Source: Spirochaetia bacterium | GTDB lineage: Bacteria; Spirochaetota; Spirochaetia; DSM-2461 | DNA length: 64,000 nt | Reading direction: 5' to 3' | Assembly: GCA_963666985.2 (NCBI GenBank) | Contig: CAXXIA010000002.1 | Coordinates: forward strand, 2,560,001-2,624,000 | In this document: piece by piece, positions 1-64,000 of the stretch | Numbering within the stretch: the stretch's first letter is position 1 | Layout of the letters: every line of letters begins with the position of its first letter | Translations under genes and position numbers: made by a program | Notes under the pieces: model-generated | Told to the model about the DNA's origin: nothing | Seen by the model: the letters and a program-made list of their open reading frames with translations, nothing else | Databases searched by the model: none

Positions 1-92
1 ACTGCCCCCTTCTAAAACAGGCGGCCGCAACCTAAAACACCCATAGCTGTCTTTAGCCACAGCCGCCCTAATCAAATAAAATGGTTTTTGAT

Positions 93-368
93 CTATTCGC
101 CGTTGGAATCCTTTACAGCCAGTCCCCAGGACTCCCATTTCTGAACCAACTCCTCGTAATAGTTCAGCGTATCGGCTACCCAGTCCTTTGCTTCCTGATC
201 GGCGTCCGCCAGCGATATCGGAGGATCGGGAATCTCTTCACGGATAGGAAACGGGTCCAGAATAATCGGCTGGACTGTGACTTCAACCGTCGTCTGACAC
301 CCGCTTGTTATTGCCAGCAACGATGTCAGCAATAACGCTGTCAGCATCACCCTGCTCAATCCTTTCAT
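93..368 (-). CDS. Lipoprotein, putative outer-membrane spanin (Rz1-like)
   Basis: MKGLSRVMLTALLLTSLLAITSG-C lipobox, Pro-rich mature part, overlaps the upstream gene in another frame; start chosen at ATG 368 with GGAG upstream. Confidence 0.65.
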   Translation of the reverse strand: MKGLSRVMLTALLLTSLLAITSGCQTTVEVTVQPIILDPFPIREEIPDPPISLADADQEAKDWVADTLNYYEELVQKWESWGLAVKDSNGE

Positions 369-582
369 CCCGCTCCTCCCGTTCCTTTTCGGCCTCGTCG
401 ACTCGTTCATGATGAGCAGCCAAAGCCTCGGCGTTTTGCTGGGAATGCTGGGCTACGGCCTCCGCTTGGGCGGCATCTTCCTCGGCTTCTTTCTTCTGAT
501 CTGACTTGACCTTTAAAAGCGTCGCAAGAAATCCAACAGCAACCGCAAGGCCGCCAGCGATCCATCCCAGCAGTTTTTTCAT
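283..582 (-). CDS. Putative inner-membrane spanin (Rz-like)
   Basis: N-terminal TM helix followed by a charged coiled coil; overlaps the lipoprotein gene. Confidence 0.65.
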   Translation of the reverse strand: MKKLLGWIAGGLAVAVGFLATLLKVKSDQKKEAEEDAAQAEAVAQHSQQNAEALAAHHERVDEAEKEREERDERIEQGDADSVIADIVAGNNKRVSDDG

Positions 583-984
583 CTATTCCGCCGCCGCTGT
601 TCCCGTTACGTTTTTATTGGCTTCGATGCCGCCTACAAAAAGGCCTATGACAATCATTAGCCCGACCCCGATTGACGCGTAAATTCCATCAAACGACCGC
701 TCATATATCCGCGAAACAATAATGGCCTCGATACATAAGAAAGCCAAAAACGCCATGGAAAGGATGTACCGAAAGATATCGACATCCTGATACTCACCCG
801 CAGGCAGTAAGGACGTTTCTTTGATCATGTTGGCCAAATCAACGCCGAGGAATGCTCCGATGATCAAGACGAATCCGGCGGACACAATCGTCAACACGGT
901 TCCGGATTCCACGAAGAAAATAAATGCCGCCATGATGACGGTCGCCAGTGCTACCACCAGCATCTGCATCGTTTTTGTTTTCAT
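583..984 (-). CDS. Four-TM membrane protein, putative holin
   Basis: Four hydrophobic segments in 133 aa; lies within the lysis-type cluster. Confidence 0.55.
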   Translation of the reverse strand: MKTKTMQMLVVALATVIMAAFIFFVESGTVLTIVSAGFVLIIGAFLGVDLANMIKETSLLPAGEYQDVDIFRYILSMAFLAFLCIEAIIVSRIYERSFDGIYASIGVGLMIVIGLFVGGIEANKNVTGTAAAE

Positions 985-1012
985 AACATCTCCTTTCTAT
1001 TTTTCTGCCTGC

Positions 1013-1543
1013 CTACACAGGCAACGCTCGCCGTTCAACCTCGGGGAATCCCTCAAGGCGTGGATCTGGGTTTGATATCACTTCGCCGTCAAATAACGGT
1101 TCAAAATGAGTTGAGACTTTCTTGTCGTAGGGATTCCCATCAACATCTACAACCAGCAGGCCATACCTCTCGGTAGGAACTTCCTGAAGGTTTATACCCT
1201 GAACCCTCGCCATTTCCGCATACGCCCACTTCCAATCTCGAATCAGAAAGTGCGCCTCCGGATCGGCGTCCATACCCCACCCATCATCCGGCTTCTCGTT
1301 ATCCCAGATGTCTTGATGATTTTTGTAATTACAAACATAAACGGGGGGCATGGTCCTGGCATTCCCAAGTAGAAGAAATCTCCCACAAATAAGCTCAATC
1401 TGCATGTCCGTTATTTGCCAGTCGCTTTTCCCCTGAAAGAAGCAGCGGATATGTTCGTTTACAATCCCGAGGGAAGCTACTGCGCACGCCCAGCGAGCAC
1501 CAAAGAAGCCGAATCGGCTTTGTGTGCAATACTGCTTTTTCAA
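1013..1543 (-). CDS. Putative Cys/His (C39/papain-like) peptidase, candidate endolysin
   Basis: Q...WACAVASL near the N-terminus and STHF near the C-terminus; position between membrane proteins and spanin pair; TTG start. Confidence 0.4.
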   Translation of the reverse strand: MKKQYCTQSRFGFFGARWACAVASLGIVNEHIRCFFQGKSDWQITDMQIELICGRFLLLGNARTMPPVYVCNYKNHQDIWDNEKPDDGWGMDADPEAHFLIRDWKWAYAEMARVQGINLQEVPTERYGLLVVDVDGNPYDKKVSTHFEPLFDGEVISNPDPRLEGFPEVERRALPV

Positions 1544-1547
1544 GTAA

Positions 1548-1829
1548 TCACCCTCCCTGATTCAATGCCCCAGGAGTTTCTTCCTGGTCTTCTTCAATCC
1601 GGATGAGGGTGGCCTTGATCCACGCAAGGTCGGTTTGAATTGCGGCGTAGCGAACATCCTGAGAAGCGATCCTCTCCTCCATAGGAGTGACCTTCTCCTC
1701 CAAGGCGGACAGACGCTGTTCAACTCCCTCTTGCCAGCGGCCTATGGCAATGGCCAGACCGATAACGGCAATGAAAATTGAAACCGCAGTTGTAATACCG
1801 TTTTTTAGAGATACCTTCGAAAGCCCCAC
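1548..1829 (-). CDS. Small TM plus coiled-coil phage protein (holin/antiholin-like)
   Basis: N-terminal TM, coiled coil; GTG start with GGGAG 7 nt upstream. Confidence 0.55.
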   Translation of the reverse strand: MGLSKVSLKNGITTAVSIFIAVIGLAIAIGRWQEGVEQRLSALEEKVTPMEERIASQDVRYAAIQTDLAWIKATLIRIEEDQEETPGALNQGG

Positions 1830-1854
1830 TACTCATCTCCCTGCTAATGAGGGC

Positions 1855-1900
1855 AGACTACAGCGGGCTATCTGAAGTTATGAATTGAAATAATTCAAAA
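1855..1900 (-). promoter_or_regulatory. Putative activator-dependent late promoter of the leftward operon
   Basis: TTGAA-N4-TTCAA dyad (1885-1898), 24 nt, then -10-like TAGTCT (1860-1855); same geometry at 11480-11523. Confidence 0.65.
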
Positions 1901-1914
1901 AGCTTATGAAGTAA

Positions 1915-3174
1915 TTACTGTATAGAACAGCATAAAACGTCTCCAGCCGTTCCAACTTGAATTTGATTTTCATAGAAAAAGAAGATTATTACGGCTATAT
2001 CTAGAAGAGCGATGACAACAGCACAGAAAATTAGGAGTCCTTTCTGAAAACGAGCTCTCTTATCCAGGTCACCAATTAAGTCACCTATCTGTTTATATTG
2101 AGCTGCATAATGAAATTTTAATCTATTCATCTGACCTGTATACTCTTCTTTTATACTTTTTAATGTATGGTTCTGATTTTTTAACAACAGAAGCATAAAG
2201 ACACTATAAATAACAATGGCAGCATAGAGTAAGAGAGCTGATAATTTGTCAAAACTATTCTCAGGATCATTCAATTCAATAGCGGCTAGAACAATAGAAA
2301 CGGGAACTCCAAGCATTTTTGCTTGTATTGATGAAAAAATATCATTGATTTTGAGAAGGTATTCTCGCTTTTTCTCTTCATATTCCAACCTTACTTTGTC
2401 GAAAGAAAACTCAGAAACGAATAAATGGTAGTTCTCGTTGATTCTTTTTGAGAACTCTCCAAAGTTCTTAAAAAGAAATTCCAACCTTTTTTCTTCCGAG
2501 ATATTTATCAAAAAGCTATACAAAACTTCTTTCAGAATACTTCTCTTTTGTTGCTTATGAGAATCATCCTCAAAGATCGAATTTAAGATTTTTAATCCAT
2601 CCAGATCCATTTCAAGAAAATGCGCATCTAAACTTTTTAAAGAGATAGATAACGATGACCTGTGGAGGAACACATATTTATCGATTATCTTATCGGAGAA
2701 GAACTGAACGTGATCAGCATTATTCTTTAATAGCTGTAAGACGGAAACAACTCCTTTATAATGAAAAACCTCTTTCTGATCTTTGGATTGGGAAAAAATC
2801 AAGCCTTCGTTGAGTAACAGACAGTCATCTGGGAGAGAAAAGAAGTATTGCCTATATTCCAGAAAATGATTCCAGTTCCGAAATATTAATAATCCATTGG
2901 AAACTAGATCATCATGAGAAAGACTTACTGTAACAGTTATATCTGATTTTAATTTAAGGATACTCCATTCTTCAGCTCTATCAGTCTCTGAGCCTTTATC
3001 TAGATAAGATGTTTCATTGATTATTTGCGAAGGGAGGGAATCAACGTCTTGGATGAATTGGTTAGTTATCACCGAAGAGAATCTGAAATAACCGCCCTCT
3101 TCTTTGAGGTTATATTTAGTGTGTAATTGAAGAATCTTTTCTAAACATTTCTCAATGTCAAGTTTTTTGTTCAT
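1915..3174 (-). CDS. Uncharacterised protein with C-terminal TM helices and coiled coils (moron cargo)
   Basis: 419-aa AT-rich ORF overlapping the upstream gene; three hydrophobic segments in the C-terminal third. Confidence 0.8.
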   Translation of the reverse strand: MNKKLDIEKCLEKILQLHTKYNLKEEGGYFRFSSVITNQFIQDVDSLPSQIINETSYLDKGSETDRAEEWSILKLKSDITVTVSLSHDDLVSNGLLIFRNWNHFLEYRQYFFSLPDDCLLLNEGLIFSQSKDQKEVFHYKGVVSVLQLLKNNADHVQFFSDKIIDKYVFLHRSSLSISLKSLDAHFLEMDLDGLKILNSIFEDDSHKQQKRSILKEVLYSFLINISEEKRLEFLFKNFGEFSKRINENYHLFVSEFSFDKVRLEYEEKKREYLLKINDIFSSIQAKMLGVPVSIVLAAIELNDPENSFDKLSALLLYAAIVIYSVFMLLLLKNQNHTLKSIKEEYTGQMNRLKFHYAAQYKQIGDLIGDLDKRARFQKGLLIFCAVVIALLDIAVIIFFFYENQIQVGTAGDVLCCSIQ

Positions 3175-4183
3175 TGCCGATTATTTGATTTTCTAATTCG
3201 GTCGGTATTTTGTCAATCTTCAATATTCCAGTCTCTTTATTATAATGAATTATTTTATTTAATAGACTTGATTCAAAGCTAATCGAAAAATCTTTTGTCC
3301 TTCCTGAAAATCGGGTAAATCCTCTTAATGCCATTCTATCCAAAGAGATTTCGTTATTAAGCTCATAGTCTTCTTGGGCGACTTTCAGGAAAAGACCTTT
3401 CTCTTTCGGTTCATATCTTGAATCAAGCATTTCAGATATTTTATCCAGCTCCGCAGGCTTTTCAGTATTCAATCGATCAAGACAATATTCTTTAACTGTA
3501 TTCCTAACATTATTTGTTATTTCATCTTCAAACTCATTTCTTTTGCACCAATCTCGAATAGCCCTAACAAGATTGCTTGTATCAATAGCGGTCTTCTTGA
3601 ATTCACTGCAACCAATAAAATTAGAAAAATAGTCTCTAACATCATTTGCAGATCGGCCAATCTTGAATGATATGTATTTATCAGAACTTCCCGATAGCCA
3701 TTTTGAAAGATTAATTCTTGCAGCCATGTGAAGTTTGTCGAGATCCAGACTTTCAATTTTGTCCAAAGTGAGTGTTTCACTTATAATCATTCCAGATTTA
3801 TTCCGTAGAAGAATTATAGAAAGAAAGCTTTCGCCTTTATGGTCGTAATGATTAAAGAGGAGAAAACCACCCTTTCCAGATTTACTCTCGTCAAGTTCCT
3901 TTTTGAATGAGTTCGTAGAGTCCTCTGTGAATTTCAAAAAATTAGAAAAACTATTTTTGATATAATATTCCTCTAGTCTCCTTTGAAAAGCGGGCTCTAT
4001 ACCTTCATTTTCCTCTGGAGGCGTAAAACGACCAATACTGACACCAGTCGTCCCAAACAGTTTTGATATCTGAGATGATAATTCTTCAGCTTTATCGTCT
4101 TTAACGTTTTCTTCTTTTCTAAGAACGGGTGGTATATCGGCTCCTTCATGAACTTCGTGAACTATGAAATTTTTAATTGCCAT
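3158..4183 (-). CDS. Nucleoid-associated protein, YejK/NdpA family
   Basis: MAIKNFIVHEV start, GGFLLF, LDLDKLHMAARINL, YISF, DYFSNFIGC motifs; GGAGG RBS. Confidence 0.85.
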   Translation of the reverse strand: MAIKNFIVHEVHEGADIPPVLRKEENVKDDKAEELSSQISKLFGTTGVSIGRFTPPEENEGIEPAFQRRLEEYYIKNSFSNFLKFTEDSTNSFKKELDESKSGKGGFLLFNHYDHKGESFLSIILLRNKSGMIISETLTLDKIESLDLDKLHMAARINLSKWLSGSSDKYISFKIGRSANDVRDYFSNFIGCSEFKKTAIDTSNLVRAIRDWCKRNEFEDEITNNVRNTVKEYCLDRLNTEKPAELDKISEMLDSRYEPKEKGLFLKVAQEDYELNNEISLDRMALRGFTRFSGRTKDFSISFESSLLNKIIHYNKETGILKIDKIPTELENQIIGNEQKT

Positions 4184-4216
4184 TCTAAATCCTCCTTACC
4201 TATTAAAGAAAATGCA

Positions 4217-4396
4217 CTAAAGCTTCAGTAAGCTTTTTGCTACAAACTTAATAAAAGCCAATCTTTCATCGAGAGTATCGAGCTGTTCATATTCTTCCCT
4301 TTCATTAACAATATCGAAGGCCAATCTGAACAGCTGAATCTTGCGCCACTGAGACTCTGAAATCTTGTCGAAAGGTTTCGCGGTACCCATATTCAT
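4217..4396 (-). CDS. Small hypothetical protein (59 aa, absent from ORF track)
   Basis: Hand translation MNMGTAKPFDKISESQWRKIQLFRLAFDIVNEREEYEQLDTLDERLAFIKFVAKSLLKL*. Confidence 0.45.
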   Translation of the reverse strand: MNMGTAKPFDKISESQWRKIQLFRLAFDIVNEREEYEQLDTLDERLAFIKFVAKSLLKL

Positions 4397-4472
4397 CTAT
4401 TCGGTAGTTTATGTTTATTTCTTGATTAAAGAAATGTTCTTGTTAATTCCGATTATCTTAGATAAAAGGAAA

Positions 4473-5117
4473 TTACCCGACATTCCGGTTTGTCTTAGCC
4501 TCGTCTTCCATCATCTGTTCATGTAAAAGGCCTTCGGCATAGTAGGTCACTTTTAATCTTCTCTGTGGGTTGAGCTTTTTCATCGTAGAGCAGACAGGGC
4601 AGGGATCGGTTTCGCCGCGTCGTTCCATAGTGTCCAGGATTATTCTCATCTGAGTTAAAGGATCGCTGATATCCTCGAAGATTTCTTTAGCCATTTCTTC
4701 CGGTGGACGGGAGGGCTTCTCTGACTCTTCATTTTGATTCGGTCCAATTTGGACCGAATCGAAAACCCTGGGTTCTAAGCCGGGTGCCGAGGGTGTGGAT
4801 TCCTCTTCTCCAGAGGGCTCATTTCGATTCCGCCCATTTTGGGCGGAATCGGTTTTCCCTGTTTCGGTGGCTTCATTTTGATTCTGTCCATTTTGGACAG
4901 AATCAAAAAACATAGAGCCTTGGCCTGTTAATAGCCATGTTGGATTTATGCGGAATTCGTCTATTATAGATTCCAATAATGTAATTGATGCTTCCTGCTT
5001 TCCTAATTCTATTCTACTTAAGTTACTTTGAGTCATCTTTAATCTACTAGAAAACTCTTTCTGATTCATGTTTAAGGTTTTTCGAATAGATGCAATTCGC
5101 ATATTTACCTGCGACAT
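4473..5117 (-). CDS. Prophage repressor, XRE/HTH_3 family
   Basis: HTH MNQKEFSSRLKMTQSNLSRIELGK and INPTWLLTGQGSMF; divergent from ner; ATG 5117 preceded by AGGCGG. Confidence 0.85.
   Translation of the reverse strand: MSQVNMRIASIRKTLNMNQKEFSSRLKMTQSNLSRIELGKQEASITLLESIIDEFRINPTWLLTGQGSMFFDSVQNGQNQNEATETGKTDSAQNGRNRNEPSGEEESTPSAPGLEPRVFDSVQIGPNQNEESEKPSRPPEEMAKEIFEDISDPLTQMRIILDTMERRGETDPCPVCSTMKKLNPQRRLKVTYYAEGLLHEQMMEDEAKTNRNVG
4729..4908. repeat. Three ~32-bp palindromic repeats inside the repressor CDS
   Basis: Cores GATTCnGnCCA-N3-TGGnCnGAATC at 4736-4760, 4826-4850 and 4880-4904, each preceded by TCATTT. Confidence 0.9.
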
Positions 5118-5140
5118 ACACGTAAACCGCCTATTTATAA

Positions 5141-5169
5141 TTGACATATACGCAGAGCGCATATAATAT
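5141..5169 (+). promoter_or_regulatory. Early sigma70 promoter with overlapping candidate operator
   Basis: TTGACA (5141-5146)-17 nt-TAATAT (5164-5169); spacer contains imperfect dyad ATATACGC-AGA-GCGCATAT; GCAnnnCGCATAT also occurs 60 bp upstream (5092-5104). Confidence 0.75.
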
Positions 5170-5316
5170 GAGTGTATCGGCTACTTGGATAGCCCGAACA
5201 AATCTAAAAATGCGGGAAGCCGGTATGTTTCAGCAGCCGAAAGCTTCCCGCAAAGGAGCATCTATGAGTCTAAACCACAATTCGTTTAAACACAAAGGCT
5301 TTGGAGGCATGGAAAA

Positions 5317-5553
5317 ATGAAAGTTTGCAGAAAGCCAAACAGGGATGTGCCGCAGGCAACCAAGATTCAGGTTCTCCTGCGCAAAAAGGACATCAGTCAA
5401 ACCGAACTCGCCCGGAGAGCCGGAGTCACCATGGTGACGGTGAATCAGGTGATTTGGGGTGTCAAGAAGATTCCCCGGATACGTCTGCATATCGCCAAGG
5501 AACTGGGCTTTGAAAGCTGGGATGAACTGATGGCCCACAAGGAGGTCGTTTGA
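5317..5553 (+). CDS. Ner/Cro-like HTH regulator
   Basis: ISQTELARRAGVTMVTVNQVIWG HTH; first gene of the early operon. Confidence 0.85.
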   Translation: MKVCRKPNRDVPQATKIQVLLRKKDISQTELARRAGVTMVTVNQVIWGVKKIPRIRLHIAKELGFESWDELMAHKEVV

Positions 5554-6362
5554 TGAATCAAGATCAGGTCAAAGAAATCCTTTTGCAAATTAAATCCGAG
5601 GTTCCTGATTTCCAAGTTATCTTCTCAGGGAAAGAACGTCGGAAAGTTGACGGCCTCTATAAGCCCGACACCCAAGAAATCATCATCCACAATAAAAACT
5701 TCAAAGAGTCGCACAGTCTTATATTCACTGCCGTTCACGAGTTCGCTCATCACATCCTTTTTCACGAAGAAGGATGGAACGTTTCCAAATCGCACAATAC
5801 TCATTTCTGGAATACCTTTTACGACCTGCTGGATGAAGCCGAAAAGAAAGGCCTCTGGATTGATCCACTTAAAAAAGAAGAGGAACTGCTGAAGAAAATA
5901 AAGGAAGTGCAGGATTCTTTAAGTGGTGTCACCAAGAAAGAAAAAGACGTCGGCCGCGATTTCATAAAAGTTGTTGAGCTGGCCCTGAACTGTGGGGTTG
6001 AGGTTAACCACATCTGCCGCCGCTATCTCCGGATGAAACCGGCCACAATGAAGCACTACGTCATGCTCTTCGTTACGAACATCTCCTCTGATCTTAGCCC
6101 TGATGCATCGCTGGAAGTCTCCCGGATTAAGAATCTTGAGAAACGGGAACTCCTTCAAGCCTCCCTTACAGAAGGCCGAACCATCAGCCAAGCCAAAGAG
6201 TCCATTCTGGGACGAGTGGAGACGGAAGAATCCGAGCGGGATCAAATCGCCGATATGTGGCAACAGATTGCCAGGCTGGAAAAGGAAGTAACCAAGAGGG
6301 AACACCGGATTGAAGAACTGAAGGCCCAAATCGAAAGCATACAGGAGAGCGCAAATGGCTAA
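5550..6362 (+). CDS. SprT-like zinc metallopeptidase-domain protein with C-terminal coiled coil
   Basis: HEFAHH and downstream HNTHFW motif. Confidence 0.7.
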   Translation: MMNQDQVKEILLQIKSEVPDFQVIFSGKERRKVDGLYKPDTQEIIIHNKNFKESHSLIFTAVHEFAHHILFHEEGWNVSKSHNTHFWNTFYDLLDEAEKKGLWIDPLKKEEELLKKIKEVQDSLSGVTKKEKDVGRDFIKVVELALNCGVEVNHICRRYLRMKPATMKHYVMLFVTNISSDLSPDASLEVSRIKNLEKRELLQASLTEGRTISQAKESILGRVETEESERDQIADMWQQIARLEKEVTKREHRIEELKAQIESIQESANG

Positions 6363-7380
6363 AGGATTACTGGGAGACCAAACATCTATTGATCTGCCGA
6401 AAACACAGTTGACGGTTATTACCCAAGAACCTGTTGACTCCCTGACCCCCCATCCGGAGAACGGCAAGTATTTCAGTGACATGGCAGGTGAAGTCTGGGA
6501 GGCCTTTCTCGAAGACATCAAAGAGAACGGCATCACCGAGCCACTCACCATCGATGAAGCGACCCGCTACATTATAAAAGGAAACCAGCGCCATCGGGCG
6601 GCTGTTATTCTTCAGCTGGAAACCGTGCCCTGCATCGTGAGGCCCTACGAGGATGAACAGGACGCCCTGGACGATCTGATCCGCGATAACGCCATGCGGC
6701 GGGACATGGGGCTTCTGGACAAGTACAAGCTGGTGGGCCACCTGAAACAGCGCCTGGAAGATCGACGCGGAGGGAATGCCCGAGGCGGCGGAGAGAACAA
6801 AGGCGGGAGTGGAACTGTTCCGCCTCGGGATCAAATCTGCCAGATCCTGGGGCTTCATAAAAATGATGTCACAGCCGCCCTGTTTCTTGAAGGCCTTGAT
6901 GCAGATGCAAAAGCGGCGTTCTTCGAGTGGGTGAATAAATACAACCCATCCAAGACGAATCTCTATGAGAAGGTCAAAGAACTTAAAGCCGCGAAGAAAG
7001 AGCTGGATGATGAGAAGAAGGCTCTGAAAAAAGAGATAAAAGATCAGAAGGCCCGCATCAAGGATTTGGAACATCTGGAAGAAGAGAAGGCCCGCCTGGA
7101 AACCGACCGGCAGATTCTGGATAACTGGAAAGAATCCGATCCCAAGCTCTGCGCGGATTCTCGGTATTTTGCCGACGGCATGAAACATGCCGACAAGGTG
7201 ATTCAAATCATGACCGAAGAATTGGCATACCTGCGGGATATGCCGATGAGCAAGCAGGCCGCCATGGCTTTGCATGATCCAATCCTTCAAATACTGGAAA
7301 ACCTCACCGACTACAAGGCTGTGCTGTTCCAGAAATACATCGCGGTTTTGGATGATGAAGAAGAGGACGATGAGGAATAG
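6355..7380 (+). CDS. ParB N-terminal (ParB/Srx) domain protein
   Basis: LTPHPEN, DIKENGITEPL, IIKGNQRHRAA, VPCIV, DNAMRRD. Confidence 0.85.
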   Translation: MAKGLLGDQTSIDLPKTQLTVITQEPVDSLTPHPENGKYFSDMAGEVWEAFLEDIKENGITEPLTIDEATRYIIKGNQRHRAAVILQLETVPCIVRPYEDEQDALDDLIRDNAMRRDMGLLDKYKLVGHLKQRLEDRRGGNARGGGENKGGSGTVPPRDQICQILGLHKNDVTAALFLEGLDADAKAAFFEWVNKYNPSKTNLYEKVKELKAAKKELDDEKKALKKEIKDQKARIKDLEHLEEEKARLETDRQILDNWKESDPKLCADSRYFADGMKHADKVIQIMTEELAYLRDMPMSKQAAMALHDPILQILENLTDYKAVLFQKYIAVLDDEEEDDEE

Positions 7381-7382
7381 CC

Positions 7383-9062
7383 ATGGAAGAGCTTGCCGGT
7401 ATCAAATCGAAATATAGAGAAACAGCATATAACCGGGCAGTTCTGGTGAACAGTTTTTTAGAGTTTGATCCCGCCCGGACGGTTAAAGGTTCGAAGGAAT
7501 TCATTAATCATTTTCTGCCTCTTCATCCGGATCTGGTCGAATTGCTTGAGAAGATTCCGTCTCCCAGTACGTTCTATAGATGGGTTCGCTCTTATCTTAA
7601 TTCCGGCCGGAATATCGCTACCCTGGCTCCAAGATACCAAGACGGTGATGGGGCCGGATCAAAAGCCTTAACGGAAAAAGAACAGAGCGTTCTTTTGATG
7701 TTCTGGATGACTCCGGCGGCGTGGTCGGTGAAGAAGTGTATAGACGAGGCTGAAAAAGCGCTGGGGCATAAAATCAGCTACGCCACCGCATTGCGTTATC
7801 TGGACAGCCAACCAAAGGCTTACAGGTACGCTTTCCGAAGCGGACGGAAAAAAGTAAATGACAAGGTAATGCCGTACATCGAACGAAACCCGGCATTTCT
7901 TGCATCCATGGAACAGGTAACCAGTGACCATCATATGCTGGACTTCTTTGTACAAAAAGACGGTAAGGTATTCCGTCCCTGGATAACGGCTTTCACTGAT
8001 TTACGGAGCCGGAAAGTTCTAAGCTGGGTGATGTGTGAGAACCCGAATAAACTAACGGTTCTTCATACGCTCCAGATAATGACACATGAATTCGGAATCC
8101 CCGAAAAGCTGATTTTCGATAACGGTAAAGATTACAGGTCGGAACTGCTTCGGGGCGGATTCAAAGAGGTGAAGGGCTTTGATTATGAGCTGATCGATAA
8201 GCCCAAAAAGATAGAACTGCAAGGCGTCTTTGGAAGTCTGGGGTGTAAGGTCATTTACGCTGAGCCCTATCATGGCCAATCCAAACCGATTGAGCGTTGG
8301 TTCCGCACACTGGCCGAACGGTTCAGTAAAGAGCAGGCTACCTACTGCGGAAGCAATACCGCTACCCGCCCGGATGAAGCCAAGCTGTACCACCAAACCA
8401 TCGGCCAGATGAAAAAGAAGGATGTGGTTCTCTCTTTCGATGAGGCCTATGCCCGCCTGAATTGCTATATCGACGAATACAACAGCACGTGGGAGCACAC
8501 GGGTAAAGGGATGGACGGGAACACACCGGACTTTATCTTCAAAGCCAATTTGAAAGGCAAGAGGATTCTTCATGATTCGGCACGGCGGAGGATTTTCACC
8601 GAAGCGGAAATCAGAACGGTAAGCCGTGAGGGTGTGCAGATTGAAAGCACCTATTTCTACAACACCGACATGATGGAACTGATCGGCCAGAAAGTCATTG
8701 TTCGCAAGCCGTTGTATTCGGATGCCTTTGTGATTATCTGCGATTTGGATGACCGGGAGTTGATGAGCGCCGTCAGGGATTTGCACGGCGACACCGGCGA
8801 TGTTACGGAAAATAATAATCGCAAGAAGTCCGCCCATAAAGAAATCCGTTCAAAGATAAAACATTTTGAAGACAAAATCCGTCAAGCCAAAGGACTGCCG
8901 GAGATTGAAGAGTACGAAATCCAGAAAGCGGCCAAGCATCAGGAGTATCTGGAAGAGTACAAAAAGGCGGTTGGAGCCGAGAACGAATCGAATCCTTCCC
9001 TCCTGGGGGGAACTTCCCGGCCCTACCGAAAACCAAAACCCCATTTACACCTTTTAGGGTGA
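7383..9062 (+). CDS. Mu-type DDE transposase (MuA-like)
   Basis: Catalytic motifs TSDHH, FDNGKDY, KPIERWF; HTH PSPSTFYRW; Mu C-terminal domain. Confidence 0.93.
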   Translation: MEELAGIKSKYRETAYNRAVLVNSFLEFDPARTVKGSKEFINHFLPLHPDLVELLEKIPSPSTFYRWVRSYLNSGRNIATLAPRYQDGDGAGSKALTEKEQSVLLMFWMTPAAWSVKKCIDEAEKALGHKISYATALRYLDSQPKAYRYAFRSGRKKVNDKVMPYIERNPAFLASMEQVTSDHHMLDFFVQKDGKVFRPWITAFTDLRSRKVLSWVMCENPNKLTVLHTLQIMTHEFGIPEKLIFDNGKDYRSELLRGGFKEVKGFDYELIDKPKKIELQGVFGSLGCKVIYAEPYHGQSKPIERWFRTLAERFSKEQATYCGSNTATRPDEAKLYHQTIGQMKKKDVVLSFDEAYARLNCYIDEYNSTWEHTGKGMDGNTPDFIFKANLKGKRILHDSARRRIFTEAEIRTVSREGVQIESTYFYNTDMMELIGQKVIVRKPLYSDAFVIICDLDDRELMSAVRDLHGDTGDVTENNNRKKSAHKEIRSKIKHFEDKIRQAKGLPEIEEYEIQKAAKHQEYLEEYKKAVGAENESNPSLLGGTSRPYRKPKPHLHLLG

Positions 9063-9072
9063 GGAGAAAATC

Positions 9073-9999
9073 ATGAACGAAATCGGACGTAAGTTTTTTG
9101 AATATATCGAAGAGAAGGAAATCAGCCAGAGTCAGGCTTCCAAGATGATGAATCTCTCGGCTGGCGTTCTCTCGGCTTATAAATCGGACGAATACAAAGG
9201 CAGTATCAAGAACGTTGAGGAGAGGATGGATAAGTTCCTGCGGTCGGAAGAAAGCCGCCGCCGAGCTTTGAAGATTGAGATCCTTCCCATCGGTCCTTAC
9301 CGTCAGATTCAGGATGCCTGCGACATCGCTTTGGAAGAAGGAGATATCGCGGTGATAACAGGCTCGGCAGGAGTGGGGAAGACAACAGCATTGGAAGCCT
9401 ATGTGAAGGAATCCTACGGCTCGGCCGTCATGATCAAAGTGGATAAAACCTTCACCCAGTACAAGCTAATCCGGGAGCTGGCTCAAAGTTTGGGAGTTTT
9501 AAGTAAAGGTTCGGCCGGGAGCGTCACCGAAAGAATCATAGAGAGCCTTAAGAATCATAACCGCGTGGTGATTATCGACGAGGCCGACTATCTTTCTCCA
9601 AACTCCCTGGAATACCTGCGACAGGCGGTGAACGACAAAGGGGAAAGCGGCTTGGTACTCTGTGGTATCCAGCGGCTGGCCCATCAGATCAAGCGGGATT
9701 CGAATGACCATGACCAGCTCTTATCTCGCGTCGGTGTTCATTTGGCCATCGATTCCATCAGCGATCAGGATCTGATACTGGTCATCAAAAGTGTCTATCC
9801 CAAAATGAATCAGAAGCTCATTCGGAAGCTTTTGATTAACAGCAAGATGAGGTTCTACGGTCAGGATGAACCCTCGCTTCGAACCTTGACGAAACTTCTC
9901 AAACGGCTCCATCGGTTCCTCTGGAAATACGATATGGAAGAGCCGGACGAAGAAGCCATCGACAGCGTCGCTTCACTCGTTATGCGGAGGGCTATGTAA
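9073..9999 (+). CDS. MuB-like AAA+ transposition ATPase
   Basis: N-terminal HTH, Walker A GSAGVGKT, Walker B IIDEAD. Confidence 0.92.
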   Translation: MNEIGRKFFEYIEEKEISQSQASKMMNLSAGVLSAYKSDEYKGSIKNVEERMDKFLRSEESRRRALKIEILPIGPYRQIQDACDIALEEGDIAVITGSAGVGKTTALEAYVKESYGSAVMIKVDKTFTQYKLIRELAQSLGVLSKGSAGSVTERIIESLKNHNRVVIIDEADYLSPNSLEYLRQAVNDKGESGLVLCGIQRLAHQIKRDSNDHDQLLSRVGVHLAIDSISDQDLILVIKSVYPKMNQKLIRKLLINSKMRFYGQDEPSLRTLTKLLKRLHRFLWKYDMEEPDEEAIDSVASLVMRRAM

Positions 10000-10127
10000 T
10001 GGAAACCATAATAACAATTCTCGGCATTTTGAGTTTGTTGATCTTTGCTGTCGGATCAGTTGTGGAAACCTTCCACAAACGAGATCGGCGGGGATGCGGT
10101 TTCCCCAAATCAAGGAGTAGGAAATGA
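9999..10127 (+). CDS. Small membrane protein (42 aa, absent from ORF track)
   Basis: METIITILGILSLLIFAVGSVVETFHKRDRRGCGFPKSRSRK*; TAATG and ATGA overlaps with both neighbours. Confidence 0.65.
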   Translation: METIITILGILSLLIFAVGSVVETFHKRDRRGCGFPKSRSRK

Positions 10128-10720
10128 ACGAAGAATATATGGAAAACAGGGCCGGGGAAAGAATTCCCAAAGCCGCCGTGAAAACCAAGGATATCCTTCG
10201 GGATGAGTGGGTAAAGGAGAGAATCCAAAGGGCTAAGGAGATTCGGGATTTGATCTTTGACTTCCGTATCGAAACCCTTCGGGGGATGGAAGATTTGGAA
10301 GATTTACTGGCCGCTGAATACGGAGTGGAACTGCGTTCCAATACTAAGGGCAACCGTTCCATAACCTCCTTTAACGGCAGGCTGAAAGTGGAGAGGGATT
10401 CGCGTGAAATTACAGCCTTTGATGAACAAATCCATATCGCCAAAGAGCTGATTGACGAATGCCTGGAAGATTGGACCAAGGACGGCCGGATGGAAATTAA
10501 AGCTATCGTTCAAAAGGCCTTTAAACTCGACAAAAGAGGCCGCATGAATATCCGGGAAATCAAGAGCCTGCGGCAGTTTGAGTTTGATGATAATCGGTGG
10601 AAAAAAGCCATGGAGATTATCGCCGATTCGGAAGTCTTCCTCCAAAGTAAAATTTCGGTTTCCTTTCATCAGAAGCGGGCGATTGACGGGAAGTGGACTC
10701 GGTTGGAATTAAAAATGTGA
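10124..10720 (+). CDS. DUF3164-family Mu-like phage protein
   Basis: KGNRSITSFNG, FDEQIHIAKELIDECL, WKKAMEII motifs. Confidence 0.8.
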   Translation: MNEEYMENRAGERIPKAAVKTKDILRDEWVKERIQRAKEIRDLIFDFRIETLRGMEDLEDLLAAEYGVELRSNTKGNRSITSFNGRLKVERDSREITAFDEQIHIAKELIDECLEDWTKDGRMEIKAIVQKAFKLDKRGRMNIREIKSLRQFEFDDNRWKKAMEIIADSEVFLQSKISVSFHQKRAIDGKWTRLELKM

Positions 10721-10742
10721 AGCTGTTTCGGCGGGTAAGGAT

Positions 10743-11195
10743 TTGATGGATAAAAACAAGTGGATTCAAATTATCCACGTTGCTAAAAGAGACTTGAGAT
10801 TACAGGATGATGAATACCGGCTGATTCTGCAAAGCGCCGCCGGTATTACATCCGCATCCGAACTCTCTTCATCTTTTCAATTCAACCAAATCATGACCGC
10901 CTTTAAGAAGCTGGGCTTTCATTCGAACCGTCCCCGGCAAACGACAAGAAGAAAACACGAAAACCGCTGGGGCTGTTCCGAGGCCCAGCGGTCCTACATT
11001 GAAGGACTCTGGAAACTCATGAGCCGCCGAAAGGATCTGGAAAGTCTGGAGGCAATGGTGAAGAGAATTGCCCATGTCGATCATCCCAGGTTTTTAAATA
11101 CGAAAAGCGCTACCCCGGTGATTCTGGCCATGCGTCAGATGTGCCAGGACCAAGGGATCAATCCCGATAGGAAAGATTACGATGACCAGAGATGA
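10743..11195 (+). CDS. GemA/DUF1018-family regulatory protein
   Basis: IQIIHVAKRDLRLQDDEYRLIL...FKKLGF and AQRSYIEGLW. Confidence 0.85.
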   Translation: MMDKNKWIQIIHVAKRDLRLQDDEYRLILQSAAGITSASELSSSFQFNQIMTAFKKLGFHSNRPRQTTRRKHENRWGCSEAQRSYIEGLWKLMSRRKDLESLEAMVKRIAHVDHPRFLNTKSATPVILAMRQMCQDQGINPDRKDYDDQR

Positions 11196-11472
11196 AAACA
11201 GCTATGAGATATTCGAACAAATCGCATCCATTGTCGGAGAGGATGATGCGTTTTCAATTTGCGAAATGTTTGCCGGTGAACAAATCCTTTTTCCCAAAGC
11301 CATTTTACGAATGAAACGAAATTATGAAATCCGAAAAGAATTCAAGAAGGGTTCATCCTATAGGGCTTTATCTCTTAAATACGATTTGACCACACGTCAG
11401 GTTCGAACGATTTGCCATCCTGAAAAAGGATACAGTGAAATTCAGATGGATCTTTTTGAAGCGTTGTCATAA
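11182..11472 (+). CDS. Mor/C-family transcription activator
   Basis: FAGEQILFPK, RNYEI, LSLKYDLTTRQVRTI. Confidence 0.88.
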   Translation: MTRDENSYEIFEQIASIVGEDDAFSICEMFAGEQILFPKAILRMKRNYEIRKEFKKGSSYRALSLKYDLTTRQVRTICHPEKGYSEIQMDLFEALS

Positions 11473-11477
11473 AGCGC

Positions 11478-11523
11478 TTTTGAAATAATTCAATTCATTA
11501 ATTCAACAGAGATTATTTAAGCT
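11478..11523 (+). promoter_or_regulatory. Putative activator-dependent late promoter of the packaging operon
   Basis: TTGAAATAATTCAA (11480-11493), 24 nt, then TAAGCT (11518-11523). Confidence 0.65.
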
Positions 11524-11529
11524 TCGCCT

Positions 11530-11991
11530 GTGAGAAACTGCGAACAGGCACGCGACTTATATATCAAAGGCTCCTCGATAAGCGGTATTGCTTCAGAGCT
11601 GGACGTCTCATTGCAAACGGTTTACAGCTGGCGCAAAAGTGATGAAGGTACCGAGAAAGATTGGGATAAAGCCAAGCGCGTCTATCTCATGTCGCCTGTT
11701 GAGCTGTCGGGTATTTTCATGGATTCGGTCAAGAAGATGATTCTGGAGATTTCTGAAGATCCCATGAAATTGGCCGATCCTAAGTATGCCGATGCCATTA
11801 CAAAATGCATCGCCGCCATGAAGAAGATCGATCCCATGTACAATTATATGGGAGCCTCTCTTGATTTGATGAGGGTAATCGATCAGTACCTGAAGAAGAC
11901 CGATACCGAACTGGCCAAGAGAATGCAGAGCCACTGGCCCGGCATCAAAGAAGAGATGGAACGGTTCGCCACACGGGACGGCCTATTCTAA
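11530..11991 (+). CDS. DUF1804-like HTH protein, putative terminase small subunit
   Basis: ARDLYIKG..IASELDVSLQTVYSWRK...WD; directly upstream of the large terminase. Confidence 0.75.
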   Translation: MRNCEQARDLYIKGSSISGIASELDVSLQTVYSWRKSDEGTEKDWDKAKRVYLMSPVELSGIFMDSVKKMILEISEDPMKLADPKYADAITKCIAAMKKIDPMYNYMGASLDLMRVIDQYLKKTDTELAKRMQSHWPGIKEEMERFATRDGLF

Positions 11992-13544
11992 TGAACGATC
12001 GCCTGAGCCGGGTTAAGAGTGCCAGGGATTTTCAAAAACAATGGGACGCTCTGGCCGCTGAGATCTTTTCCCGAACCCCCTTTGAAGACGGGAGTTCAAA
12101 GGAAGATAGAAAAGAGGCGGCATCGAAAGATCCGTGGTCCATGGCCCTGGTTTATTTCCCCGAATATGTCAGGAACGAAGGAGCCCCTTTTCACAAGAGA
12201 TGGCCGAAGATTGCAGGCATAGAGAATGCACCAGTTCTGATTGAAGCTTTTCGTGGTGCGGGGAAATCAACGTTCTTCACTTTTCTTGATAGCGTTTACA
12301 ACATCCTTTTTGGAGACTATAAATTCATGCTCTTTGCCTCATACACAGAGGATAAAAGCAAGGTCTTCACCGGAAGGATTCTTCTGGAACTCAAATACAA
12401 CAAGAGGATTACAGAGGACTTCGGTCGGATTATTAATCCGCTTTTGGACTTCTCCGCCGTGGGTAATTTCGCCGCCAAGGTTGACGGCCGCCGGATCATG
12501 GTCATGGCCTGTTCCATAGGGCAAGATCCCAGGGGCCTGGTTTCCGGAGCTTACCGACCGGATTATGTCCGCCTCGATGATATCCAAAATCGTAAACGAG
12601 CCAGGAATCCGGAATGGGTCAAGCAGACTGTCGAGTGGATCACCGCCGACCTTGTACCTGCTCTGGCGGAAACCTATAACATGAAAATCGCCGCAACTTC
12701 TGTCAGGCCTCGGGATGTCGTTCACTTCTTAAAAGAAGGGGCGGAGACAAGGGAGCCGGTGAAATCCTACAGCTTCCCGGCTTTGGATAAATACGGGAAA
12801 TCCACATGGTCAGCTTATTTTCCACTGAAGAGATTGGAACAAATAAAGAAAACAATCGGAGCCTTGGTCTTCCGGCAGGAATATCTTCTTATTCCATATG
12901 CAGAAGAAGACGGCAAGGTTCAAGAGTCCTGGTTGTTGGACTACGATCCGGCAGAAGTCAGGGAAAAAGAATATTTGGTGAAGGTCTCAGCCCTTGATCC
13001 GGGCGGTGGCAAAGCTACAAAGAAACACGACTTTAAGGCTCATATCTGTATCGGCCTGAATCCCGGCCCCGAGATTGATATTCTGGAAGCCCGAATCAGA
13101 AGGGAGACTCCCCGGAGGATGATTGAGGGCTGCTATCTCATTCATGAAAAGTGGGAACCTTGGCAGACCTTCTGGGAAGAGAACGGACAGCAGAGTCTCT
13201 TGAAGGATACCTTCGATTTCATGGCCGAGAGGTTCGGCTATCCGCTCCGGCTGAAGGCCGTAACCAATACCCAGAATAAAGAGATGCGAATTGAGGGGAC
13301 ACTCTTCACGCTTTTGGAAAACCACTGCATTCGGTTCCATCCGACAAACGCCGATCAGAAGCTTTTAAAAGAACAGCTACTGGATCTTTTTGATGGAGCC
13401 AACGACGACGGTCCGGATGCTCTGGAAATGGCCGTAAGAAAAGGATTGCAGAAACTGAAAAGCATCATGAAGGGTTCTCATTCAGATGTGGTTTCAATTA
13501 AACGGCGGATTGTTCCCAAAGGACTGGAGGGGTATTACACGTGA
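11991..13544 (+). CDS. Terminase large subunit
   Basis: AFRGAGKST, RPDYVRLDD, ALDPGG, DDGPDALEMA. Confidence 0.92.
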   Translation: MNDRLSRVKSARDFQKQWDALAAEIFSRTPFEDGSSKEDRKEAASKDPWSMALVYFPEYVRNEGAPFHKRWPKIAGIENAPVLIEAFRGAGKSTFFTFLDSVYNILFGDYKFMLFASYTEDKSKVFTGRILLELKYNKRITEDFGRIINPLLDFSAVGNFAAKVDGRRIMVMACSIGQDPRGLVSGAYRPDYVRLDDIQNRKRARNPEWVKQTVEWITADLVPALAETYNMKIAATSVRPRDVVHFLKEGAETREPVKSYSFPALDKYGKSTWSAYFPLKRLEQIKKTIGALVFRQEYLLIPYAEEDGKVQESWLLDYDPAEVREKEYLVKVSALDPGGGKATKKHDFKAHICIGLNPGPEIDILEARIRRETPRRMIEGCYLIHEKWEPWQTFWEENGQQSLLKDTFDFMAERFGYPLRLKAVTNTQNKEMRIEGTLFTLLENHCIRFHPTNADQKLLKEQLLDLFDGANDDGPDALEMAVRKGLQKLKSIMKGSHSDVVSIKRRIVPKGLEGYYT

Positions 13545-15022
13545 AATTCGCACCGGAAGATAAAATAAAGAAACAGGCTCTGCAATATGCAACACTCGAT
13601 AAAGCTCTGGGTGGCGTCTATCTAATTCTTGATGTCCTGCCTGATCCTGATAAAGTGCTGCGAAAAGCCGGTAAAGGAGTCGAAGCCCTACGGGATCTTC
13701 TGGTGGACGACCAGATGGAAGCCTGCTGGAATGTTCGCAAAGCGGCCTTGAAAAAAACCGGTTGGCACCTTGTCCCCGGTGGAGAGTCGGCCGGGGAGAA
13801 ACAAGCCTGTGCCGAACTCTTAGCGCTCTTTTCCGAAGCCTATGATATGGACCGAATCCAGGGGGAAATGATCGAGGCGGCCGCTCTGGGATTCTCTCCC
13901 CTGGAAATCCTCTGGCTCTCAAAGGGCGGGAAGTGGATACCTTCCGACTTGGTTGGAAAGCCGACCGAATGGTTTTGCTTTGGCGAGAAAAAAGAGCTGC
14001 GGTTCCGAACTTCTTATATCGTCACAGAAGAGGCCCCGGTGAATCGCTTCCTGATTGTCAGCAATGGGGCCAGCTATGCAAATCCCTATGGCTCAAAGCA
14101 GTTTTCCAAATGCTACTGGCCGGTTCAATTCAAGCGGAACGGCTGGAGGTGGTGGGCACTCTTTGTCGAAAAGTTTGGCGGTTCTTTTTTGACGGGTGCC
14201 TACGATGAGAACGCAACCCCAGAGGATAAAAAAGCTCTTCTCGACGGCCTCTACAATTTGATTTCAGGAGGGGCCGCCATCTTCCCGGAAAAGACCAAGG
14301 TGAATACCATCTCGGATTCCGGCAAATCAATGGGCGGAACCCTGCATCAGAAGTTCGAGGAGTTCTCCAACGCCGCCATCTCCAAAGTGCTTCTGGGTCA
14401 GACTCTAACGACCGAAGTTCTCACCGGTTCTATGGCGGCCGCCAATGTTCACAATCTGGTGCGGGAGGATATTCGGCTTTCAGATCTGAAGATGTGCTCG
14501 TCGGCCTGGAACCGGCTCTGCAAAATGTACACCCTTTTTAATTATGGTGATGGGGTAAAAGCTCCCCGCTTCAGTTATGAAGGGGAAGAGGATCTGCAAA
14601 CCGCCAGAGCCTCTCGTGATATCAACCTGAAAAGCCTGGGCGTACAATTCAATGAAACCTACTTCAAAGAAGTCTATGGACTCTCTGAAGATCACTTTTC
14701 TGTAAGCACCGACTCAGAGCCTCAGCAGGGCGACTTCTCCGTCGAACCCTCCGGCCTGGTAACGTTCAGTCAGGACAAAGCCAGTGACGACATGATGAAC
14801 GACTTCATGGCCGACAAAGAAAGGGACGGCCAGGAGATCATGGACAAGATGATCGAGCTGTTCCAGAAAGAAGTCGAATCCGCTGATAGCTGGGAAGCTG
14901 CACAGCAGAACCTCATGAAGAAAATCAAATCCAAAGAGATGTACTCCCAAAGAAAGAAGCTGGCCGGGGTGTTGAATAATGTCCGATACGTCGGAGTCAA
15001 CACCGGGGCTTCCGATGCCTGA
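13541..15022 (+). CDS. Portal protein (Mu gp29/DUF935 family)
   Basis: GFSPLEILW, FVEKFG, ISKVLLGQTLTT, AANVHNLVREDI. Confidence 0.9.
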   Translation: MKFAPEDKIKKQALQYATLDKALGGVYLILDVLPDPDKVLRKAGKGVEALRDLLVDDQMEACWNVRKAALKKTGWHLVPGGESAGEKQACAELLALFSEAYDMDRIQGEMIEAAALGFSPLEILWLSKGGKWIPSDLVGKPTEWFCFGEKKELRFRTSYIVTEEAPVNRFLIVSNGASYANPYGSKQFSKCYWPVQFKRNGWRWWALFVEKFGGSFLTGAYDENATPEDKKALLDGLYNLISGGAAIFPEKTKVNTISDSGKSMGGTLHQKFEEFSNAAISKVLLGQTLTTEVLTGSMAAANVHNLVREDIRLSDLKMCSSAWNRLCKMYTLFNYGDGVKAPRFSYEGEEDLQTARASRDINLKSLGVQFNETYFKEVYGLSEDHFSVSTDSEPQQGDFSVEPSGLVTFSQDKASDDMMNDFMADKERDGQEIMDKMIELFQKEVESADSWEAAQQNLMKKIKSKEMYSQRKKLAGVLNNVRYVGVNTGASDA

Positions 15023-16253
15023 GCAGGATATCCCGAAACCGAAAGACGCGATGGCCTTTCTGAAAAGAAAGAAGGTCATCATCAGGCCGGGGAATGAATG
15101 GTTTGATATCAATTCGGGTGAGCATGCTCAGACCTTCTCCGTGGCTCACTGTGCCAGTGTAGACATCGCCGAACAAATCTTCGGATTCATGAATGAGGCT
15201 CTGGCGAACGGGGAATCCTTTCAGGATTTCAAGAAGAAGATGATCCCCATGATGCAGGAGTCCGGCTGGTACGGGCGTCCTGATGTCACCGCCAAGGATA
15301 AGGGCTACATCAATTGGCGGCTGAAAATCATGTATCAAACCAACATGAGCACGGCTTACGCGGCCGGGCATTATCGTCAGCAAATGAGGGGTGCGGATGG
15401 GCGACCGTACCTTGTCTATAAGCAGGTGCAAAGAGACACGAAACGTGACGCCCATGAGAAGCTTCACGATACTGCCTATCCGGCAGATCATTCTTTCTGG
15501 GATGAATACTATCCGCCGAACGGTTACCGATGCGGATGCTACACCGTCTCCATTTCTGAATCCCAGTACCAAAACGGACCCTACACGAAAGGGGCGAGCG
15601 GTCCGGATCTTGCCGAATTCAGAAAGTCCGTTGATGAGAAATGGAGGTACAACCCAGGCCAGGAAGTCTATGCGCCATCGGTGAAGAAGTACGAGAACCT
15701 CCGTGGCATCAGAATGAGTGACGGCCGCTCGGCCTATCAGCATGTACGGGAATCCTATCGGGAAGAGATGTCCGGATTTTCATTGACTCAAAAAGAATAT
15801 GAGAAGTGGGTGGATAAAGTGCTCTCCGGTGAAACCTTTCAGGATGTTCCTCATAACATTGCTACCGTTCAGAAAAAGGTTACTCAGAAGATTGAGATTG
15901 ATCCGAAAATCATCGCCGACGGGAAGGCCATTCATCATGGAGCCAGAGGCCGGGACACGGTTTCCGATGCATCAGGGAAGGTTATTCAAAGGGGCCTCGA
16001 CCCGGAGAAAGACTTTACCATCGAAGAAATCAAGGACATTCCCAAAGGTCTGGCCGATCCGGATTATATCTTTACAGATATTACCAATCGGTTGAATAGA
16101 ATCTTTTGCTATTCAATAGGAAAAGGAATGTTGGCCAGAATCGTTTTAAGAAAAAGAACGGAAACCTCAAGCTTAAAATTGGTGACTTTCCAAAAGGTAA
16201 AGCCGGATGACGTTCTGAAGAATGGAAGATTGCAGAAGGTCTATGAGAAATAA
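15015..16253 (+). CDS. MuF (gp30-like) head protein with C-terminal putative BECR-fold nuclease domain
   Basis: TNMSTAYAAG, FWDEYYPPNGYRCGC, WRYNPG; C-terminal extension with AIHH, IPKGLADPDYIF, LVTFQK. Confidence 0.85.
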   Translation: MPEQDIPKPKDAMAFLKRKKVIIRPGNEWFDINSGEHAQTFSVAHCASVDIAEQIFGFMNEALANGESFQDFKKKMIPMMQESGWYGRPDVTAKDKGYINWRLKIMYQTNMSTAYAAGHYRQQMRGADGRPYLVYKQVQRDTKRDAHEKLHDTAYPADHSFWDEYYPPNGYRCGCYTVSISESQYQNGPYTKGASGPDLAEFRKSVDEKWRYNPGQEVYAPSVKKYENLRGIRMSDGRSAYQHVRESYREEMSGFSLTQKEYEKWVDKVLSGETFQDVPHNIATVQKKVTQKIEIDPKIIADGKAIHHGARGRDTVSDASGKVIQRGLDPEKDFTIEEIKDIPKGLADPDYIFTDITNRLNRIFCYSIGKGMLARIVLRKRTETSSLKLVTFQKVKPDDVLKNGRLQKVYEK

Positions 16254-16335
16254 GCCGGTCGGGCGGGACTACGATTCCCACTATATTGCCCTTGAAAGGG
16301 TAGCCTTGAGATTTTTGGCTTCATCTCAACCGGCT
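16253..16335 (+). ncRNA. Candidate structured RNA (closing stem plus three hairpins) after the MuF gene
   Basis: AGCCGGT/ACCGGCT, GGGA/TCCC, TTGCCCT-TGAA-AGGGTAG, TTGAGAT/ATCTCAA. Confidence 0.45.
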
Positions 16336-16553
16336 ATTGATGATTTTATCGTCATTTAAAGCGCTTTTCAACACTGTTTAATAGGCCATTTTATTCAAAT
16401 TTAGGGCCTAAAATTATGAGATTTTACGAGTTTTTCAGTATTTTTTCCAAACCTTAGATTATTCGCTATTGCTTTCCTATGATCCTATTATATAAGGATT
16501 TATGCAGTATTTCCGGGCAAGAATCCCTTTTTCATTTTCTATGACCCCCTACA

Positions 16554-17372
16554 AATCTGCCAGAAACCTTGGAAAACAGACTCGGGATTCCCGCCGCAAT
16601 CGCCAACGACGCGGACGCCGGCGGATTGGCCGAATGGAGCATACTGCGCCTGGAGCTTCTTTATTGGGTGTTCGGCGGCGGATGGGGCGGTACCTGGGTG
16701 GACCGGAACGGAGAAATCCGCTATCCGTCGACAGGATGGGACGGCCTGGATTCTTCTCTGCACTACAGCAACGAACCGGGATATGCCATCGGATTGGAGC
16801 GGAGCCGTCTGCGGAGTCTTTTCGCCGAAGTCGGCGCCCATTGGGAACTTTTTGAGGTTCAATTGAACGAAGATTCCGCATTGCCCGCCGATTCCCTCGT
16901 GGGACCCGAAGGGCGGAAAGATACACTGCGGGCGGAAGTTATCCTTTCCGGTCCCGGCCGCTGCCGGCTTTTCCGTTCTCTGGTGGAAGACGATGATTCT
17001 TATAAGAAATACCTGGAAATTCACGAGATTGCCGAGGTAACCGATCCGGCGAGCGCCGGGGCTCATATCAGCAAATTATCGGGAATGAGAGTGGAGGCGG
17101 CGGTGAATACGGACCGCCTTTACGGCAAGGTTCTTGCCGAAGCGACCCGTATATTGTTAAGACAAGCCGAAGCCGACGGTCTGCCGCAGGGGGTGCCGAT
17201 TTGTTTGGGCGGGAAACCCAGTTACGCACTGCCGTATTTCGGACCTTCGACACAGAGGGTCTTGGGGAAATCGGGTCTGTTCAACTATCTTCGTCCGTCG
17301 GTTATCGATGAACGGGGAAGCAACGCCAATCTGGTGGGAGCCGCCGAGCTGGCCAGACGGGCCGCGAAGTAA
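16554..17372 (+). pseudogene. 3' part of a ROK-family kinase/regulator gene interrupted by the prophage
   Basis: Frame reads NLPETLENRLGIPAAIANDADAGGLAEW...FGGGWGG...ANLVGAA from the first base after the phage end; N-terminal DxGGT region is missing. Confidence 0.85.
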
Positions 17373-17501
17373 AAAGCTGTAATCCGAAGATTCCGCCGGA
17401 ATTGCATTCCGCAGATATTCCCATTATTTGAATGAGCCTCATTTGATTATCAGCCGATTCTGTGTTTACATGAAATATATCTGAAATAGAGGGATTTAAT
17501 T

Positions 17502-18371
17502 ATGGTCACACTGGATTCGCTGGCTGTTACGGTTCTGGCCGAAGATACCGTCTGTTATGAAACACCGTATTTGGGCCAGCATGGAATATCATTGTATCTC
17601 ACCGCCATGCGTGATGGGCGGATAACGAATGTCCTTTTCGACGTTGCTCAGCATCCCGAACCGCTTTTGGCGAATATGGAAATGCTTGGAATCGATCCTT
17701 CTTCCGTTGACGCGGTGGTTCTCTCTCACTGTCATTACGATCACACTCAAGGGCTTGCTTCCGTCGTCAAGGCCATCGGCAAGAATGATCTTCCGGTTAT
17801 CGGTCATCGGGATTTGTTCAGACCGCATTTCATATCCAATCCGTCTCTTCGATGCATCGGTGTTCCGGCGAAGGACGGTCCCGATGAGATCCGAGAAGCC
17901 GGCGGTGTGTTTTTTCCGGTTACGGGGCCTTTTGAAATTACCCCCGGTTTGGTTACCAGCGGGGAAGTGGTTCGAAAAACCGAGTATGAGGGTGTGGGGA
18001 TGGCCTTGAAGACTTTGGTGGACGGAGAGGTTGTTACCGATGAGGTTCTCGACGATCTGAGTCTTTATGCATCGGTGGGCGACAAAGGATTGGTGGTTCT
18101 CACCGGCTGCAGTCATGCGGGGATTGTGAATATCACGCGGCAGGGAAGGGACCATACGGGCCTTAACGCGGTGGAAGCCGTTATCGGCGGATTTCATCTG
18201 ATTGAAGCTTCGGATGAGAAAATCAGGAAGACCGCCGAAGGACTGGCCGAACTGAAGATTAAGAGACTCCATGCCGGTCACTGCACGGGTTTTAAAGCTC
18301 AAATGGAATTGGCCCGTGTTTTCGGTGAGCGTTTTGCGCCGATGCGGACCGGCGATCGGTACGAAATCTGA
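17502..18371 (+). CDS. MBL-fold metallo-hydrolase
   Basis: HGISLY, LSHCHYDHTQG, TGCSHAG, IGGFHL, HCTG. Confidence 0.9.
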   Translation: MVTLDSLAVTVLAEDTVCYETPYLGQHGISLYLTAMRDGRITNVLFDVAQHPEPLLANMEMLGIDPSSVDAVVLSHCHYDHTQGLASVVKAIGKNDLPVIGHRDLFRPHFISNPSLRCIGVPAKDGPDEIREAGGVFFPVTGPFEITPGLVTSGEVVRKTEYEGVGMALKTLVDGEVVTDEVLDDLSLYASVGDKGLVVLTGCSHAGIVNITRQGRDHTGLNAVEAVIGGFHLIEASDEKIRKTAEGLAELKIKRLHAGHCTGFKAQMELARVFGERFAPMRTGDRYEI

Positions 18372-18490
18372 TCCGCAGGGACTTTTTCGGAGTTTTAACA
18401 GCGGCGAACGTGTGCGCTCGATGAGGGAACTCCGGCAGGCCGCCCCCCTGCAAGAGGGTTCGTCCGGATACATCAGAATCAGGATTAATA

Positions 18491-18519
18491 AAAGGCCGCT
18501 TTCTTTCGGGCGGCCTTTG
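18491..18519. terminator. Intrinsic terminator between convergent genes
   Basis: AAAGGCCGC...GCGGCCTTT hairpin with A/T tails. Confidence 0.7.
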
Positions 18520-18606
18520 TTCGTTTTATGATTTTTTTGCGCGTTCATGCCTCCCGAATCCTTTTATACCCAGGGCCCGGGCGGCATATACAATCGGATT
18601 ACATCT

Positions 18607-19950
18607 TTAATACCGATCGGAGGGCCATTCTTCCATAAGGGCGTGGATGTTCTTCTTATCCCGGCCGACGCCGATGAAATAGATTATCAATCCCACGGCC
18701 ATCCAAACGGCGGCATACAGCAGTGCCTTCCATCCCTGAAGAATCAACAGATAAACGGAAACACCCAGTCCGATAACCGGAAGAACGAGAAATCCTTTCT
18801 TCTTGTAGAAGCCCGGCAGTTTTTCAACGAGTTCCGGATACTTGCGGCGCGCCATGAGAACGCCGAGATGAGTGATGATCCAGTTGTAGAGGAACATGGC
18901 GACGATGATTTCGGCGACCAATTGAATCGTGCCTGTCGTGATGAGGATAATCGCCAGCACACAGGTTGCGATAAGACCGAAAATCGGGGTTCCGAATTTA
19001 TTCAGAGTGGCCGTTTTCCCCCCGAGGATTTTATCCCTGGAAAGGCCGAAAAAGATTCTGGCCGCGACGGCCTGTTCACCGTTATGCGACGAGAGAATGG
19101 CGGCCCAGGCGATAATAACGATGAAGAGAACGCCGAAGGGACCCATGAAACTGGAAGCGACCGCCGCATAGGGAGCTTCCGATGCGGCGAACTCGGTCCA
19201 GGGCATAACGCCGGTGGATACGAACGCGGAGAGAATGTAGAGGACCGCCGGAACCAAAGCGCCGAGAATGATGCCCCAGGTAATCGTTTTGGCGGGATTC
19301 TTGGCTTCTTCCCCCAGATCGGCCGCCAGAGTCAGGCCGGCGTAGGAGAACAGGAGAAGCGAGACAGCCTTCATGACGCCGCCGAATCCGGCAGGAGATC
19401 CCATCGCGATGTTTTCGCCTTTCATATGAGGAATCCCCAGAATAATGTAGACGATAATGCCGGCCACCATGAGAAGGAACAGAATGTTCTGGACGATTTT
19501 CACGGTCCCGATTCCCAGCCAGTTGATGACGAAGAACACGATGGTTACCGCGACGGCGCCGATTACAACGGGAATGCTTCCTGAGGAACCGGGAACGGCG
19601 TTCAGATAGCTGATGAATGCCTGGGCCGTAATGGCGACAGGACCGATGATGGCCAGCCACATGCCCCATCCAGAGAGGAATCCGAGAGGCTTTGAAACAA
19701 TGCGCGTCGGATAAACATAACTTTCCCCTCCCTCGACCGGGTAGAGAAAATTGAGGAAAATCGTACTGATTCCGACGAGGATGACGGGAATAATGCCGAT
19801 GGCATACGCCAGCCATGTCAGGGCGCCCGCGTATTGAGCCGCGATTCCCGTAACGATGAATACACCCGCGCCGATAACGATACCCGCGGTAATCGCCGTA
19901 ACGTCGAGTATGCCGAGTTCTCTGCGGAGTTTGCCGCTTCCTTGGGACAT
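18607..19950 (-). CDS. APC-family amino acid permease
   Basis: LRRELG, IVIGAGVF, FSYAG...EEAKNP; about 12 TM segments. Confidence 0.92.
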   Translation of the reverse strand: MSQGSGKLRRELGILDVTAITAGIVIGAGVFIVTGIAAQYAGALTWLAYAIGIIPVILVGISTIFLNFLYPVEGGESYVYPTRIVSKPLGFLSGWGMWLAIIGPVAITAQAFISYLNAVPGSSGSIPVVIGAVAVTIVFFVINWLGIGTVKIVQNILFLLMVAGIIVYIILGIPHMKGENIAMGSPAGFGGVMKAVSLLLFSYAGLTLAADLGEEAKNPAKTITWGIILGALVPAVLYILSAFVSTGVMPWTEFAASEAPYAAVASSFMGPFGVLFIVIIAWAAILSSHNGEQAVAARIFFGLSRDKILGGKTATLNKFGTPIFGLIATCVLAIILITTGTIQLVAEIIVAMFLYNWIITHLGVLMARRKYPELVEKLPGFYKKKGFLVLPVIGLGVSVYLLILQGWKALLYAAVWMAVGLIIYFIGVGRDKKNIHALMEEWPSDRY

Positions 19951-20128
19951 AAATCTCTCCTTGTGTCAGTAGGCTCAGAATCCGTGAAAAAAATGATAAT
20001 CCAAGATCAAATCACTATTATATAGTGAAATAAACAAACCATAATTTTCGGAATGTGAAACTTAGATCACTAAAAGAGAATATCACGGAAACAATTTACA
20101 GCACAAAGGGGCAAGTTCTTTTAATGAC

Positions 20129-20165
20129 GACGAAGCCGCCGAGGGAGATTCCCGGCGGCTTCGTC
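20129..20165. terminator. Hairpin downstream of the ABC operon
   Basis: GACGAAGCCGCCG / CGGCGGCTTCGTC, 13-bp perfect stem. Confidence 0.6.
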
Positions 20166-20230
20166 ATCCTGGGAATACAGGATTGTGTGTTCTCCTTATC
20201 GGCATCCCGGGTACGGAACGGAGGAGGCTT

Positions 20231-21733
20231 TTATACGGAACTGATGGCCGCTTTCATTATGGTCTCCTGGTCCGCCTTATTCCGCGGGAAATCGGCCGTT
20301 AAGCGGCCTTCATGCATAACCAAGATTCTGTCGGCCACACCCAGGATTTCCTGAAGTTCCGAAGAAATCATGAGAATCGCCATTCCCGCGTCGGCCAGTT
20401 CCGCGATAATCCGGTGAACTTCCGATTTCGCGCCGACATCGATTCCGCGTGTGGGTTCGTCCAGAATCAGGACGTTCGGTTCCACCGCCAAAGACTTGCC
20501 GATGACGAGTTTCTGCTGATTGCCGCCGCTGAGATTTTTAACGGGCTGCTCTCGGGAAGAGATTTTAATTCCCAGCTTGGAGACATATTTATCGGTTATC
20601 GCACGGTCCAAACGGAAATCCACGAGTCCCGCCAGACGGCAGATTTTTTTATGCACGCTTAGCGTGAGATTCTCACGAACGCTCATGTCCAAAATAAGAG
20701 CGGAAGACTTGCGGTCTTCGGGCACATAGGCCAGTCCCCTTTTCACCGCTTGCGCGGGATTTCGGTTTTCCACCCGCCGCCCCCCTATCAGGATGTCGCC
20801 GGCGGTCGGTCTTTCGGCCCCTATCAGCAGCCGCGCCAGTTCCGTTCTTCCCGCGCCGATCAATCCGGCCAATCCCAGAATCTCGCTTTTATGAAGTGAA
20901 AAGCTGATATCCCGAAGATTCGGAGGGCCGCAAAGGCCGCGAACTTCCATTACGACTTCATCCGACGGTTCCCCTTTGCGTGATGCAAAGAGGTGACCGA
21001 GTTCTCGTCCGACCATCAGGGAAATCAGTTTATCCTTCGCGGCGTTATGCGCATCCATTTCTCCGGCGTTCTTTCCGTCGCGCAGAACGGTGATGCGGTC
21101 GCTGATTTGCAGTACTTCATCGAGTTTGTGAGAGATGAACACAATGGCGATGCCGCGCGACTTGAGTTCCCTCATGATTGTAAAAAGCTGCTGAATCTCT
21201 TTATCCGTCAGGGCGGACGTGGGTTCGTCCATAATCAGGATTTTCAAATCTCTTGAGATGGCTTTGGCAATCTCCACCATCTGCTGTTTGGCAACCGAAA
21301 GATCGGCGACTCTGGCCGTAGGATCGATGTCGATATCCAGCTTTTCAAAGTATTCCCGAGCGGCCCGTCTCATGGCCCGGTGATCGAGAAGACCGAATGA
21401 TCCGTGAATCTCTCTTCCCATCAGCAGGTTCTCCGCGGCGCTGAGATTGGGACAGAGATTCAGTTCCTGAAAGATCATCGAGATGCCGCGAAGACCGGCT
21501 TCATGGGTATTGCGAAAGGCAACCGTTTCTCCTTCCAGCAGTATATTTCCTTCGTATTCGGGATACACACCCGTAAGAATCTTCATGAGCGTGGACTTTC
21601 CCGCGCCGTTTTCGCCTAAAAGGCAGACAATCTCTCCCGCGTTCACTTCGAATGAAACGCCGCTCAGAGCGCGAACGCCGGGGAAGTCTTTTGTAATGCC
21701 CTGCATTTCGAGCAGGCGGACTTTGCTGTTCAT
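20231..21733 (-). CDS. Sugar ABC transporter ATP-binding protein (RbsA/MglA type)
   Basis: GENGAGKST, two ABC domains, LSGGNQQK; start set at MNSKV. Confidence 0.95.
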   Translation of the reverse strand: MNSKVRLLEMQGITKDFPGVRALSGVSFEVNAGEIVCLLGENGAGKSTLMKILTGVYPEYEGNILLEGETVAFRNTHEAGLRGISMIFQELNLCPNLSAAENLLMGREIHGSFGLLDHRAMRRAAREYFEKLDIDIDPTARVADLSVAKQQMVEIAKAISRDLKILIMDEPTSALTDKEIQQLFTIMRELKSRGIAIVFISHKLDEVLQISDRITVLRDGKNAGEMDAHNAAKDKLISLMVGRELGHLFASRKGEPSDEVVMEVRGLCGPPNLRDISFSLHKSEILGLAGLIGAGRTELARLLIGAERPTAGDILIGGRRVENRNPAQAVKRGLAYVPEDRKSSALILDMSVRENLTLSVHKKICRLAGLVDFRLDRAITDKYVSKLGIKISSREQPVKNLSGGNQQKLVIGKSLAVEPNVLILDEPTRGIDVGAKSEVHRIIAELADAGMAILMISSELQEILGVADRILVMHEGRLTADFPRNKADQETIMKAAISSV

Positions 21734-21735
21734 GT

Positions 21736-22686
21736 TCAGCGCCGCCTGTTTTTCAGCACATCGATAATGGCCGCCAGAACAATGATGGCTCCTATAATCA
21801 GCGTTTGCCAATATGTGGAGACTTTCATCAGCACAAGACCGTTTCTGATAACGCCCATGATGGCCGCGCCGATGAGGATTCCCACGACACTGCCTTCTCC
21901 TCCCGCAAGAGAGGTGCCGCCGATAACGGCGGCGGCAATCGCATCCAGTTCCCAGCCTTCTCCCGAGGTTGATTGAGCCGAACTGAACCGCGCCACCAGG
22001 AGGATGCCGGAGAGGGAAGAGAGCAGTCCGGAGAGACCGTATACCATGAATTTAACTCTGCGGACATTGATTCCCGAAAGAGCCGTCGCCTCTTCGTTCC
22101 CGCCGATCGCAAGAAGCCGCCGGCCGAAAGTCGTTCGCGAGAAAATGGTATAGGAAACGGCGGCCACGACAAGCATGACAAATACGGGAAACGGGATGCC
22201 GAGAAACGAACCCTGTCCTCTGGCCACGAACGATTCCGGTATTTCCGTTATGGGCCAGCCCTTGGTGAGAACCCAAATCAACCCTCTGGCCATACTCATC
22301 ATGCCGAGCGTAACGATGAACGGAGCCACCCCGACATAGGCCACCAGGGCGCCGTTCACAAGACCCGCCGCAATTCCGGTCAGCATCCCGACGACGGCCG
22401 CCAGCAGCGGCGGTGAGCCCGCCGCCATCGCCATGCCCGCCGTTACCCCGCTGAGTCCGAGAACCGATCCCACGGAAAGGTCTATGCCTCCGGTGAGAAT
22501 GACAAAGAAAACGCCGTAAGCCACAATGGCGACATAAGAGATTTGCCGAGTTACGAGATACAGATTGCGTCCGCTTGCGAATTTGGGAGCGAATATCGTG
22601 ATTAGCCCCATAATGCCGAGCAGGGCCAGGAAAATTGCCGATTCCTTTTTTTTGAGCAGAGATAAGGCCATCGTCGATATGTGCAT
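21736..22686 (-). CDS. Sugar ABC transporter permease (RbsC type)
   Basis: GGIDLSVGS, AIGGNEEA, ELDAIAAAVIGG. Confidence 0.95.
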   Translation of the reverse strand: MHISTMALSLLKKKESAIFLALLGIMGLITIFAPKFASGRNLYLVTRQISYVAIVAYGVFFVILTGGIDLSVGSVLGLSGVTAGMAMAAGSPPLLAAVVGMLTGIAAGLVNGALVAYVGVAPFIVTLGMMSMARGLIWVLTKGWPITEIPESFVARGQGSFLGIPFPVFVMLVVAAVSYTIFSRTTFGRRLLAIGGNEEATALSGINVRRVKFMVYGLSGLLSSLSGILLVARFSSAQSTSGEGWELDAIAAAVIGGTSLAGGEGSVVGILIGAAIMGVIRNGLVLMKVSTYWQTLIIGAIIVLAAIIDVLKNRRR

Positions 22687-22745
22687 GTGTTACTCCGTAA
22701 AAAAAGGGATCCGGCTCATCCGGATCCCCGGTGTCGATCGGATGC

Positions 22746-23690
22746 CTACTTGAATTCGGCCTTCATTTCATTCATGTAGCTGTCTACGTTTTCCTTGCTG
22801 ACGACGAGAACGCCCGTGTCGATTTCCTTGGGGATCGACTTGCCTTCGGTGGCGGCCAGAAGGTTCTCAACGGACAGCCAGCCCATCTTGTAGGTTCTCT
22901 GGACGAGACAGAAGTCCACGATACCGCCTCTGATGGCTTCCAATGTGTCTTTCAGATCGTCGAATCCGCCGATGATGATTTCTCCCGCTCTGCCTTGTTC
23001 CTTGATAACGGCCGCGGCGCCCGGAGCTCCGTAGGCGGATACGCCGAAAATGGCTTTCAGATCGGGATAGGCTTCCAGAAGAGCTTCCGTTTTGTTAACG
23101 GTTTGGGCGAAGTCACCCTGAGTGTCTTCAACCGAAACAACCTTGATGCCCGCTTCCGCCATGGCTTTTTTGAAGCCTGCCGTGCGGAGGTTCAGGTTGG
23201 TGGCGCCGAGTCCTCCCTGGAGAATCGCAACCGAACCGCTGTTCCCCATTCGGCGGGCCATTTCTTTTCCGGCCGCGTAACCCGCGCTTTCATTGACGGT
23301 GCCGATGTAAGACAAGGACGCCGTCGACGGAGCGGGTGCGTCGAAATTCAGCACTTTGATACCGGCGTCCGTGGCTTCCTTCACAACCGTTATCAGTCCC
23401 GCATCGTCCAATGCGGAGATGGCGATACCGTCAACGCCTTGGGCGATCAGGTCTTCGATAACCTTAACCTGCAGAGCGATATCGAAGGTTTGCGGCGCAA
23501 CGAACTCGGTTTTGATTCCGTACTTCTCTCCCGCGGCTTTGAAGCCTTCGAAGCAGGGTTCGTAATAAGGATGCACTCCTTTGGGAACCATGACGAAGGT
23601 CATCTCTTCTTCACCGTCTCCCTGGCCTCCTGCAAAGAGTGCCGGGCCCAGAAGTACCAGCAGGAACGAAAGGACAAGAATCTTTTTCAT
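22746..23690 (-). CDS. Sugar ABC substrate-binding protein
   Basis: Signal MKKILVLSFLLVLLGPALFAGG; periplasmic binding protein type I motifs. Confidence 0.92.
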   Translation of the reverse strand: MKKILVLSFLLVLLGPALFAGGQGDGEEEMTFVMVPKGVHPYYEPCFEGFKAAGEKYGIKTEFVAPQTFDIALQVKVIEDLIAQGVDGIAISALDDAGLITVVKEATDAGIKVLNFDAPAPSTASLSYIGTVNESAGYAAGKEMARRMGNSGSVAILQGGLGATNLNLRTAGFKKAMAEAGIKVVSVEDTQGDFAQTVNKTEALLEAYPDLKAIFGVSAYGAPGAAAVIKEQGRAGEIIIGGFDDLKDTLEAIRGGIVDFCLVQRTYKMGWLSVENLLAATEGKSIPKEIDTGVLVVSKENVDSYMNEMKAEFK

Positions 23691-23725
23691 AAACGACTCC
23701 TTTTTTAGTGGTTGTCCATGAGAAA

Positions 23726-23741
23726 AGCACAAAACATGCCA
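23726..23741 (-). promoter_or_regulatory. Sigma54 (-24/-12) promoter of the sugar ABC operon
   Basis: TGGCATGTTTTGTGCT (GG-N10-GC); dyad TTACCCA-AAT-TGGGTAA at 23838-23854 is a candidate enhancer; NtrC-type gene adjacent. Confidence 0.75.
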
Positions 23742-23877
23742 GGTCCGTGAGCAGATGTTATCTTTTTTGCACGAAGGAACTTGGATGGATTAATAAAAAT
23801 TATCCGAGGCGCGGTGAAGTTCCGAAAACGAGTAACGTTACCCAAATTGGGTAAGCTTGAGTACTTTGGATCGACCA

Positions 23878-25215
23878 TCAGCCGATCCGATATTTTTTCA
23901 TTTTATTGTAGAGTGTTTTTCGGCTTATATTCAGGGCCGCCGCGGTCATGGAGCGGTTGAATCGATGCCGCGCCAGGGTATCGACGATTTTCTTTTTTTC
24001 CTGCATGTCCGTATGAAGCGGGCGTTTTTCTTCCCCGATTTCTTCATCTTCTTCATCGAGTTCCTCCGCCGGGAAATCTTCGGGCAGAAGAACCGTCTTT
24101 TCCGGATAGAGCAGAATGACCGTTTCAACGGCATTTTTCAGCTCTCGAACGTTGCCTCGCCACATCCGTTCTCTCAAATCCCGCCGCGTTTCCGAGGCGA
24201 GAGCGGGGCAGGCTCTTCGGTAGAGCCCGCTGTAGTAGGAGAGAAAATATTCGGTCAGAGGCAGAATGTCTTCCCTTCGTTCCCGCAAAGGAGGCAGCCG
24301 AAGCCGAACGCCTTTCAGACGGTAGTAAAGATCCTCGCGGAACCGTCCTTCCTTAATCAGCCGATCCAAATCTCTGTTCGTTGAAGCGACAATCCGGGCC
24401 CGAAAGGAGACGGGCCGAATCCCGCCGATTCGTTCGAACTGCCTTTCTTCAATGGCCCGGAGAAGTTTGCTCTGCAGCCGATAATCCATATCGCCGATTT
24501 CGTCCAGAAAAAGGATTCCGTCGGCGGCGTGTTCGAATTTTCCCGGCTTTTGCCGGTCGGCGCCGGAAAACGCGCCTTTTTCGTAACCGAAAAGTTCGCT
24601 TTCGAGAAGATCCCGCGGAATCGCCGCACAGTTGATGCCGACAAACGGCCGATCGCGGCGGCGGCTTTTCAGGTGTATCTGCCTGGCCAGTATTTCCTTA
24701 CCGGTACCGCTTTCTCCGAGAAGAAGAATAGGAATTGAGGAATCCCGGATTTTATTGAGAACATTCATGATTTTTCTCATGGTCTCGCCGCTGTAAATCA
24801 GCGGTCGGCAGTCGGACTCTTCTTCCCGTACGGGTGTTTTTGTTCCCGCGGTGTTTCGATATGTATTTTCGGCAACGTGCAGAATGTCCTGCATTTCGAA
24901 AGGTTTCTGTACATAGTCGGCCGCGCCCAGCTTCATGGCTTTTACGGCGGTATCGACCGTCGCATAAGCCGTGATTACGACCGCTCGTGTTTTTTTCGTA
25001 TCGATTTTCTGTACAAGCTCAACACCGCTCATATCGGGGAGCCGGAGATCGATAAAGGCAAGAGGTACATCATTCTCGCCGATTATTCTCAAGGCCTCGG
25101 AAGCCGAACATGCCGTTGAAACATGAAATCCCGCGAGCGAAAGCGACAGGGAGAGCCCTTCGCGGATGCCTTCTTCGTCATCAACAACGAGAATATGGAA
25201 AGTCTTACGGTCCAT
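23878..25215 (-). CDS. Sigma54-dependent response regulator (NtrC family)
   Basis: Receiver domain, GESGTGKE, GAFSGA, Fis-type HTH. Confidence 0.95.
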   Translation of the reverse strand: MDRKTFHILVVDDEEGIREGLSLSLSLAGFHVSTACSASEALRIIGENDVPLAFIDLRLPDMSGVELVQKIDTKKTRAVVITAYATVDTAVKAMKLGAADYVQKPFEMQDILHVAENTYRNTAGTKTPVREEESDCRPLIYSGETMRKIMNVLNKIRDSSIPILLLGESGTGKEILARQIHLKSRRRDRPFVGINCAAIPRDLLESELFGYEKGAFSGADRQKPGKFEHAADGILFLDEIGDMDYRLQSKLLRAIEERQFERIGGIRPVSFRARIVASTNRDLDRLIKEGRFREDLYYRLKGVRLRLPPLRERREDILPLTEYFLSYYSGLYRRACPALASETRRDLRERMWRGNVRELKNAVETVILLYPEKTVLLPEDFPAEELDEEDEEIGEEKRPLHTDMQEKKKIVDTLARHRFNRSMTAAALNISRKTLYNKMKKYRIG

Positions 25216-27382
25216 CGTTCGCCTCGCTCGGCATGCGGAAGGTTACCGTTGTTCCGCCGCCTATAGTGCTTTCTATCGATATCGTTCCGTGCTGACGGCG
25301 TATTAATCGTTCCGATACGGCCAATCCCACGCCCGCGCCTTTTCCCCGCTTCTCGGAATAAAACGGTTCGAAAGCTTTGGCTTGAGTTTCTTGTGTCATT
25401 CCGGTTCCGTTGTCGCGGATATCGACGGCGACGTATCCTTCTTCGCATCGTATGGTAATTTCGATAAACCCCTCTGTTCCGTCGATGGAATCGATGGAGT
25501 TGTTCAGGAGATTGTAAAAAACCTGCATCAGGGCGTCGCGATTTCCGCGGATGCGGCTTGCCTGTTCCGGGGCGAGTCGGATCAGACCGTATCGGATTTC
25601 CTTGCGCTGGAATTTTAAATCGAACAGATCGAGAGCCGTCCGGGCCAGTTCTCCCAAATCGAGCGGTTCCAGGGAGAGTTCCTCGGATACGGCTCCTCCC
25701 AGAAGATTCTTCAGGAGTTTATTAACGCGGTGTATTTCCGACTCCATTCGATCCAGAAAAGTCTTTTGCTGCTCTTCGCTGAGCCGTCCGGTCTGAAGAA
25801 GCTGAACATGGTTCAATATGATGCCCATCGGATTGTTGACTTCGTGCGCGATGTCCGCAGCGAACCGTCCCATCGTCGCCAGCGCCTCCGATCGGACCAA
25901 GGCCGTTTCCAAGGAGAGCCGTTCGGTTATGTCGATAAGAACTAAAATTGTATCGACGGGAGAATCATCCATTGGAAAAATGTCGAGCGAATAGGTTTTG
26001 CCGTTCCATTCGACGGCGGGACTTTCCGTCGGACCGCTTTCCGTCCGTGCGCGGCGGAGTGCCGACTCCACCTGTTCGCGTTTGTCGCCGAATAGGGGCA
26101 GGCTGTAAATGTCGCGCCCCGCCGGTTCGTCCGGCACGTCCAGCTCGATTCTGCCGCCGGCGTTCATCAGGAGAATCGTCCGGTTCGCATCGATAACGAT
26201 TGTAACGATCTGCAGACTGTGGAAAACCGCGTCAATATAGGAATTCATCAGAGTCAGCTGCTCGTTGCGGCTTTCGAGGCGGCTGCGATTCCGTTCAAGA
26301 GTTTCCATCATTTCGTTGAAGTTCTGATACAGTCCGCTGACTTCGTCTTTTCTTTTTGGGAGTATGAGCCGTGCGCCGAAGTCTCCGCGCCTGACGGCTT
26401 CGGTTCCGTTGAACAAGGTTACGATCGATCGGACCAGGGTGGTGCCCGTCCAAATATAGAATCCGACGGGGATGAGGAGACAGAAGAGGCTTAAAAGGAA
26501 CAGTCTTCCGACAATCCCGCCGCTTTCGCCCCAGAATGAGACTCGATTTGAGCCGACATAAAGAGCTCCTATGTCCCCGTTCTCGTCCGTAAGCCGAACA
26601 CGAAGGAAACGGTACTTCTGTCCGTTCATTTGAACGGAAAAGAAACCGTCCTCATCGGCGGTCTCGTCCGTCGCGATGGTATTGATGAGTTCCGGAACCG
26701 AAAAAAAGGAGAATCCGCCGGCGAGACGAATCCCCAGTTCGGCGTCGTACTGGCGGGCCAGACGCGTAATCATGGCCTCGTCGATGTGCATCTGCAGCAA
26801 GAAAAGCCCGACGATTTTACCCTTGGAAAAAACGGGATACAGGTGGTTCATGGAAAGCCCGAACCGTTCTTGAGTATATTGAGCCTTGCCGAATCGTGAA
26901 CCGGTTTCGTTTCGAAAAAGCGTTTCCGGAACGCCTGTTACATTGCCGAAGGAAAGGATTCTGATGAAACGCGAACCGTCGGAGCGGTAAATGGCCGTTG
27001 CGTCGATACGGCTTCCCACCAGATAGCTTTCCACGGTTGCCCGCAGTGTGGCGACATCATATTGCAGCGTGCTTGATGAAATAAGGTCCCAGTATTTGCT
27101 GTAAATATAAAGTTTATCGATCACATAAGGCCGTTCCGTCATTTCACGTGCTTTGGAGAGAACGTCTTCTTCCAAATTGCCGATGTCGTTCAGAATCCGT
27201 TCGGAAATCGAAACCAGCCGTTCCCGTTGGGACGAGGCCGTTTCCGACGAAAGAAACACGGCGGCCGCGGCCGCTATAATAAACGCCGGAGCCAGAAGCG
27301 AGGCTATTGAAAAGGAAATCAGTTCACGTTTGAGCTGCATCGGTAGCGACAGTATAGACGAGGTTCGGACGGTACGCGACAA
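25205..27382 (-). CDS. Sensor histidine kinase (HAMP, PAS-like, HisKA, HATPase)
   Basis: AHEVNNP, NLLNNS, DNGTG, GVGL. Confidence 0.93.
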   Translation of the reverse strand: MSRTVRTSSILSLPMQLKRELISFSIASLLAPAFIIAAAAAVFLSSETASSQRERLVSISERILNDIGNLEEDVLSKAREMTERPYVIDKLYIYSKYWDLISSSTLQYDVATLRATVESYLVGSRIDATAIYRSDGSRFIRILSFGNVTGVPETLFRNETGSRFGKAQYTQERFGLSMNHLYPVFSKGKIVGLFLLQMHIDEAMITRLARQYDAELGIRLAGGFSFFSVPELINTIATDETADEDGFFSVQMNGQKYRFLRVRLTDENGDIGALYVGSNRVSFWGESGGIVGRLFLLSLFCLLIPVGFYIWTGTTLVRSIVTLFNGTEAVRRGDFGARLILPKRKDEVSGLYQNFNEMMETLERNRSRLESRNEQLTLMNSYIDAVFHSLQIVTIVIDANRTILLMNAGGRIELDVPDEPAGRDIYSLPLFGDKREQVESALRRARTESGPTESPAVEWNGKTYSLDIFPMDDSPVDTILVLIDITERLSLETALVRSEALATMGRFAADIAHEVNNPMGIILNHVQLLQTGRLSEEQQKTFLDRMESEIHRVNKLLKNLLGGAVSEELSLEPLDLGELARTALDLFDLKFQRKEIRYGLIRLAPEQASRIRGNRDALMQVFYNLLNNSIDSIDGTEGFIEITIRCEEGYVAVDIRDNGTGMTQETQAKAFEPFYSEKRGKGAGVGLAVSERLIRRQHGTISIESTIGGGTTVTFRMPSEANDGP

Positions 27383-27637
27383 TTGGATTGAATAATGATC
27401 CGCGGAAGAATTATACTCGGCGGCTCCGATGTGATTTCATGAACAAAGAGGCTCTTTTCATCATATTTGAATGTCCTTTCGCCGGAATTTAAGGGAATCT
27501 CTCGAAGAGGAGCGGGACGATAAAAGGCTTGTTTACCCGAAAGCTTCGATGAAGTAACATGGCGTGGAAGCTTTTTAGCCCATGGAGGATCGTGTTCGAA
27601 TCCCCGGAAAATTGATCTGGTACTTCGGATTGAACAT

Positions 27638-28456
27638 ATGAAAGTTGGAATAGACATCGGCGGATCGACCACCGACATCGCCGGATTCGAGAACGGACGG
27701 CTGATTTCCTGTCTTACGGTGAAAGCCAGCGATCCGATTTCTTCCGCCGCCGGCGCTTTGGGACGCTACCTGGTTGAAACAAAACGAAATCTCGGCGACA
27801 TCAACACGCTGGCCGTCACCGGTGTTGGTGCCGGTGCCATCAGCGACGAGCTTTTGGGCATCAGCGTATCCCGGGTGGATGAGTTCCGGGCTATAGGCCG
27901 GGGAGGGGTTTATCTTTCCGGGGTGAAGAGCGCGGTTGTCGCGAGCCTGGGGACCGGAACGGCTTTCGTGGAAGTTGACGGCGATAAGATTTCGCATTGG
28001 GGCGGATCGGGCGTCGGGGGCGGAACCCTGATCGGCCTTTCCAAAGCTCTCTTCGGCGTTTCCGATATCGAACTCATTGCCAAAAAGGCCGCGGCCGGCA
28101 GAATCGAGAAGGTTGATTTAAGTGTGGGAGACATCGCCACGCAGGAAATCCCCGGTCTTCTTCCGGACACGACGGCGTCGAACTTCGCCAAACTTTCCGA
28201 AGACGCCACGGATGACGACTTGGCCATGGCCGTTGTAAATCTGGTTTGTCAAACCGTGGGGATGATCGCCAAAGGCGCCGCGGGAGAAACCGGTCATAAA
28301 ATCGTTGTGCTTGTTGGAAAACTGGCCGCTTTTCCCGCCGCGGCCGGTGTTTTCCGGAAGCTTGGCGAACTCTACGATATTGAATACCGTATTGCTCCGA
28401 ATGCCTCCTTCGCCACCGCCGTTGGGGCCGCTGTGGAAGCCGGCGGATTGGGTTAG
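27638..28456 (+). CDS. Type II (fumble-like) pantothenate kinase
   Basis: GIDIGGSTT, TGVGA, DEFRAIGRG, SLGTGT, GVGGGTL, ASNFAK. Confidence 0.85.
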   Translation: MKVGIDIGGSTTDIAGFENGRLISCLTVKASDPISSAAGALGRYLVETKRNLGDINTLAVTGVGAGAISDELLGISVSRVDEFRAIGRGGVYLSGVKSAVVASLGTGTAFVEVDGDKISHWGGSGVGGGTLIGLSKALFGVSDIELIAKKAAAGRIEKVDLSVGDIATQEIPGLLPDTTASNFAKLSEDATDDDLAMAVVNLVCQTVGMIAKGAAGETGHKIVVLVGKLAAFPAAAGVFRKLGELYDIEYRIAPNASFATAVGAAVEAGGLG

Positions 28457-30273
28457 ACCGGTTGTTTCGTCAGTTCTCGGAAGCGTTGAACAAGTCCGGC
28501 GAAGCCGTTTAAAGCGGAGTCGACCGCCTCGGGTGTGGCCATATCCACGCCCGCGAGTTTCAGCGATTCGATCGGGTATCGGGATCCTCCGGATTTCAGA
28601 AAGTTCAGATAGTCCTCTCTTTCGGAATCTCCGCCTTCCAGGACGCGCTTTGAAAGTGTCATGGCCGCCGAAAGGCCGGTGGCGTATTTGTAAACGTAGA
28701 AGGCACGGTAGAAATGGGGGATGCGGAGTCCTTCCAGATCGCTTGTCTCTTCAAAGTGCATGGCCTCTCCGAGGTAGGCGGTTAGAAGTTCCCTGTATTT
28801 CATCCGGAGACTCTCCAGGGTTAACGGCTCGCCGGCTTCGGCCATTGCGTGCGTATCGCGTTCGAATTCGGCGAACATGGTCTGTCTGTAGATGGTGGCG
28901 ATAACATCGTCGATCTGCTTTCCCACCAGATACGCTTCGATTGCCGGATTATCGCTCTCGGAGATGAGCTTATGAGCCAGGAGCTGTTCGTTGAACGTAG
29001 AGGCCACTTCGGCTTCGAAAATGGTGTAATTGTAGTGCGGAAAGGGATTATTGCGGACGCTGTACCAGGAATGCATGGAGTGTCCGCCTTCATGGGCCAT
29101 GGTGAACACATCCCGGAGCACGTTTTCTTTGAAGTTCATCAGGATATAGGGCTCTCCGGTGTAGCTTCCTGCGCTGAAAGCGCCCGAGCGTTTGCCCTTA
29201 TTTTCATAACGGTCCGCCCAGCGGCCGGCAAGCCCTTTTCGAATGGTATCGACGTATTCGGTGCCCAGAGGGGCGAGGGCCCGGCAGACCACATCGACCG
29301 CTTCATCCCATGTATGACGGACGTCGGCTACGTTTACCAGGGAGACGTAAACATCCCAGGGCCGAAGGTCTCCGGCCGCTCCGAGCCGCTCGGAGCGGAG
29401 TTTGTAGTAATCGTGGAGGGCGGGAAGGTTGCGCCTGACCGAAGCGACCAGGTTGTCGTAAACCTCCACGGGCACTTTATCCGGGAAGAGGGCCTTTGCC
29501 CGTGCGGAAGAATATCCCCGGATGTCCGCCAGGTATTTATCGCGCAGAACGCTGCCCGTATAGAGCTCGGCCAGGGTGTGCTTATGGGCATCAAAGATTC
29601 CGTAGAATTTCTTGTAGGCTTCTTCCCGAACATTTCGGTCCTTATTGAGGAGCAGGGAGGAGTAGGTGCTCTGGGTGAGAGGAACCTCTCCCTCGGCGGT
29701 TTTCACCGTTCCGAATTCCATATCCACGTTGGTCAGGGCGTTGAATGCCTTGCTTGGGGTTTGGGTTGATTCCATCTGTTTGGCCAGAAGTTTTTCCTCG
29801 GCCTGACTGAGCACGTGGGGCTTGAAGCGGAGCATCTTGGAAAGATAGATGCGGTAGGGCTTCAGCAGATCATCCGCAAGAAAGCCCTTCATCATCTCAT
29901 CGTCGATAGCCAGGATTTCCGGTTCCATCCAGCTGGAGGCGGCGGCGAGTTTGGTTGCGATATTCACGTACCTGCCGTTGAGCGCCTGAACTTTTGAGTC
30001 TCCGATGTTTTCGGACTGGCGAAGCATAACATAGTAACCGAGGCGTTCTTCCAGAAGCTCCAGTTCCATAACGGTGTAGTTCAGGGCCTGCACCAGGGTT
30101 TGCGCCGATTCTCCGAGTTTTCCCCGAAAGCTTTCGATTTTCGGGATTCCCTTTTCCAATTCGGCAAGAGCGTTCTCCCAGGCTTTTTCGTCTGCGAAGA
30201 GGTTTGTGAGGTTCCAGGTGTCCGATATTTTGACGTCTTTTCGTTCGGGAATCGATTTCGTTTTATCGCTCAT
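28453..30273 (-). CDS. pepF: Oligoendopeptidase F
   Basis: GKRSGAFS, HEGGHSMH, AEVASTFNE, PHFYRAFYVYKYATG. Confidence 0.95.
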   Translation of the reverse strand: MSDKTKSIPERKDVKISDTWNLTNLFADEKAWENALAELEKGIPKIESFRGKLGESAQTLVQALNYTVMELELLEERLGYYVMLRQSENIGDSKVQALNGRYVNIATKLAAASSWMEPEILAIDDEMMKGFLADDLLKPYRIYLSKMLRFKPHVLSQAEEKLLAKQMESTQTPSKAFNALTNVDMEFGTVKTAEGEVPLTQSTYSSLLLNKDRNVREEAYKKFYGIFDAHKHTLAELYTGSVLRDKYLADIRGYSSARAKALFPDKVPVEVYDNLVASVRRNLPALHDYYKLRSERLGAAGDLRPWDVYVSLVNVADVRHTWDEAVDVVCRALAPLGTEYVDTIRKGLAGRWADRYENKGKRSGAFSAGSYTGEPYILMNFKENVLRDVFTMAHEGGHSMHSWYSVRNNPFPHYNYTIFEAEVASTFNEQLLAHKLISESDNPAIEAYLVGKQIDDVIATIYRQTMFAEFERDTHAMAEAGEPLTLESLRMKYRELLTAYLGEAMHFEETSDLEGLRIPHFYRAFYVYKYATGLSAAMTLSKRVLEGGDSEREDYLNFLKSGGSRYPIESLKLAGVDMATPEAVDSALNGFAGLVQRFRELTKQPV

Positions 30274-30342
30274 TGTTCGGTCCTTTGTTTTACGTTCGGC
30301 GAAGCGTATTCGCGGTCAGGCTTTGATTTCAACGCTTCTAAG

Positions 30343-30428
30343 ATAACGTCCGCTTGCGCGAGGGGGCAAGCCGGCCGTTGGTTCTTACGGGAATATGGCT
30401 TTCATAACGTCCGCTTGCGCGAGGGGGC
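30343..30428. repeat. Perfect 25-bp direct repeat separated by 36 bp
   Basis: ATAACGTCCGCTTGCGCGAGGGGGC at 30343-30367 and 30404-30428. Confidence 0.9.
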
Positions 30429-30600
30429 CGCTAAGGGCGGAGCTGCAAGAGACGGAACCGATCCGAGACCGATCGACCGGCCGTTCCGCTCCGGGGTGAA
30501 ATGAACGATTTGTTTATCCGCGTTCCGTCCGTGTTCATGGTTTCGTTAACCGATTCGGCCGTAGATTCCGGTTAACGTCAACAAAGAATTGAGGTGCACG

Positions 30601-31566
30601 ATGAAGAATAAGAATTATAGAAAAAACAGCGGGAACACCATCCCTCGTAAATACTTCGTTTCCGCAGCGGCCGCGGCCGCATTAACACTGCTCTCCTTTT
30701 CATGCTCACCGAAGGGGGCCTTGATGCGCGTCGAGGCCTCCGAGGTGGGCTTTTCTTCCGAGACCGGGTCCGAACACGAGGAGGTGAAAACCGTTGTTCG
30801 TGTCGCCCGGATCGAACGGAGCGATTTGGAAAATCGCATCAAACTCAGCGGCGAGGTATACGCCACGGGGCGAGTGAATGTGATGCCGGATGTCGGCGGA
30901 CTTTTAACGAAAATCCTCGTATCTCCCGGCGACAGTGTTTCCTATAACCAGATAGTGGCCTACGTGGACTCGTCCCGTCCCGGAGTGTCGTATGCGGCCA
31001 GTCCGGTCCGCAGCAAAGTCTCCGGCACCATAACGGCCGTGCCCGCCGTCGCGGGAAATCAAGTTTCGGTTCAATCGGTTATCGCCGTGGTGGGCAATCT
31101 GGATCGGCTGGAAGTGGAAACAAGAGTTCCCGAGACGTATCTGTCGTATCTGCGTCCCGGCATGAAGGGCCGCGTTACCTCGCGCTCTTATCCCGATTCG
31201 CCTCAAGAGGCGACGGTCACCGAACTTTCTCCTGTTGTCGACGCCCGTTCCCGCACCGTTCTGGTAACTCTGGTGCCCGAATCGCACAGCATCCTTCGTC
31301 CCGGACAGGCCGTTACCGTGGATTTGGTCCTGGAAAATCATGAGAACGCCGTATCGGTGCCTTCTTCCTCGCTGACCGAACGCAGCGGCGGTCAAGGTGT
31401 TTTCGTCGTTGAAAACGGCAAGGCCTCCTGGCGCGGCGTCGGTGTCGGAACGAAAATCGACGGCGTTGTTGAAGTAACCTCCGGTCTGAGCGGCGGTGAA
31501 GACGTGGTTGTCGCGGGAATCGAAGAACTTTCGGACGGCGATCTCGTCCGGATTGTCGAAGGCTGA
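30601..31566 (+). CDS. RND efflux periplasmic adaptor
   Basis: Lipoprotein-like signal, SPVVDARSRT, SGLSGGEDVV. Confidence 0.9.
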   Translation: MKNKNYRKNSGNTIPRKYFVSAAAAAALTLLSFSCSPKGALMRVEASEVGFSSETGSEHEEVKTVVRVARIERSDLENRIKLSGEVYATGRVNVMPDVGGLLTKILVSPGDSVSYNQIVAYVDSSRPGVSYAASPVRSKVSGTITAVPAVAGNQVSVQSVIAVVGNLDRLEVETRVPETYLSYLRPGMKGRVTSRSYPDSPQEATVTELSPVVDARSRTVLVTLVPESHSILRPGQAVTVDLVLENHENAVSVPSSSLTERSGGQGVFVVENGKASWRGVGVGTKIDGVVEVTSGLSGGEDVVVAGIEELSDGDLVRIVEG

Positions 31567-31592
31567 AAAGCCGGCCGAAGGAAAAACACACT

Positions 31593-34500
31593 ATGCTGAA
31601 AACGATATTAAACAGACCGGTGGCCGTGGTTACGGTATTCACGGTTATAGTCATCGTATCCCTGATAATGGCTTTGGGAATCCCTTTGGACATGTATCCC
31701 AATACCGATGTTCCCATCCTTGCGGTGGTGGTAACCTATCCGGGCGCGGGCCCGGAAGAGGTGGAGGAAGAAATCGCATTGTCCCTTGAGGGCGAAATGT
31801 CCGGACTGGAAGGACTGGACACCATGACGACGTATTCTTATGAGAATTACGCCCTGGTGCTCCTGGAATTTAAGTTCGGTTCCGATATGACCGAACTTCA
31901 GGCCGACGTTCGTTCCCGAATCGACCGCGTAAAAGCGGACCTGCCCGATCAGGCCGAGGAACCCCAGCTTTATAAGTACGACCCGTCGTCCATGCCCATC
32001 ATGACATTGGTGCTCAACGGCGACAGAAGCGAACGGGAGCTCGCCCGAATAGCGGAAGACCAAATAATCCCGTCGCTGGAAGCCCTGGAAGGCGTGGCCG
32101 GAGTCGATCTGGAAGGAATCCGGGAAAGTATCGTGCGGGTGGACATCGATCAGCTTGCCCTGGAGTCTTACGGTTTATCAATGACCACCGTCGGTCAAAT
32201 CCTTTCGGCTCAGAACCTGCAGCTCGGCGCCGGCTCCTTTGAAGAAGCGGATAAAGACATCATCATTCGGACCAGCGGCCGTTACGCGAACCTCGATGAA
32301 ATCGGCGATACGGTTATCATGACGGTTCCCGATTCGGACGGAGAAGGGAGTATTCCCATACGCCTGAAGGATATGGGTACCGTGTCCTGGGGATACGCCG
32401 ACGCCGAGAGCCTGGTGCGGATCAACGGAGAGAAGGGCATTACGCTTAACGTCCGCAAAAGTTCGGACGCCAACAGCGTTCAGGCGGCCGACCTTGTAAA
32501 ATCCGAGCTTGAGACTCTGAACGGCAATCTTCCCGGAGGCGTGAGCATCGCTCTGCTCACCGACAGCACCGAAGATGTCCGCACCAACCTTTTTGAAGTG
32601 GGCAAGGCGGCCGTTCTGGGCGTTTTGTTCGCCGTCATCGTCCTGCTCGTGTTCCTGCGGCAGGTTAAGAGCACCGTCATCGTAGGGCTGTCCATTCCCA
32701 TCGCTCTGCTGATAACCGTCGCGGGTTTGGCGATTACGGGACGAACCTTGAACATCGTTACACTCGTGGGCTTGTCCATGGGAGTGGGACTTATCGTGGA
32801 TTCCTCCATCGTTATCATCGAGAACATCTACAGGCTCAGGCAGAAAGGCGCTCCCATGGAGGTTTCCGCCCGCCGCGGCGCCGGAGAGATGATGGCGCCC
32901 ATCGTGGCCTCCACGCTCACCACCGTCGCGGTGTTCCTGCCGCTCATCCTTTATAAGAACGACCTCGGATTCTTGGGCGGATTTTTCGGAGAACTGGCTT
33001 TCGTCATCATCCTGGCTCTTGTGTCGTCACTGGCCATCGCGGCCATCCTGGTGCCCGTTCTTTCTTCGCGGTTTCTTACCATTCATACCCGTGCGGAGAA
33101 ACCGATCGGAAACCGTTTCCTCCGCGGCATCGACGATGCCATGGAACGCGGCTTAACGTCCATGGAGAACGCTTTCGCCGGATTCCTTAAAAAAGCCATG
33201 AAGCATAAGGGACTGGTTATTGCCGTCGCTTTGGGATTGCTCGGCGGCTCGGTGCTCCTGTTTACCCGGATCAATGTTTCCATGATGCCCGACATGCCGG
33301 AAACTTCCATTTATCTGGAAGCGGACTTCCCGACGGGTACCGCCATCGGCGAGACAGAACGGATCTTGATGGATCTTCAGGAGAGAATCGCCGAAGAAGC
33401 CGTCGGAACCGATCGTATTGTCGTTACGGCGGAAAAATCCGAAGGAACCTTGGAAGTCACGTTTTCCGAAGATACGGACGCCTCCGCCGAAACGGCGCGT
33501 CTGAAAGCGGCGATCAGAACGTTCATCGACGATTATCCCGGCGTGGAATTCGTTTTCTCTTCCGGAGATATGGCCGCGCGCGCCTTGTCCTCTTCCGGCG
33601 TGGACGTGGCCGTTACCGGGAGCGACTGGGATGCGATTATGGATCTTGCCGATGAGATTTCCTTGTGTCTGAGCACTCTCGACGGCATCGAAGAGGTGGA
33701 GAACGACGCCGAGCGCGGTTTGCCCCAGGCGGAGATTATCTTCGACCGGAAGGCTTTGTATGCTCATGGTCTGAATGCCGCGAGCGTGGCCGCAGAAGTG
33801 CGCGCTCTGACGGCCGGTACAACGGCGACGACTTATATCGAGGACGGCGAAACCTACGACGTTGTTCTTCGGCTGGCCGAATCGGACCGCTCGAAAGAAA
33901 CCGATCTTGAGCGGCTTTTCGTAACCAACGCCTCCGGCGAGCGCGTGAGTCTGGCGCAGATTGCCGAGATTCGCCGTTCCTCGGGGCCGACAACCATAAC
34001 CCGCGAAGATCAGATTCGCACCGTGCATGTCGTCGGAACACCGGCCGAGGGAGCCGCCATCCGCGATATCACGGACGCCGCCGAATCTCTTTTGTCCGAA
34101 TCAATCGACGAGGTGCCGGGCGCCCATTGGAGCATCGGGGGCGAAATGGACGAATTCGCGGAAACCGGCGGCACCATGGGTTTCGTCATGATTATCGCGG
34201 CTCTTCTGGTGGTGGCGGTGATGGTGGCGCAGTTCGAATCTTTTAAAGATCCGCTGTTGATTTTCATGGCCATGCCCATGATGGTAATCGGTATCGCGGT
34301 TGTCTTCGCCGTTTCGGGAACGACGCTTTCCATGATCAGTATGATGGGTATCGTCATGCTGCTGGGAATCGTGGTGAACAACGGTATCGTGCTCGTGGAC
34401 CATACGCGCCTTTTACGCCGCCGCGGCATGGGCGTGGAGCAGGCGGCGGTTGAATCCGGCCGCTCTCGGCTGAAACCCGTACTGATGACCACGCTCACCA

Positions 34501-34796
34501 CAATCCTTGCCATGACGCCCATGGCGTTCTTCCCCGGCGAAGGGGGAGAAATGATGCAGCCCATGGGGCTTGCCATCGTCGGAGGCCTCACCACGAGCAC
34601 TCTGGGAACCTTGGTGCTCGTACCCCTCCTTTATGCGATTTTCCACAGACGCGAGAAAGACGACTTTACCGGCCGCCGGGAACGCCGGCGCGCAAAGAAA
34701 GCCGCCGAGGCCGACTCGGCGCACGGATTCGGTTCGGAAGCGTTCTTATCCGCGGAAGGTTCCGTTCTCGGCGCAAACCCGAAGGAGAGTGAATAA
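31593..34796 (+). CDS. RND efflux permease (AcrB family)
   Basis: YPGAGPEEVE, GLIVDSSIVIIENI, GIVVNNGIVLVD, RLKPVLMT. Confidence 0.95.
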   Translation: MLKTILNRPVAVVTVFTVIVIVSLIMALGIPLDMYPNTDVPILAVVVTYPGAGPEEVEEEIALSLEGEMSGLEGLDTMTTYSYENYALVLLEFKFGSDMTELQADVRSRIDRVKADLPDQAEEPQLYKYDPSSMPIMTLVLNGDRSERELARIAEDQIIPSLEALEGVAGVDLEGIRESIVRVDIDQLALESYGLSMTTVGQILSAQNLQLGAGSFEEADKDIIIRTSGRYANLDEIGDTVIMTVPDSDGEGSIPIRLKDMGTVSWGYADAESLVRINGEKGITLNVRKSSDANSVQAADLVKSELETLNGNLPGGVSIALLTDSTEDVRTNLFEVGKAAVLGVLFAVIVLLVFLRQVKSTVIVGLSIPIALLITVAGLAITGRTLNIVTLVGLSMGVGLIVDSSIVIIENIYRLRQKGAPMEVSARRGAGEMMAPIVASTLTTVAVFLPLILYKNDLGFLGGFFGELAFVIILALVSSLAIAAILVPVLSSRFLTIHTRAEKPIGNRFLRGIDDAMERGLTSMENAFAGFLKKAMKHKGLVIAVALGLLGGSVLLFTRINVSMMPDMPETSIYLEADFPTGTAIGETERILMDLQERIAEEAVGTDRIVVTAEKSEGTLEVTFSEDTDASAETARLKAAIRTFIDDYPGVEFVFSSGDMAARALSSSGVDVAVTGSDWDAIMDLADEISLCLSTLDGIEEVENDAERGLPQAEIIFDRKALYAHGLNAASVAAEVRALTAGTTATTYIEDGETYDVVLRLAESDRSKETDLERLFVTNASGERVSLAQIAEIRRSSGPTTITREDQIRTVHVVGTPAEGAAIRDITDAAESLLSESIDEVPGAHWSIGGEMDEFAETGGTMGFVMIIAALLVVAVMVAQFESFKDPLLIFMAMPMMVIGIAVVFAVSGTTLSMISMMGIVMLLGIVVNNGIVLVDHTRLLRRRGMGVEQAAVESGRSRLKPVLMTTLTTILAMTPMAFFPGEGGEMMQPMGLAIVGGLTTSTLGTLVLVPLLYAIFHRREKDDFTGRRERRRAKKAAEADSAHGFGSEAFLSAEGSVLGANPKESE

Positions 34797-35137
34797 TGAC
34801 TCGTGTTGAAATCATCGCGCACGAAGCGCTGGAAGCGCCTCTTATTGAAGAACTGATGCCGATTCCCGCGAATTCTCATGATTCCGAAGGGCGTTCGGGG
34901 AAACCGTTCACGCTGAGCCGCGGCGTCGCGGGTCGGGGAAGATCCGGATCGTGCTTCGGCGACGAGGTGTGGCCGGAAACGAACATCAGAATTGTTCTTT
35001 TTGTCGAGTCCGATGAGGAAACGCGTATTCGCGGCGCCCTCAAGCGTGTTCGGGAACGTTTCCCGAAACTCGGGCTGGCGGCGTTCGCCGCTTCGGACTA
35101 CGATGAGTGGTACGACGGTACGGAAGGCGATGATTGA
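34796..35137 (+). CDS. PII-like transporter-associated protein (PG0541-like)
   Basis: RVEIIA...GRGRSG...GDEVWPETN; paralog at 42662-42946. Confidence 0.7.
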   Translation: MTRVEIIAHEALEAPLIEELMPIPANSHDSEGRSGKPFTLSRGVAGRGRSGSCFGDEVWPETNIRIVLFVESDEETRIRGALKRVRERFPKLGLAAFAASDYDEWYDGTEGDD

Positions 35138-35192
35138 CATTCAGGTTTTCGCCTTGGCTCCGTTGTTTTTTCCGGAGTGTACGGAGGAGCCT

Positions 35193-35960
35193 TTGCAAGC
35201 GACGGTTCTCATCATCGAAGACGACAAGGATATCGCGGATTTGATCGCCATGTACCTGGGCCGTGACGGTTTGGAAACCGTTCTTGCCGAGAGCGGCGAG
35301 AGCGGACTGGAAGCTTTTGAACGGGACCGGCCCGACTTGGTGGTGCTCGACATCAATTTGCCCGGAATGGACGGGTATGAAGTTCTTCAAAACCTGAAGA
35401 ACCGCGGGGATGTCCCCGTAATCATGGTAACCGCCAGGCAGGAAGACGAGGACGCCATTCTCGGTTTCGGGATGGGCGCGGACGATTATGTCTACAAGCC
35501 CTTCAGCCCGAAGGTTCTGGCCGCGAGAATCCGCACGCATTTAATGCGGGTTCGGAAGACCGCCGCCGCCCTTGAGGAGGCTTCCTTCCGATCCGGCGGG
35601 TTCTGCGGGGATTCGGGAAACCAAACGCCCTCGGACGAATCGTTTATGAGTTTCGGCTCCTATCATTTGGATGCGCGATCTTATGCGCTGCTCAAGGACG
35701 GAGAAAAAATTTCTTTAAGCCCGAGGGAAATCGATTTATTGATTCATCTGGTTCGAAACGCCGGACGGCCTCTCGACCAGAACGAACTTTACAGAGATGT
35801 TTGGAAGCGGGAGTACGGTGACATTTCCACCGTTGCCGTTCATATCCAGCGGCTTCGGAAGAAAATCGAGGACGATCCGGCGAATCCCCGGTGGCTTAAA
35901 ACCTCTCACGGCCGAGGCTATTTTTTCGATCCCGAGGGTGCCTCCGGCGAATCCTTATGA
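35193..35960 (+). CDS. OmpR-family response regulator
   Basis: LIIEDD, DINLPGMDG, KPFSP, winged helix; TTG start after GGAGGAG. Confidence 0.92.
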   Translation: MQATVLIIEDDKDIADLIAMYLGRDGLETVLAESGESGLEAFERDRPDLVVLDINLPGMDGYEVLQNLKNRGDVPVIMVTARQEDEDAILGFGMGADDYVYKPFSPKVLAARIRTHLMRVRKTAAALEEASFRSGGFCGDSGNQTPSDESFMSFGSYHLDARSYALLKDGEKISLSPREIDLLIHLVRNAGRPLDQNELYRDVWKREYGDISTVAVHIQRLRKKIEDDPANPRWLKTSHGRGYFFDPEGASGESL

Positions 35961-37426
35961 AACTGGCCCGCAAGCTTCAGATAACCTATCTGCTTCTTTT
36001 GGTGGGGCCCGTCATGATTATCGGGCTTCTCTTTGTAGTCACCTATTTCATCGGGGGCCATATCATCGGGCCGTTTTCCGAGATCGACGGACCGGGTTTC
36101 ATCAAATCCGAACTCTCCCTCATTATGAAGAAAGACTGGGAGCGCTACTCGGATCTCCGGGAACATATTGTGATATTCATCCTCGCCGAGGACGGAACCA
36201 TGGTTTTTCCGGAAATCTCCGATAGGAACATTATTCCCGCGGACCATCCCCTCGCCGATCAGGTGAAAGGGCTCAATATCTTCCAGCCCGGTTCCATTTC
36301 TCCCGAACCTTCGGGTCTGTCCACTCCGATTTCCCTGATCGATGTTTTTGAAAAGTACGGAACGAAATGGTCTTACGGATTGTACATTACGCCGTTTACT
36401 GTGAACGGTGAACGCTACACCGCCGGGTGGCAGGAACCCATTATGGGTTTTCGGGGGTTCATCGCCCGAAAAGGCTGGTTTTTTCCGCTCTTTATCTTCA
36501 CGTTTATGATGATTATTCCCGTATTCGTTGAAACCAAGCTTCGTAAATCCATACAGCGCCTTCAGGAATCTGCGCTGCGCATCAGGGAAGGCGATTTCGA
36601 GCATCCCGTTCCGCTTGATAAACGCGATAATTTGGTCGATTTGGCCGAGTCCTTGGAAGATGTTCGGGTTAAGCTTAAGGACGGACGCGACCAGGGAATC
36701 CGATATCTGATGGCCGTTTCCCATGATTTGCGGACGCCTCTTACGTCCATCAAGGGATACATCGAAGCCTTAGGCGACGGTTTGGCCGAAACCCCGGAGG
36801 AGTACGCGCGTTATCTGGCGATACTGGCCGAAAAAGCGGCCCTTTTGGAAAATCGAATCGGTGAGCTGATTGATTTTTCCCGCGCCATGACCGGAGGCGT
36901 TATCGCCGCCAGAACCTTCATCGATGCCGCGGATTTCTTTTTCCGGCTCGACGCCGCTTTTCGGACGGAAGCGGGATTCTCCGGTAGAAAATACGTTTCC
37001 GAACTCTCTCTTTCCGGAGGGGTAATCGTGGAAGGAAACGCCGAAGCCCTTTACCGGGCCTGGGAGAATCTTTTCATTAATGCCGTACGCCACACGGAAG
37101 AAGGAAGCCGCATTTGTTTAAGGATCGGAATCGACGATTCCGGTACTTTGCCGGGATTGAAGGAAAAGGGGGCCTCCCGAAGAGTCGATGCCGTTCTCTT
37201 CGGTGAGATTGAGGATGACGGCGAAGGCGTCGACGAGGCGTTCGTACCGCTGCTCTTCGAACCGTTTTCCCGAGCGGACAAGGGACGAAACAGCGAAGGT
37301 CTCGGCCTCGGTCTCGCGGCCGCCAAGTTCGTCGCCAAGGTTCACGGAGGAGACGTTGATTATCGTCCTTCTCCCGGCGGCGGGGCGATTTTCCGGATTC
37401 GGATTCCCTGCCGGCTTCCGGAATAA
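35957..37426 (+). CDS. Sensor histidine kinase
   Basis: HAMP, SHDLRTPLT, NLFINA, DDGEG, GLGL. Confidence 0.93.
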   Translation: MKLARKLQITYLLLLVGPVMIIGLLFVVTYFIGGHIIGPFSEIDGPGFIKSELSLIMKKDWERYSDLREHIVIFILAEDGTMVFPEISDRNIIPADHPLADQVKGLNIFQPGSISPEPSGLSTPISLIDVFEKYGTKWSYGLYITPFTVNGERYTAGWQEPIMGFRGFIARKGWFFPLFIFTFMMIIPVFVETKLRKSIQRLQESALRIREGDFEHPVPLDKRDNLVDLAESLEDVRVKLKDGRDQGIRYLMAVSHDLRTPLTSIKGYIEALGDGLAETPEEYARYLAILAEKAALLENRIGELIDFSRAMTGGVIAARTFIDAADFFFRLDAAFRTEAGFSGRKYVSELSLSGGVIVEGNAEALYRAWENLFINAVRHTEEGSRICLRIGIDDSGTLPGLKEKGASRRVDAVLFGEIEDDGEGVDEAFVPLLFEPFSRADKGRNSEGLGLGLAAAKFVAKVHGGDVDYRPSPGGGAIFRIRIPCRLPE

Positions 37427-37534
37427 CGTCCGTTCGGCGAACATTCCGCCGGCTGATGGAAGAATTCGTTTTTTTGGCGATCCGCAGGAAAACGAACCGG
37501 TTTTTTACCGAAGAAAAGCCGCCTGCAGGACTTG

Positions 37535-38104
37535 TTAGGGCAGGGGGGAACCCGCATTGCGCCAGCGTTCCAGCTCGTCAAGAAAGTTCGGCGTGAAGGA
37601 ACCGGCATCAGGACTCTCGGCCGCCGTGAAATCAATCTCTTTAACATCCCAGAACCGGCCTTCCGAGATTTCACTTTCCTGAAGAGCAAAAGGGCCGTTC
37701 CATCGGCATATCCAGGTATGGACGAATTCCGATTCGTATTCGTTGGCATGAATGTATGCGTGCAGAAAGATCAGTTTCGGCGCTTTTTCGCCTTTCTGAG
37801 GAATCCCGAGTTCTTCGGCCAGCTCCCTTAATGCGGCGGCTTTTCCATCCTCACCCGCATCAACGTGTCCGCCGACGGACGTGTCCCATTTTCCGGGCTG
37901 CACATCCTTGTCTTCGGCGCGTTTCTGAAGGAAAAGATCTCCTTCCCGATTGAATACAAGAACGTGGACCACTCGGTGGAGAAGCGCCGGATTTCCATGA
38001 ACCTCATTTCGGAAGGCGCGTCCTATGACATGGTTGTGAGTGTCCACGATATCGAGGAGTTCGCCGCCGGTTTTCGGGGTGCTTTTGGAGTTCCTTGTAC
38101 TCAC
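37535..38104 (-). CDS. NUDIX hydrolase (IDI/YfcD-like)
   Basis: LHRVVHV, LQKRA, GGHVDAGE...AALRELAEELG. Confidence 0.9.
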   Translation of the reverse strand: MSTRNSKSTPKTGGELLDIVDTHNHVIGRAFRNEVHGNPALLHRVVHVLVFNREGDLFLQKRAEDKDVQPGKWDTSVGGHVDAGEDGKAAALRELAEELGIPQKGEKAPKLIFLHAYIHANEYESEFVHTWICRWNGPFALQESEISEGRFWDVKEIDFTAAESPDAGSFTPNFLDELERWRNAGSPLP

Positions 38105-38709
38105 GGGGCAATCTCAAGACAGTTCAGAATCGCGTCCATGCGCCGACCCGCTCTGCCGCGATGGGATATGAGGTTTTTTTCATCCGAGGGGAGCTGCGCG
38201 ACCGTGCATCCGCGTTCGGGCAGATAGAAGATCGGGTCGTATCCGAATCCTCCGCATCCCGCGGCTGAGTCCGCGATTCGTCCGGAGAACGTTTCCTGGG
38301 CGGTGAAAACACGGTATTCGTCCGCGATGAAGACCATGCAGCAGACAAAAAAGGCGCGCCTCTCTTCGCCGCTCAAGTGAGCCATGTTGCGCAACAAAAG
38401 GCCGTTGCGTTCGGCAGCTTCCAGTTCCCGGCCCGCTTCATCGCCGCCGTACCGGGCCGAATAAATCCCGGGGGCTCCGCCGAGCGCCGGGACCGAAAGG
38501 CCCGAATCGTCGGCCAATACCGCGCGTCCGCCTGATTGAGCGAAAAGAACGCGGGCTTTAATAAGGGCATTTTCCAGATATGTCGCACCGGTTTCGTCGG
38601 CATCGAAATCAACGCCGATATCCGCCGGAAGCAGGATGGAATGATCCCTTAGAATGCGTTCGAGCTCTTCTTTTTTATGCCGATTTCCGGATGCAAGTAC
38701 GAATTCCAT
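38101..38709 (-). CDS. rdgB: Non-canonical purine NTP pyrophosphatase
   Basis: ASGNRHK, ENALIKA, ADDSGL, GFGYDPIF, SHRG. Confidence 0.95.
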   Translation of the reverse strand: MEFVLASGNRHKKEELERILRDHSILLPADIGVDFDADETGATYLENALIKARVLFAQSGGRAVLADDSGLSVPALGGAPGIYSARYGGDEAGRELEAAERNGLLLRNMAHLSGEERRAFFVCCMVFIADEYRVFTAQETFSGRIADSAAGCGGFGYDPIFYLPERGCTVAQLPSDEKNLISHRGRAGRRMDAILNCLEIAP

Positions 38710-38977
38710 AACCGAATGTATCCTTATGAGTCCGCCCTCTTCAAGGGGACTTCGGATAGGTATCGGTCAGAGAGGGCAGAGTCTCTGCCGGAGCCGGGAA
38801 AGGCCTTGCGGGCAGGACCTTTTGCGGCCGCCCCGGGAACCCTCTGAGCGGGAACGACCGGCATAAGGTCGGCAAATTTTAAGTGCTCAGCCGCAATGAA
38901 TCGGCCGCGAAAAAGGCAAAATCCGCGATAACGATGCCGATTTCAACTTGGATGCTCAACCGCGGTATAAGTGCCGA

Positions 38978-39979
38978 TCAGTTCCCTGAGTGCACGTTCT
39001 CTTGAGGCTTCGGGACCGTTCTCTGCGGGCGAATCCGGTGAGTCGTCCGCTGTTCCTGAGCCGGGATGTTTCTTAAGCGGAGCTTTTGGGGAACGGGTAA
39101 GCCGGATTCCATGTCGTTCCAGATTTTTCTGACAAAGAACAATCCGGAGGAAACCGTACCCGGCGGAACATCCAGCAGCCGCCCGATTTCCTCATGAGAC
39201 GGCGATACGTTCAAATGCCGCAGATTCTCGCAGGCCGACTCGTAACGTTTTTCCCATGTGTGCATTCTTCTTTCCAATAAGGGTTTTGAATCGGGATTCC
39301 CATGGCCGTCCGAAGCGGCGAGCATCTTGGCGCCGTTCAGGTGGTACCAGCATTCATTGCGCCGCCGCTTCAGCTTTTCCCGTTTGTCTACCTTTGATGC
39401 AACCAAGCCGCGGGCCCGCTTTGTTTTCTCCTCAAGCCATTCGGGATCGACCCCGGTAAGTCCGGCCAATACGGGAATCCGATCCTCCGGTATATCGGCG
39501 GCTTTCAGCAGGATAACGAACAAAAGACGTCTTCTGAAGGCCCAGTCGCCCAAGCGGCCTTCACTGTCGAGTTCGAAAGGACATTCGTCTTCGAACGATC
39601 CGTCTTTAATCAGGGCCTCAAAATCACCGCCGAGTTCCGGGTTCTCCAACCAGGCCAGAGAAGTCTGCTGTTCGGATTCTTTAACCGACCAGGCGACATA
39701 CCGTTCATACGCGGATTTTTTTTCGATGAACGTCTTCATGTTCCATCTGATTGTGCAGCTCAGGTATGTCTCGAACGAATAGACAGGCTGGTATCGGCCA
39801 ACGATGCCCTTTAATTTCGGAAGGAAAAAAAGAAAGAAATCGCTGCACCGATCTTCGTCCCAGTTCGACCATTTCACCGGGTATTCATAGGAATAAAGAC
39901 AAATCCGTTCATAAAGTTCCCTCCAGCCTTTCCCTGAGTTTTTGTACGCCATTACGGCATGGGTCAATGTACCGTCCAT
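38978..39979 (-). CDS. Divergent sigma70-like protein
   Basis: Region-2-like FETYLSCTIRW and region-4-like HTH SHEEIGRLLDVPPGTVSSGL. Confidence 0.55.
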   Translation of the reverse strand: MDGTLTHAVMAYKNSGKGWRELYERICLYSYEYPVKWSNWDEDRCSDFFLFFLPKLKGIVGRYQPVYSFETYLSCTIRWNMKTFIEKKSAYERYVAWSVKESEQQTSLAWLENPELGGDFEALIKDGSFEDECPFELDSEGRLGDWAFRRRLLFVILLKAADIPEDRIPVLAGLTGVDPEWLEEKTKRARGLVASKVDKREKLKRRRNECWYHLNGAKMLAASDGHGNPDSKPLLERRMHTWEKRYESACENLRHLNVSPSHEEIGRLLDVPPGTVSSGLFFVRKIWNDMESGLPVPQKLRLRNIPAQEQRTTHRIRPQRTVPKPQENVHSGN

Positions 39980-40012
39980 ACGGTTCTCCTCATTTTGGGG
40001 TGTGCTTCATAA

Positions 40013-40028
40013 AGCAAGGAGTGTGCCC
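40013..40028 (-). promoter_or_regulatory. Sigma54 promoter upstream of the sigma-like gene
   Basis: GGGCACACTCCTTGCT = GGCAC-N5-TTGCT, 33 nt before the ATG; GAGGAG RBS. Confidence 0.75.
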
Positions 40029-40524
40029 GGATAAGGGACGTTTTAGGGGTATTCGGGTTGTGTATAGTAAACAAGGAGTTGAAAATCCGACAAAAGTGTC
40101 GTTTTTTTTATCTTGATGATCCCCGCCGGCGTTTCAGGAGGGCGGATTTTTGTATTCTACGGGAGATTTATCGAGCCGACAGCGGCGCCGAGCTGACCTA
40201 TTCAATTAAGGCGGTCAAAGCTTCACTGTAAGGAATCGTCGGGTTCGGCAGAACGGAGGGCCGCTTCGTTGGAAGCCGCTCTAACCGCCCGAATCGTGTA
40301 ACTGGGATGGTCACCTTCCTAAAAGGGCGTTCAACGTTTCGGCCCGATGCCGGCCCCTAAGCCACTTTTCGGATTTCACTGGATACAGGGCGGCCCGTTC
40401 GCTAAGGGCGCCGCCCCAATTCGGCATTAGGAGAGTCTCGTTCGCTGCGGACGCCGGTCCTGATTTGTTTAAGAAAGCGTTGATAAAGCGCAAATTTTGT
40501 CGTGATTCATACGAAAGATTTTGT

Positions 40525-41730
40525 TTAAGTCAGTTTTTCATCCATCCAATCAAATAAAAGCTGGCTCATCAAATGGATATTGGTTCCCACAGCGTGGGAA
40601 TCGGCCCCTTCGTCGGCGGGGGTTATTAGCAATGTGGAATCCTTAACGGCTTTTAAACAATGTTCTGCGGCGTTTTGTGTAGGAGGAAACTGAAAATATT
40701 CCTGTTCCGCTACAAGATTCAAAAGCGGGCATTTGATTTCTTCCGGGTTAAATTTCATAGGTTCACTGTTGATAAGCAACTCATCATTGTTTCGCGCCCC
40801 CCATCTCCATCGATAGGTTTCCACAAGATTGATGAACGACCTATAGGTATCGGGTTTCAGGAGTTTCATAATTTTCCCCGGCAGGGACTTATGGAGATTC
40901 AGCAGCTTGCGGGTCCAAAGAGTGTTTAAATCCAGGATGACACTGCAGGCGGCGACAGCTTTGATTCGCTTATCCTTCGATGCGGATCGTGGAGTCAGAT
41001 AACCTCCTCCGCTAATGCCGTAAAGACCTAGTTTCTCCGTATGAATGTCACCTCTTTTTTCCAATTCGTCAATTAAGACTCCGATGGAGGCCTCCGCTTC
41101 CACCGGGAAATACAGACCTTCCCACGGAAGGGGTCCTTGCCCCGGTAAGTCCACCATCACAAGCTGGTATCCTCTGCGAAAAGCCGAAGGACCGATATAG
41201 AAGTAAAGATCTTCCACGAAAGTGTCGCCGCCTCCAATCATTATCAAAGTTTTTCCCGCATCGAGACGGTCGTCGGGTTTGAATATATACCCCGGTAGAA
41301 GTCCTTCTTCGAACGGGATTTCTATGGTTTCGGCTTCCATTGAACGCAATTCGATTCCTCGGCGGAACCAATTTCGGGCGGCCTCGTAAGAAGCCTTGTA
41401 ACGTTTGTCAGTCCTTGGATTTAGAAACAAAGGTGCCGAACGAAAATAGATATAGCCTCTCAGAAAGGCATCCGAAGCACTTAGTTTATGGCCGTGCTTT
41501 TCGGAGTTTTCAGCCCTTGAGAGAACCCGATTGCCCATTGCCGTGAATTCACGGTACCAATCTTCTCCGTTTCCTTCCCTTATATGAGATGCAATGTACA
41601 TCGCTTCTCCGATTTCCGCTCCTCCGCCGGAGCAACTCCCCAAAATCCATTGGAACATGAAGTCGAAGGGCTTGGTTTTGAATCGGTAGGTAATTCGGGC
41701 ATCCCTGGGAAGTCCATCTTGTTTTTTCAT
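40525..41730 (-). CDS. Alpha/beta hydrolase (S9/FrsA-like)
   Basis: GISGGG nucleophile elbow, DLPGQG, C-terminal His; start set at MKKQDG. Confidence 0.88.
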   Translation of the reverse strand: MKKQDGLPRDARITYRFKTKPFDFMFQWILGSCSGGGAEIGEAMYIASHIREGNGEDWYREFTAMGNRVLSRAENSEKHGHKLSASDAFLRGYIYFRSAPLFLNPRTDKRYKASYEAARNWFRRGIELRSMEAETIEIPFEEGLLPGYIFKPDDRLDAGKTLIMIGGGDTFVEDLYFYIGPSAFRRGYQLVMVDLPGQGPLPWEGLYFPVEAEASIGVLIDELEKRGDIHTEKLGLYGISGGGYLTPRSASKDKRIKAVAACSVILDLNTLWTRKLLNLHKSLPGKIMKLLKPDTYRSFINLVETYRWRWGARNNDELLINSEPMKFNPEEIKCPLLNLVAEQEYFQFPPTQNAAEHCLKAVKDSTLLITPADEGADSHAVGTNIHLMSQLLFDWMDEKLT

Positions 41731-41766
41731 TTCTTCCTCCTCGAGTTCTTGAAAAAAAGCTCGCAT

Positions 41767-41789
41767 CTATGCAACAATTTGTTGCATAG
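41767..41789. promoter_or_regulatory. Perfect palindrome, candidate TetR operator
   Basis: CTATGCAACAA-T-TTGTTGCATAG between divergent hydrolase and TetR genes. Confidence 0.75.
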
Positions 41790-41902
41790 TAAAGATGCAT
41801 GGAATCCGGAAATCTCTCAAGTTTTTCTCTGCGGCAGAAACGGAACAGTGTGTTGAGAAAACGACAAAAAACCTGCTTTATGCTGCAAAAGACGAAGTAA
41901 GC

Positions 41903-42511
41903 ATGGAAAGAAAAAATGAGGACCCCCGCATTCTTAGATCTCGAGAGGCTCTTATGGGAGCTCTTGCCGAGGAACTGGAGAAGAAATCCTTTTCGTCGAT
42001 ATCCGTTTCCTCTCTGTGTCGAACCGCGGGAGTGGATCGAGCTACGTTTTATCGGCACTTCGAGGATAAGCAGGATTTGCTTGAGCGGGGTATAGCGCAA
42101 CTTCTGGACCGTATTATTCAAAGAACCGGCGCCGGTAGTCCCGATGATCCTCATTTTTTAAATCGGATTGAACACCTGTTTCAGGATTTGGAAAAACACA
42201 GAAATATGCTGCGTCCCTTCGTTTCTTCTTCCGCTTCGATATTCATTGAGGAGCGATTCAAAAAACTATTATTTGATTTTCTTTTGCACCAACGGATTCA
42301 AGAACTTTTTCCCAATTCTCAGAAAAGCTCATTTCTTCCGGAAATTCTGACGGTAATGACCGGATCGGCCCTCTATGGACTTATCAAAATGTGGCTGTCG
42401 GAGAAACCTGAATGGGACTCCACTGTTTTGGCGGAAGTTTATCGGTCCTACATAACAGGAGGGGTGGGGATTTTCATCAATAGTGAAATTCGATTTCAAG
42501 AACCCGTTTGA
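41903..42511 (+). CDS. TetR/AcrR-family regulator
   Basis: DPRILRSR...SVSSLCRTAGVDRATFYRHFEDK. Confidence 0.92.
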   Translation: MERKNEDPRILRSREALMGALAEELEKKSFSSISVSSLCRTAGVDRATFYRHFEDKQDLLERGIAQLLDRIIQRTGAGSPDDPHFLNRIEHLFQDLEKHRNMLRPFVSSSASIFIEERFKKLLFDFLLHQRIQELFPNSQKSSFLPEILTVMTGSALYGLIKMWLSEKPEWDSTVLAEVYRSYITGGVGIFINSEIRFQEPV

Positions 42512-42615
42512 AAATGAGTCGCAATGAGTGCCGATTCGGCAAATCATTCGGCATCTGATGATGTACTTATCGGCGGCCGGGCGCGCGCTTGTTGAAGGAA
42601 GAGTCGGAACGGACG

Positions 42616-42653
42616 AAAAAAAGGGGCTGTCTCATAAGTTTTGAGACAGCCCC
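42616..42653 (-). terminator. Intrinsic terminator of the RND operon
   Basis: GGGGCTGTCTCA/TGAGACAGCCCC stem followed by a T run on the minus strand. Confidence 0.8.
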
Positions 42654-42661
42654 GATCGGGA

Positions 42662-42946
42662 TCAGCCGGTGACGAAACAGCGGATTCCTTCGGTCGGAAA
42701 GCGCTCTTTTACTTCGGCGACGGCCGACTCCACGGCCGCCGCCAGATCATCATCCCCATAGATGATGAGAATGAAATTTTCTTCCGGCCAGATATGATCC
42801 CCCCTCTTGGGTTCCGTGTCTCCGCGTCCGTGAACGCTGGGGATTTTTGTATAGTGACTCGCCGCACCTCTGGATTGGAGAACATCCATAATATCCTGCT
42901 CCACCGAATGGTTGGCGATGATTTCAATGCGCTTCAGTCCTCTCAT
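42662..42946 (-). CDS. PII-like transporter-associated protein (PG0541-like)
   Basis: KRIEIIAN...HGRG..EPKRGDHIWPEEN. Confidence 0.75.
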   Translation of the reverse strand: MRGLKRIEIIANHSVEQDIMDVLQSRGAASHYTKIPSVHGRGDTEPKRGDHIWPEENFILIIYGDDDLAAAVESAVAEVKERFPTEGIRCFVTG

Positions 42947-45900
42947 GCTTCTTCTCCTTGGGGCAGCAGGTGCCGGATTTCCTCAATATCGCAGTACGAA
43001 ACGCCGCCGGCCCGTCTTTTGTTTCTGTAGTAGTAAACGAAGAATACGATGGTCAGAACCAGAACGCCGATGAGAATCGGAACGCCGAGGGCAATGACGG
43101 ATTTCAGGATAAGACCCATCTCCTCGGGCATGGGAGCGACTGAAAGCAGCGTGAAAATCACGGCGGCCAATGCAATCAGCGGCAGGAAGAATCCCCCTGC
43201 ATGCCGCTTCAGGAATCCTCCGATGTATTCTGCGAACATATTGAAGTACACGTAAACCATGGGGACGAAAATCAGAGTTAAGAGAGTACTGGTAATCATG
43301 CCGCCGACGATGGTCTGCCCGATGGGCCGAACCAGTTCTGCTCCCTCGCCGGTGCCGAAGGCCAGAGGAACCATTCCCAAAATCGTCGTTAGGGAGGTCA
43401 TCAGAATCGGCCGGAGTCTGTTGCCGCCGGCTTCCACGGCCGCATTGCGGATTTTAATGTCGCGGCTGCGCAGCAGGTTGATGTAGTCGATCAGAACGAT
43501 ACCGTTGTTCACCGCGATTCCCACCAGCATCAGAAGTCCCACTGCCGAGAACATGGACAGAGGCGTTTTGTAGGCGAACACCGGCAGATTCATCAGTGAA
43601 TAAAGCAGGAGAATCCCCGGAGTAATCAGTGTTATCGATAGGAAGATAACGAAAGGATCGAGGAGAGACTCAAAGAGACTCGCCATGATTCCGTACACCA
43701 AAACCAGGGCCACGATCATTACCAGAGCGAACTTGCCGAGGTATTTCATCAGTTCGGCGAAGTCGCCTGAGTATTCCAGAACCACATCGTCGTCGATAAC
43801 GATTTTCTCTCCTATTGCTTTGCGGACCGCCGTTTCCGCGGCATTCAGGGAAACCCCCGGTTTCTGCCGCGCCGTAACATGCACCACCCGGGAGCGGTCT
43901 TCCCTGGCGATGGAAACAGGGCCGGTTGTCCGCTCTATTCGGGCGATGGAACTTACAGGGATTCGCTCTCCGGTGGCGCTGAGCGTGAAGATGCGGTTCA
44001 AATCCGGAATGTCCCTGCGGTCTTCTTCACGCAGGATTACCAGAATATCGATTTCATCACCGCCCGAACGGTACCGGCCGGCTGTCGCGCCGTTCACCGC
44101 GGTGCTGATTTCGTTGGCAACGGTATAGATATTCAGTCCCAATGCATAAGCTTTGTCGCGGTCGATAACGATGCTGGCTATGGGCAGACCTTCGGAGAGT
44201 GAAATCTGCGGTTCGATCACCTCGTCGACTTCGTTGTCCAGAAGATCCTTGATTGTATTGGCCAAGTTCCGGGCTTTGCTTAAATCATCCGTTCGAAGCA
44301 CGATATCGATGGGAGAGCTGCCGCTCATGAAATTTTGCTGTTCGTAATTGAAATCGGCCGAAGGAAATTCATCGGCATGAGAGCGGAGTTTCTCCAGCAT
44401 CACGTCATAGGAATCGATTTGCTGATTATAGGGAGGCAGGGTGATATAGAGGGCTCCCGCGTTGGAGGCGGCGCTGCCGAAGAAGCTTCCGTCGTTTCCG
44501 GCCAAAACAAAGATATCCTGATATCCCTGTATTTCGGTTCTGGCGATTTCGGCCAGCTGAAGGAGTGTGTCCTCGGTTGTTTCGTATCGGGTGCCGATGG
44601 GCATTTCAACGCTGAGCTGCACCATATCCTGCGCCTGGTCCGGAGCCAGTTCGAATCCGATGTTCCCTCCGAGAGGTTCCAGCGTAAAGAGGCTGATAAC
44701 GACGATGAGGATGATAATCAGCATCGTCGGGCCTTTATGGCTTAAAACGGCGCCCAGGAGTTTTTTGTATCCGTTATCCAGCCCCGTAAAGGCCTTTTCC
44801 ATAACGGCATCAATCTTCGCGAAAAACGCGGACTTGATCGGCCGCTGTTTTCGCGTGAAAACTTGAAGGTACTTGCTGGAAAGAACCGGCACCAGGGAAA
44901 CCGCGATCAGCAGTGAGGCCAAAAGAGCGATAACGATGGTCAGCGCCAGATCCTGGAAGAGAACACCGATCATGTCGAGTTCTTTCTTGAACATCAGCAG
45001 GGGAAGGAAGATTCCCACGGTGGTAAGGATGGATGCCGTAATGGCCGTAATCATTTCCTGGGAGCCCAGGAACGCGGCCGGGCCGGCTTTGGCGCCTTTT
45101 TCCCGGTATCGATAGATGTTCTCCAGAATAACGATGGAGGAGTCGACGATCATCCCGATGCCCAGCGTGAGTCCCGCCAGAGTCATGATGTTCAAAGTCA
45201 GTCCCGCGAAATACATCACCATGATGGTAATCAGGAGACTGATGGGGATGGACAGCCCGATGATGACCGTGCTCTTCATGCTTCTTAAAAAGACGAAAAG
45301 CACCACCATGGCCAGGACGGCTCCGAGAATCGCCGAAGAGGTTACGCTGTTCAGGGATTGGCGGATCATCTTCGTGGTGTCGTAGATAACCGTCAGTTCA
45401 ACACCTGAAGGGAGATAGGATTCAATGTCGCCCAGGGCGGCATAAATATTGTCCGCGACTTCAACCGAATTGGTTCCCGACTGCTTCTGCATTGAAATAT
45501 AGATGCCGGGCTTTCCGTTTACATAAGTCGTATTGGAAGCATCTTTGTAGGAGTCGCTCACATCGGCGAAATCTCGAAGACGGATGGGCTGCATGGAACC
45601 GAGCGAAGCTCCGGTCATCGGATTAACGCCGCCGCCCTTATACGTGATAACCGCGTTCTTAATATCTTCAATGCTGTCGAATTGACCTTCGGTCTGCACC
45701 AGGTATTTGAAGTTGCCTTCATAAACGCTGCCCGAGCCGATCTGGATATTCTGAGCGGCCAAGGCTTGAGTAACTTGAGAAAGTGTCAGGCCGTAGGCTT
45801 CCAGACGATTCTGAGACACCTCGACACGGACGGCCCGTTCCCGCCCTCCGTAGAGCGAAACCAGCGCGACGCCGTCAATCTGTTCCAGGCGGGGCTGGAT

Positions 45901-46377
45901 CTGGTCTTCGGCGATGGCATAGAGTTCGTCCGGGCTCCTGTTTCCTTCAACGGACATCTGGAAAATGGGAATCATGGAGGGGTCGAACTTGAAAATCTGC
46001 GGAGTTTCCGCGTCATCGGGAAGATATTCCTTAATCAGTTCCAGTTTATCCCGGACGTCGTTGGTGGCTTCCCCCAGATCGATACCCCAGCCCAGTTCCA
46101 GGATAATCATGCTCGTGCCTTCCGAGGAGGTTGAGGTTATCTCCTTCACATTGCTGACGTTGGTCAGAGCTCCTTCCATGGTTCTCGTAACCGACTGTTC
46201 CACTTCCTCGGGGCCCGCGCCCGGATAGGAGGTATACACCACCAGAATGGGCGGAGAAATATCGGGGAAGAGATCGATGGGAACCTGCGGGACGATGTAG
46301 AGCGCCAGTCCCACAAGCAGAACGTATATGATGAGGAAAGTCGTCGGTCTGTTGACGACTTGTTTTGCTATACTCAT
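42943..46377 (-). CDS. RND efflux permease (AcrB family)
   Basis: YPGAGPEEVE, GMIVDSSIVILENI, RLRPILMT; two extra C-terminal TM segments. Confidence 0.95.
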   Translation of the reverse strand: MSIAKQVVNRPTTFLIIYVLLVGLALYIVPQVPIDLFPDISPPILVVYTSYPGAGPEEVEQSVTRTMEGALTNVSNVKEITSTSSEGTSMIILELGWGIDLGEATNDVRDKLELIKEYLPDDAETPQIFKFDPSMIPIFQMSVEGNRSPDELYAIAEDQIQPRLEQIDGVALVSLYGGRERAVRVEVSQNRLEAYGLTLSQVTQALAAQNIQIGSGSVYEGNFKYLVQTEGQFDSIEDIKNAVITYKGGGVNPMTGASLGSMQPIRLRDFADVSDSYKDASNTTYVNGKPGIYISMQKQSGTNSVEVADNIYAALGDIESYLPSGVELTVIYDTTKMIRQSLNSVTSSAILGAVLAMVVLFVFLRSMKSTVIIGLSIPISLLITIMVMYFAGLTLNIMTLAGLTLGIGMIVDSSIVILENIYRYREKGAKAGPAAFLGSQEMITAITASILTTVGIFLPLLMFKKELDMIGVLFQDLALTIVIALLASLLIAVSLVPVLSSKYLQVFTRKQRPIKSAFFAKIDAVMEKAFTGLDNGYKKLLGAVLSHKGPTMLIIILIVVISLFTLEPLGGNIGFELAPDQAQDMVQLSVEMPIGTRYETTEDTLLQLAEIARTEIQGYQDIFVLAGNDGSFFGSAASNAGALYITLPPYNQQIDSYDVMLEKLRSHADEFPSADFNYEQQNFMSGSSPIDIVLRTDDLSKARNLANTIKDLLDNEVDEVIEPQISLSEGLPIASIVIDRDKAYALGLNIYTVANEISTAVNGATAGRYRSGGDEIDILVILREEDRRDIPDLNRIFTLSATGERIPVSSIARIERTTGPVSIAREDRSRVVHVTARQKPGVSLNAAETAVRKAIGEKIVIDDDVVLEYSGDFAELMKYLGKFALVMIVALVLVYGIMASLFESLLDPFVIFLSITLITPGILLLYSLMNLPVFAYKTPLSMFSAVGLLMLVGIAVNNGIVLIDYINLLRSRDIKIRNAAVEAGGNRLRPILMTSLTTILGMVPLAFGTGEGAELVRPIGQTIVGGMITSTLLTLIFVPMVYVYFNMFAEYIGGFLKRHAGGFFLPLIALAAVIFTLLSVAPMPEEMGLILKSVIALGVPILIGVLVLTIVFFVYYYRNKRRAGGVSYCDIEEIRHLLPQGEEA

Positions 46378-46387
46378 GACTCAACCT

Positions 46388-47386
46388 CTACTCGGCGTTC
46401 GAAACGAGGCCCTGAACTTCGCGAACAACGCGGACCTTCACGCCGTCTTCCAGCAGTGTCTGCCCCTGGTAGACGACTTTTTCTCCGGCTTCCAGACCCG
46501 AAACGATTTCCACGATGTCGCCGAGGACAATCCCCGGAACAACAAGGCGTTTCTCGGCTCTCTCTCCGTTGACGACGAATACAAATGTTTCGCCCAGGCG
46601 TCTGAGGACCGTATCGGCGGGAATCTTTACAACCCGGTCTTTTTCATCGGTAGTCAGGCGCACTTTGGCATACATGCCCGCCTTCGCCTTTCCTTCTCCC
46701 GCGGGAATGTCCATTTTAATTTCCAAAGTCCGGCTGGAGGCATCCACGACCGGATTTACCTCGTTTACCTTGAGCGGAATGCTTTGGCCAGGCCAGGCTT
46801 CCAGTTCGATTTCGGCATTCATTCCGAGACGAATTCGGGATATGAAGCGTTCGGGAATGGCGCAGACCACCTGAAGTTTGTTCAGGTCTCCGATGGTGGC
46901 CACCGGAACGGCGGGACTCACCGCGTCTCCGATATTCAAAGGTATGGATGTGATGGTTCCCGAAACCCGCGCTTTGACCGGACTCAGCGTATAATTCAGT
47001 CCGGGCCGCGAAGGATCGACTTCGGCGATAATCTGCCCTTTACGCACGAAATCACCCAAACCCACATACAGTCTGGCCAGGATTCCTTGAGTATCGGCGT
47101 AGATATCGACGGAACTGGCGGTAATCACCTCTCCGTTGGTTTCGAAGTAATCGGCGATGGGACCGAAGACGGATTCGGTTGTGTTCACCGCGAAAACGAC
47201 TTCCTGTTCCGCTGCGGTTTCGGCGGGAGCGCCGAAGAGTGCTCCCGAAGCCGCGCCGTTCTTTTTCCCGATGATGGTTTTCACGCCGAGAGCCGCGGCG
47301 GCCAGCAGGATAATCACCAGTATGATGATAACGATAAGGAATCCGCGGTTTCCTTTTTTCTTCCGGGATTTCTCTTCCTGATTCAT
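46388..47386 (-). CDS. RND efflux periplasmic adaptor
   Basis: N-terminal TM, NPVVDASSRT, SGLEAGEKVV; start set at MNQEE. Confidence 0.9.
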   Translation of the reverse strand: MNQEEKSRKKKGNRGFLIVIIILVIILLAAAALGVKTIIGKKNGAASGALFGAPAETAAEQEVVFAVNTTESVFGPIADYFETNGEVITASSVDIYADTQGILARLYVGLGDFVRKGQIIAEVDPSRPGLNYTLSPVKARVSGTITSIPLNIGDAVSPAVPVATIGDLNKLQVVCAIPERFISRIRLGMNAEIELEAWPGQSIPLKVNEVNPVVDASSRTLEIKMDIPAGEGKAKAGMYAKVRLTTDEKDRVVKIPADTVLRRLGETFVFVVNGERAEKRLVVPGIVLGDIVEIVSGLEAGEKVVYQGQTLLEDGVKVRVVREVQGLVSNAE

Positions 47387-47513
47387 TGATATCTCTCCTC
47401 TTATCGGCGCCGAGGCGCCGTTTGAGGCGGCCGGTCGGCCGCCCCGAATTTTCAATCTTGGTTATTTCAGATGCCGCCGCAAGTCCAAAGGGAATCTCGG
47501 CGGTATCGATTCT

Positions 47514-48893
47514 TTATTTCAGGAACTCACTCCTGGGCGCATTCAACGCGTATTCCAAATCAAGCAGGCCGGCGATGTAGTCGTACTTGGCCATCAGAAG
47601 CTGCTGAGAGGCCTCAAGATAGTCGGTCTGCGCGGACTCGACATCAAGAAGTTCCCGTGTTCCCACTTTGTAGGCTTCCTCGGTGAGCTGATAATTCTTC
47701 CAGGCCAGCCCAACGCTGGAGCTTGTGGCTTCGATGGTTTTGCGGGCCGTGGCCAGAGATTTCACATAGTTGGTGATTTCCATTCCGGCGTTCTCATAGG
47801 CCATTTCCATGGCCAGGTTCATGGAGTCTATACCGTCTTGAATTTCCTTGAGTGTAACATCGGTGCTCGAGCCGGGAATGAATCCGTCGAATTTCCACTG
47901 CAGCTCAAGTTTCAGGGTTCCCTGGTCCACCCAGTCGGTCCAGGGAGAGATTTCGGAATATCCAAGAACCGGATTGCCGCCCATCCCTACATCGGTTATT
48001 CCCATAAGGTATTCCGCGTTGCTGCCGGAAATGCCCCATGTATAGCCGAGATTAAGAGTCGGGGTGTTGAAGTTCCGCGCCGTGGATTTCTTTGTAAGCT
48101 CCAAGGCCTGAATCTGCAGCTGCAGGCTTCGCAGATCCAATCGTCCGGACAGATAACTGTTGATGAGAGCCTGGGTTTCCAAATCGTAGAGTTCGGTCTC
48201 CAAATCGCCGACCAGCTCAATCTCCGTGTTCAGATCCACGCCGAGGAGGAATTTAAAGGCCAGGAACATCCGGTCGTACATGGCAACGACGGAATCGTAA
48301 ACCGGCTGGAGATTGGCCACCGTTACTTCGGCGGAAAGCACTTCCAATTCGGGCACCAGACCGTTTACGTAGTTGTTTCGGGCCTGTTCCAGCCGTTTGC
48401 GCGCCAAATTGATATTCGCTTCCTGAATACGGATATTCTCTTTATTGGCCAAAAGGCCGTAGAACTGTTTCTGAATATCCCGTTCCAGCTGTTTGCGGGC
48501 ATCTTCGTAATCCAAAAGTCCGGCCTGATAATCAACCTGGAGTTTCTTGATGCTTGATGAGAGTCCGATGTTGATGGGAAGGCTGAGGGCCAGCCCGGCC
48601 TGGATTCCGAAATTCCCCGCGTCGCCGAAGCCGGAACTCGAATAATAATCGTGGTCGAAGATGATATGGCTGTCGGATACGCCGGCCGAAGCGGCCATGG
48701 TCGGCAGGAAGGCGTTCCAGGCCGTATCTTTCGCCCGTTCGGCCGTTCGAAGCGTAATTCCGGCCTGCTTCAGGCTCAGATTCTGTGCGGCCGCCATTTC
48801 GACGGCTTCATCAACGGTTAATGTCAGAGTTTCCGCCCCGATGCTTCCGGCCGCGGCGGCCGCGATAAGGGTGATAGCGATTATTCTGTTCAT
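47514..48893 (-). CDS. TolC-family outer membrane protein
   Basis: Signal peptide; two OEP repeats (YVNGLVPELEV, YKVGTRELLDV). Confidence 0.9.
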   Translation of the reverse strand: MNRIIAITLIAAAAAGSIGAETLTLTVDEAVEMAAAQNLSLKQAGITLRTAERAKDTAWNAFLPTMAASAGVSDSHIIFDHDYYSSSGFGDAGNFGIQAGLALSLPINIGLSSSIKKLQVDYQAGLLDYEDARKQLERDIQKQFYGLLANKENIRIQEANINLARKRLEQARNNYVNGLVPELEVLSAEVTVANLQPVYDSVVAMYDRMFLAFKFLLGVDLNTEIELVGDLETELYDLETQALINSYLSGRLDLRSLQLQIQALELTKKSTARNFNTPTLNLGYTWGISGSNAEYLMGITDVGMGGNPVLGYSEISPWTDWVDQGTLKLELQWKFDGFIPGSSTDVTLKEIQDGIDSMNLAMEMAYENAGMEITNYVKSLATARKTIEATSSSVGLAWKNYQLTEEAYKVGTRELLDVESAQTDYLEASQQLLMAKYDYIAGLLDLEYALNAPRSEFLK

Positions 48894-50068
48894 CAGATTG
48901 TTCTCCTAAGAGCTGAAATCCCGCCTGAAATGAGACGGTAGAGATCCTTCAGTCCCTGTTCAATTTGAATTCTGACCGAGTCCTCGGTCAAATTATGTTT
49001 AATTTCTATAACGCATGCGAGATTTACCAAGCCGAGGAATTCCTTGGCCGAATATCCCCTAAGGTTTATAAGACCGTCATCCAAGATGGGTTTTATGGTT
49101 TGGATGAAGTATTCCTCCAGAAGGCTTTTTTGTTTCGGGATTTTGATTCCGTAAGACATAAACCGCTGCAGGTAATTGATGATTTCCGGAGAACGCCGAA
49201 GGAAGGATCCTGCAAAGGCTATATAGGAGAAAAGCCGATCGGCGGGATCGGAATATTTTTCGGAAAATTCGATATAGAGATCGCAGAACAAGGCGATTTG
49301 ACGTTCAAGCACATCGGCGAGCATCGCGTCTTTGCCGGGCCAGTAATTATAGAGGCTGCTTTTCGTCAGTCCGGCTTTCTTGGCCACCCTTCCGAGGGAA
49401 ATCTCATATCCGGCTTCTTCCATAACGGTTTCAAACACCGCGTTCATCAGCGGATCGGCTTTGAAAATGCCGTAATCGATTGTCGAAGCATCTTTTAAAA
49501 GCCGATCGAAATCGGGTAAGCGGTCGACGGCTTCGGTTGCGAATCCCCTCGTCCAAACGGTTTCCCAATTTTCATGGCCGGATGTTCCGGTGATTTTCTT
49601 TCTGATTACGAGCATCACCAGAGCATCCAAATAGCGCATTCCCACGGAGGGAATTCCCGCGTTGTTCCAAGCAATGCTGTAAAAGGAATCCCTGTGCTTT
49701 CTCATTATCGGCGGTTCGTTCGGTTGGTTGCGGTATCGATAGGAGAGGAAGCCGAGATATTTGCCGTATGTGCCGATGAGCGTGAGATTGTCGCCGATGT
49801 AGATTCGGGCGAACTCGTCGCCTTGACACTTCGACAGGCGTTCAAGCTGATCAACGGTATGGGTATCGAAGATTTGCAGGGCCTTCTCTTCCATGGCCTG
49901 TTCCAGTTTTTCTTTCTTTGAGAAATAGCGGTACAGGGCCTGTTTGGTAATATCGAGAGAGGCGGCAATCTCGGAAAGCGAGGTATTCCGGTATCGGCCT
50001 GCGCTCCAGATGTCGAAAGCCGTTTCGAGGATTTCCCGTTTTTTTTCTTCGTGTTTATCGCGTTTCAT
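48893..50068 (-). CDS. Tandem (double-HTH) TetR-family regulator
   Basis: Two HTHs: SLSEIAASLDITKQALYRYF and SLGRVAKKAGLTKSSLYNYW. Confidence 0.85.
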   Translation of the reverse strand: MKRDKHEEKKREILETAFDIWSAGRYRNTSLSEIAASLDITKQALYRYFSKKEKLEQAMEEKALQIFDTHTVDQLERLSKCQGDEFARIYIGDNLTLIGTYGKYLGFLSYRYRNQPNEPPIMRKHRDSFYSIAWNNAGIPSVGMRYLDALVMLVIRKKITGTSGHENWETVWTRGFATEAVDRLPDFDRLLKDASTIDYGIFKADPLMNAVFETVMEEAGYEISLGRVAKKAGLTKSSLYNYWPGKDAMLADVLERQIALFCDLYIEFSEKYSDPADRLFSYIAFAGSFLRRSPEIINYLQRFMSYGIKIPKQKSLLEEYFIQTIKPILDDGLINLRGYSAKEFLGLVNLACVIEIKHNLTEDSVRIQIEQGLKDLYRLISGGISALRRTI

Positions 50069-50073
50069 TTAGT

Positions 50074-50112
50074 TGACGACCGTTCGTGAAGAAAGTTACC
50101 GACCGTTCGTTA
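50074..50112. promoter_or_regulatory. Tandem candidate TetR operators
   Basis: CGACCGTTCGT at 50077-50087 and 50100-50110, just upstream of the TetR start. Confidence 0.6.
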
Positions 50113-50211
50113 AAAAATCAAGGCGGCGAAGACTCTTTTTCATTAAATTTTCATGAACGGCCGGTGCCGGGAATGAAGTGGAAGAATGATAAGACGGCGA
50201 AAAGCCGGTTT

Positions 50212-51186
50212 TCAGTCCAGCCGGTCCGCGAAAATCTGCATGAGATGTTCGGTTACATCGAAACGGTCGCCGGGAATGGTGCATCCCGCGGCCTTTTTAT
50301 GACCGCCGCCGCCGAAGAAGCGGGCGATATCGGAGACGTCGAGATCTGAAATCGCCCGCAAACCGACGACGCAGTTGCCGTCGTTTTGTTCTCTGATAAC
50401 GGCGGCGGCCTCAATTCCGGAGATACTCATCAACAGCTGATAGAGCATATCCGAATCCCGTTCGCTCCCCAGCTCGCGCCAGTCCTTCCATGTTTCCCAC
50501 GCGATAACGAGACGGCCTCCGAAATAGAGTTCCGCGCGTTCCAGAACCCGTCCGAGAAGTTTCCGTGAACCGAGAGTTCGCCCCCCCGCAAGGAGCCGGA
50601 ACGTCTCCGACGGCGAGGCTCCCGCCGCGACGAGTCTTGAAACGAATTCCAGCGGTTCGGATCGGCCCGGTTCTATATGCCGGAAATATCCCGTATCCGT
50701 GCAGAATCCAAGGAACAGAAGTTCGGCTTCTTCCCGGGTAGGTTTATCGCCCGCGGCTTCAATAAGTTCTTGAATAAGAAGCGTGGTTGAGGGACTTAAG
50801 GCGTCGACAAAGCGGATATCTCCGTAATCGCTGCCGGCCGCATGATGATCGATAACCAAAACCGGAGCTTTCGGGAGAACTTTTTCGGGGAAACCGGTTC
50901 TGTCGAACGATGAACAGTCCAGGATTACCGTCAGCGGTGAAGCTCCGTCCGGAACTTCCGGGATTCTGTCTTTGAAGAAAGGCTGCCAATCGGCGATTTC
51001 GGGCCGTCCCCAGGGACCGACCGAACAAAGATGCACCGTTTTACCCCGGCGCTCAAGCCAGCTGCCGAGAGCTCGCTGTGAGCCGAGGCAGTCGGCATCC
51101 GGATCTTCATGACCCAGGATAAAGAACACATCATGACTTTCCAGTGCGTTGAGAACTGCTGAGAGGGCCGCCTTTTCCCGTTTCAA
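50212..51186 (-). CDS. nrnA: DHH-family phosphoesterase (NrnA-like)
   Basis: HEDPDAD, IDHH, TDTG, GGGHKKAAG. Confidence 0.85.
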   Translation of the reverse strand: MKREKAALSAVLNALESHDVFFILGHEDPDADCLGSQRALGSWLERRGKTVHLCSVGPWGRPEIADWQPFFKDRIPEVPDGASPLTVILDCSSFDRTGFPEKVLPKAPVLVIDHHAAGSDYGDIRFVDALSPSTTLLIQELIEAAGDKPTREEAELLFLGFCTDTGYFRHIEPGRSEPLEFVSRLVAAGASPSETFRLLAGGRTLGSRKLLGRVLERAELYFGGRLVIAWETWKDWRELGSERDSDMLYQLLMSISGIEAAAVIREQNDGNCVVGLRAISDLDVSDIARFFGGGGHKKAAGCTIPGDRFDVTEHLMQIFADRLD

Positions 51187-51197
51187 GGACGAATGAA

Positions 51198-51611
51198 TTA
51201 ATACGTAATGACCGGTTTGGAGTCCGGAGAGGGGAATTCTCCGGAGTAATCTACGCCCGGATCCAGAGAACCCCAGCTTTCATGTGCCGGGTTTTCCATG
51301 AGATACAGGTGAAAATGATCGATTTCTCCATCCTTGTAATAGAACGTTACATACGGATATGCTTTGCCTTCTCCCATGGTAATGGTGCCGATATTGGCGG
51401 TGCCTTGAAACCATTCGATGGGCGCCCAGAGAACTCCCATGGTGTAATTCTGGCGGATGTAGTCGATTCTGTAGCCTTTGGTATGAGGATAGATGTATTT
51501 AATCTGAAGCGACTTGGGATAAAGTACGGATTCGTTTTCGTATTCGTCGGCGAAAAGACCCGCAGCACCGACGAGGAGTGCCAGGATAACGAACAGAGTC
51601 TTGCGTTTCAC
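51198..51611 (-). CDS. Secreted hypothetical protein
   Basis: GTG start after GGAGG; signal peptide VKRKTLFVILALLVGAAGLFA. Confidence 0.7.
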   Translation of the reverse strand: MKRKTLFVILALLVGAAGLFADEYENESVLYPKSLQIKYIYPHTKGYRIDYIRQNYTMGVLWAPIEWFQGTANIGTITMGEGKAYPYVTFYYKDGEIDHFHLYLMENPAHESWGSLDPGVDYSGEFPSPDSKPVITY

Positions 51612-51754
51612 GGTTTTGCCTCCCTGCGTTACCAAAGTATGCCTTATCTGCATTATCGAATTCAAGCGTTATTTCAGGTTAAAACGGGCTGATAAAAATA
51701 TTGCGGCGTTTTGGGGCAATGATTTACGTCTCTTGCGCGTTCTTGAAAGGGCTT

Positions 51755-54238
51755 CTACGAATCGGCCTTGGTTTTTCCGGCGGTTCGCCTGCGGGAAAAG
51801 GTTCCCTTGGGAAAGAGATCGGTCAGCGCGCCGCCGAGGCTTTCATGAAAGAGAAAGGTCATTTCGTCTTTGACTTCCGGCGGAAGTTCATCGGCGTCGC
51901 GTTTATTGTCTTTCGGCATAACGACGATACCGAAGCCCCGGCGTCTGGCGGCGAGTGATTTCTCCTTAACGCCTCCAATGGGCAGAACCCTGTCGGTGAG
52001 GGTGATTTCTCCGGTCATGGCGATTCCGGTTTTTAAGGGGATTTCCAATGCGGCCGAGAGAAGGGCCGCGGTAAGGGCGATGCCCGCGGAGGGACCGTCT
52101 ACGGGAATCGCTCCCTGGGGAACATGGATGTGGATGTCTTTCTTTTTATCGAAGTCGGCTTTCAGGCCGAATCGGTCTTTGTTGGCTTTCAGGTAGGAGA
52201 GGGCGATCTGGGCGCTTTCCTTCATAACTTCGCCGAGCTGCCCCGTTAGGAGAAGCTTGCCGGTTCCGTCGAAAATACGAGCTTCGATGGGAAGAACGCC
52301 TCCTCCGCCTCCGTCATAATAGAGGCCGGGCGCGAGTCCCGGCCGTCCCGCGGTTCCCAAATCGTCTTCAAGGCGTTCTTTTCCCAAGAAATCGCGGATC
52401 ATATCCGGTTTGATGTCCAGTTTATAGCCTTTCAGATCGGGCAGATCGTTTGACGGTTTTTCACAAATCGCGGCCAATCCCTGATTTTTATGCAGCGCGG
52501 CGCTGTTGATTAACCAGCGGCCGGGCCGGGTTTGTTCATCATGCAGGAGTTTTCGGGTGACTTTCCTCATGACTTGGCTGATGGACCGTTCCATATTTCG
52601 AACGCCCGCTTCGAGGGTGTAGCCGCGAATAAGTAAGTCCAGGGAATCATCTCCAATTCGGATTCCTGCGTCTTCCAAGCCGTTTTCCATTTTTTGCTTG
52701 GGAATGATGAACTGACGGGCGATGTTCTTTTTTTCAACCATGGTGTATCCGGGAATGCGGATGACTTCCATTCGGTCCAGCAGAGGGTGGGGAATATTTT
52801 CCAGACTGTTGGCGGTTGTGATGAACATCACTTCCGAAAGGTCGAAGGGGACTTCGAGGTAATGATCGGTAAAGGTATCGTTCTGTTCCGGATCGAGCAC
52901 TTCCAGGAGCGCCGAAGAAGGATCGCCCCGATAATCGTTGGCCATTTTATCGATTTCATCCAGCAGAAAGACCGGATTCATGGAACCGGCCCGTTTGAGG
53001 GCTTGGATAATTTTTCCGGGCAGGGCGCCGACATAGGTTTTTCGATGGCCACGTATTTCCGCCTCATCCCGGACGCCTCCGAGGGAAATTCGGACGAACT
53101 TACGGTCAAGAGAACGGGCGACCGAACGTCCCAGGGATGTTTTTCCGGTTCCGGGGGGGCCGACGAAGCAGAGAATAGGGCTTTTAACTTTCGATTTGAG
53201 CTGGCGGACGGCAATGAAATCCAGAATACGTTCTTTCGGTTTGTCGAGTCCGAAATGGTCCGCGTTCAGGATTCGGGCCGCTTCGGCGATGTCGTGTCTG
53301 TCGGTGGTCCGAACGTTCCAGGGAAGGTCGATGATCCATTCAAGATAGGTGCGGAGCACTCCGGATTCGGGGCTCATGGGCTGGAGTCTTGCCAGGCGTT
53401 TGACTTCCACCAAAGCCTTTTCCTTTGTTTCTTCCGGAAGATCCATTTCAAACAGCTTCCGTTCGAGTTCCTGAGCGCCCGTGGGATCGGCTTCTTCGCC
53501 GCCCAGCTCCTTGTGGATTTCTTTGAGCTGTTCGTTAAGAAAGAATTCCCTTTGCGAACGTTCCATTCGCTTCTTCACGCGTCCGCTGATGTCGTTCCTG
53601 AGTCCCTGGAATTCGTTCTCCATCCGCAGCATCATGGAGAGTTCTTCCAGCCTCTTGCGGGAATCAATTTCCAGCAGGAAGGGAATTTTCTTCTCCGGCG
53701 GAACTTCCAAGACCGAGCAGATATGTCCAACCAGCTTTTCGGGTGTATCGGCTTTGGCGATGTTTGTCAGGGTTTCTCTGGGAAGTTTCTTTTTGCGAAT
53801 TTTGGCGTAAGCGTCGAAATCGTCTTTGACGGCTTTCATCAGAACGTCCAGACCGTCCGCAGAAGAATCCTCAAGGATGCGGTACTGACCCCAAGTAACA
53901 TCTTTCTTTTGCTTGACGCGCTTCAAAGCTGCCCGGCTTCGGCCTTCAACGAGAATTCTCATATTCCCGTCGGGAAGCTTGAGCACTTGTATAATCCGGG
54001 CGATTGTGCCGATGGGATGAATATCGTCGACCGTGGGATCTTCGGATGATGATTTCTGAAAGGTCAGGAAAATTTCCCTGCCCATGGAGGTTGCCGTATT
54101 CAGTGCTTTAAGCGATGCCGCGCGTCCGACGAAAAAAGGAACGACGTTAAAGGGAAAAACAACCAGTTCCCTTAACGGGATGAGGGGAAGTTCTCCCCTT
54201 TCGCTAAGCACCGATTCGTTTGACTTCATCCGGTTCAT
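51755..54238 (-). CDS. lon: Lon protease
   Basis: LON N-domain, [27 protein letters not shown]. Confidence 0.97.
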
Positions 54239-55493
54239 CGCCGCTTTCTTCCGGCAATTCCCCGAGATCGATTATCTCGGGTTGAACCCCATCTTCGATA
54301 ACATCCTTGTTCACGATGACTTTTTTCCGGCCCTTCATGGACGGAAGTTCGTACATAATGTCGATCATCGCCGATTCGACGATGGAACGGATTCCGCGCG
54401 CTCCCGTTTTCTGCTTCAGAGCTTTCGCGGCTACGGCGCCGATGGCTTCTTTCTTGAATTCAAGTTCCACTCCGTCCATTTCCATGGAGACCGTATACTG
54501 CTTCACCACCGAGTTTTTCGGTTCGGTAACGATGCGGACGAGTTCGTCTTCGGATAGATCGTCCAGAGCCACCTGTATGGGAAGACGGCCGATAAACTCC
54601 GGAATCAGACCGAATTTAATCAGATCGTCGGGGTGCAGCTTGCTGAAGAGTTCCGAAAGGCTGCGGTCTCCGCTTTTGCGAATGTCGGCGCCGAATCCAA
54701 GCGGATGCTCGGCAACCCTGGATTCGATAATCTTGTCCAATCCGACGAACGCGCCGCCGCAGATAACCAGAATGTTTGAGGTGTCGATTTTAAGCATTTC
54801 CTGATTCGGATGCTTTCTGCCTCCCTGAGGCGGAACGGAGGCCGTTGTTCCTTCAATGATTTTGAGCAGAGCCTGCTGTACGCCTTCGCCTGAAACGTCC
54901 CGGGTAATGGAGACGTTCTCACCTTTTCGGGCGATTTTATCAATTTCATCGATATAGATGATGCCCCGTTCGGCCGCGGCGATGTTGTTGCCGGCCGCCT
55001 GGATGAGTTTGAGCAGAATGTTTTCAACGTCTTCACCCACATAACCGGCTTCGGTAAGGGTGGTGGCGTCGGCAATGGCGAAGGGAACTTTCAGTTTCTG
55101 CGCCAAGGTTTTCGCCAGCAGGGTTTTCCCCGAACCGGTCGGACCGATTAAGAGAACATTGGACTTTTCAAGTTCAACCTCTCCGTTGGAGATTTGACCT
55201 TTATGCTTAATTCGCTTGTAGTGGTTGTATACCGCTACCGAGAGAACCCTTTTGGCCAGTTCCTGTCCGATGACATACTGATCCAGGTATCCTTTGATTT
55301 CCTTGGGAACGGGGAGATCTTCGGTGAATTCGGCGGTGATGTTTTCACTTTCTTCGGCAAGAATACGGTTGCAGACCGCGACGCATTCGTCACAGATATA
55401 AACGCCCGGTCCGGCAATGAGTTTTTTGGCCATTTCCGAGGTTTTGCCGCAGAACGAGCAAACCTTGACTTCCTTGCCTTTAACCCTTGCCAT
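54204..55493 (-). CDS. clpX: ATP-dependent Clp protease ATP-binding subunit
   Basis: CSFCGK/CDEC zinc finger, [18 protein letters not shown]. Confidence 0.98.
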
Positions 55494-56088
55494 TTTCTTC
55501 CCTCAACAAGATACGGTCGACGATGCCGTATTCCATCGCTTCCGAGGCCGACATGAAGAAATCGCGTTCCAGATCGATCGCGATGGTCTTCTCATCCTTG
55601 CCGGAATTCTGGGCGAGGTAATTGATCAGCATGCGCTTGAGTCTTACGATTTCCCTGGCCTGGATGCCGATATCGACGGCTTGTCCCTGGACGCCTCCCC
55701 AGGGCTGATGAATAAGGATTCGCGAGGAAGGCAGCGCCATCCTCTTTCCCTTGGTTCCGCCGGCGAGCAGGATGGCCCCCATCGAGGCCGCCTGTCCCAT
55801 GCAGATGGTCTGTACGTCGGCATTGATATAGCGCATCGTATCGTAGATGGCCAAACCGGCCGTAACCGATCCGCCCGGGCTGTTGATGTAAAAGCTGATG
55901 TCTTTTTCGGGATCCTGAGAATCAAGATACAGCATCTGGGCGACGATATGATCGGCGTCGATATCCCGAATCTCTCCGCCGAGGAAAATAATTCTCTCTT
56001 GGAGGAGTTTCGACCAGATGTCGTATCGCGTTTCTCCGATACCGGTCTTTTCGACGACGAAAGGATTATATGCGGCTCTGGTTTCCAT
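55480..56088 (-). CDS. clpP: Clp protease proteolytic subunit
   Basis: YINSPGG, AASMGA, IHQP, ERDFFMS. Confidence 0.98.
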
Positions 56089-56113
56089 ATATTAACTCCG
56101 GGGCGAAGGCCTC

Positions 56114-57451
56114 CTAGGCGTTCATCAAGTCAGTATAGTCTATCTTCTCGCCTTTTTTGACGGAAGCGGCATCAATGAGGAAGTCAAAGAGCTTCTTCTG
56201 CACCAACTCATTCCTAAGATACTCTCGGAATTGGGCTCCGCCAAACATTTTTTCCAGTTCTTCGGCGGGCATGTTGAACTCTTCGGCCCTCTTCGCAAGT
56301 TCGGCCGTTATATCGTCATCGCCGGCTTCAATTTTTTCATTTTCGACGATTTTGCCGTAAATAAGGCGTGTTTTAATGGATTTGGTTGCATCGTCGCGCC
56401 ACTGCTCCAGAATCTCGGCCTTGCTTTTGTCTCCCTCTTCGAGAGCTTTCATCAGCACGTCCTCGGAAACACCGGACTGGCGGACGTAATCCTGCCATGT
56501 GTGTTCCAAATCCGATGCGACCATGGACTGCGGAACGGCAATCTCGGAGACATCCACGATTTTATCGGTCAGGTCGTTGATGAGCGAGGAGCGAACCTTT
56601 GAATCGGCCTGGAGCTTCAGGTCGTCTTTGATTTTCTTCTTTAAATCGTCGAGGGTTTTCAAGTCTTCCGAGACATCCTGGGCCAGTTCGTCGTCCAAGT
56701 CCGGAAGCTGACGTTCTTTTACGGCGACGATGGTTACGCCGAGCTTGACCGTCCGTCCGGCAACGACGGGATTCGCGTCCTCGCCGTATGTTTTTTCAAC
56801 GGTCTTCGAGTCGCCGGCTTTCATGCCGTCTATTTCGGATTCGATACCGTATGGATGGGAATCTTTACCGACGGTGAAAACGAATCCCTTGCGGCGGGTT
56901 CCTTCAAGAGGAGCCTCATCCTCACCGAGTTCCACATAGTCCATGGTAACCACCGCGGAATCGGCTACAAGGCCGTCCTTCTTGTCCACCACCACGGAAT
57001 TTCGTTCGCGGATGGCTTCAAGAGCCTCGGCTTCATGTTTCTTAAGGATCTGGACCTGCTGTTCTTTTACTTCAATGCCTTTGTATTCGCCGAGTTTAAT
57101 CTCGGGAAAGATATCGTAGGTAACCGTGAATTCGTACGGTTTCCCCAGCTCAATGGAAGGGAGATCTTCCAGAACGGGCTGCGAGATGGGATTCTCTTCG
57201 ATATCTTCGAAGGCCGCTTTCAGGGCCTCGTCCACCAAATCGGCGGCGGCTTCTTGCTTAATTCCTTCGCCGAATTTGCGAACCAAAACTTCCTTCGGAA
57301 CCTTGCCTTTGCGAAATCCGGGAATCTGAACCTGTTTGCCGTATTTGGCAAGCAAATCATTATAAGACTTTTCAGCGCCGTCGGCGGACACTTTCACGGT
57401 CAGCTTCACGGCGGAGTTCTCGAGTTTTTCGAACGTTTTATCGTCGATCAT
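56114..57451 (-). CDS. tig: Trigger factor
   Basis: IPGFRKGKVP; tig-clpP-clpX-lon synteny. Confidence 0.97.
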   Translation of the reverse strand: MIDDKTFEKLENSAVKLTVKVSADGAEKSYNDLLAKYGKQVQIPGFRKGKVPKEVLVRKFGEGIKQEAAADLVDEALKAAFEDIEENPISQPVLEDLPSIELGKPYEFTVTYDIFPEIKLGEYKGIEVKEQQVQILKKHEAEALEAIRERNSVVVDKKDGLVADSAVVTMDYVELGEDEAPLEGTRRKGFVFTVGKDSHPYGIESEIDGMKAGDSKTVEKTYGEDANPVVAGRTVKLGVTIVAVKERQLPDLDDELAQDVSEDLKTLDDLKKKIKDDLKLQADSKVRSSLINDLTDKIVDVSEIAVPQSMVASDLEHTWQDYVRQSGVSEDVLMKALEEGDKSKAEILEQWRDDATKSIKTRLIYGKIVENEKIEAGDDDITAELAKRAEEFNMPAEELEKMFGGAQFREYLRNELVQKKLFDFLIDAASVKKGEKIDYTDLMNA

Positions 57452-57558
57452 ATTCCTACCTCAATCGGGCAATAATAAAAAAAAGATCCGGCGGTCCGGA
57501 TCGCTGCGTTTCTTCCGGTCGCAATAAAGCGTCGGTCATCCTCGCGGCCTAAAAGAAA

Positions 57559-57638
57559 TGCGAGAGAAGGGACTTGAACCCTTACGCCGAAGCACTAGAT
57601 CCTAAATCTAGCGTGTCTACCAATTCCACCACTCTCGC
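57559..57638 (-). tRNA. tRNA-Leu (TAG)
   Basis: GCGAGAG acceptor stem, CTAGA-TTTAGGA-TCTAG anticodon arm, variable arm, GGTTCAAGTCC; CCA not encoded. Confidence 0.95.
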
Positions 57639-57765
57639 CTGGTTCGCCAAGTTCCTTATTTCCGTACCTGCGGACGGAAGGAAAGCCGGGGCCGTCCCTG
57701 AAAACTTTCCGGCGCCGTCCGGGAGTGTATAAAGAAAACGGGCGGCCTAGCCACCCGTTTTCGCA

Positions 57766-57838
57766 TGAGCCGTCAAGGGATCGAACCTTGGACCCGCAGA
57801 TTAAGAGTCTGCTGCTCTGCCAGCTGAGCTAACGGCCC
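57766..57838 (-). tRNA. tRNA-Lys (CTT)
   Basis: GGGCCGT acceptor stem, GCAGA-CTCTTAA-TCTGC anticodon arm, GGTTCGATCC; CCA not encoded. Confidence 0.95.
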
Positions 57839-57883
57839 TCGTTTTTCGTGCCAGAGCAATTTACTGATTTTTCACTTTCCTGT

Positions 57884-59407
57884 CTAGTGCGTTTCGGTTG
57901 CGATTGAGCCGGATAGAGGGATGCTTATCATGTTCCAAGACGCCGGTTCCAAGGTGAATGCGACGCTTTCGCTTCCCGCTGTTATCTCTTCGGCGGCGCA
58001 CGGCCGAACCGGTGCGTGCTTCGCCGTGTTTGTCGCATTCGGGGAAGATGTCAGTTTTATATGCTCTCCTTTGCCCTTCGCCCGAAGACCCGCGAGAACG
58101 GCGGTGCAGTTCGCCGTCTTTTTAAGGTCTTTGTTGATAAGGAAGAGGTTCAGTTCGTTTCTTTCTTCGTTCAGGACTGCTGCACAGTCGATGCTCGGAA
58201 TATGCGGGCCGATTTTACAGCCGTAAGTCGGGCATTCAAGACCGACGCGCAAAGCTTTTCCTCGTCCGCGCAGAGATGTATATAAAAAAGGGTAATAGAT
58301 GGTTTGGAGCCAGCTTGTGCCGCCGGGTTCCGTCATGATCGGAGCGATAACGTTCACCAACTGTGCCAGGCAGGCGATTTTTACCGTATCGGCGTTATTG
58401 ATAAGCGTCGTCAGCATGCCTCCTACCAGCAGCGCGTCCGTGAAGTCGTATGCTTCTTCTTCGATCGGCCTGGGGCAAATCCATTTTTCCGGGTATATTC
58501 CGGCTTCCTGAAAGTGGTACCACACATTCCATTCATCGAAGGAAAGCTTAACGTCGTGATCGGACTTTCTGCGTGATTTTTCTTCCGCGCATATCGAGGC
58601 CACCTCTTTGATGAAGGAATCCATTTCGGTGCTTCGGGCCAGAAACGCGGGGATATCGCCGTCGCTATTCCTGTAGTACTGATGCAGAGACAGGTAATCC
58701 ACATGTTCCCAGCAATGGGAAAGAACCGTGCGTTCCCAAGAACCGAAGGTCGGCATATCGCGGAAGGAACTGCCGCAGGCCACCAGCTCTATGGAAGGAT
58801 CCGTCCATTTCATCATTTTGGCGGTTTCGCGGGCAATGCGTCCGTATTCTTCCGCGGTTTTTGCGCAGATTTGCCAGGGGCCGTCCATTTCGTTTCCCAG
58901 GCACCACAGTTTGATGCCGTGGGGTTCTTCATAGCCGTGTGATCGGCGCAGATCGCTGTAGTACGATCCTTTTTCTATATTGCAGTATTCCAGCAGATTG
59001 GCCGCATCCTGCGGTCCCCGTGTGCCGAGGTTGACTCCGATCATGGGTTCGATTCCGTTTCTTCGGCAGTACGAGACAAACTCGTTTATGCCGATCAGGT
59101 TCGGTTCGAGGGCGAACCAGGCAAGTTCTCTTCGAACCGGCCGGGATGAGCGGTCGCCCACACCGTCTTCCCATCGGTAGCCGGAGAGAAAATTCCCTCC
59201 CGGATAGCGAATGTGGGATATGCGCAGCGCCCGGATGTGTTCTTCCACGTCTCGGCGAAAACCTTCCGAATCCGCTTCGGGATGATCGGGTTCGAAAATC
59301 CCCGTATAAACGGCGCGCCCCATATGTTCGATAAAGGAGCTGTAGAGACGTTCATCGACGGTGGAAATAATTTCTTGTCCGTTCAGACGGATAACGGCGT
59401 TCATCAT
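57884..59407 (-). CDS. abfA: Alpha-L-arabinofuranosidase (GH51)
   Basis: SFIEHMGRAVY, RYPGGNF, GNEMDGPWQ, FDEWNVW, AQLVNVIAPI. Confidence 0.93.
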   Translation of the reverse strand: MMNAVIRLNGQEIISTVDERLYSSFIEHMGRAVYTGIFEPDHPEADSEGFRRDVEEHIRALRISHIRYPGGNFLSGYRWEDGVGDRSSRPVRRELAWFALEPNLIGINEFVSYCRRNGIEPMIGVNLGTRGPQDAANLLEYCNIEKGSYYSDLRRSHGYEEPHGIKLWCLGNEMDGPWQICAKTAEEYGRIARETAKMMKWTDPSIELVACGSSFRDMPTFGSWERTVLSHCWEHVDYLSLHQYYRNSDGDIPAFLARSTEMDSFIKEVASICAEEKSRRKSDHDVKLSFDEWNVWYHFQEAGIYPEKWICPRPIEEEAYDFTDALLVGGMLTTLINNADTVKIACLAQLVNVIAPIMTEPGGTSWLQTIYYPFLYTSLRGRGKALRVGLECPTYGCKIGPHIPSIDCAAVLNEERNELNLFLINKDLKKTANCTAVLAGLRAKGKGEHIKLTSSPNATNTAKHAPVRPCAAEEITAGSESVAFTLEPASWNMISIPLSGSIATETH

Positions 59408-60447
59408 TTTCCTTCTATCCCTCCGGCGGTTGATTCGCGTTCCACGATGCTGCAGCCGAGTAAAAACTCATGTTTTTCCGGCTTTTGATTGTCTTTAATA
59501 ATGTCCATCATGACTGTTGCCGCGGTATGACCGATATCGAACAGCGGCAGCGCGACCGTAGAAAGAGTCGGACGGCAAACGGAAGAGATTTCCCGATCGT
59601 CGAAGCCGATTAACGCCAAGTCCTTTCCGATTTCGATTCCTTTTTGATTGCAGTAATCGATGACTCCGATCGCCATAAGGTCGTTATGCGCGAAGATGGC
59701 CGTAACGCCGGCTGCGATCAGATCCGATGCGTATTCGTATCCTTGATCGCGTTCCCATGCGCCGTAACAGGTTAAGCGCGGGTTGTAGGGAATGTTGTGA
59801 TCGAAAAGGGCCTCTTGGAATCCGAGAAGACGGTTGTTTGTATGATAAGAGTCTTTGGCTCCGGCGATAATCCCGATTTCCCGGTGTCCTTTGGAAATCA
59901 GCAGTTCGGCAACTTTGCGGGCGGCTTCACGGTCATCGTAAATAACATCGGGAATATCCGGATCTTCGCTGTAGCAGTAAACACAGACGAATCGAGTTTC
60001 TTTTTGCTTTTGGAGAGGAGCGACGATATGGCTGTGACAGCCGATGTAGATAATGCCGTCCACCTGCTTGGAGAGCATTTCGTCCAGCATATCCGTCAGC
60101 ATGTCGGATTTTCGCCGGCCGTAATTCGGATCGTGGCCGAAAAGTTTGTTGAAACGAAGATTTCCCAGGATGTAATGATAGTTTCGCTGTTCGCAGCAAA
60201 CTCCGATTCCGTCGACAATGCCGGGTGTGTTGAAGACCGTTAAGTCTTCGGCGATGATGCCGAGAGTCCGGCTCATACCCGTTTTCAGATGACGGGCGTT
60301 GAGGTTCGGGCGATAGTTCAGTTTTTTCGCGGCGGCCAGAACGGATTTCTGAGTTTCGCTGCTTACGCCCGGCTGGTCGTTCAGAACCTTTGAAACGGTT
60401 GCAATGGAAACCCCCGTGCATTCGGAGATTTCTTTAATCGTCGCCAC
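59404..60447 (-). CDS. LacI-family regulator
   Basis: TIKEISECTGVSIATVSKVLN, YRPN, IGFDD. Confidence 0.95.
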   Translation of the reverse strand: MATIKEISECTGVSIATVSKVLNDQPGVSSETQKSVLAAAKKLNYRPNLNARHLKTGMSRTLGIIAEDLTVFNTPGIVDGIGVCCEQRNYHYILGNLRFNKLFGHDPNYGRRKSDMLTDMLDEMLSKQVDGIIYIGCHSHIVAPLQKQKETRFVCVYCYSEDPDIPDVIYDDREAARKVAELLISKGHREIGIIAGAKDSYHTNNRLLGFQEALFDHNIPYNPRLTCYGAWERDQGYEYASDLIAAGVTAIFAHNDLMAIGVIDYCNQKGIEIGKDLALIGFDDREISSVCRPTLSTVALPLFDIGHTAATVMMDIIKDNQKPEKHEFLLGCSIVERESTAGGIEGK

Positions 60448-60566
60448 GTCTGTAAACTCCGCTTTTTTCGGACCAAGTATGTCCCATACGCACTATAAAC
60501 GAAAGCGGCCCTTGCTTGGGATCGGCTTTGTTCTCCGGTTTTTAACGAACCGATTTAGTTGTTGGG

Positions 60567-60767
60567 AAAACGTTTAACATGGCTATTTTACCGACCATTT
60601 AGCGGGAGATGCAAGTTTTTTCTGCTTTTTTCGATGAATATTGCTTTCTTTTTCCTTTACAGGAGATAAGAACGGGGATAATGTGTAAAAACATAGTAAA
60701 CGTTTAACTTAATATTATTAAGAACGCTTTGGAAATATTTATATTTCGAAATATGTTAAACGTTTAA
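60567..60767. promoter_or_regulatory. Three LacI-type operators
   Basis: AAACGTTTAA within 60567-60578, 60696-60708 and 60756-60767. Confidence 0.75.
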
Positions 60768-60774
60768 TATATCT

Positions 60775-62706
60775 ATGAAAGGGTATGATAAGGTGTATCG
60801 CTCGATCAGCAACAGGCATATTCAAATTCACGATTCGTTCTTCGATCATTATGTCGATATGATTGCGGATACGGTTTTGCCGTATCAATGGGATATTCTC
60901 AACGATCGTGTCGCGGGCGCCGAACGATCTCATTGCCTTGAAAATTTTCGCATCGCGGCCGGAGAGAAACAAGGCGAATTCTACGGAGCGGTGTTTCAAG
61001 ATACTGACGTCTATAAATGGCTGGAGGCCGTATCGTACTGCATTGAGAGCGGGAAGGGCGCGAAATTTATTGAACTTGCCGATGAGGTGATCGACTTGAT
61101 TACCCGAGCTCAGCAGCCGGATGGTTACCTGAATACCTATTACACGATAGCGGAACCTGAAGGCCGCTGGACCAATCTGCTGGAAGGACATGAGCTTTAT
61201 AGTGCGGGTTATCTTATTGAAGCGGCCGTGGCCTATTTCAATGCGACCGGGAAAAAAAATCTGCTGATAACAGCCGTTCGATTCGCGGATTTGATTACGA
61301 AAACCTTTGGTCCGGGAGAAAATCAAAAGAAAGGATATCCGGGCCATCAGGAAATCGAACTGGCGCTGGTAAAACTTTTTCGGCTGACAAATGAAAAACG
61401 ATATCTGGAAACCGCCCGCTTTTTTATCGATGAACGCGGCAGGATTCCCAGTTATTTTCTTTCGGAGATTGAAGAGCGCGGTGGCCGGTGTATTTTTCCG
61501 GAATTTCAAAATTACGATTTGAAATATTCCCAGTCCCATATGCCGCCCGCGGAGCAGCGCAGTATTGAAGGACATGCGGTTCGTGCCGTCTATATGTGTG
61601 CCGCCATGGCGGATTTGGCCGGCGAATACGATGATGAGAAGCTGAAAGAGGCCTGCCTGGCCTTATGGCGGAATCTGACGGAACAACGCATGTTTATTAC
61701 CGGCGGAATCGGTTCGTCGGGGCATCTTGAACGTTTTACCACAGATTACGATCTTCCCAACGACAGAACTTACTGTGAAACCTGCGCCTCCGTAGGGCTG
61801 ATGATGTTCGGGCAGAGGATGGCCTCCCTTACCGGAGAGGCCCGTTTTTACGACGCGGTGGAACGGGCTCTTTACAACACGGTTCTCGCGGGAATCAGCG
61901 CGGACGGTTTGCGGTATTTTTACGTTAATCCGCTTGAAGTGTGGCCCGCAGGATGTCTTCCTTCAACTTCTATGGCCCATGTTAAGCCGGTACGGCAGCA
62001 ATGGTTCAGCGTGGCCTGCTGCCCAACTAATGTGGCACGGACACTTGCCTCGCTGGGGCAATACATTTATGCCCAAGATGATCAAGCTCTGTATATCCAT
62101 CAGTTCATTTCTTCTTCCATTGAAACCGAAGTGAACGGTGCGCCTCTTTCATTGTCCATGGAGGCGGATCTTGTTCGGGATTCGGCGGTGAGGATTCACG
62201 CCGAAGGGACTTTCCGGCTGAACCTTCGGATTCCTCATTATGCCGACCGGCCGGATTTTACAGTGAACGGAAAGCCCCATGTACCGAGTGTTGAGAATGG
62301 GTATGCATGTTTCGATGTGGATAGAGAGGCGGAGATTGTCCTGGATCCGCATGCCGCTCCCCGCTGGATCGCGGCGAACGATGAAGTTCCGGCGGATGCG
62401 GGGAAAACGGCTTTGACATTGGGACCTTATGTCTATTGCCTGGAAGAAAGCGACAACGGCGCGAATCTGGCGGGCGTGTCTTTGCCGCCGGGAGCGAATG
62501 CTGAAACGATTGAACTTTTAAAGGATTTGCCGGGAAATCTGCCCGGAATTGAATATCCCGGATATAGGATTTCCAGCGGCGTGAATTCGCTGTATGGAAC
62601 ACCGGATTACGATGTTCGCTCCGTCCGGCTGACCGCCGTTCCTTATTGCTTATGGTGCAACAGACGGCCCGGTGAAATGCTTGTTTGGCAAAAGGTGCGT
62701 TTCTGA
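60775..62706 (+). CDS. Beta-L-arabinofuranosidase (GH127)
   Basis: FQDTDVYKWLEA, HELY, GHAVRA, ETCASV, ACCPTN. Confidence 0.92.
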   Translation: MKGYDKVYRSISNRHIQIHDSFFDHYVDMIADTVLPYQWDILNDRVAGAERSHCLENFRIAAGEKQGEFYGAVFQDTDVYKWLEAVSYCIESGKGAKFIELADEVIDLITRAQQPDGYLNTYYTIAEPEGRWTNLLEGHELYSAGYLIEAAVAYFNATGKKNLLITAVRFADLITKTFGPGENQKKGYPGHQEIELALVKLFRLTNEKRYLETARFFIDERGRIPSYFLSEIEERGGRCIFPEFQNYDLKYSQSHMPPAEQRSIEGHAVRAVYMCAAMADLAGEYDDEKLKEACLALWRNLTEQRMFITGGIGSSGHLERFTTDYDLPNDRTYCETCASVGLMMFGQRMASLTGEARFYDAVERALYNTVLAGISADGLRYFYVNPLEVWPAGCLPSTSMAHVKPVRQQWFSVACCPTNVARTLASLGQYIYAQDDQALYIHQFISSSIETEVNGAPLSLSMEADLVRDSAVRIHAEGTFRLNLRIPHYADRPDFTVNGKPHVPSVENGYACFDVDREAEIVLDPHAAPRWIAANDEVPADAGKTALTLGPYVYCLEESDNGANLAGVSLPPGANAETIELLKDLPGNLPGIEYPGYRISSGVNSLYGTPDYDVRSVRLTAVPYCLWCNRRPGEMLVWQKVRF

Positions 62707-62762
62707 AGAAATACATACCTCGCAGGGGGTTTTGTATAAAACCGAAAGGGAAGGAGAAAGAG

Positions 62763-64000
62763 ATGAAAAAAAGATTTTTAGTTTTGTTTCTTTGCGTTGC
62801 GGCTGTTGGAAATCTGATGGCCGGAGGCGGTTCGGAAGCCGATAAGGCCGGCGACGGAAGGGTGAAGGTGATCTATTCATACTGGGGAACACCCGATGAA
62901 GCGAAAACCGTTCAGGTTGTCGCGGATAAATTTAATTCCACACAAGACCGGATTGCAGTTGAAATCATGGCCATACCGCATGAATCGTATGTGACAAAAC
63001 TGAACACCATGGCTACGGCGAAGGAACTGCCCGACTGCGGCATAATGAGTGAAGCGGGAGTTCTGCAGTTTGCCGAGAATGGACTTCTTGCCGATATCTC
63101 CGGCATGTACGGCAAGGGCGATTCCAGACCTCTGGAGAGTTTGGCTTTTAAGTATAAAGGTGCTCCCGTGGCCTATTCCGTGGCGAATGAAGTTCTGCTG
63201 CTTTACTACAATAAGGATATGTTTGACGCGGCCGGAGTTCCTTATCCGCCCGCGAATGCGGAAAACGCCTGGAACTGGGATGAGTTTGTCAATGCGGCAA
63301 AACTCCTGACTCTTGATGCGAACGGAAACAACGCGAAATCTTCCCAATTTAATTCAAACAACATTGTTCAATACGGCTGTATGGTGGACAACCTGACATG
63401 GCAGCTTGAAGTCTGGTGCCTTAGCAACGGCAGCGGTTTCTATAGTGAAGACGGATCGGAAGTCACCATTAATGAGCCTGCGGCGATTGACGCATTGCAG
63501 AATATTGCCGATTTGCATCTGGTTCATCATGTGGCTCCGCTTTCAACGGGCGTCTTGGACGACGGTATGCAGCGCTCCCTTATCGCCGGAACCTGCGCCA
63601 TGGCCACCGGCGGGGCTTGGAACGTCGGCACATGCCTTGGAACGGCTCGGGAGGAAGGACTGAATTACGGCGTCGCCGTTTTGCCTTATATGAAGAAAAA
63701 GGTGACCATCTGTACGGGCGGTCCCAATGTCGTTTTCAGTCAGACGAAGAATGCGGCCGAGGCTATGGAATGGATTAAGTGGTATGCTCAAGAGGAAAAC
63801 AGCTGGTCTTTGATTGAAAGCGGTATCTGGATGCCCATTTTGGAGAAATGGTACACGGATGAAAAACTCACTCATAAGTGGGTGGATAATCCGAATTTTC
63901 CGCCGTATGAGGAATACAAAAGCGCCGTTGTCGATTACGCCATGGGCTATGCAAAGTCCACTTCCTGGTACTATGTCAACAATACCGTGGATTTCAACGC
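62763..64000 (+). CDS. Sugar ABC substrate-binding protein (runs off window end)
   Basis: Hand translation of the start MKKRFLVLFLCVAAVGNLMAGGGSEA...YSYWGTPDE; later LLYYNKDMFDAAG...WNWDEF. Confidence 0.88.
   Translation, partial: MKKRFLVLFLCVAAVGNLMAGGGSEADKAGDGRVKVIYSYWGTPDEAKTVQVVADKFNSTQDRIAVEIMAIPHESYVTKLNTMATAKELPDCGIMSEAGVLQFAENGLLADISGMYGKGDSRPLESLAFKYKGAPVAYSVANEVLLLYYNKDMFDAAGVPYPPANAENAWNWDEFVNAAKLLTLDANGNNAKSSQFNSNNIVQYGCMVDNLTWQLEVWCLSNGSGFYSEDGSEVTINEPAAIDALQNIADLHLVHHVAPLSTGVLDDGMQRSLIAGTCAMATGGAWNVGTCLGTAREEGLNYGVAVLPYMKKKVTICTGGPNVVFSQTKNAAEAMEWIKWYAQEENSWSLIESGIWMPILEKWYTDEKLTHKWVDNPNFPPYEEYKSAVVDYAMGYAKSTSWYYVNNTVDFN

Follow-up and report, generated by a model that had tools for sequence, protein, structure and literature searches.

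A predicted minus-strand small RNA gene with tRNA-like features next to PBECR-type domains of phage MuF proteins as a candidate RNA antitoxin

MuF polymorphic toxins, as described in the accessible text of Jamet et al. (2017; PMC5576092), combine a MuF domain with a variable C-terminal effector within the packaging module of temperate phages, and a small ORF follows 89.4% of 191 of these toxins. A MuF protein with a C-terminal extension, whose gene likewise belongs to a temperate phage's packaging module, was found at the right end of a prophage from a Spirochaetia bacterium, where a compact structured element adjoins the gene. This raises the question of whether a predicted toxic domain can be paired with an RNA in place of a protein immunity gene, as the initial annotation of this DNA had proposed.

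The window, i.e., the whole analysed stretch of 64,000 nucleotides, contains the right part of a Mu-type prophage of ~35.4 kb, whose left end is located at C2:2,541,203 and whose right end is located at window position 16553. Its termini show the TG...CA arrangement, a terminal motif common to the left and the right end, and a 5-bp AATCT target duplication, the site of insertion being a split ROK-like gene. Another left end, suggested by a 16-nt match, was discarded as this match is due to chance. The rightward genes encode transposase, terminase, portal, and MuF, while the capsid and tail genes are located leftward, outside the window. MuF is the final gene of the right arm, 3′ of the terminase and portal genes (with a Portal_Mu Pfam match upstream), and its nearest relatives among named genomes belong to the Spirochaetota. 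Its stop codon (16251-53) is separated from the prophage end at 16553 by exactly 300 bp, in agreement with the ~300 bp reported before.

15015..16253, plus strand: MuF (Mu gp30-like) head protein, 412 aa, ATG at 15015 (Pfam Phage_Mu_F, E 1e-13; PHROG 220, minor head protein)
16524..16558, no strand: prophage right end; the prophage stops at 16553, AATCT duplication at 16554-58, terminal motif at both ends

The C-terminal extension of MuF had been suspected to adopt a BECR-like fold, and this assignment is supported by structure prediction, by structural matches, and by the ESM Atlas. An AlphaFold (AF2) model of the tail reached a pLDDT of 92.8 with 20 aligned tails, compared to 57 with four sequences. 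In structure searches with this model, Foldseek yielded no match at E<=0.001, and the top matches listed by VIA-align among 48,161 chains were BrnT (Z 6.0), RelE (5.8), CdiA-CT (5.5), and colicin D (5.4). These Z values (5-6) are middling, but the leading matches are consistently BECR proteins. In the ESM Atlas the domain matched MuF_C/PBECR2/PBECR3 clusters at 0.92, and a sequence-profile search of the PDB with the domain found nothing. Since its Pfam scores for PBECR3 (13.3 bits vs. a cut-off of 30, E 0.08) and MuF_C (13.5 vs. 27.6) are below threshold, the domain is regarded as a divergent subfamily.

15850..16250, plus strand: PBECR-type (BECR fold) C-terminal domain, predicted RNase (AF2 pLDDT 92.8, structural matches, ESM Atlas clusters)
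15936..15938, plus strand: His308, counted from the ATG (H64 of P0002), a predicted catalytic residue of the N-terminal helix; invariant in 20/20 tails
16185..16187, plus strand: Thr391 (T147 of P0002), a predicted catalytic residue located in the last core strand; conservation of at least 90% in alignment A3

According to the accessible part of Iyer et al. (2017; PMC5512222), the active site of PBECR domains is configured by a His together with a Thr or Ser, and the His and Thr of the window domain fit this pattern. Fold and His/Thr pattern together therefore predict nuclease activity for the MuF tail, i.e., a BECR-type RNase. MuF-PBECR, PBECR1-5, and MuF-C as described there resemble the window domain in the BECR fold, the His and Thr/Ser residues, the fusion to MuF, portal, or polyvalent virion proteins, and the predicted RNase activity. 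The window domain differs in scoring below all Pfam cut-offs, and the accessible text mentions neither an associated RNA nor an immunity factor.

Around the stop codon of MuF, all four stems of the element are present where the initial annotation had placed them, namely AGCCGGT (16253-59) with ACCGGCT (16329-35), GGGA with TCCC (16265-79), and the hairpins at 16286-303 and 16306-29, the last of which has A16329 in common with the closing stem. The reported absence of a U-tail was also borne out, as no terminator-like site is found at the element on either strand. The element folds better than chance and better on the minus than on the plus strand, with z values over 101 nt of -1.8 (plus) and -3.2 (minus) and, at its exact bounds, of -2.5 and -3.5. 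The plus-strand orientation favoured before had to be given up in view of this difference, of a promoter on the minus strand, and of an excess of G-U pairs on the minus strand in 25 relatives (see below). An additional pseudoknot between GGCTT and AAGCC was likewise abandoned, because its bases belong to the closing stem and the two pairings cannot coexist. The promoter-like site agrees with the sigma-70 consensus in 10 of 12 positions and is the best in 700 nt (3 sites found, 1.1 expected), and the transcription start predicted from it is the first base of the closing stem.

16343..16371, minus strand: sigma-70-type promoter, -35 TTGAAA (16371-66), 17-nt spacer, -10 TAAAAT (16348-43), predicted start ~16336
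16250..16336, minus strand: predicted small RNA of ~85 nt with four stems, convergent with MuF, its 3′ end overlapping the MuF stop codon
16327..16335, minus strand: 5′ strand of the 9-bp closing (acceptor-like) stem, pairing with 16253-16261 in the MFE structure
16317..16326, minus strand: D-loop-like segment (GAUGAAGCC region), divergent in the window copy, matching the family loop motif R-R-(N)-AGC
16289..16300, minus strand: middle hairpin at the anticodon-arm position; in relatives its length and loop vary freely and no anticodon is conserved
16263..16281, minus strand: T-arm-like hairpin with a 6-bp stem and a 7-nt AUCGUAG loop, a loop class common to L020, L022, and L180
16222..16359, plus strand: sense ORF of 45 aa (+1 frame) crossing the element, unlikely to be an immunity gene; frame and length differ among homologous ORFs
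16081..16281, minus strand: 66-aa ORF overlapping the region

The earlier statement that no immunity-type ORF is present goes too far, since the last two ORFs overlap the region, although neither resembles a conserved immunity gene. Judged from these sequence features, the element is real and is predicted to be a separate convergent gene with a putative minus-strand promoter of its own, rather than part of the 3′ end of the MuF mRNA. Within the RNA of the window the T-arm is present, the register of the D-loop is unclear, and the D-loop rule of the family (see below) is not cleanly followed. The covariance model R2, which was built without the window copy, aligns over its full length to 16250-16337 of the minus strand, though weakly (11.5 bits, E 0.55), the window copy ranking 10th of 52 weak R2 matches. 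On the basis of its position, promoter, closing stem, and T-arm, the window RNA is a divergent member of the family. In P0004, an 84%-identical relative, MuF reads through its stop into the element, and back-translation, in which silent changes are invisible, would imply a change from A-U to G-U in the T-stem, which is valid on the minus strand only, as well as the family-typical GGAGC in the D-loop. Searching the window's own genome with R2 yielded one tRNA-Pro and two weak matches and no second copy. Three contig sets were compared and contained no variants at the element, a comparison that says nothing about expression. Reading a Glu anticodon in the middle loop of the window RNA was dropped, as this arm is not conserved in relatives.

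The structure was analysed in 25 distinct elements of the spirochaete group, with the window copy excluded. Covariation downstream of homologous genes, which had been put forward as a check, is evident in these relatives: in the specified structure 88% of the cells are paired and 19 of 26 pairs show double-sided changes, a value that was reached by 0 of 500 shuffles, with slid partners giving 30-48%. The family architecture consists of an 11-bp closing stem, a D-like arm, a variable middle arm, and a T-arm with a 7-nt loop. The closing helix is 90% paired with double-sided changes in 8 of its 11 pairs, the T-stem is 91-98% paired, and both stems together, read on the minus strand, contain 43 G-U vs. 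14 A-C pairs. Covariation extends to the elbow, where U or G at T-loop position 55 goes with G or A in the D-loop and C or U at position 56 goes with G or A. This rule for the 18-55 and 19-56 contacts is obeyed in 21 of 24 elements (one of the 25 was dropped since no 7-nt loop was called, and two registers were allowed), compared to a shuffled mean of 9.9 (0/100000). It was first noticed on four loci, and 17 of the 20 remaining elements follow it. D/T-loop states have switched repeatedly along the protein tree, even within the sister pair L014/L015, and all three exceptions belong to the T-loop class of the window. The rule therefore suggests that a three-dimensional tRNA-like shape is selected, which would not be needed for plain antisense pairing. 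By these patterns, the predicted RNA of the spirochaete relatives is a tRNA-elbow mimic, a cloverleaf with a long closing stem and without a conserved anticodon.

The closing stem of 9-14 bp pairs the terminal CC with a 5′ GG, so that the free NCCA end of a tRNA is absent, as is a conserved anticodon loop. Together with the fact that ARAGORN detected 0 tRNAs in 37 loci, this implies that the elements are not ordinary tRNAs. Rfam searches yielded no match on the element at E<=10 (window positions 1-20000) and, at the gathering score, only an unrelated TD-1 match in 18 loci. Among 20 further loci there was one unrelated weak match and one match to tRNA (RF00005) at an element, in L219 of another lineage (32 bits vs. 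the Rfam cut-off of 29). When R2 was applied to 60 other loci, nine matches with E<=0.05 were obtained, all of them on the minus strand at MuF stops.

For a broader comparison, 251 MuF loci were gathered; 216 of them were complete and had 230 nt or more of downstream sequence, and 167 representatives were obtained from these at 85% identity. From 137 scanned tails, 39 matched PBECR2, PBECR3, or MuF_C at E<=0.003, and single-linkage clustering, whose tail clusters may chain through the linker, assigned 108 loci to PBECR-type tails, 24 to other tails, and 30 to MuFs without tail (162 used; five unclear loci were excluded). Six long multi-stretch phmmer matches were also excluded, two of which (P0017, P0025) were inspected and are repeat proteins. 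Viral contigs scanned with single proteins yielded no relatives. An antisense promoter scoring at least 13.5 with its start 50-195 nt past the stop is present in 84/108 PBECR-type loci, compared to 4/24 MuFs with other tails and 3/30 without tail; 24/108 PBECR loci have no such promoter. The controls in the same 108 loci, i.e., the sense strand and the inside of the gene, yielded 20/108 each. At a score of at least 15 the numbers are 54/108 for PBECR-type and 0/54 for other MuFs, and a promoter combined with a closing stem was found in 63/108 PBECR-type, 2/24 other-tail, and 1/30 no-tail loci. Because kin are not independent, pairs were also compared on the MuF tree: of 12 independent pairs, a mean of 8.2 differ in the same way, 0.1 in the opposite way, and 3.7 show no difference (median p 0.008, range 0.002-0.18).

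The T-loop-like hairpin was detected in antisense direction in 31/108 PBECR loci, in sense direction in 3/108, and in 2/54 other MuFs; since it occurs in just 31 of the 108, tRNA mimicry is not universal. Near-identical tails, such as those of L027 and of L030/L031, may have different RNA sets, and the pairing of RNA and domain is therefore not strictly one to one. Tandem copies of the RNA are present in L024, L027-L029, L032, and L259. The promoter stands beside 52/58 domains with an aligned His and beside 32/50 without, although the underlying alignment is rough and unreliable across subfamilies. L223, which carries a CdiA tRNase tail and an ORF at +39, has a promoter scoring 14 and a z of -2.5.

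Among six named phages, B3, RcapMu (PBECR2), and SuMu (PBECR3) have a gap of 92-147 nt after MuF (92 nt in RcapMu) with a promoter and a closed-stem element. In SfMu, DMS3, and RS138, MuF overlaps the next gene and the element is absent. The domain of Mu, which is close to SfMu, is called inactive in the accessible text of Iyer et al. (2017; PMC5512222). Outside MuF, seven PBECR3 loci were analysed, two of which came from genome searches, whereas five were picked for diversity from 24 phage matches with their DNA unseen. Six of the seven have an antisense promoter scoring at least 14 at 52-117 nt from the domain together with a predicted closing stem, and the seventh runs off its contig. Half of the six are Helicobacter polyvalent proteins; the others are a portal fusion, a solo gene, and a fusion to ParB, the last with three structured units in tandem. 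In four non-MuF loci, including the Helicobacter polyvalent proteins, the element is located inside the reading frame, and in L268 it has the sole antisense site scoring at least 15.5 within 3.3 kb. Folding z values of the non-MuF elements are modest (-3.5 to +0.6). PBECR1 was not detected in 201 genomes searched, where the controls were also without match, and PBECR3 was not detected in four genomes searched. All in all, the RNA gene follows the PBECR domain, whatever protein carries this domain.

The reading that we prefer, and to which we give an even chance, is that the RNA acts as a constitutive antitoxin or immunity factor, i.e., as a decoy binding the virion-borne predicted RNase domain of MuF. 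The minus-strand RNA would bind the PBECR domain, keep it inactive, and thereby replace a protein immunity gene. It would be made constitutively in the lysogen, independently of the late genes. As a tRNA-like elbow with a long paired closing stem and without a fixed anticodon, it may be bound but poorly cut. In this manner it could shield the producing cell during synthesis and packaging of MuF-PBECR as well as lysogens from PBECR injected by related phages, while a newly infected cell lacking it would remain unprotected until the RNA is produced from the incoming genome. Of the initial proposal of a BECR nuclease paired with a cis-encoded tRNA-sized RNA, the pairing itself gains strongly from the comparative evidence, i.e., the covariation, the tRNA-likeness in the nearest relatives, and the tracking in four protein contexts; the same-transcript layout does not stand, as the RNA appears to have a separate gene on the minus strand. 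The tRNA-like elbow would also make tRNA a likely PBECR target. Several points count against the antitoxin reading, namely the divergence of the window RNA, the 24/108 loci without promoter, the promoter beside domains lacking the His, L223, the T-loop-like hairpin confined to 31/108 loci, the different RNA sets of near-identical tails, the sense ORF that spirochaetes retain across the element more often than expected by chance, and the argument in the accessible part of Iyer et al. (2017; PMC5512222) that host tRNA may be spared by PBECRs.

In all cases the RNA is antisense in cis and directly adjoins the domain end, also where it lies within a reading frame, and phages P1 and P4 possess short processed cloverleaf antisense RNAs. 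Both facts would suit a type I-like silencer that curbs leaky PBECR synthesis in the lysogen by antisense or convergent transcription, with the tRNA-like fold serving processing or stability. Such a silencer appears unlikely to us, and so does either mode of its action, i.e., pairing of the RNA with the mRNA 3′ of the PBECR-coding stretch or collision of its promoter with sense transcription: the overlap concerns mRNA past the domain instead of the translation start, the tertiary covariation of D- and T-loop exceeds the needs of pairing, and extra tandem copies would contribute little to an action in cis. Its tRNA-like tertiary fold would also be expected if the RNA were itself the effector, a tRNA-elbow decoy directed against tRNA-targeting defences or tRNA-sensing proteins of the host, which PBECR binds, trims, or carries into the virion. 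The retention of the RNA promoter beside 32/50 His-less domains and the virion association of MuF, portal, and polyvalent proteins (Iyer et al., 2017; PMC5512222, accessible part) are in line with this idea. We nevertheless consider it quite unlikely, since a sigma-70-type promoter of its own suits expression in the lysogen more than late packaging, the RNA is missing from Mu-like phages whose domain is of the inactive type, and the wide differences in fold among PBECR subfamilies suit a partner-specific ligand over the mimic of a single host target.

The sense strand provides genuine evidence against a reading without any coding role: its +1 frame stays open throughout the element in 25/31 spirochaete-group loci (other frames 7-12) and ORFs of at least 50 aa occur in 20/31 vs. 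10.7 expected, to which the 45-aa ORF of the window and the annotated 32-aa ORF34 of B3 can be added. That a small protein from this ORF is the true immunity factor and the RNA structure is secondary is still very improbable. These ORFs are spread over two frames (16 in +1, 4 in +2) and end at the start of the next gene in 16 of 22 loci with a downstream gene (5.5 expected), including 15/15 loci in which this gene is located 126-146 nt downstream. ORF length varies with the distance to the following gene, and without such a gene the ORFs are short or absent. Furthermore, other PBECR loci show no excess (8/27 vs. 6.9 expected), the ORF of P0004 is joined to MuF by a frameshift, and in polyvalent proteins the element lies within the main frame. 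We read the spirochaete-group ORFs as probable translational bridges through the structured stretch and not as immunity proteins. Least probable of all, with hardly any weight, is that no functional RNA gene exists and that the element is a terminator, a structure at the 3′ end of the mRNA, or a DNA signal such as a recombination site of a mobile PBECR cassette. The stems do fold on either strand, the window copy is located at the prophage end, and the non-MuF copies fold only moderately, with the z values given above. Against this stand the conservation of the promoter at a fixed distance and strand, the minus-strand G-U excess together with covariation of the RNA tertiary type, and the position of some copies inside genes and mid-operon; furthermore, the single G+C hairpin and U run of an intrinsic terminator are not seen at the element.

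In type III toxin-antitoxin (TA) systems the RNA is located on the strand of the toxin gene and belongs to a known antitoxin family such as ToxI or the abiF motif. The logic proposed here, in which a nuclease-like protein is restrained by a neighbouring structured RNA, is the same as in ToxIN and TenpIN and, as far as the accessible text goes, in AbiF with the RCd22/abiF RNA, which also occurs in prophages (bioRxiv 10.1101/2025.04.15.648962). At the loci analysed here a structured RNA adjoins and co-occurs with a predicted toxin gene as well, but it lies on the opposite strand with a putative promoter of its own, faces the 3′ end of the gene, and matches no antitoxin RNA family in Rfam. The protein differs from the accessible type III descriptions in its fold and is a predicted virion component, and the RNA is tRNA-like without Rfam match. 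Allo-tRNAs (Mukai et al., PMC5389517, accessible part) share the lengthened acceptor stem, and some are apparently unused in translation and located near TA genes, but they keep a 12-bp acceptor branch and an anticodon. In comparison with what is accessible on allo-tRNAs, the RNA described here differs in its closing stem, which is of variable length (9-14 bp) and includes the terminal CC in its pairing, in the lack of a fixed anticodon, and in being firmly tied to a single domain family. An elbow of D-loop and T-loop without a working anticodon is also known from the tRNA-like domain of tmRNA and from the bacterial Y RNA YrlA, and small phage RNAs with roles in immunity are exemplified by the antisense RNAs C4 of P1 and CI of P4. 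Unlike tmRNA and YrlA, the RNA has no tag ORF, no Ro60 partner was seen, and neither ARAGORN nor Rfam gives a match at the element, apart from L219. The literature searched, which was mostly open-access text and included PMC5737381 and a 2026 BECR preprint, gave no report of an RNA associated with PBECR or MuF. The RNA family is thus probably undescribed; under the antitoxin reading it would act like a type III TA pair, yet outside the described families.

Since 2017, PBECR domains have counted as predicted RNases with neither a known target nor a known means of self-protection, and most MuF tails are without assigned function. An RNA tracking PBECR offers candidates for both target and self-protection, in phages of spirochaetes, proteobacteria, and Helicobacter, and the cultured phages RcapMu and B3 make the question testable. 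It also points to phage small RNAs that form a large family absent from catalogues, with some members hidden antisense within genes. With somewhat less than an even chance, PBECR, which is found in up to a quarter of phage polyvalent proteins and also on MuF and portal proteins, and the tRNA-derived RNA may constitute a widespread undescribed class of toxin and immunity, in which the RNA would be the immunity factor of a virion-delivered RNase, domain and RNA gene would move as a cassette, even into reading frames, and tandem RNAs would be orphan immunity arrays against rival phages. Such a class would bring RNA-based immunity to polymorphic toxin systems for the first time. The tandem RNA copies as such recall arrays of orphan immunity genes.

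In five of the gathered MuF loci, two different units of the predicted antisense small RNA that lies opposite the MuF stop codon were found behind one another:

~3704-3900 (locus coordinates), minus strand: tandem pair of differing RNA units that share a single promoter (L024, L027, L028, L029, L032)

The promoter-proximal unit of these loci is identical to the single RNA of L030/L031, and the two units are separated by 5-8 nt following ACCA-like ends, an arrangement similar to that in processed tRNA arrays. Regarding the fold itself, the alignment of the elements from 25 spirochaete-group relatives (A7) showed a 2-bp pairing of columns 35-36 with columns 83-84, connecting the D-like loop to the junction that precedes the T-stem. 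This pairing is GC/GC in 21 of the 25 elements and GG/CC in another two, and it is possible that it represents an additional tertiary contact.

Additionally to the transcribed part, the promoter of the RNA was inspected in L014-L026. Its 17-nt spacer between -35 and -10 is filled by a conserved palindrome, which possibly serves as an operator or forms a hairpin on the sense strand, and its -35 box abuts the Shine-Dalgarno sequence of the next gene on the opposite strand. Short ORFs in varying frames bridge the distance from the MuF stop codon to the start of the next gene, with which they terminate in ATGA-type overlaps (L014-L026 and L176-L185). The 32-aa ORF34 annotated in phage B3, which carries a MuF-PBECR protein, may be a bridging ORF of the same kind.

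Eight MuF tails without a Pfam match form a cluster (L087, L206, L208, L212-L214, L216, L222), and one of them contains an HNHPS motif resembling that of JAB/RadC domains. A known RNA motif was also present in one related prophage locus, where it lies at a distance of 1.9 kb to MuF:

L031 5623-5751, plus strand: TD-1 RNA motif (RF03155), 70 bits

The Mu-type prophage and its target gene comprise the following further features, two of which were recognized by eye:

window 1915-4183, minus strand: two-gene insert adjoining the repressor, low GC content (33%)
G000:C2 (contig coordinates) ~2,557,640-2,559,660 = window -2358 to -344: pair of ORFs, similar by eye to a transposase and an ATPase of the IS21 type
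G000:C2 ~2,541,300-2,542,230 = window -18697 to -17768, minus strand: ORF similar by eye to DNA adenine methyltransferases
window 16554-17372 and C2 2,540,880-2,541,202: halves of a host ROK-family-like gene, split by the prophage

One gene of the insert encodes a protein of the NA37/YejK family (Pfam E 6e-60), the other a coiled-coil protein of 419 aa whose C-terminus carries membrane segments; this pair looks like an accessory, possibly anti-phage, module. The IS21-type-like ORFs lie inside the prophage, with head genes on one side and lysis-like genes on the other; the prophage may be damaged. At the left end, the methyltransferase-like ORF occupies the same position as mom in Mu. The two halves of the ROK-family-like gene are in frame around a 5-bp duplication.
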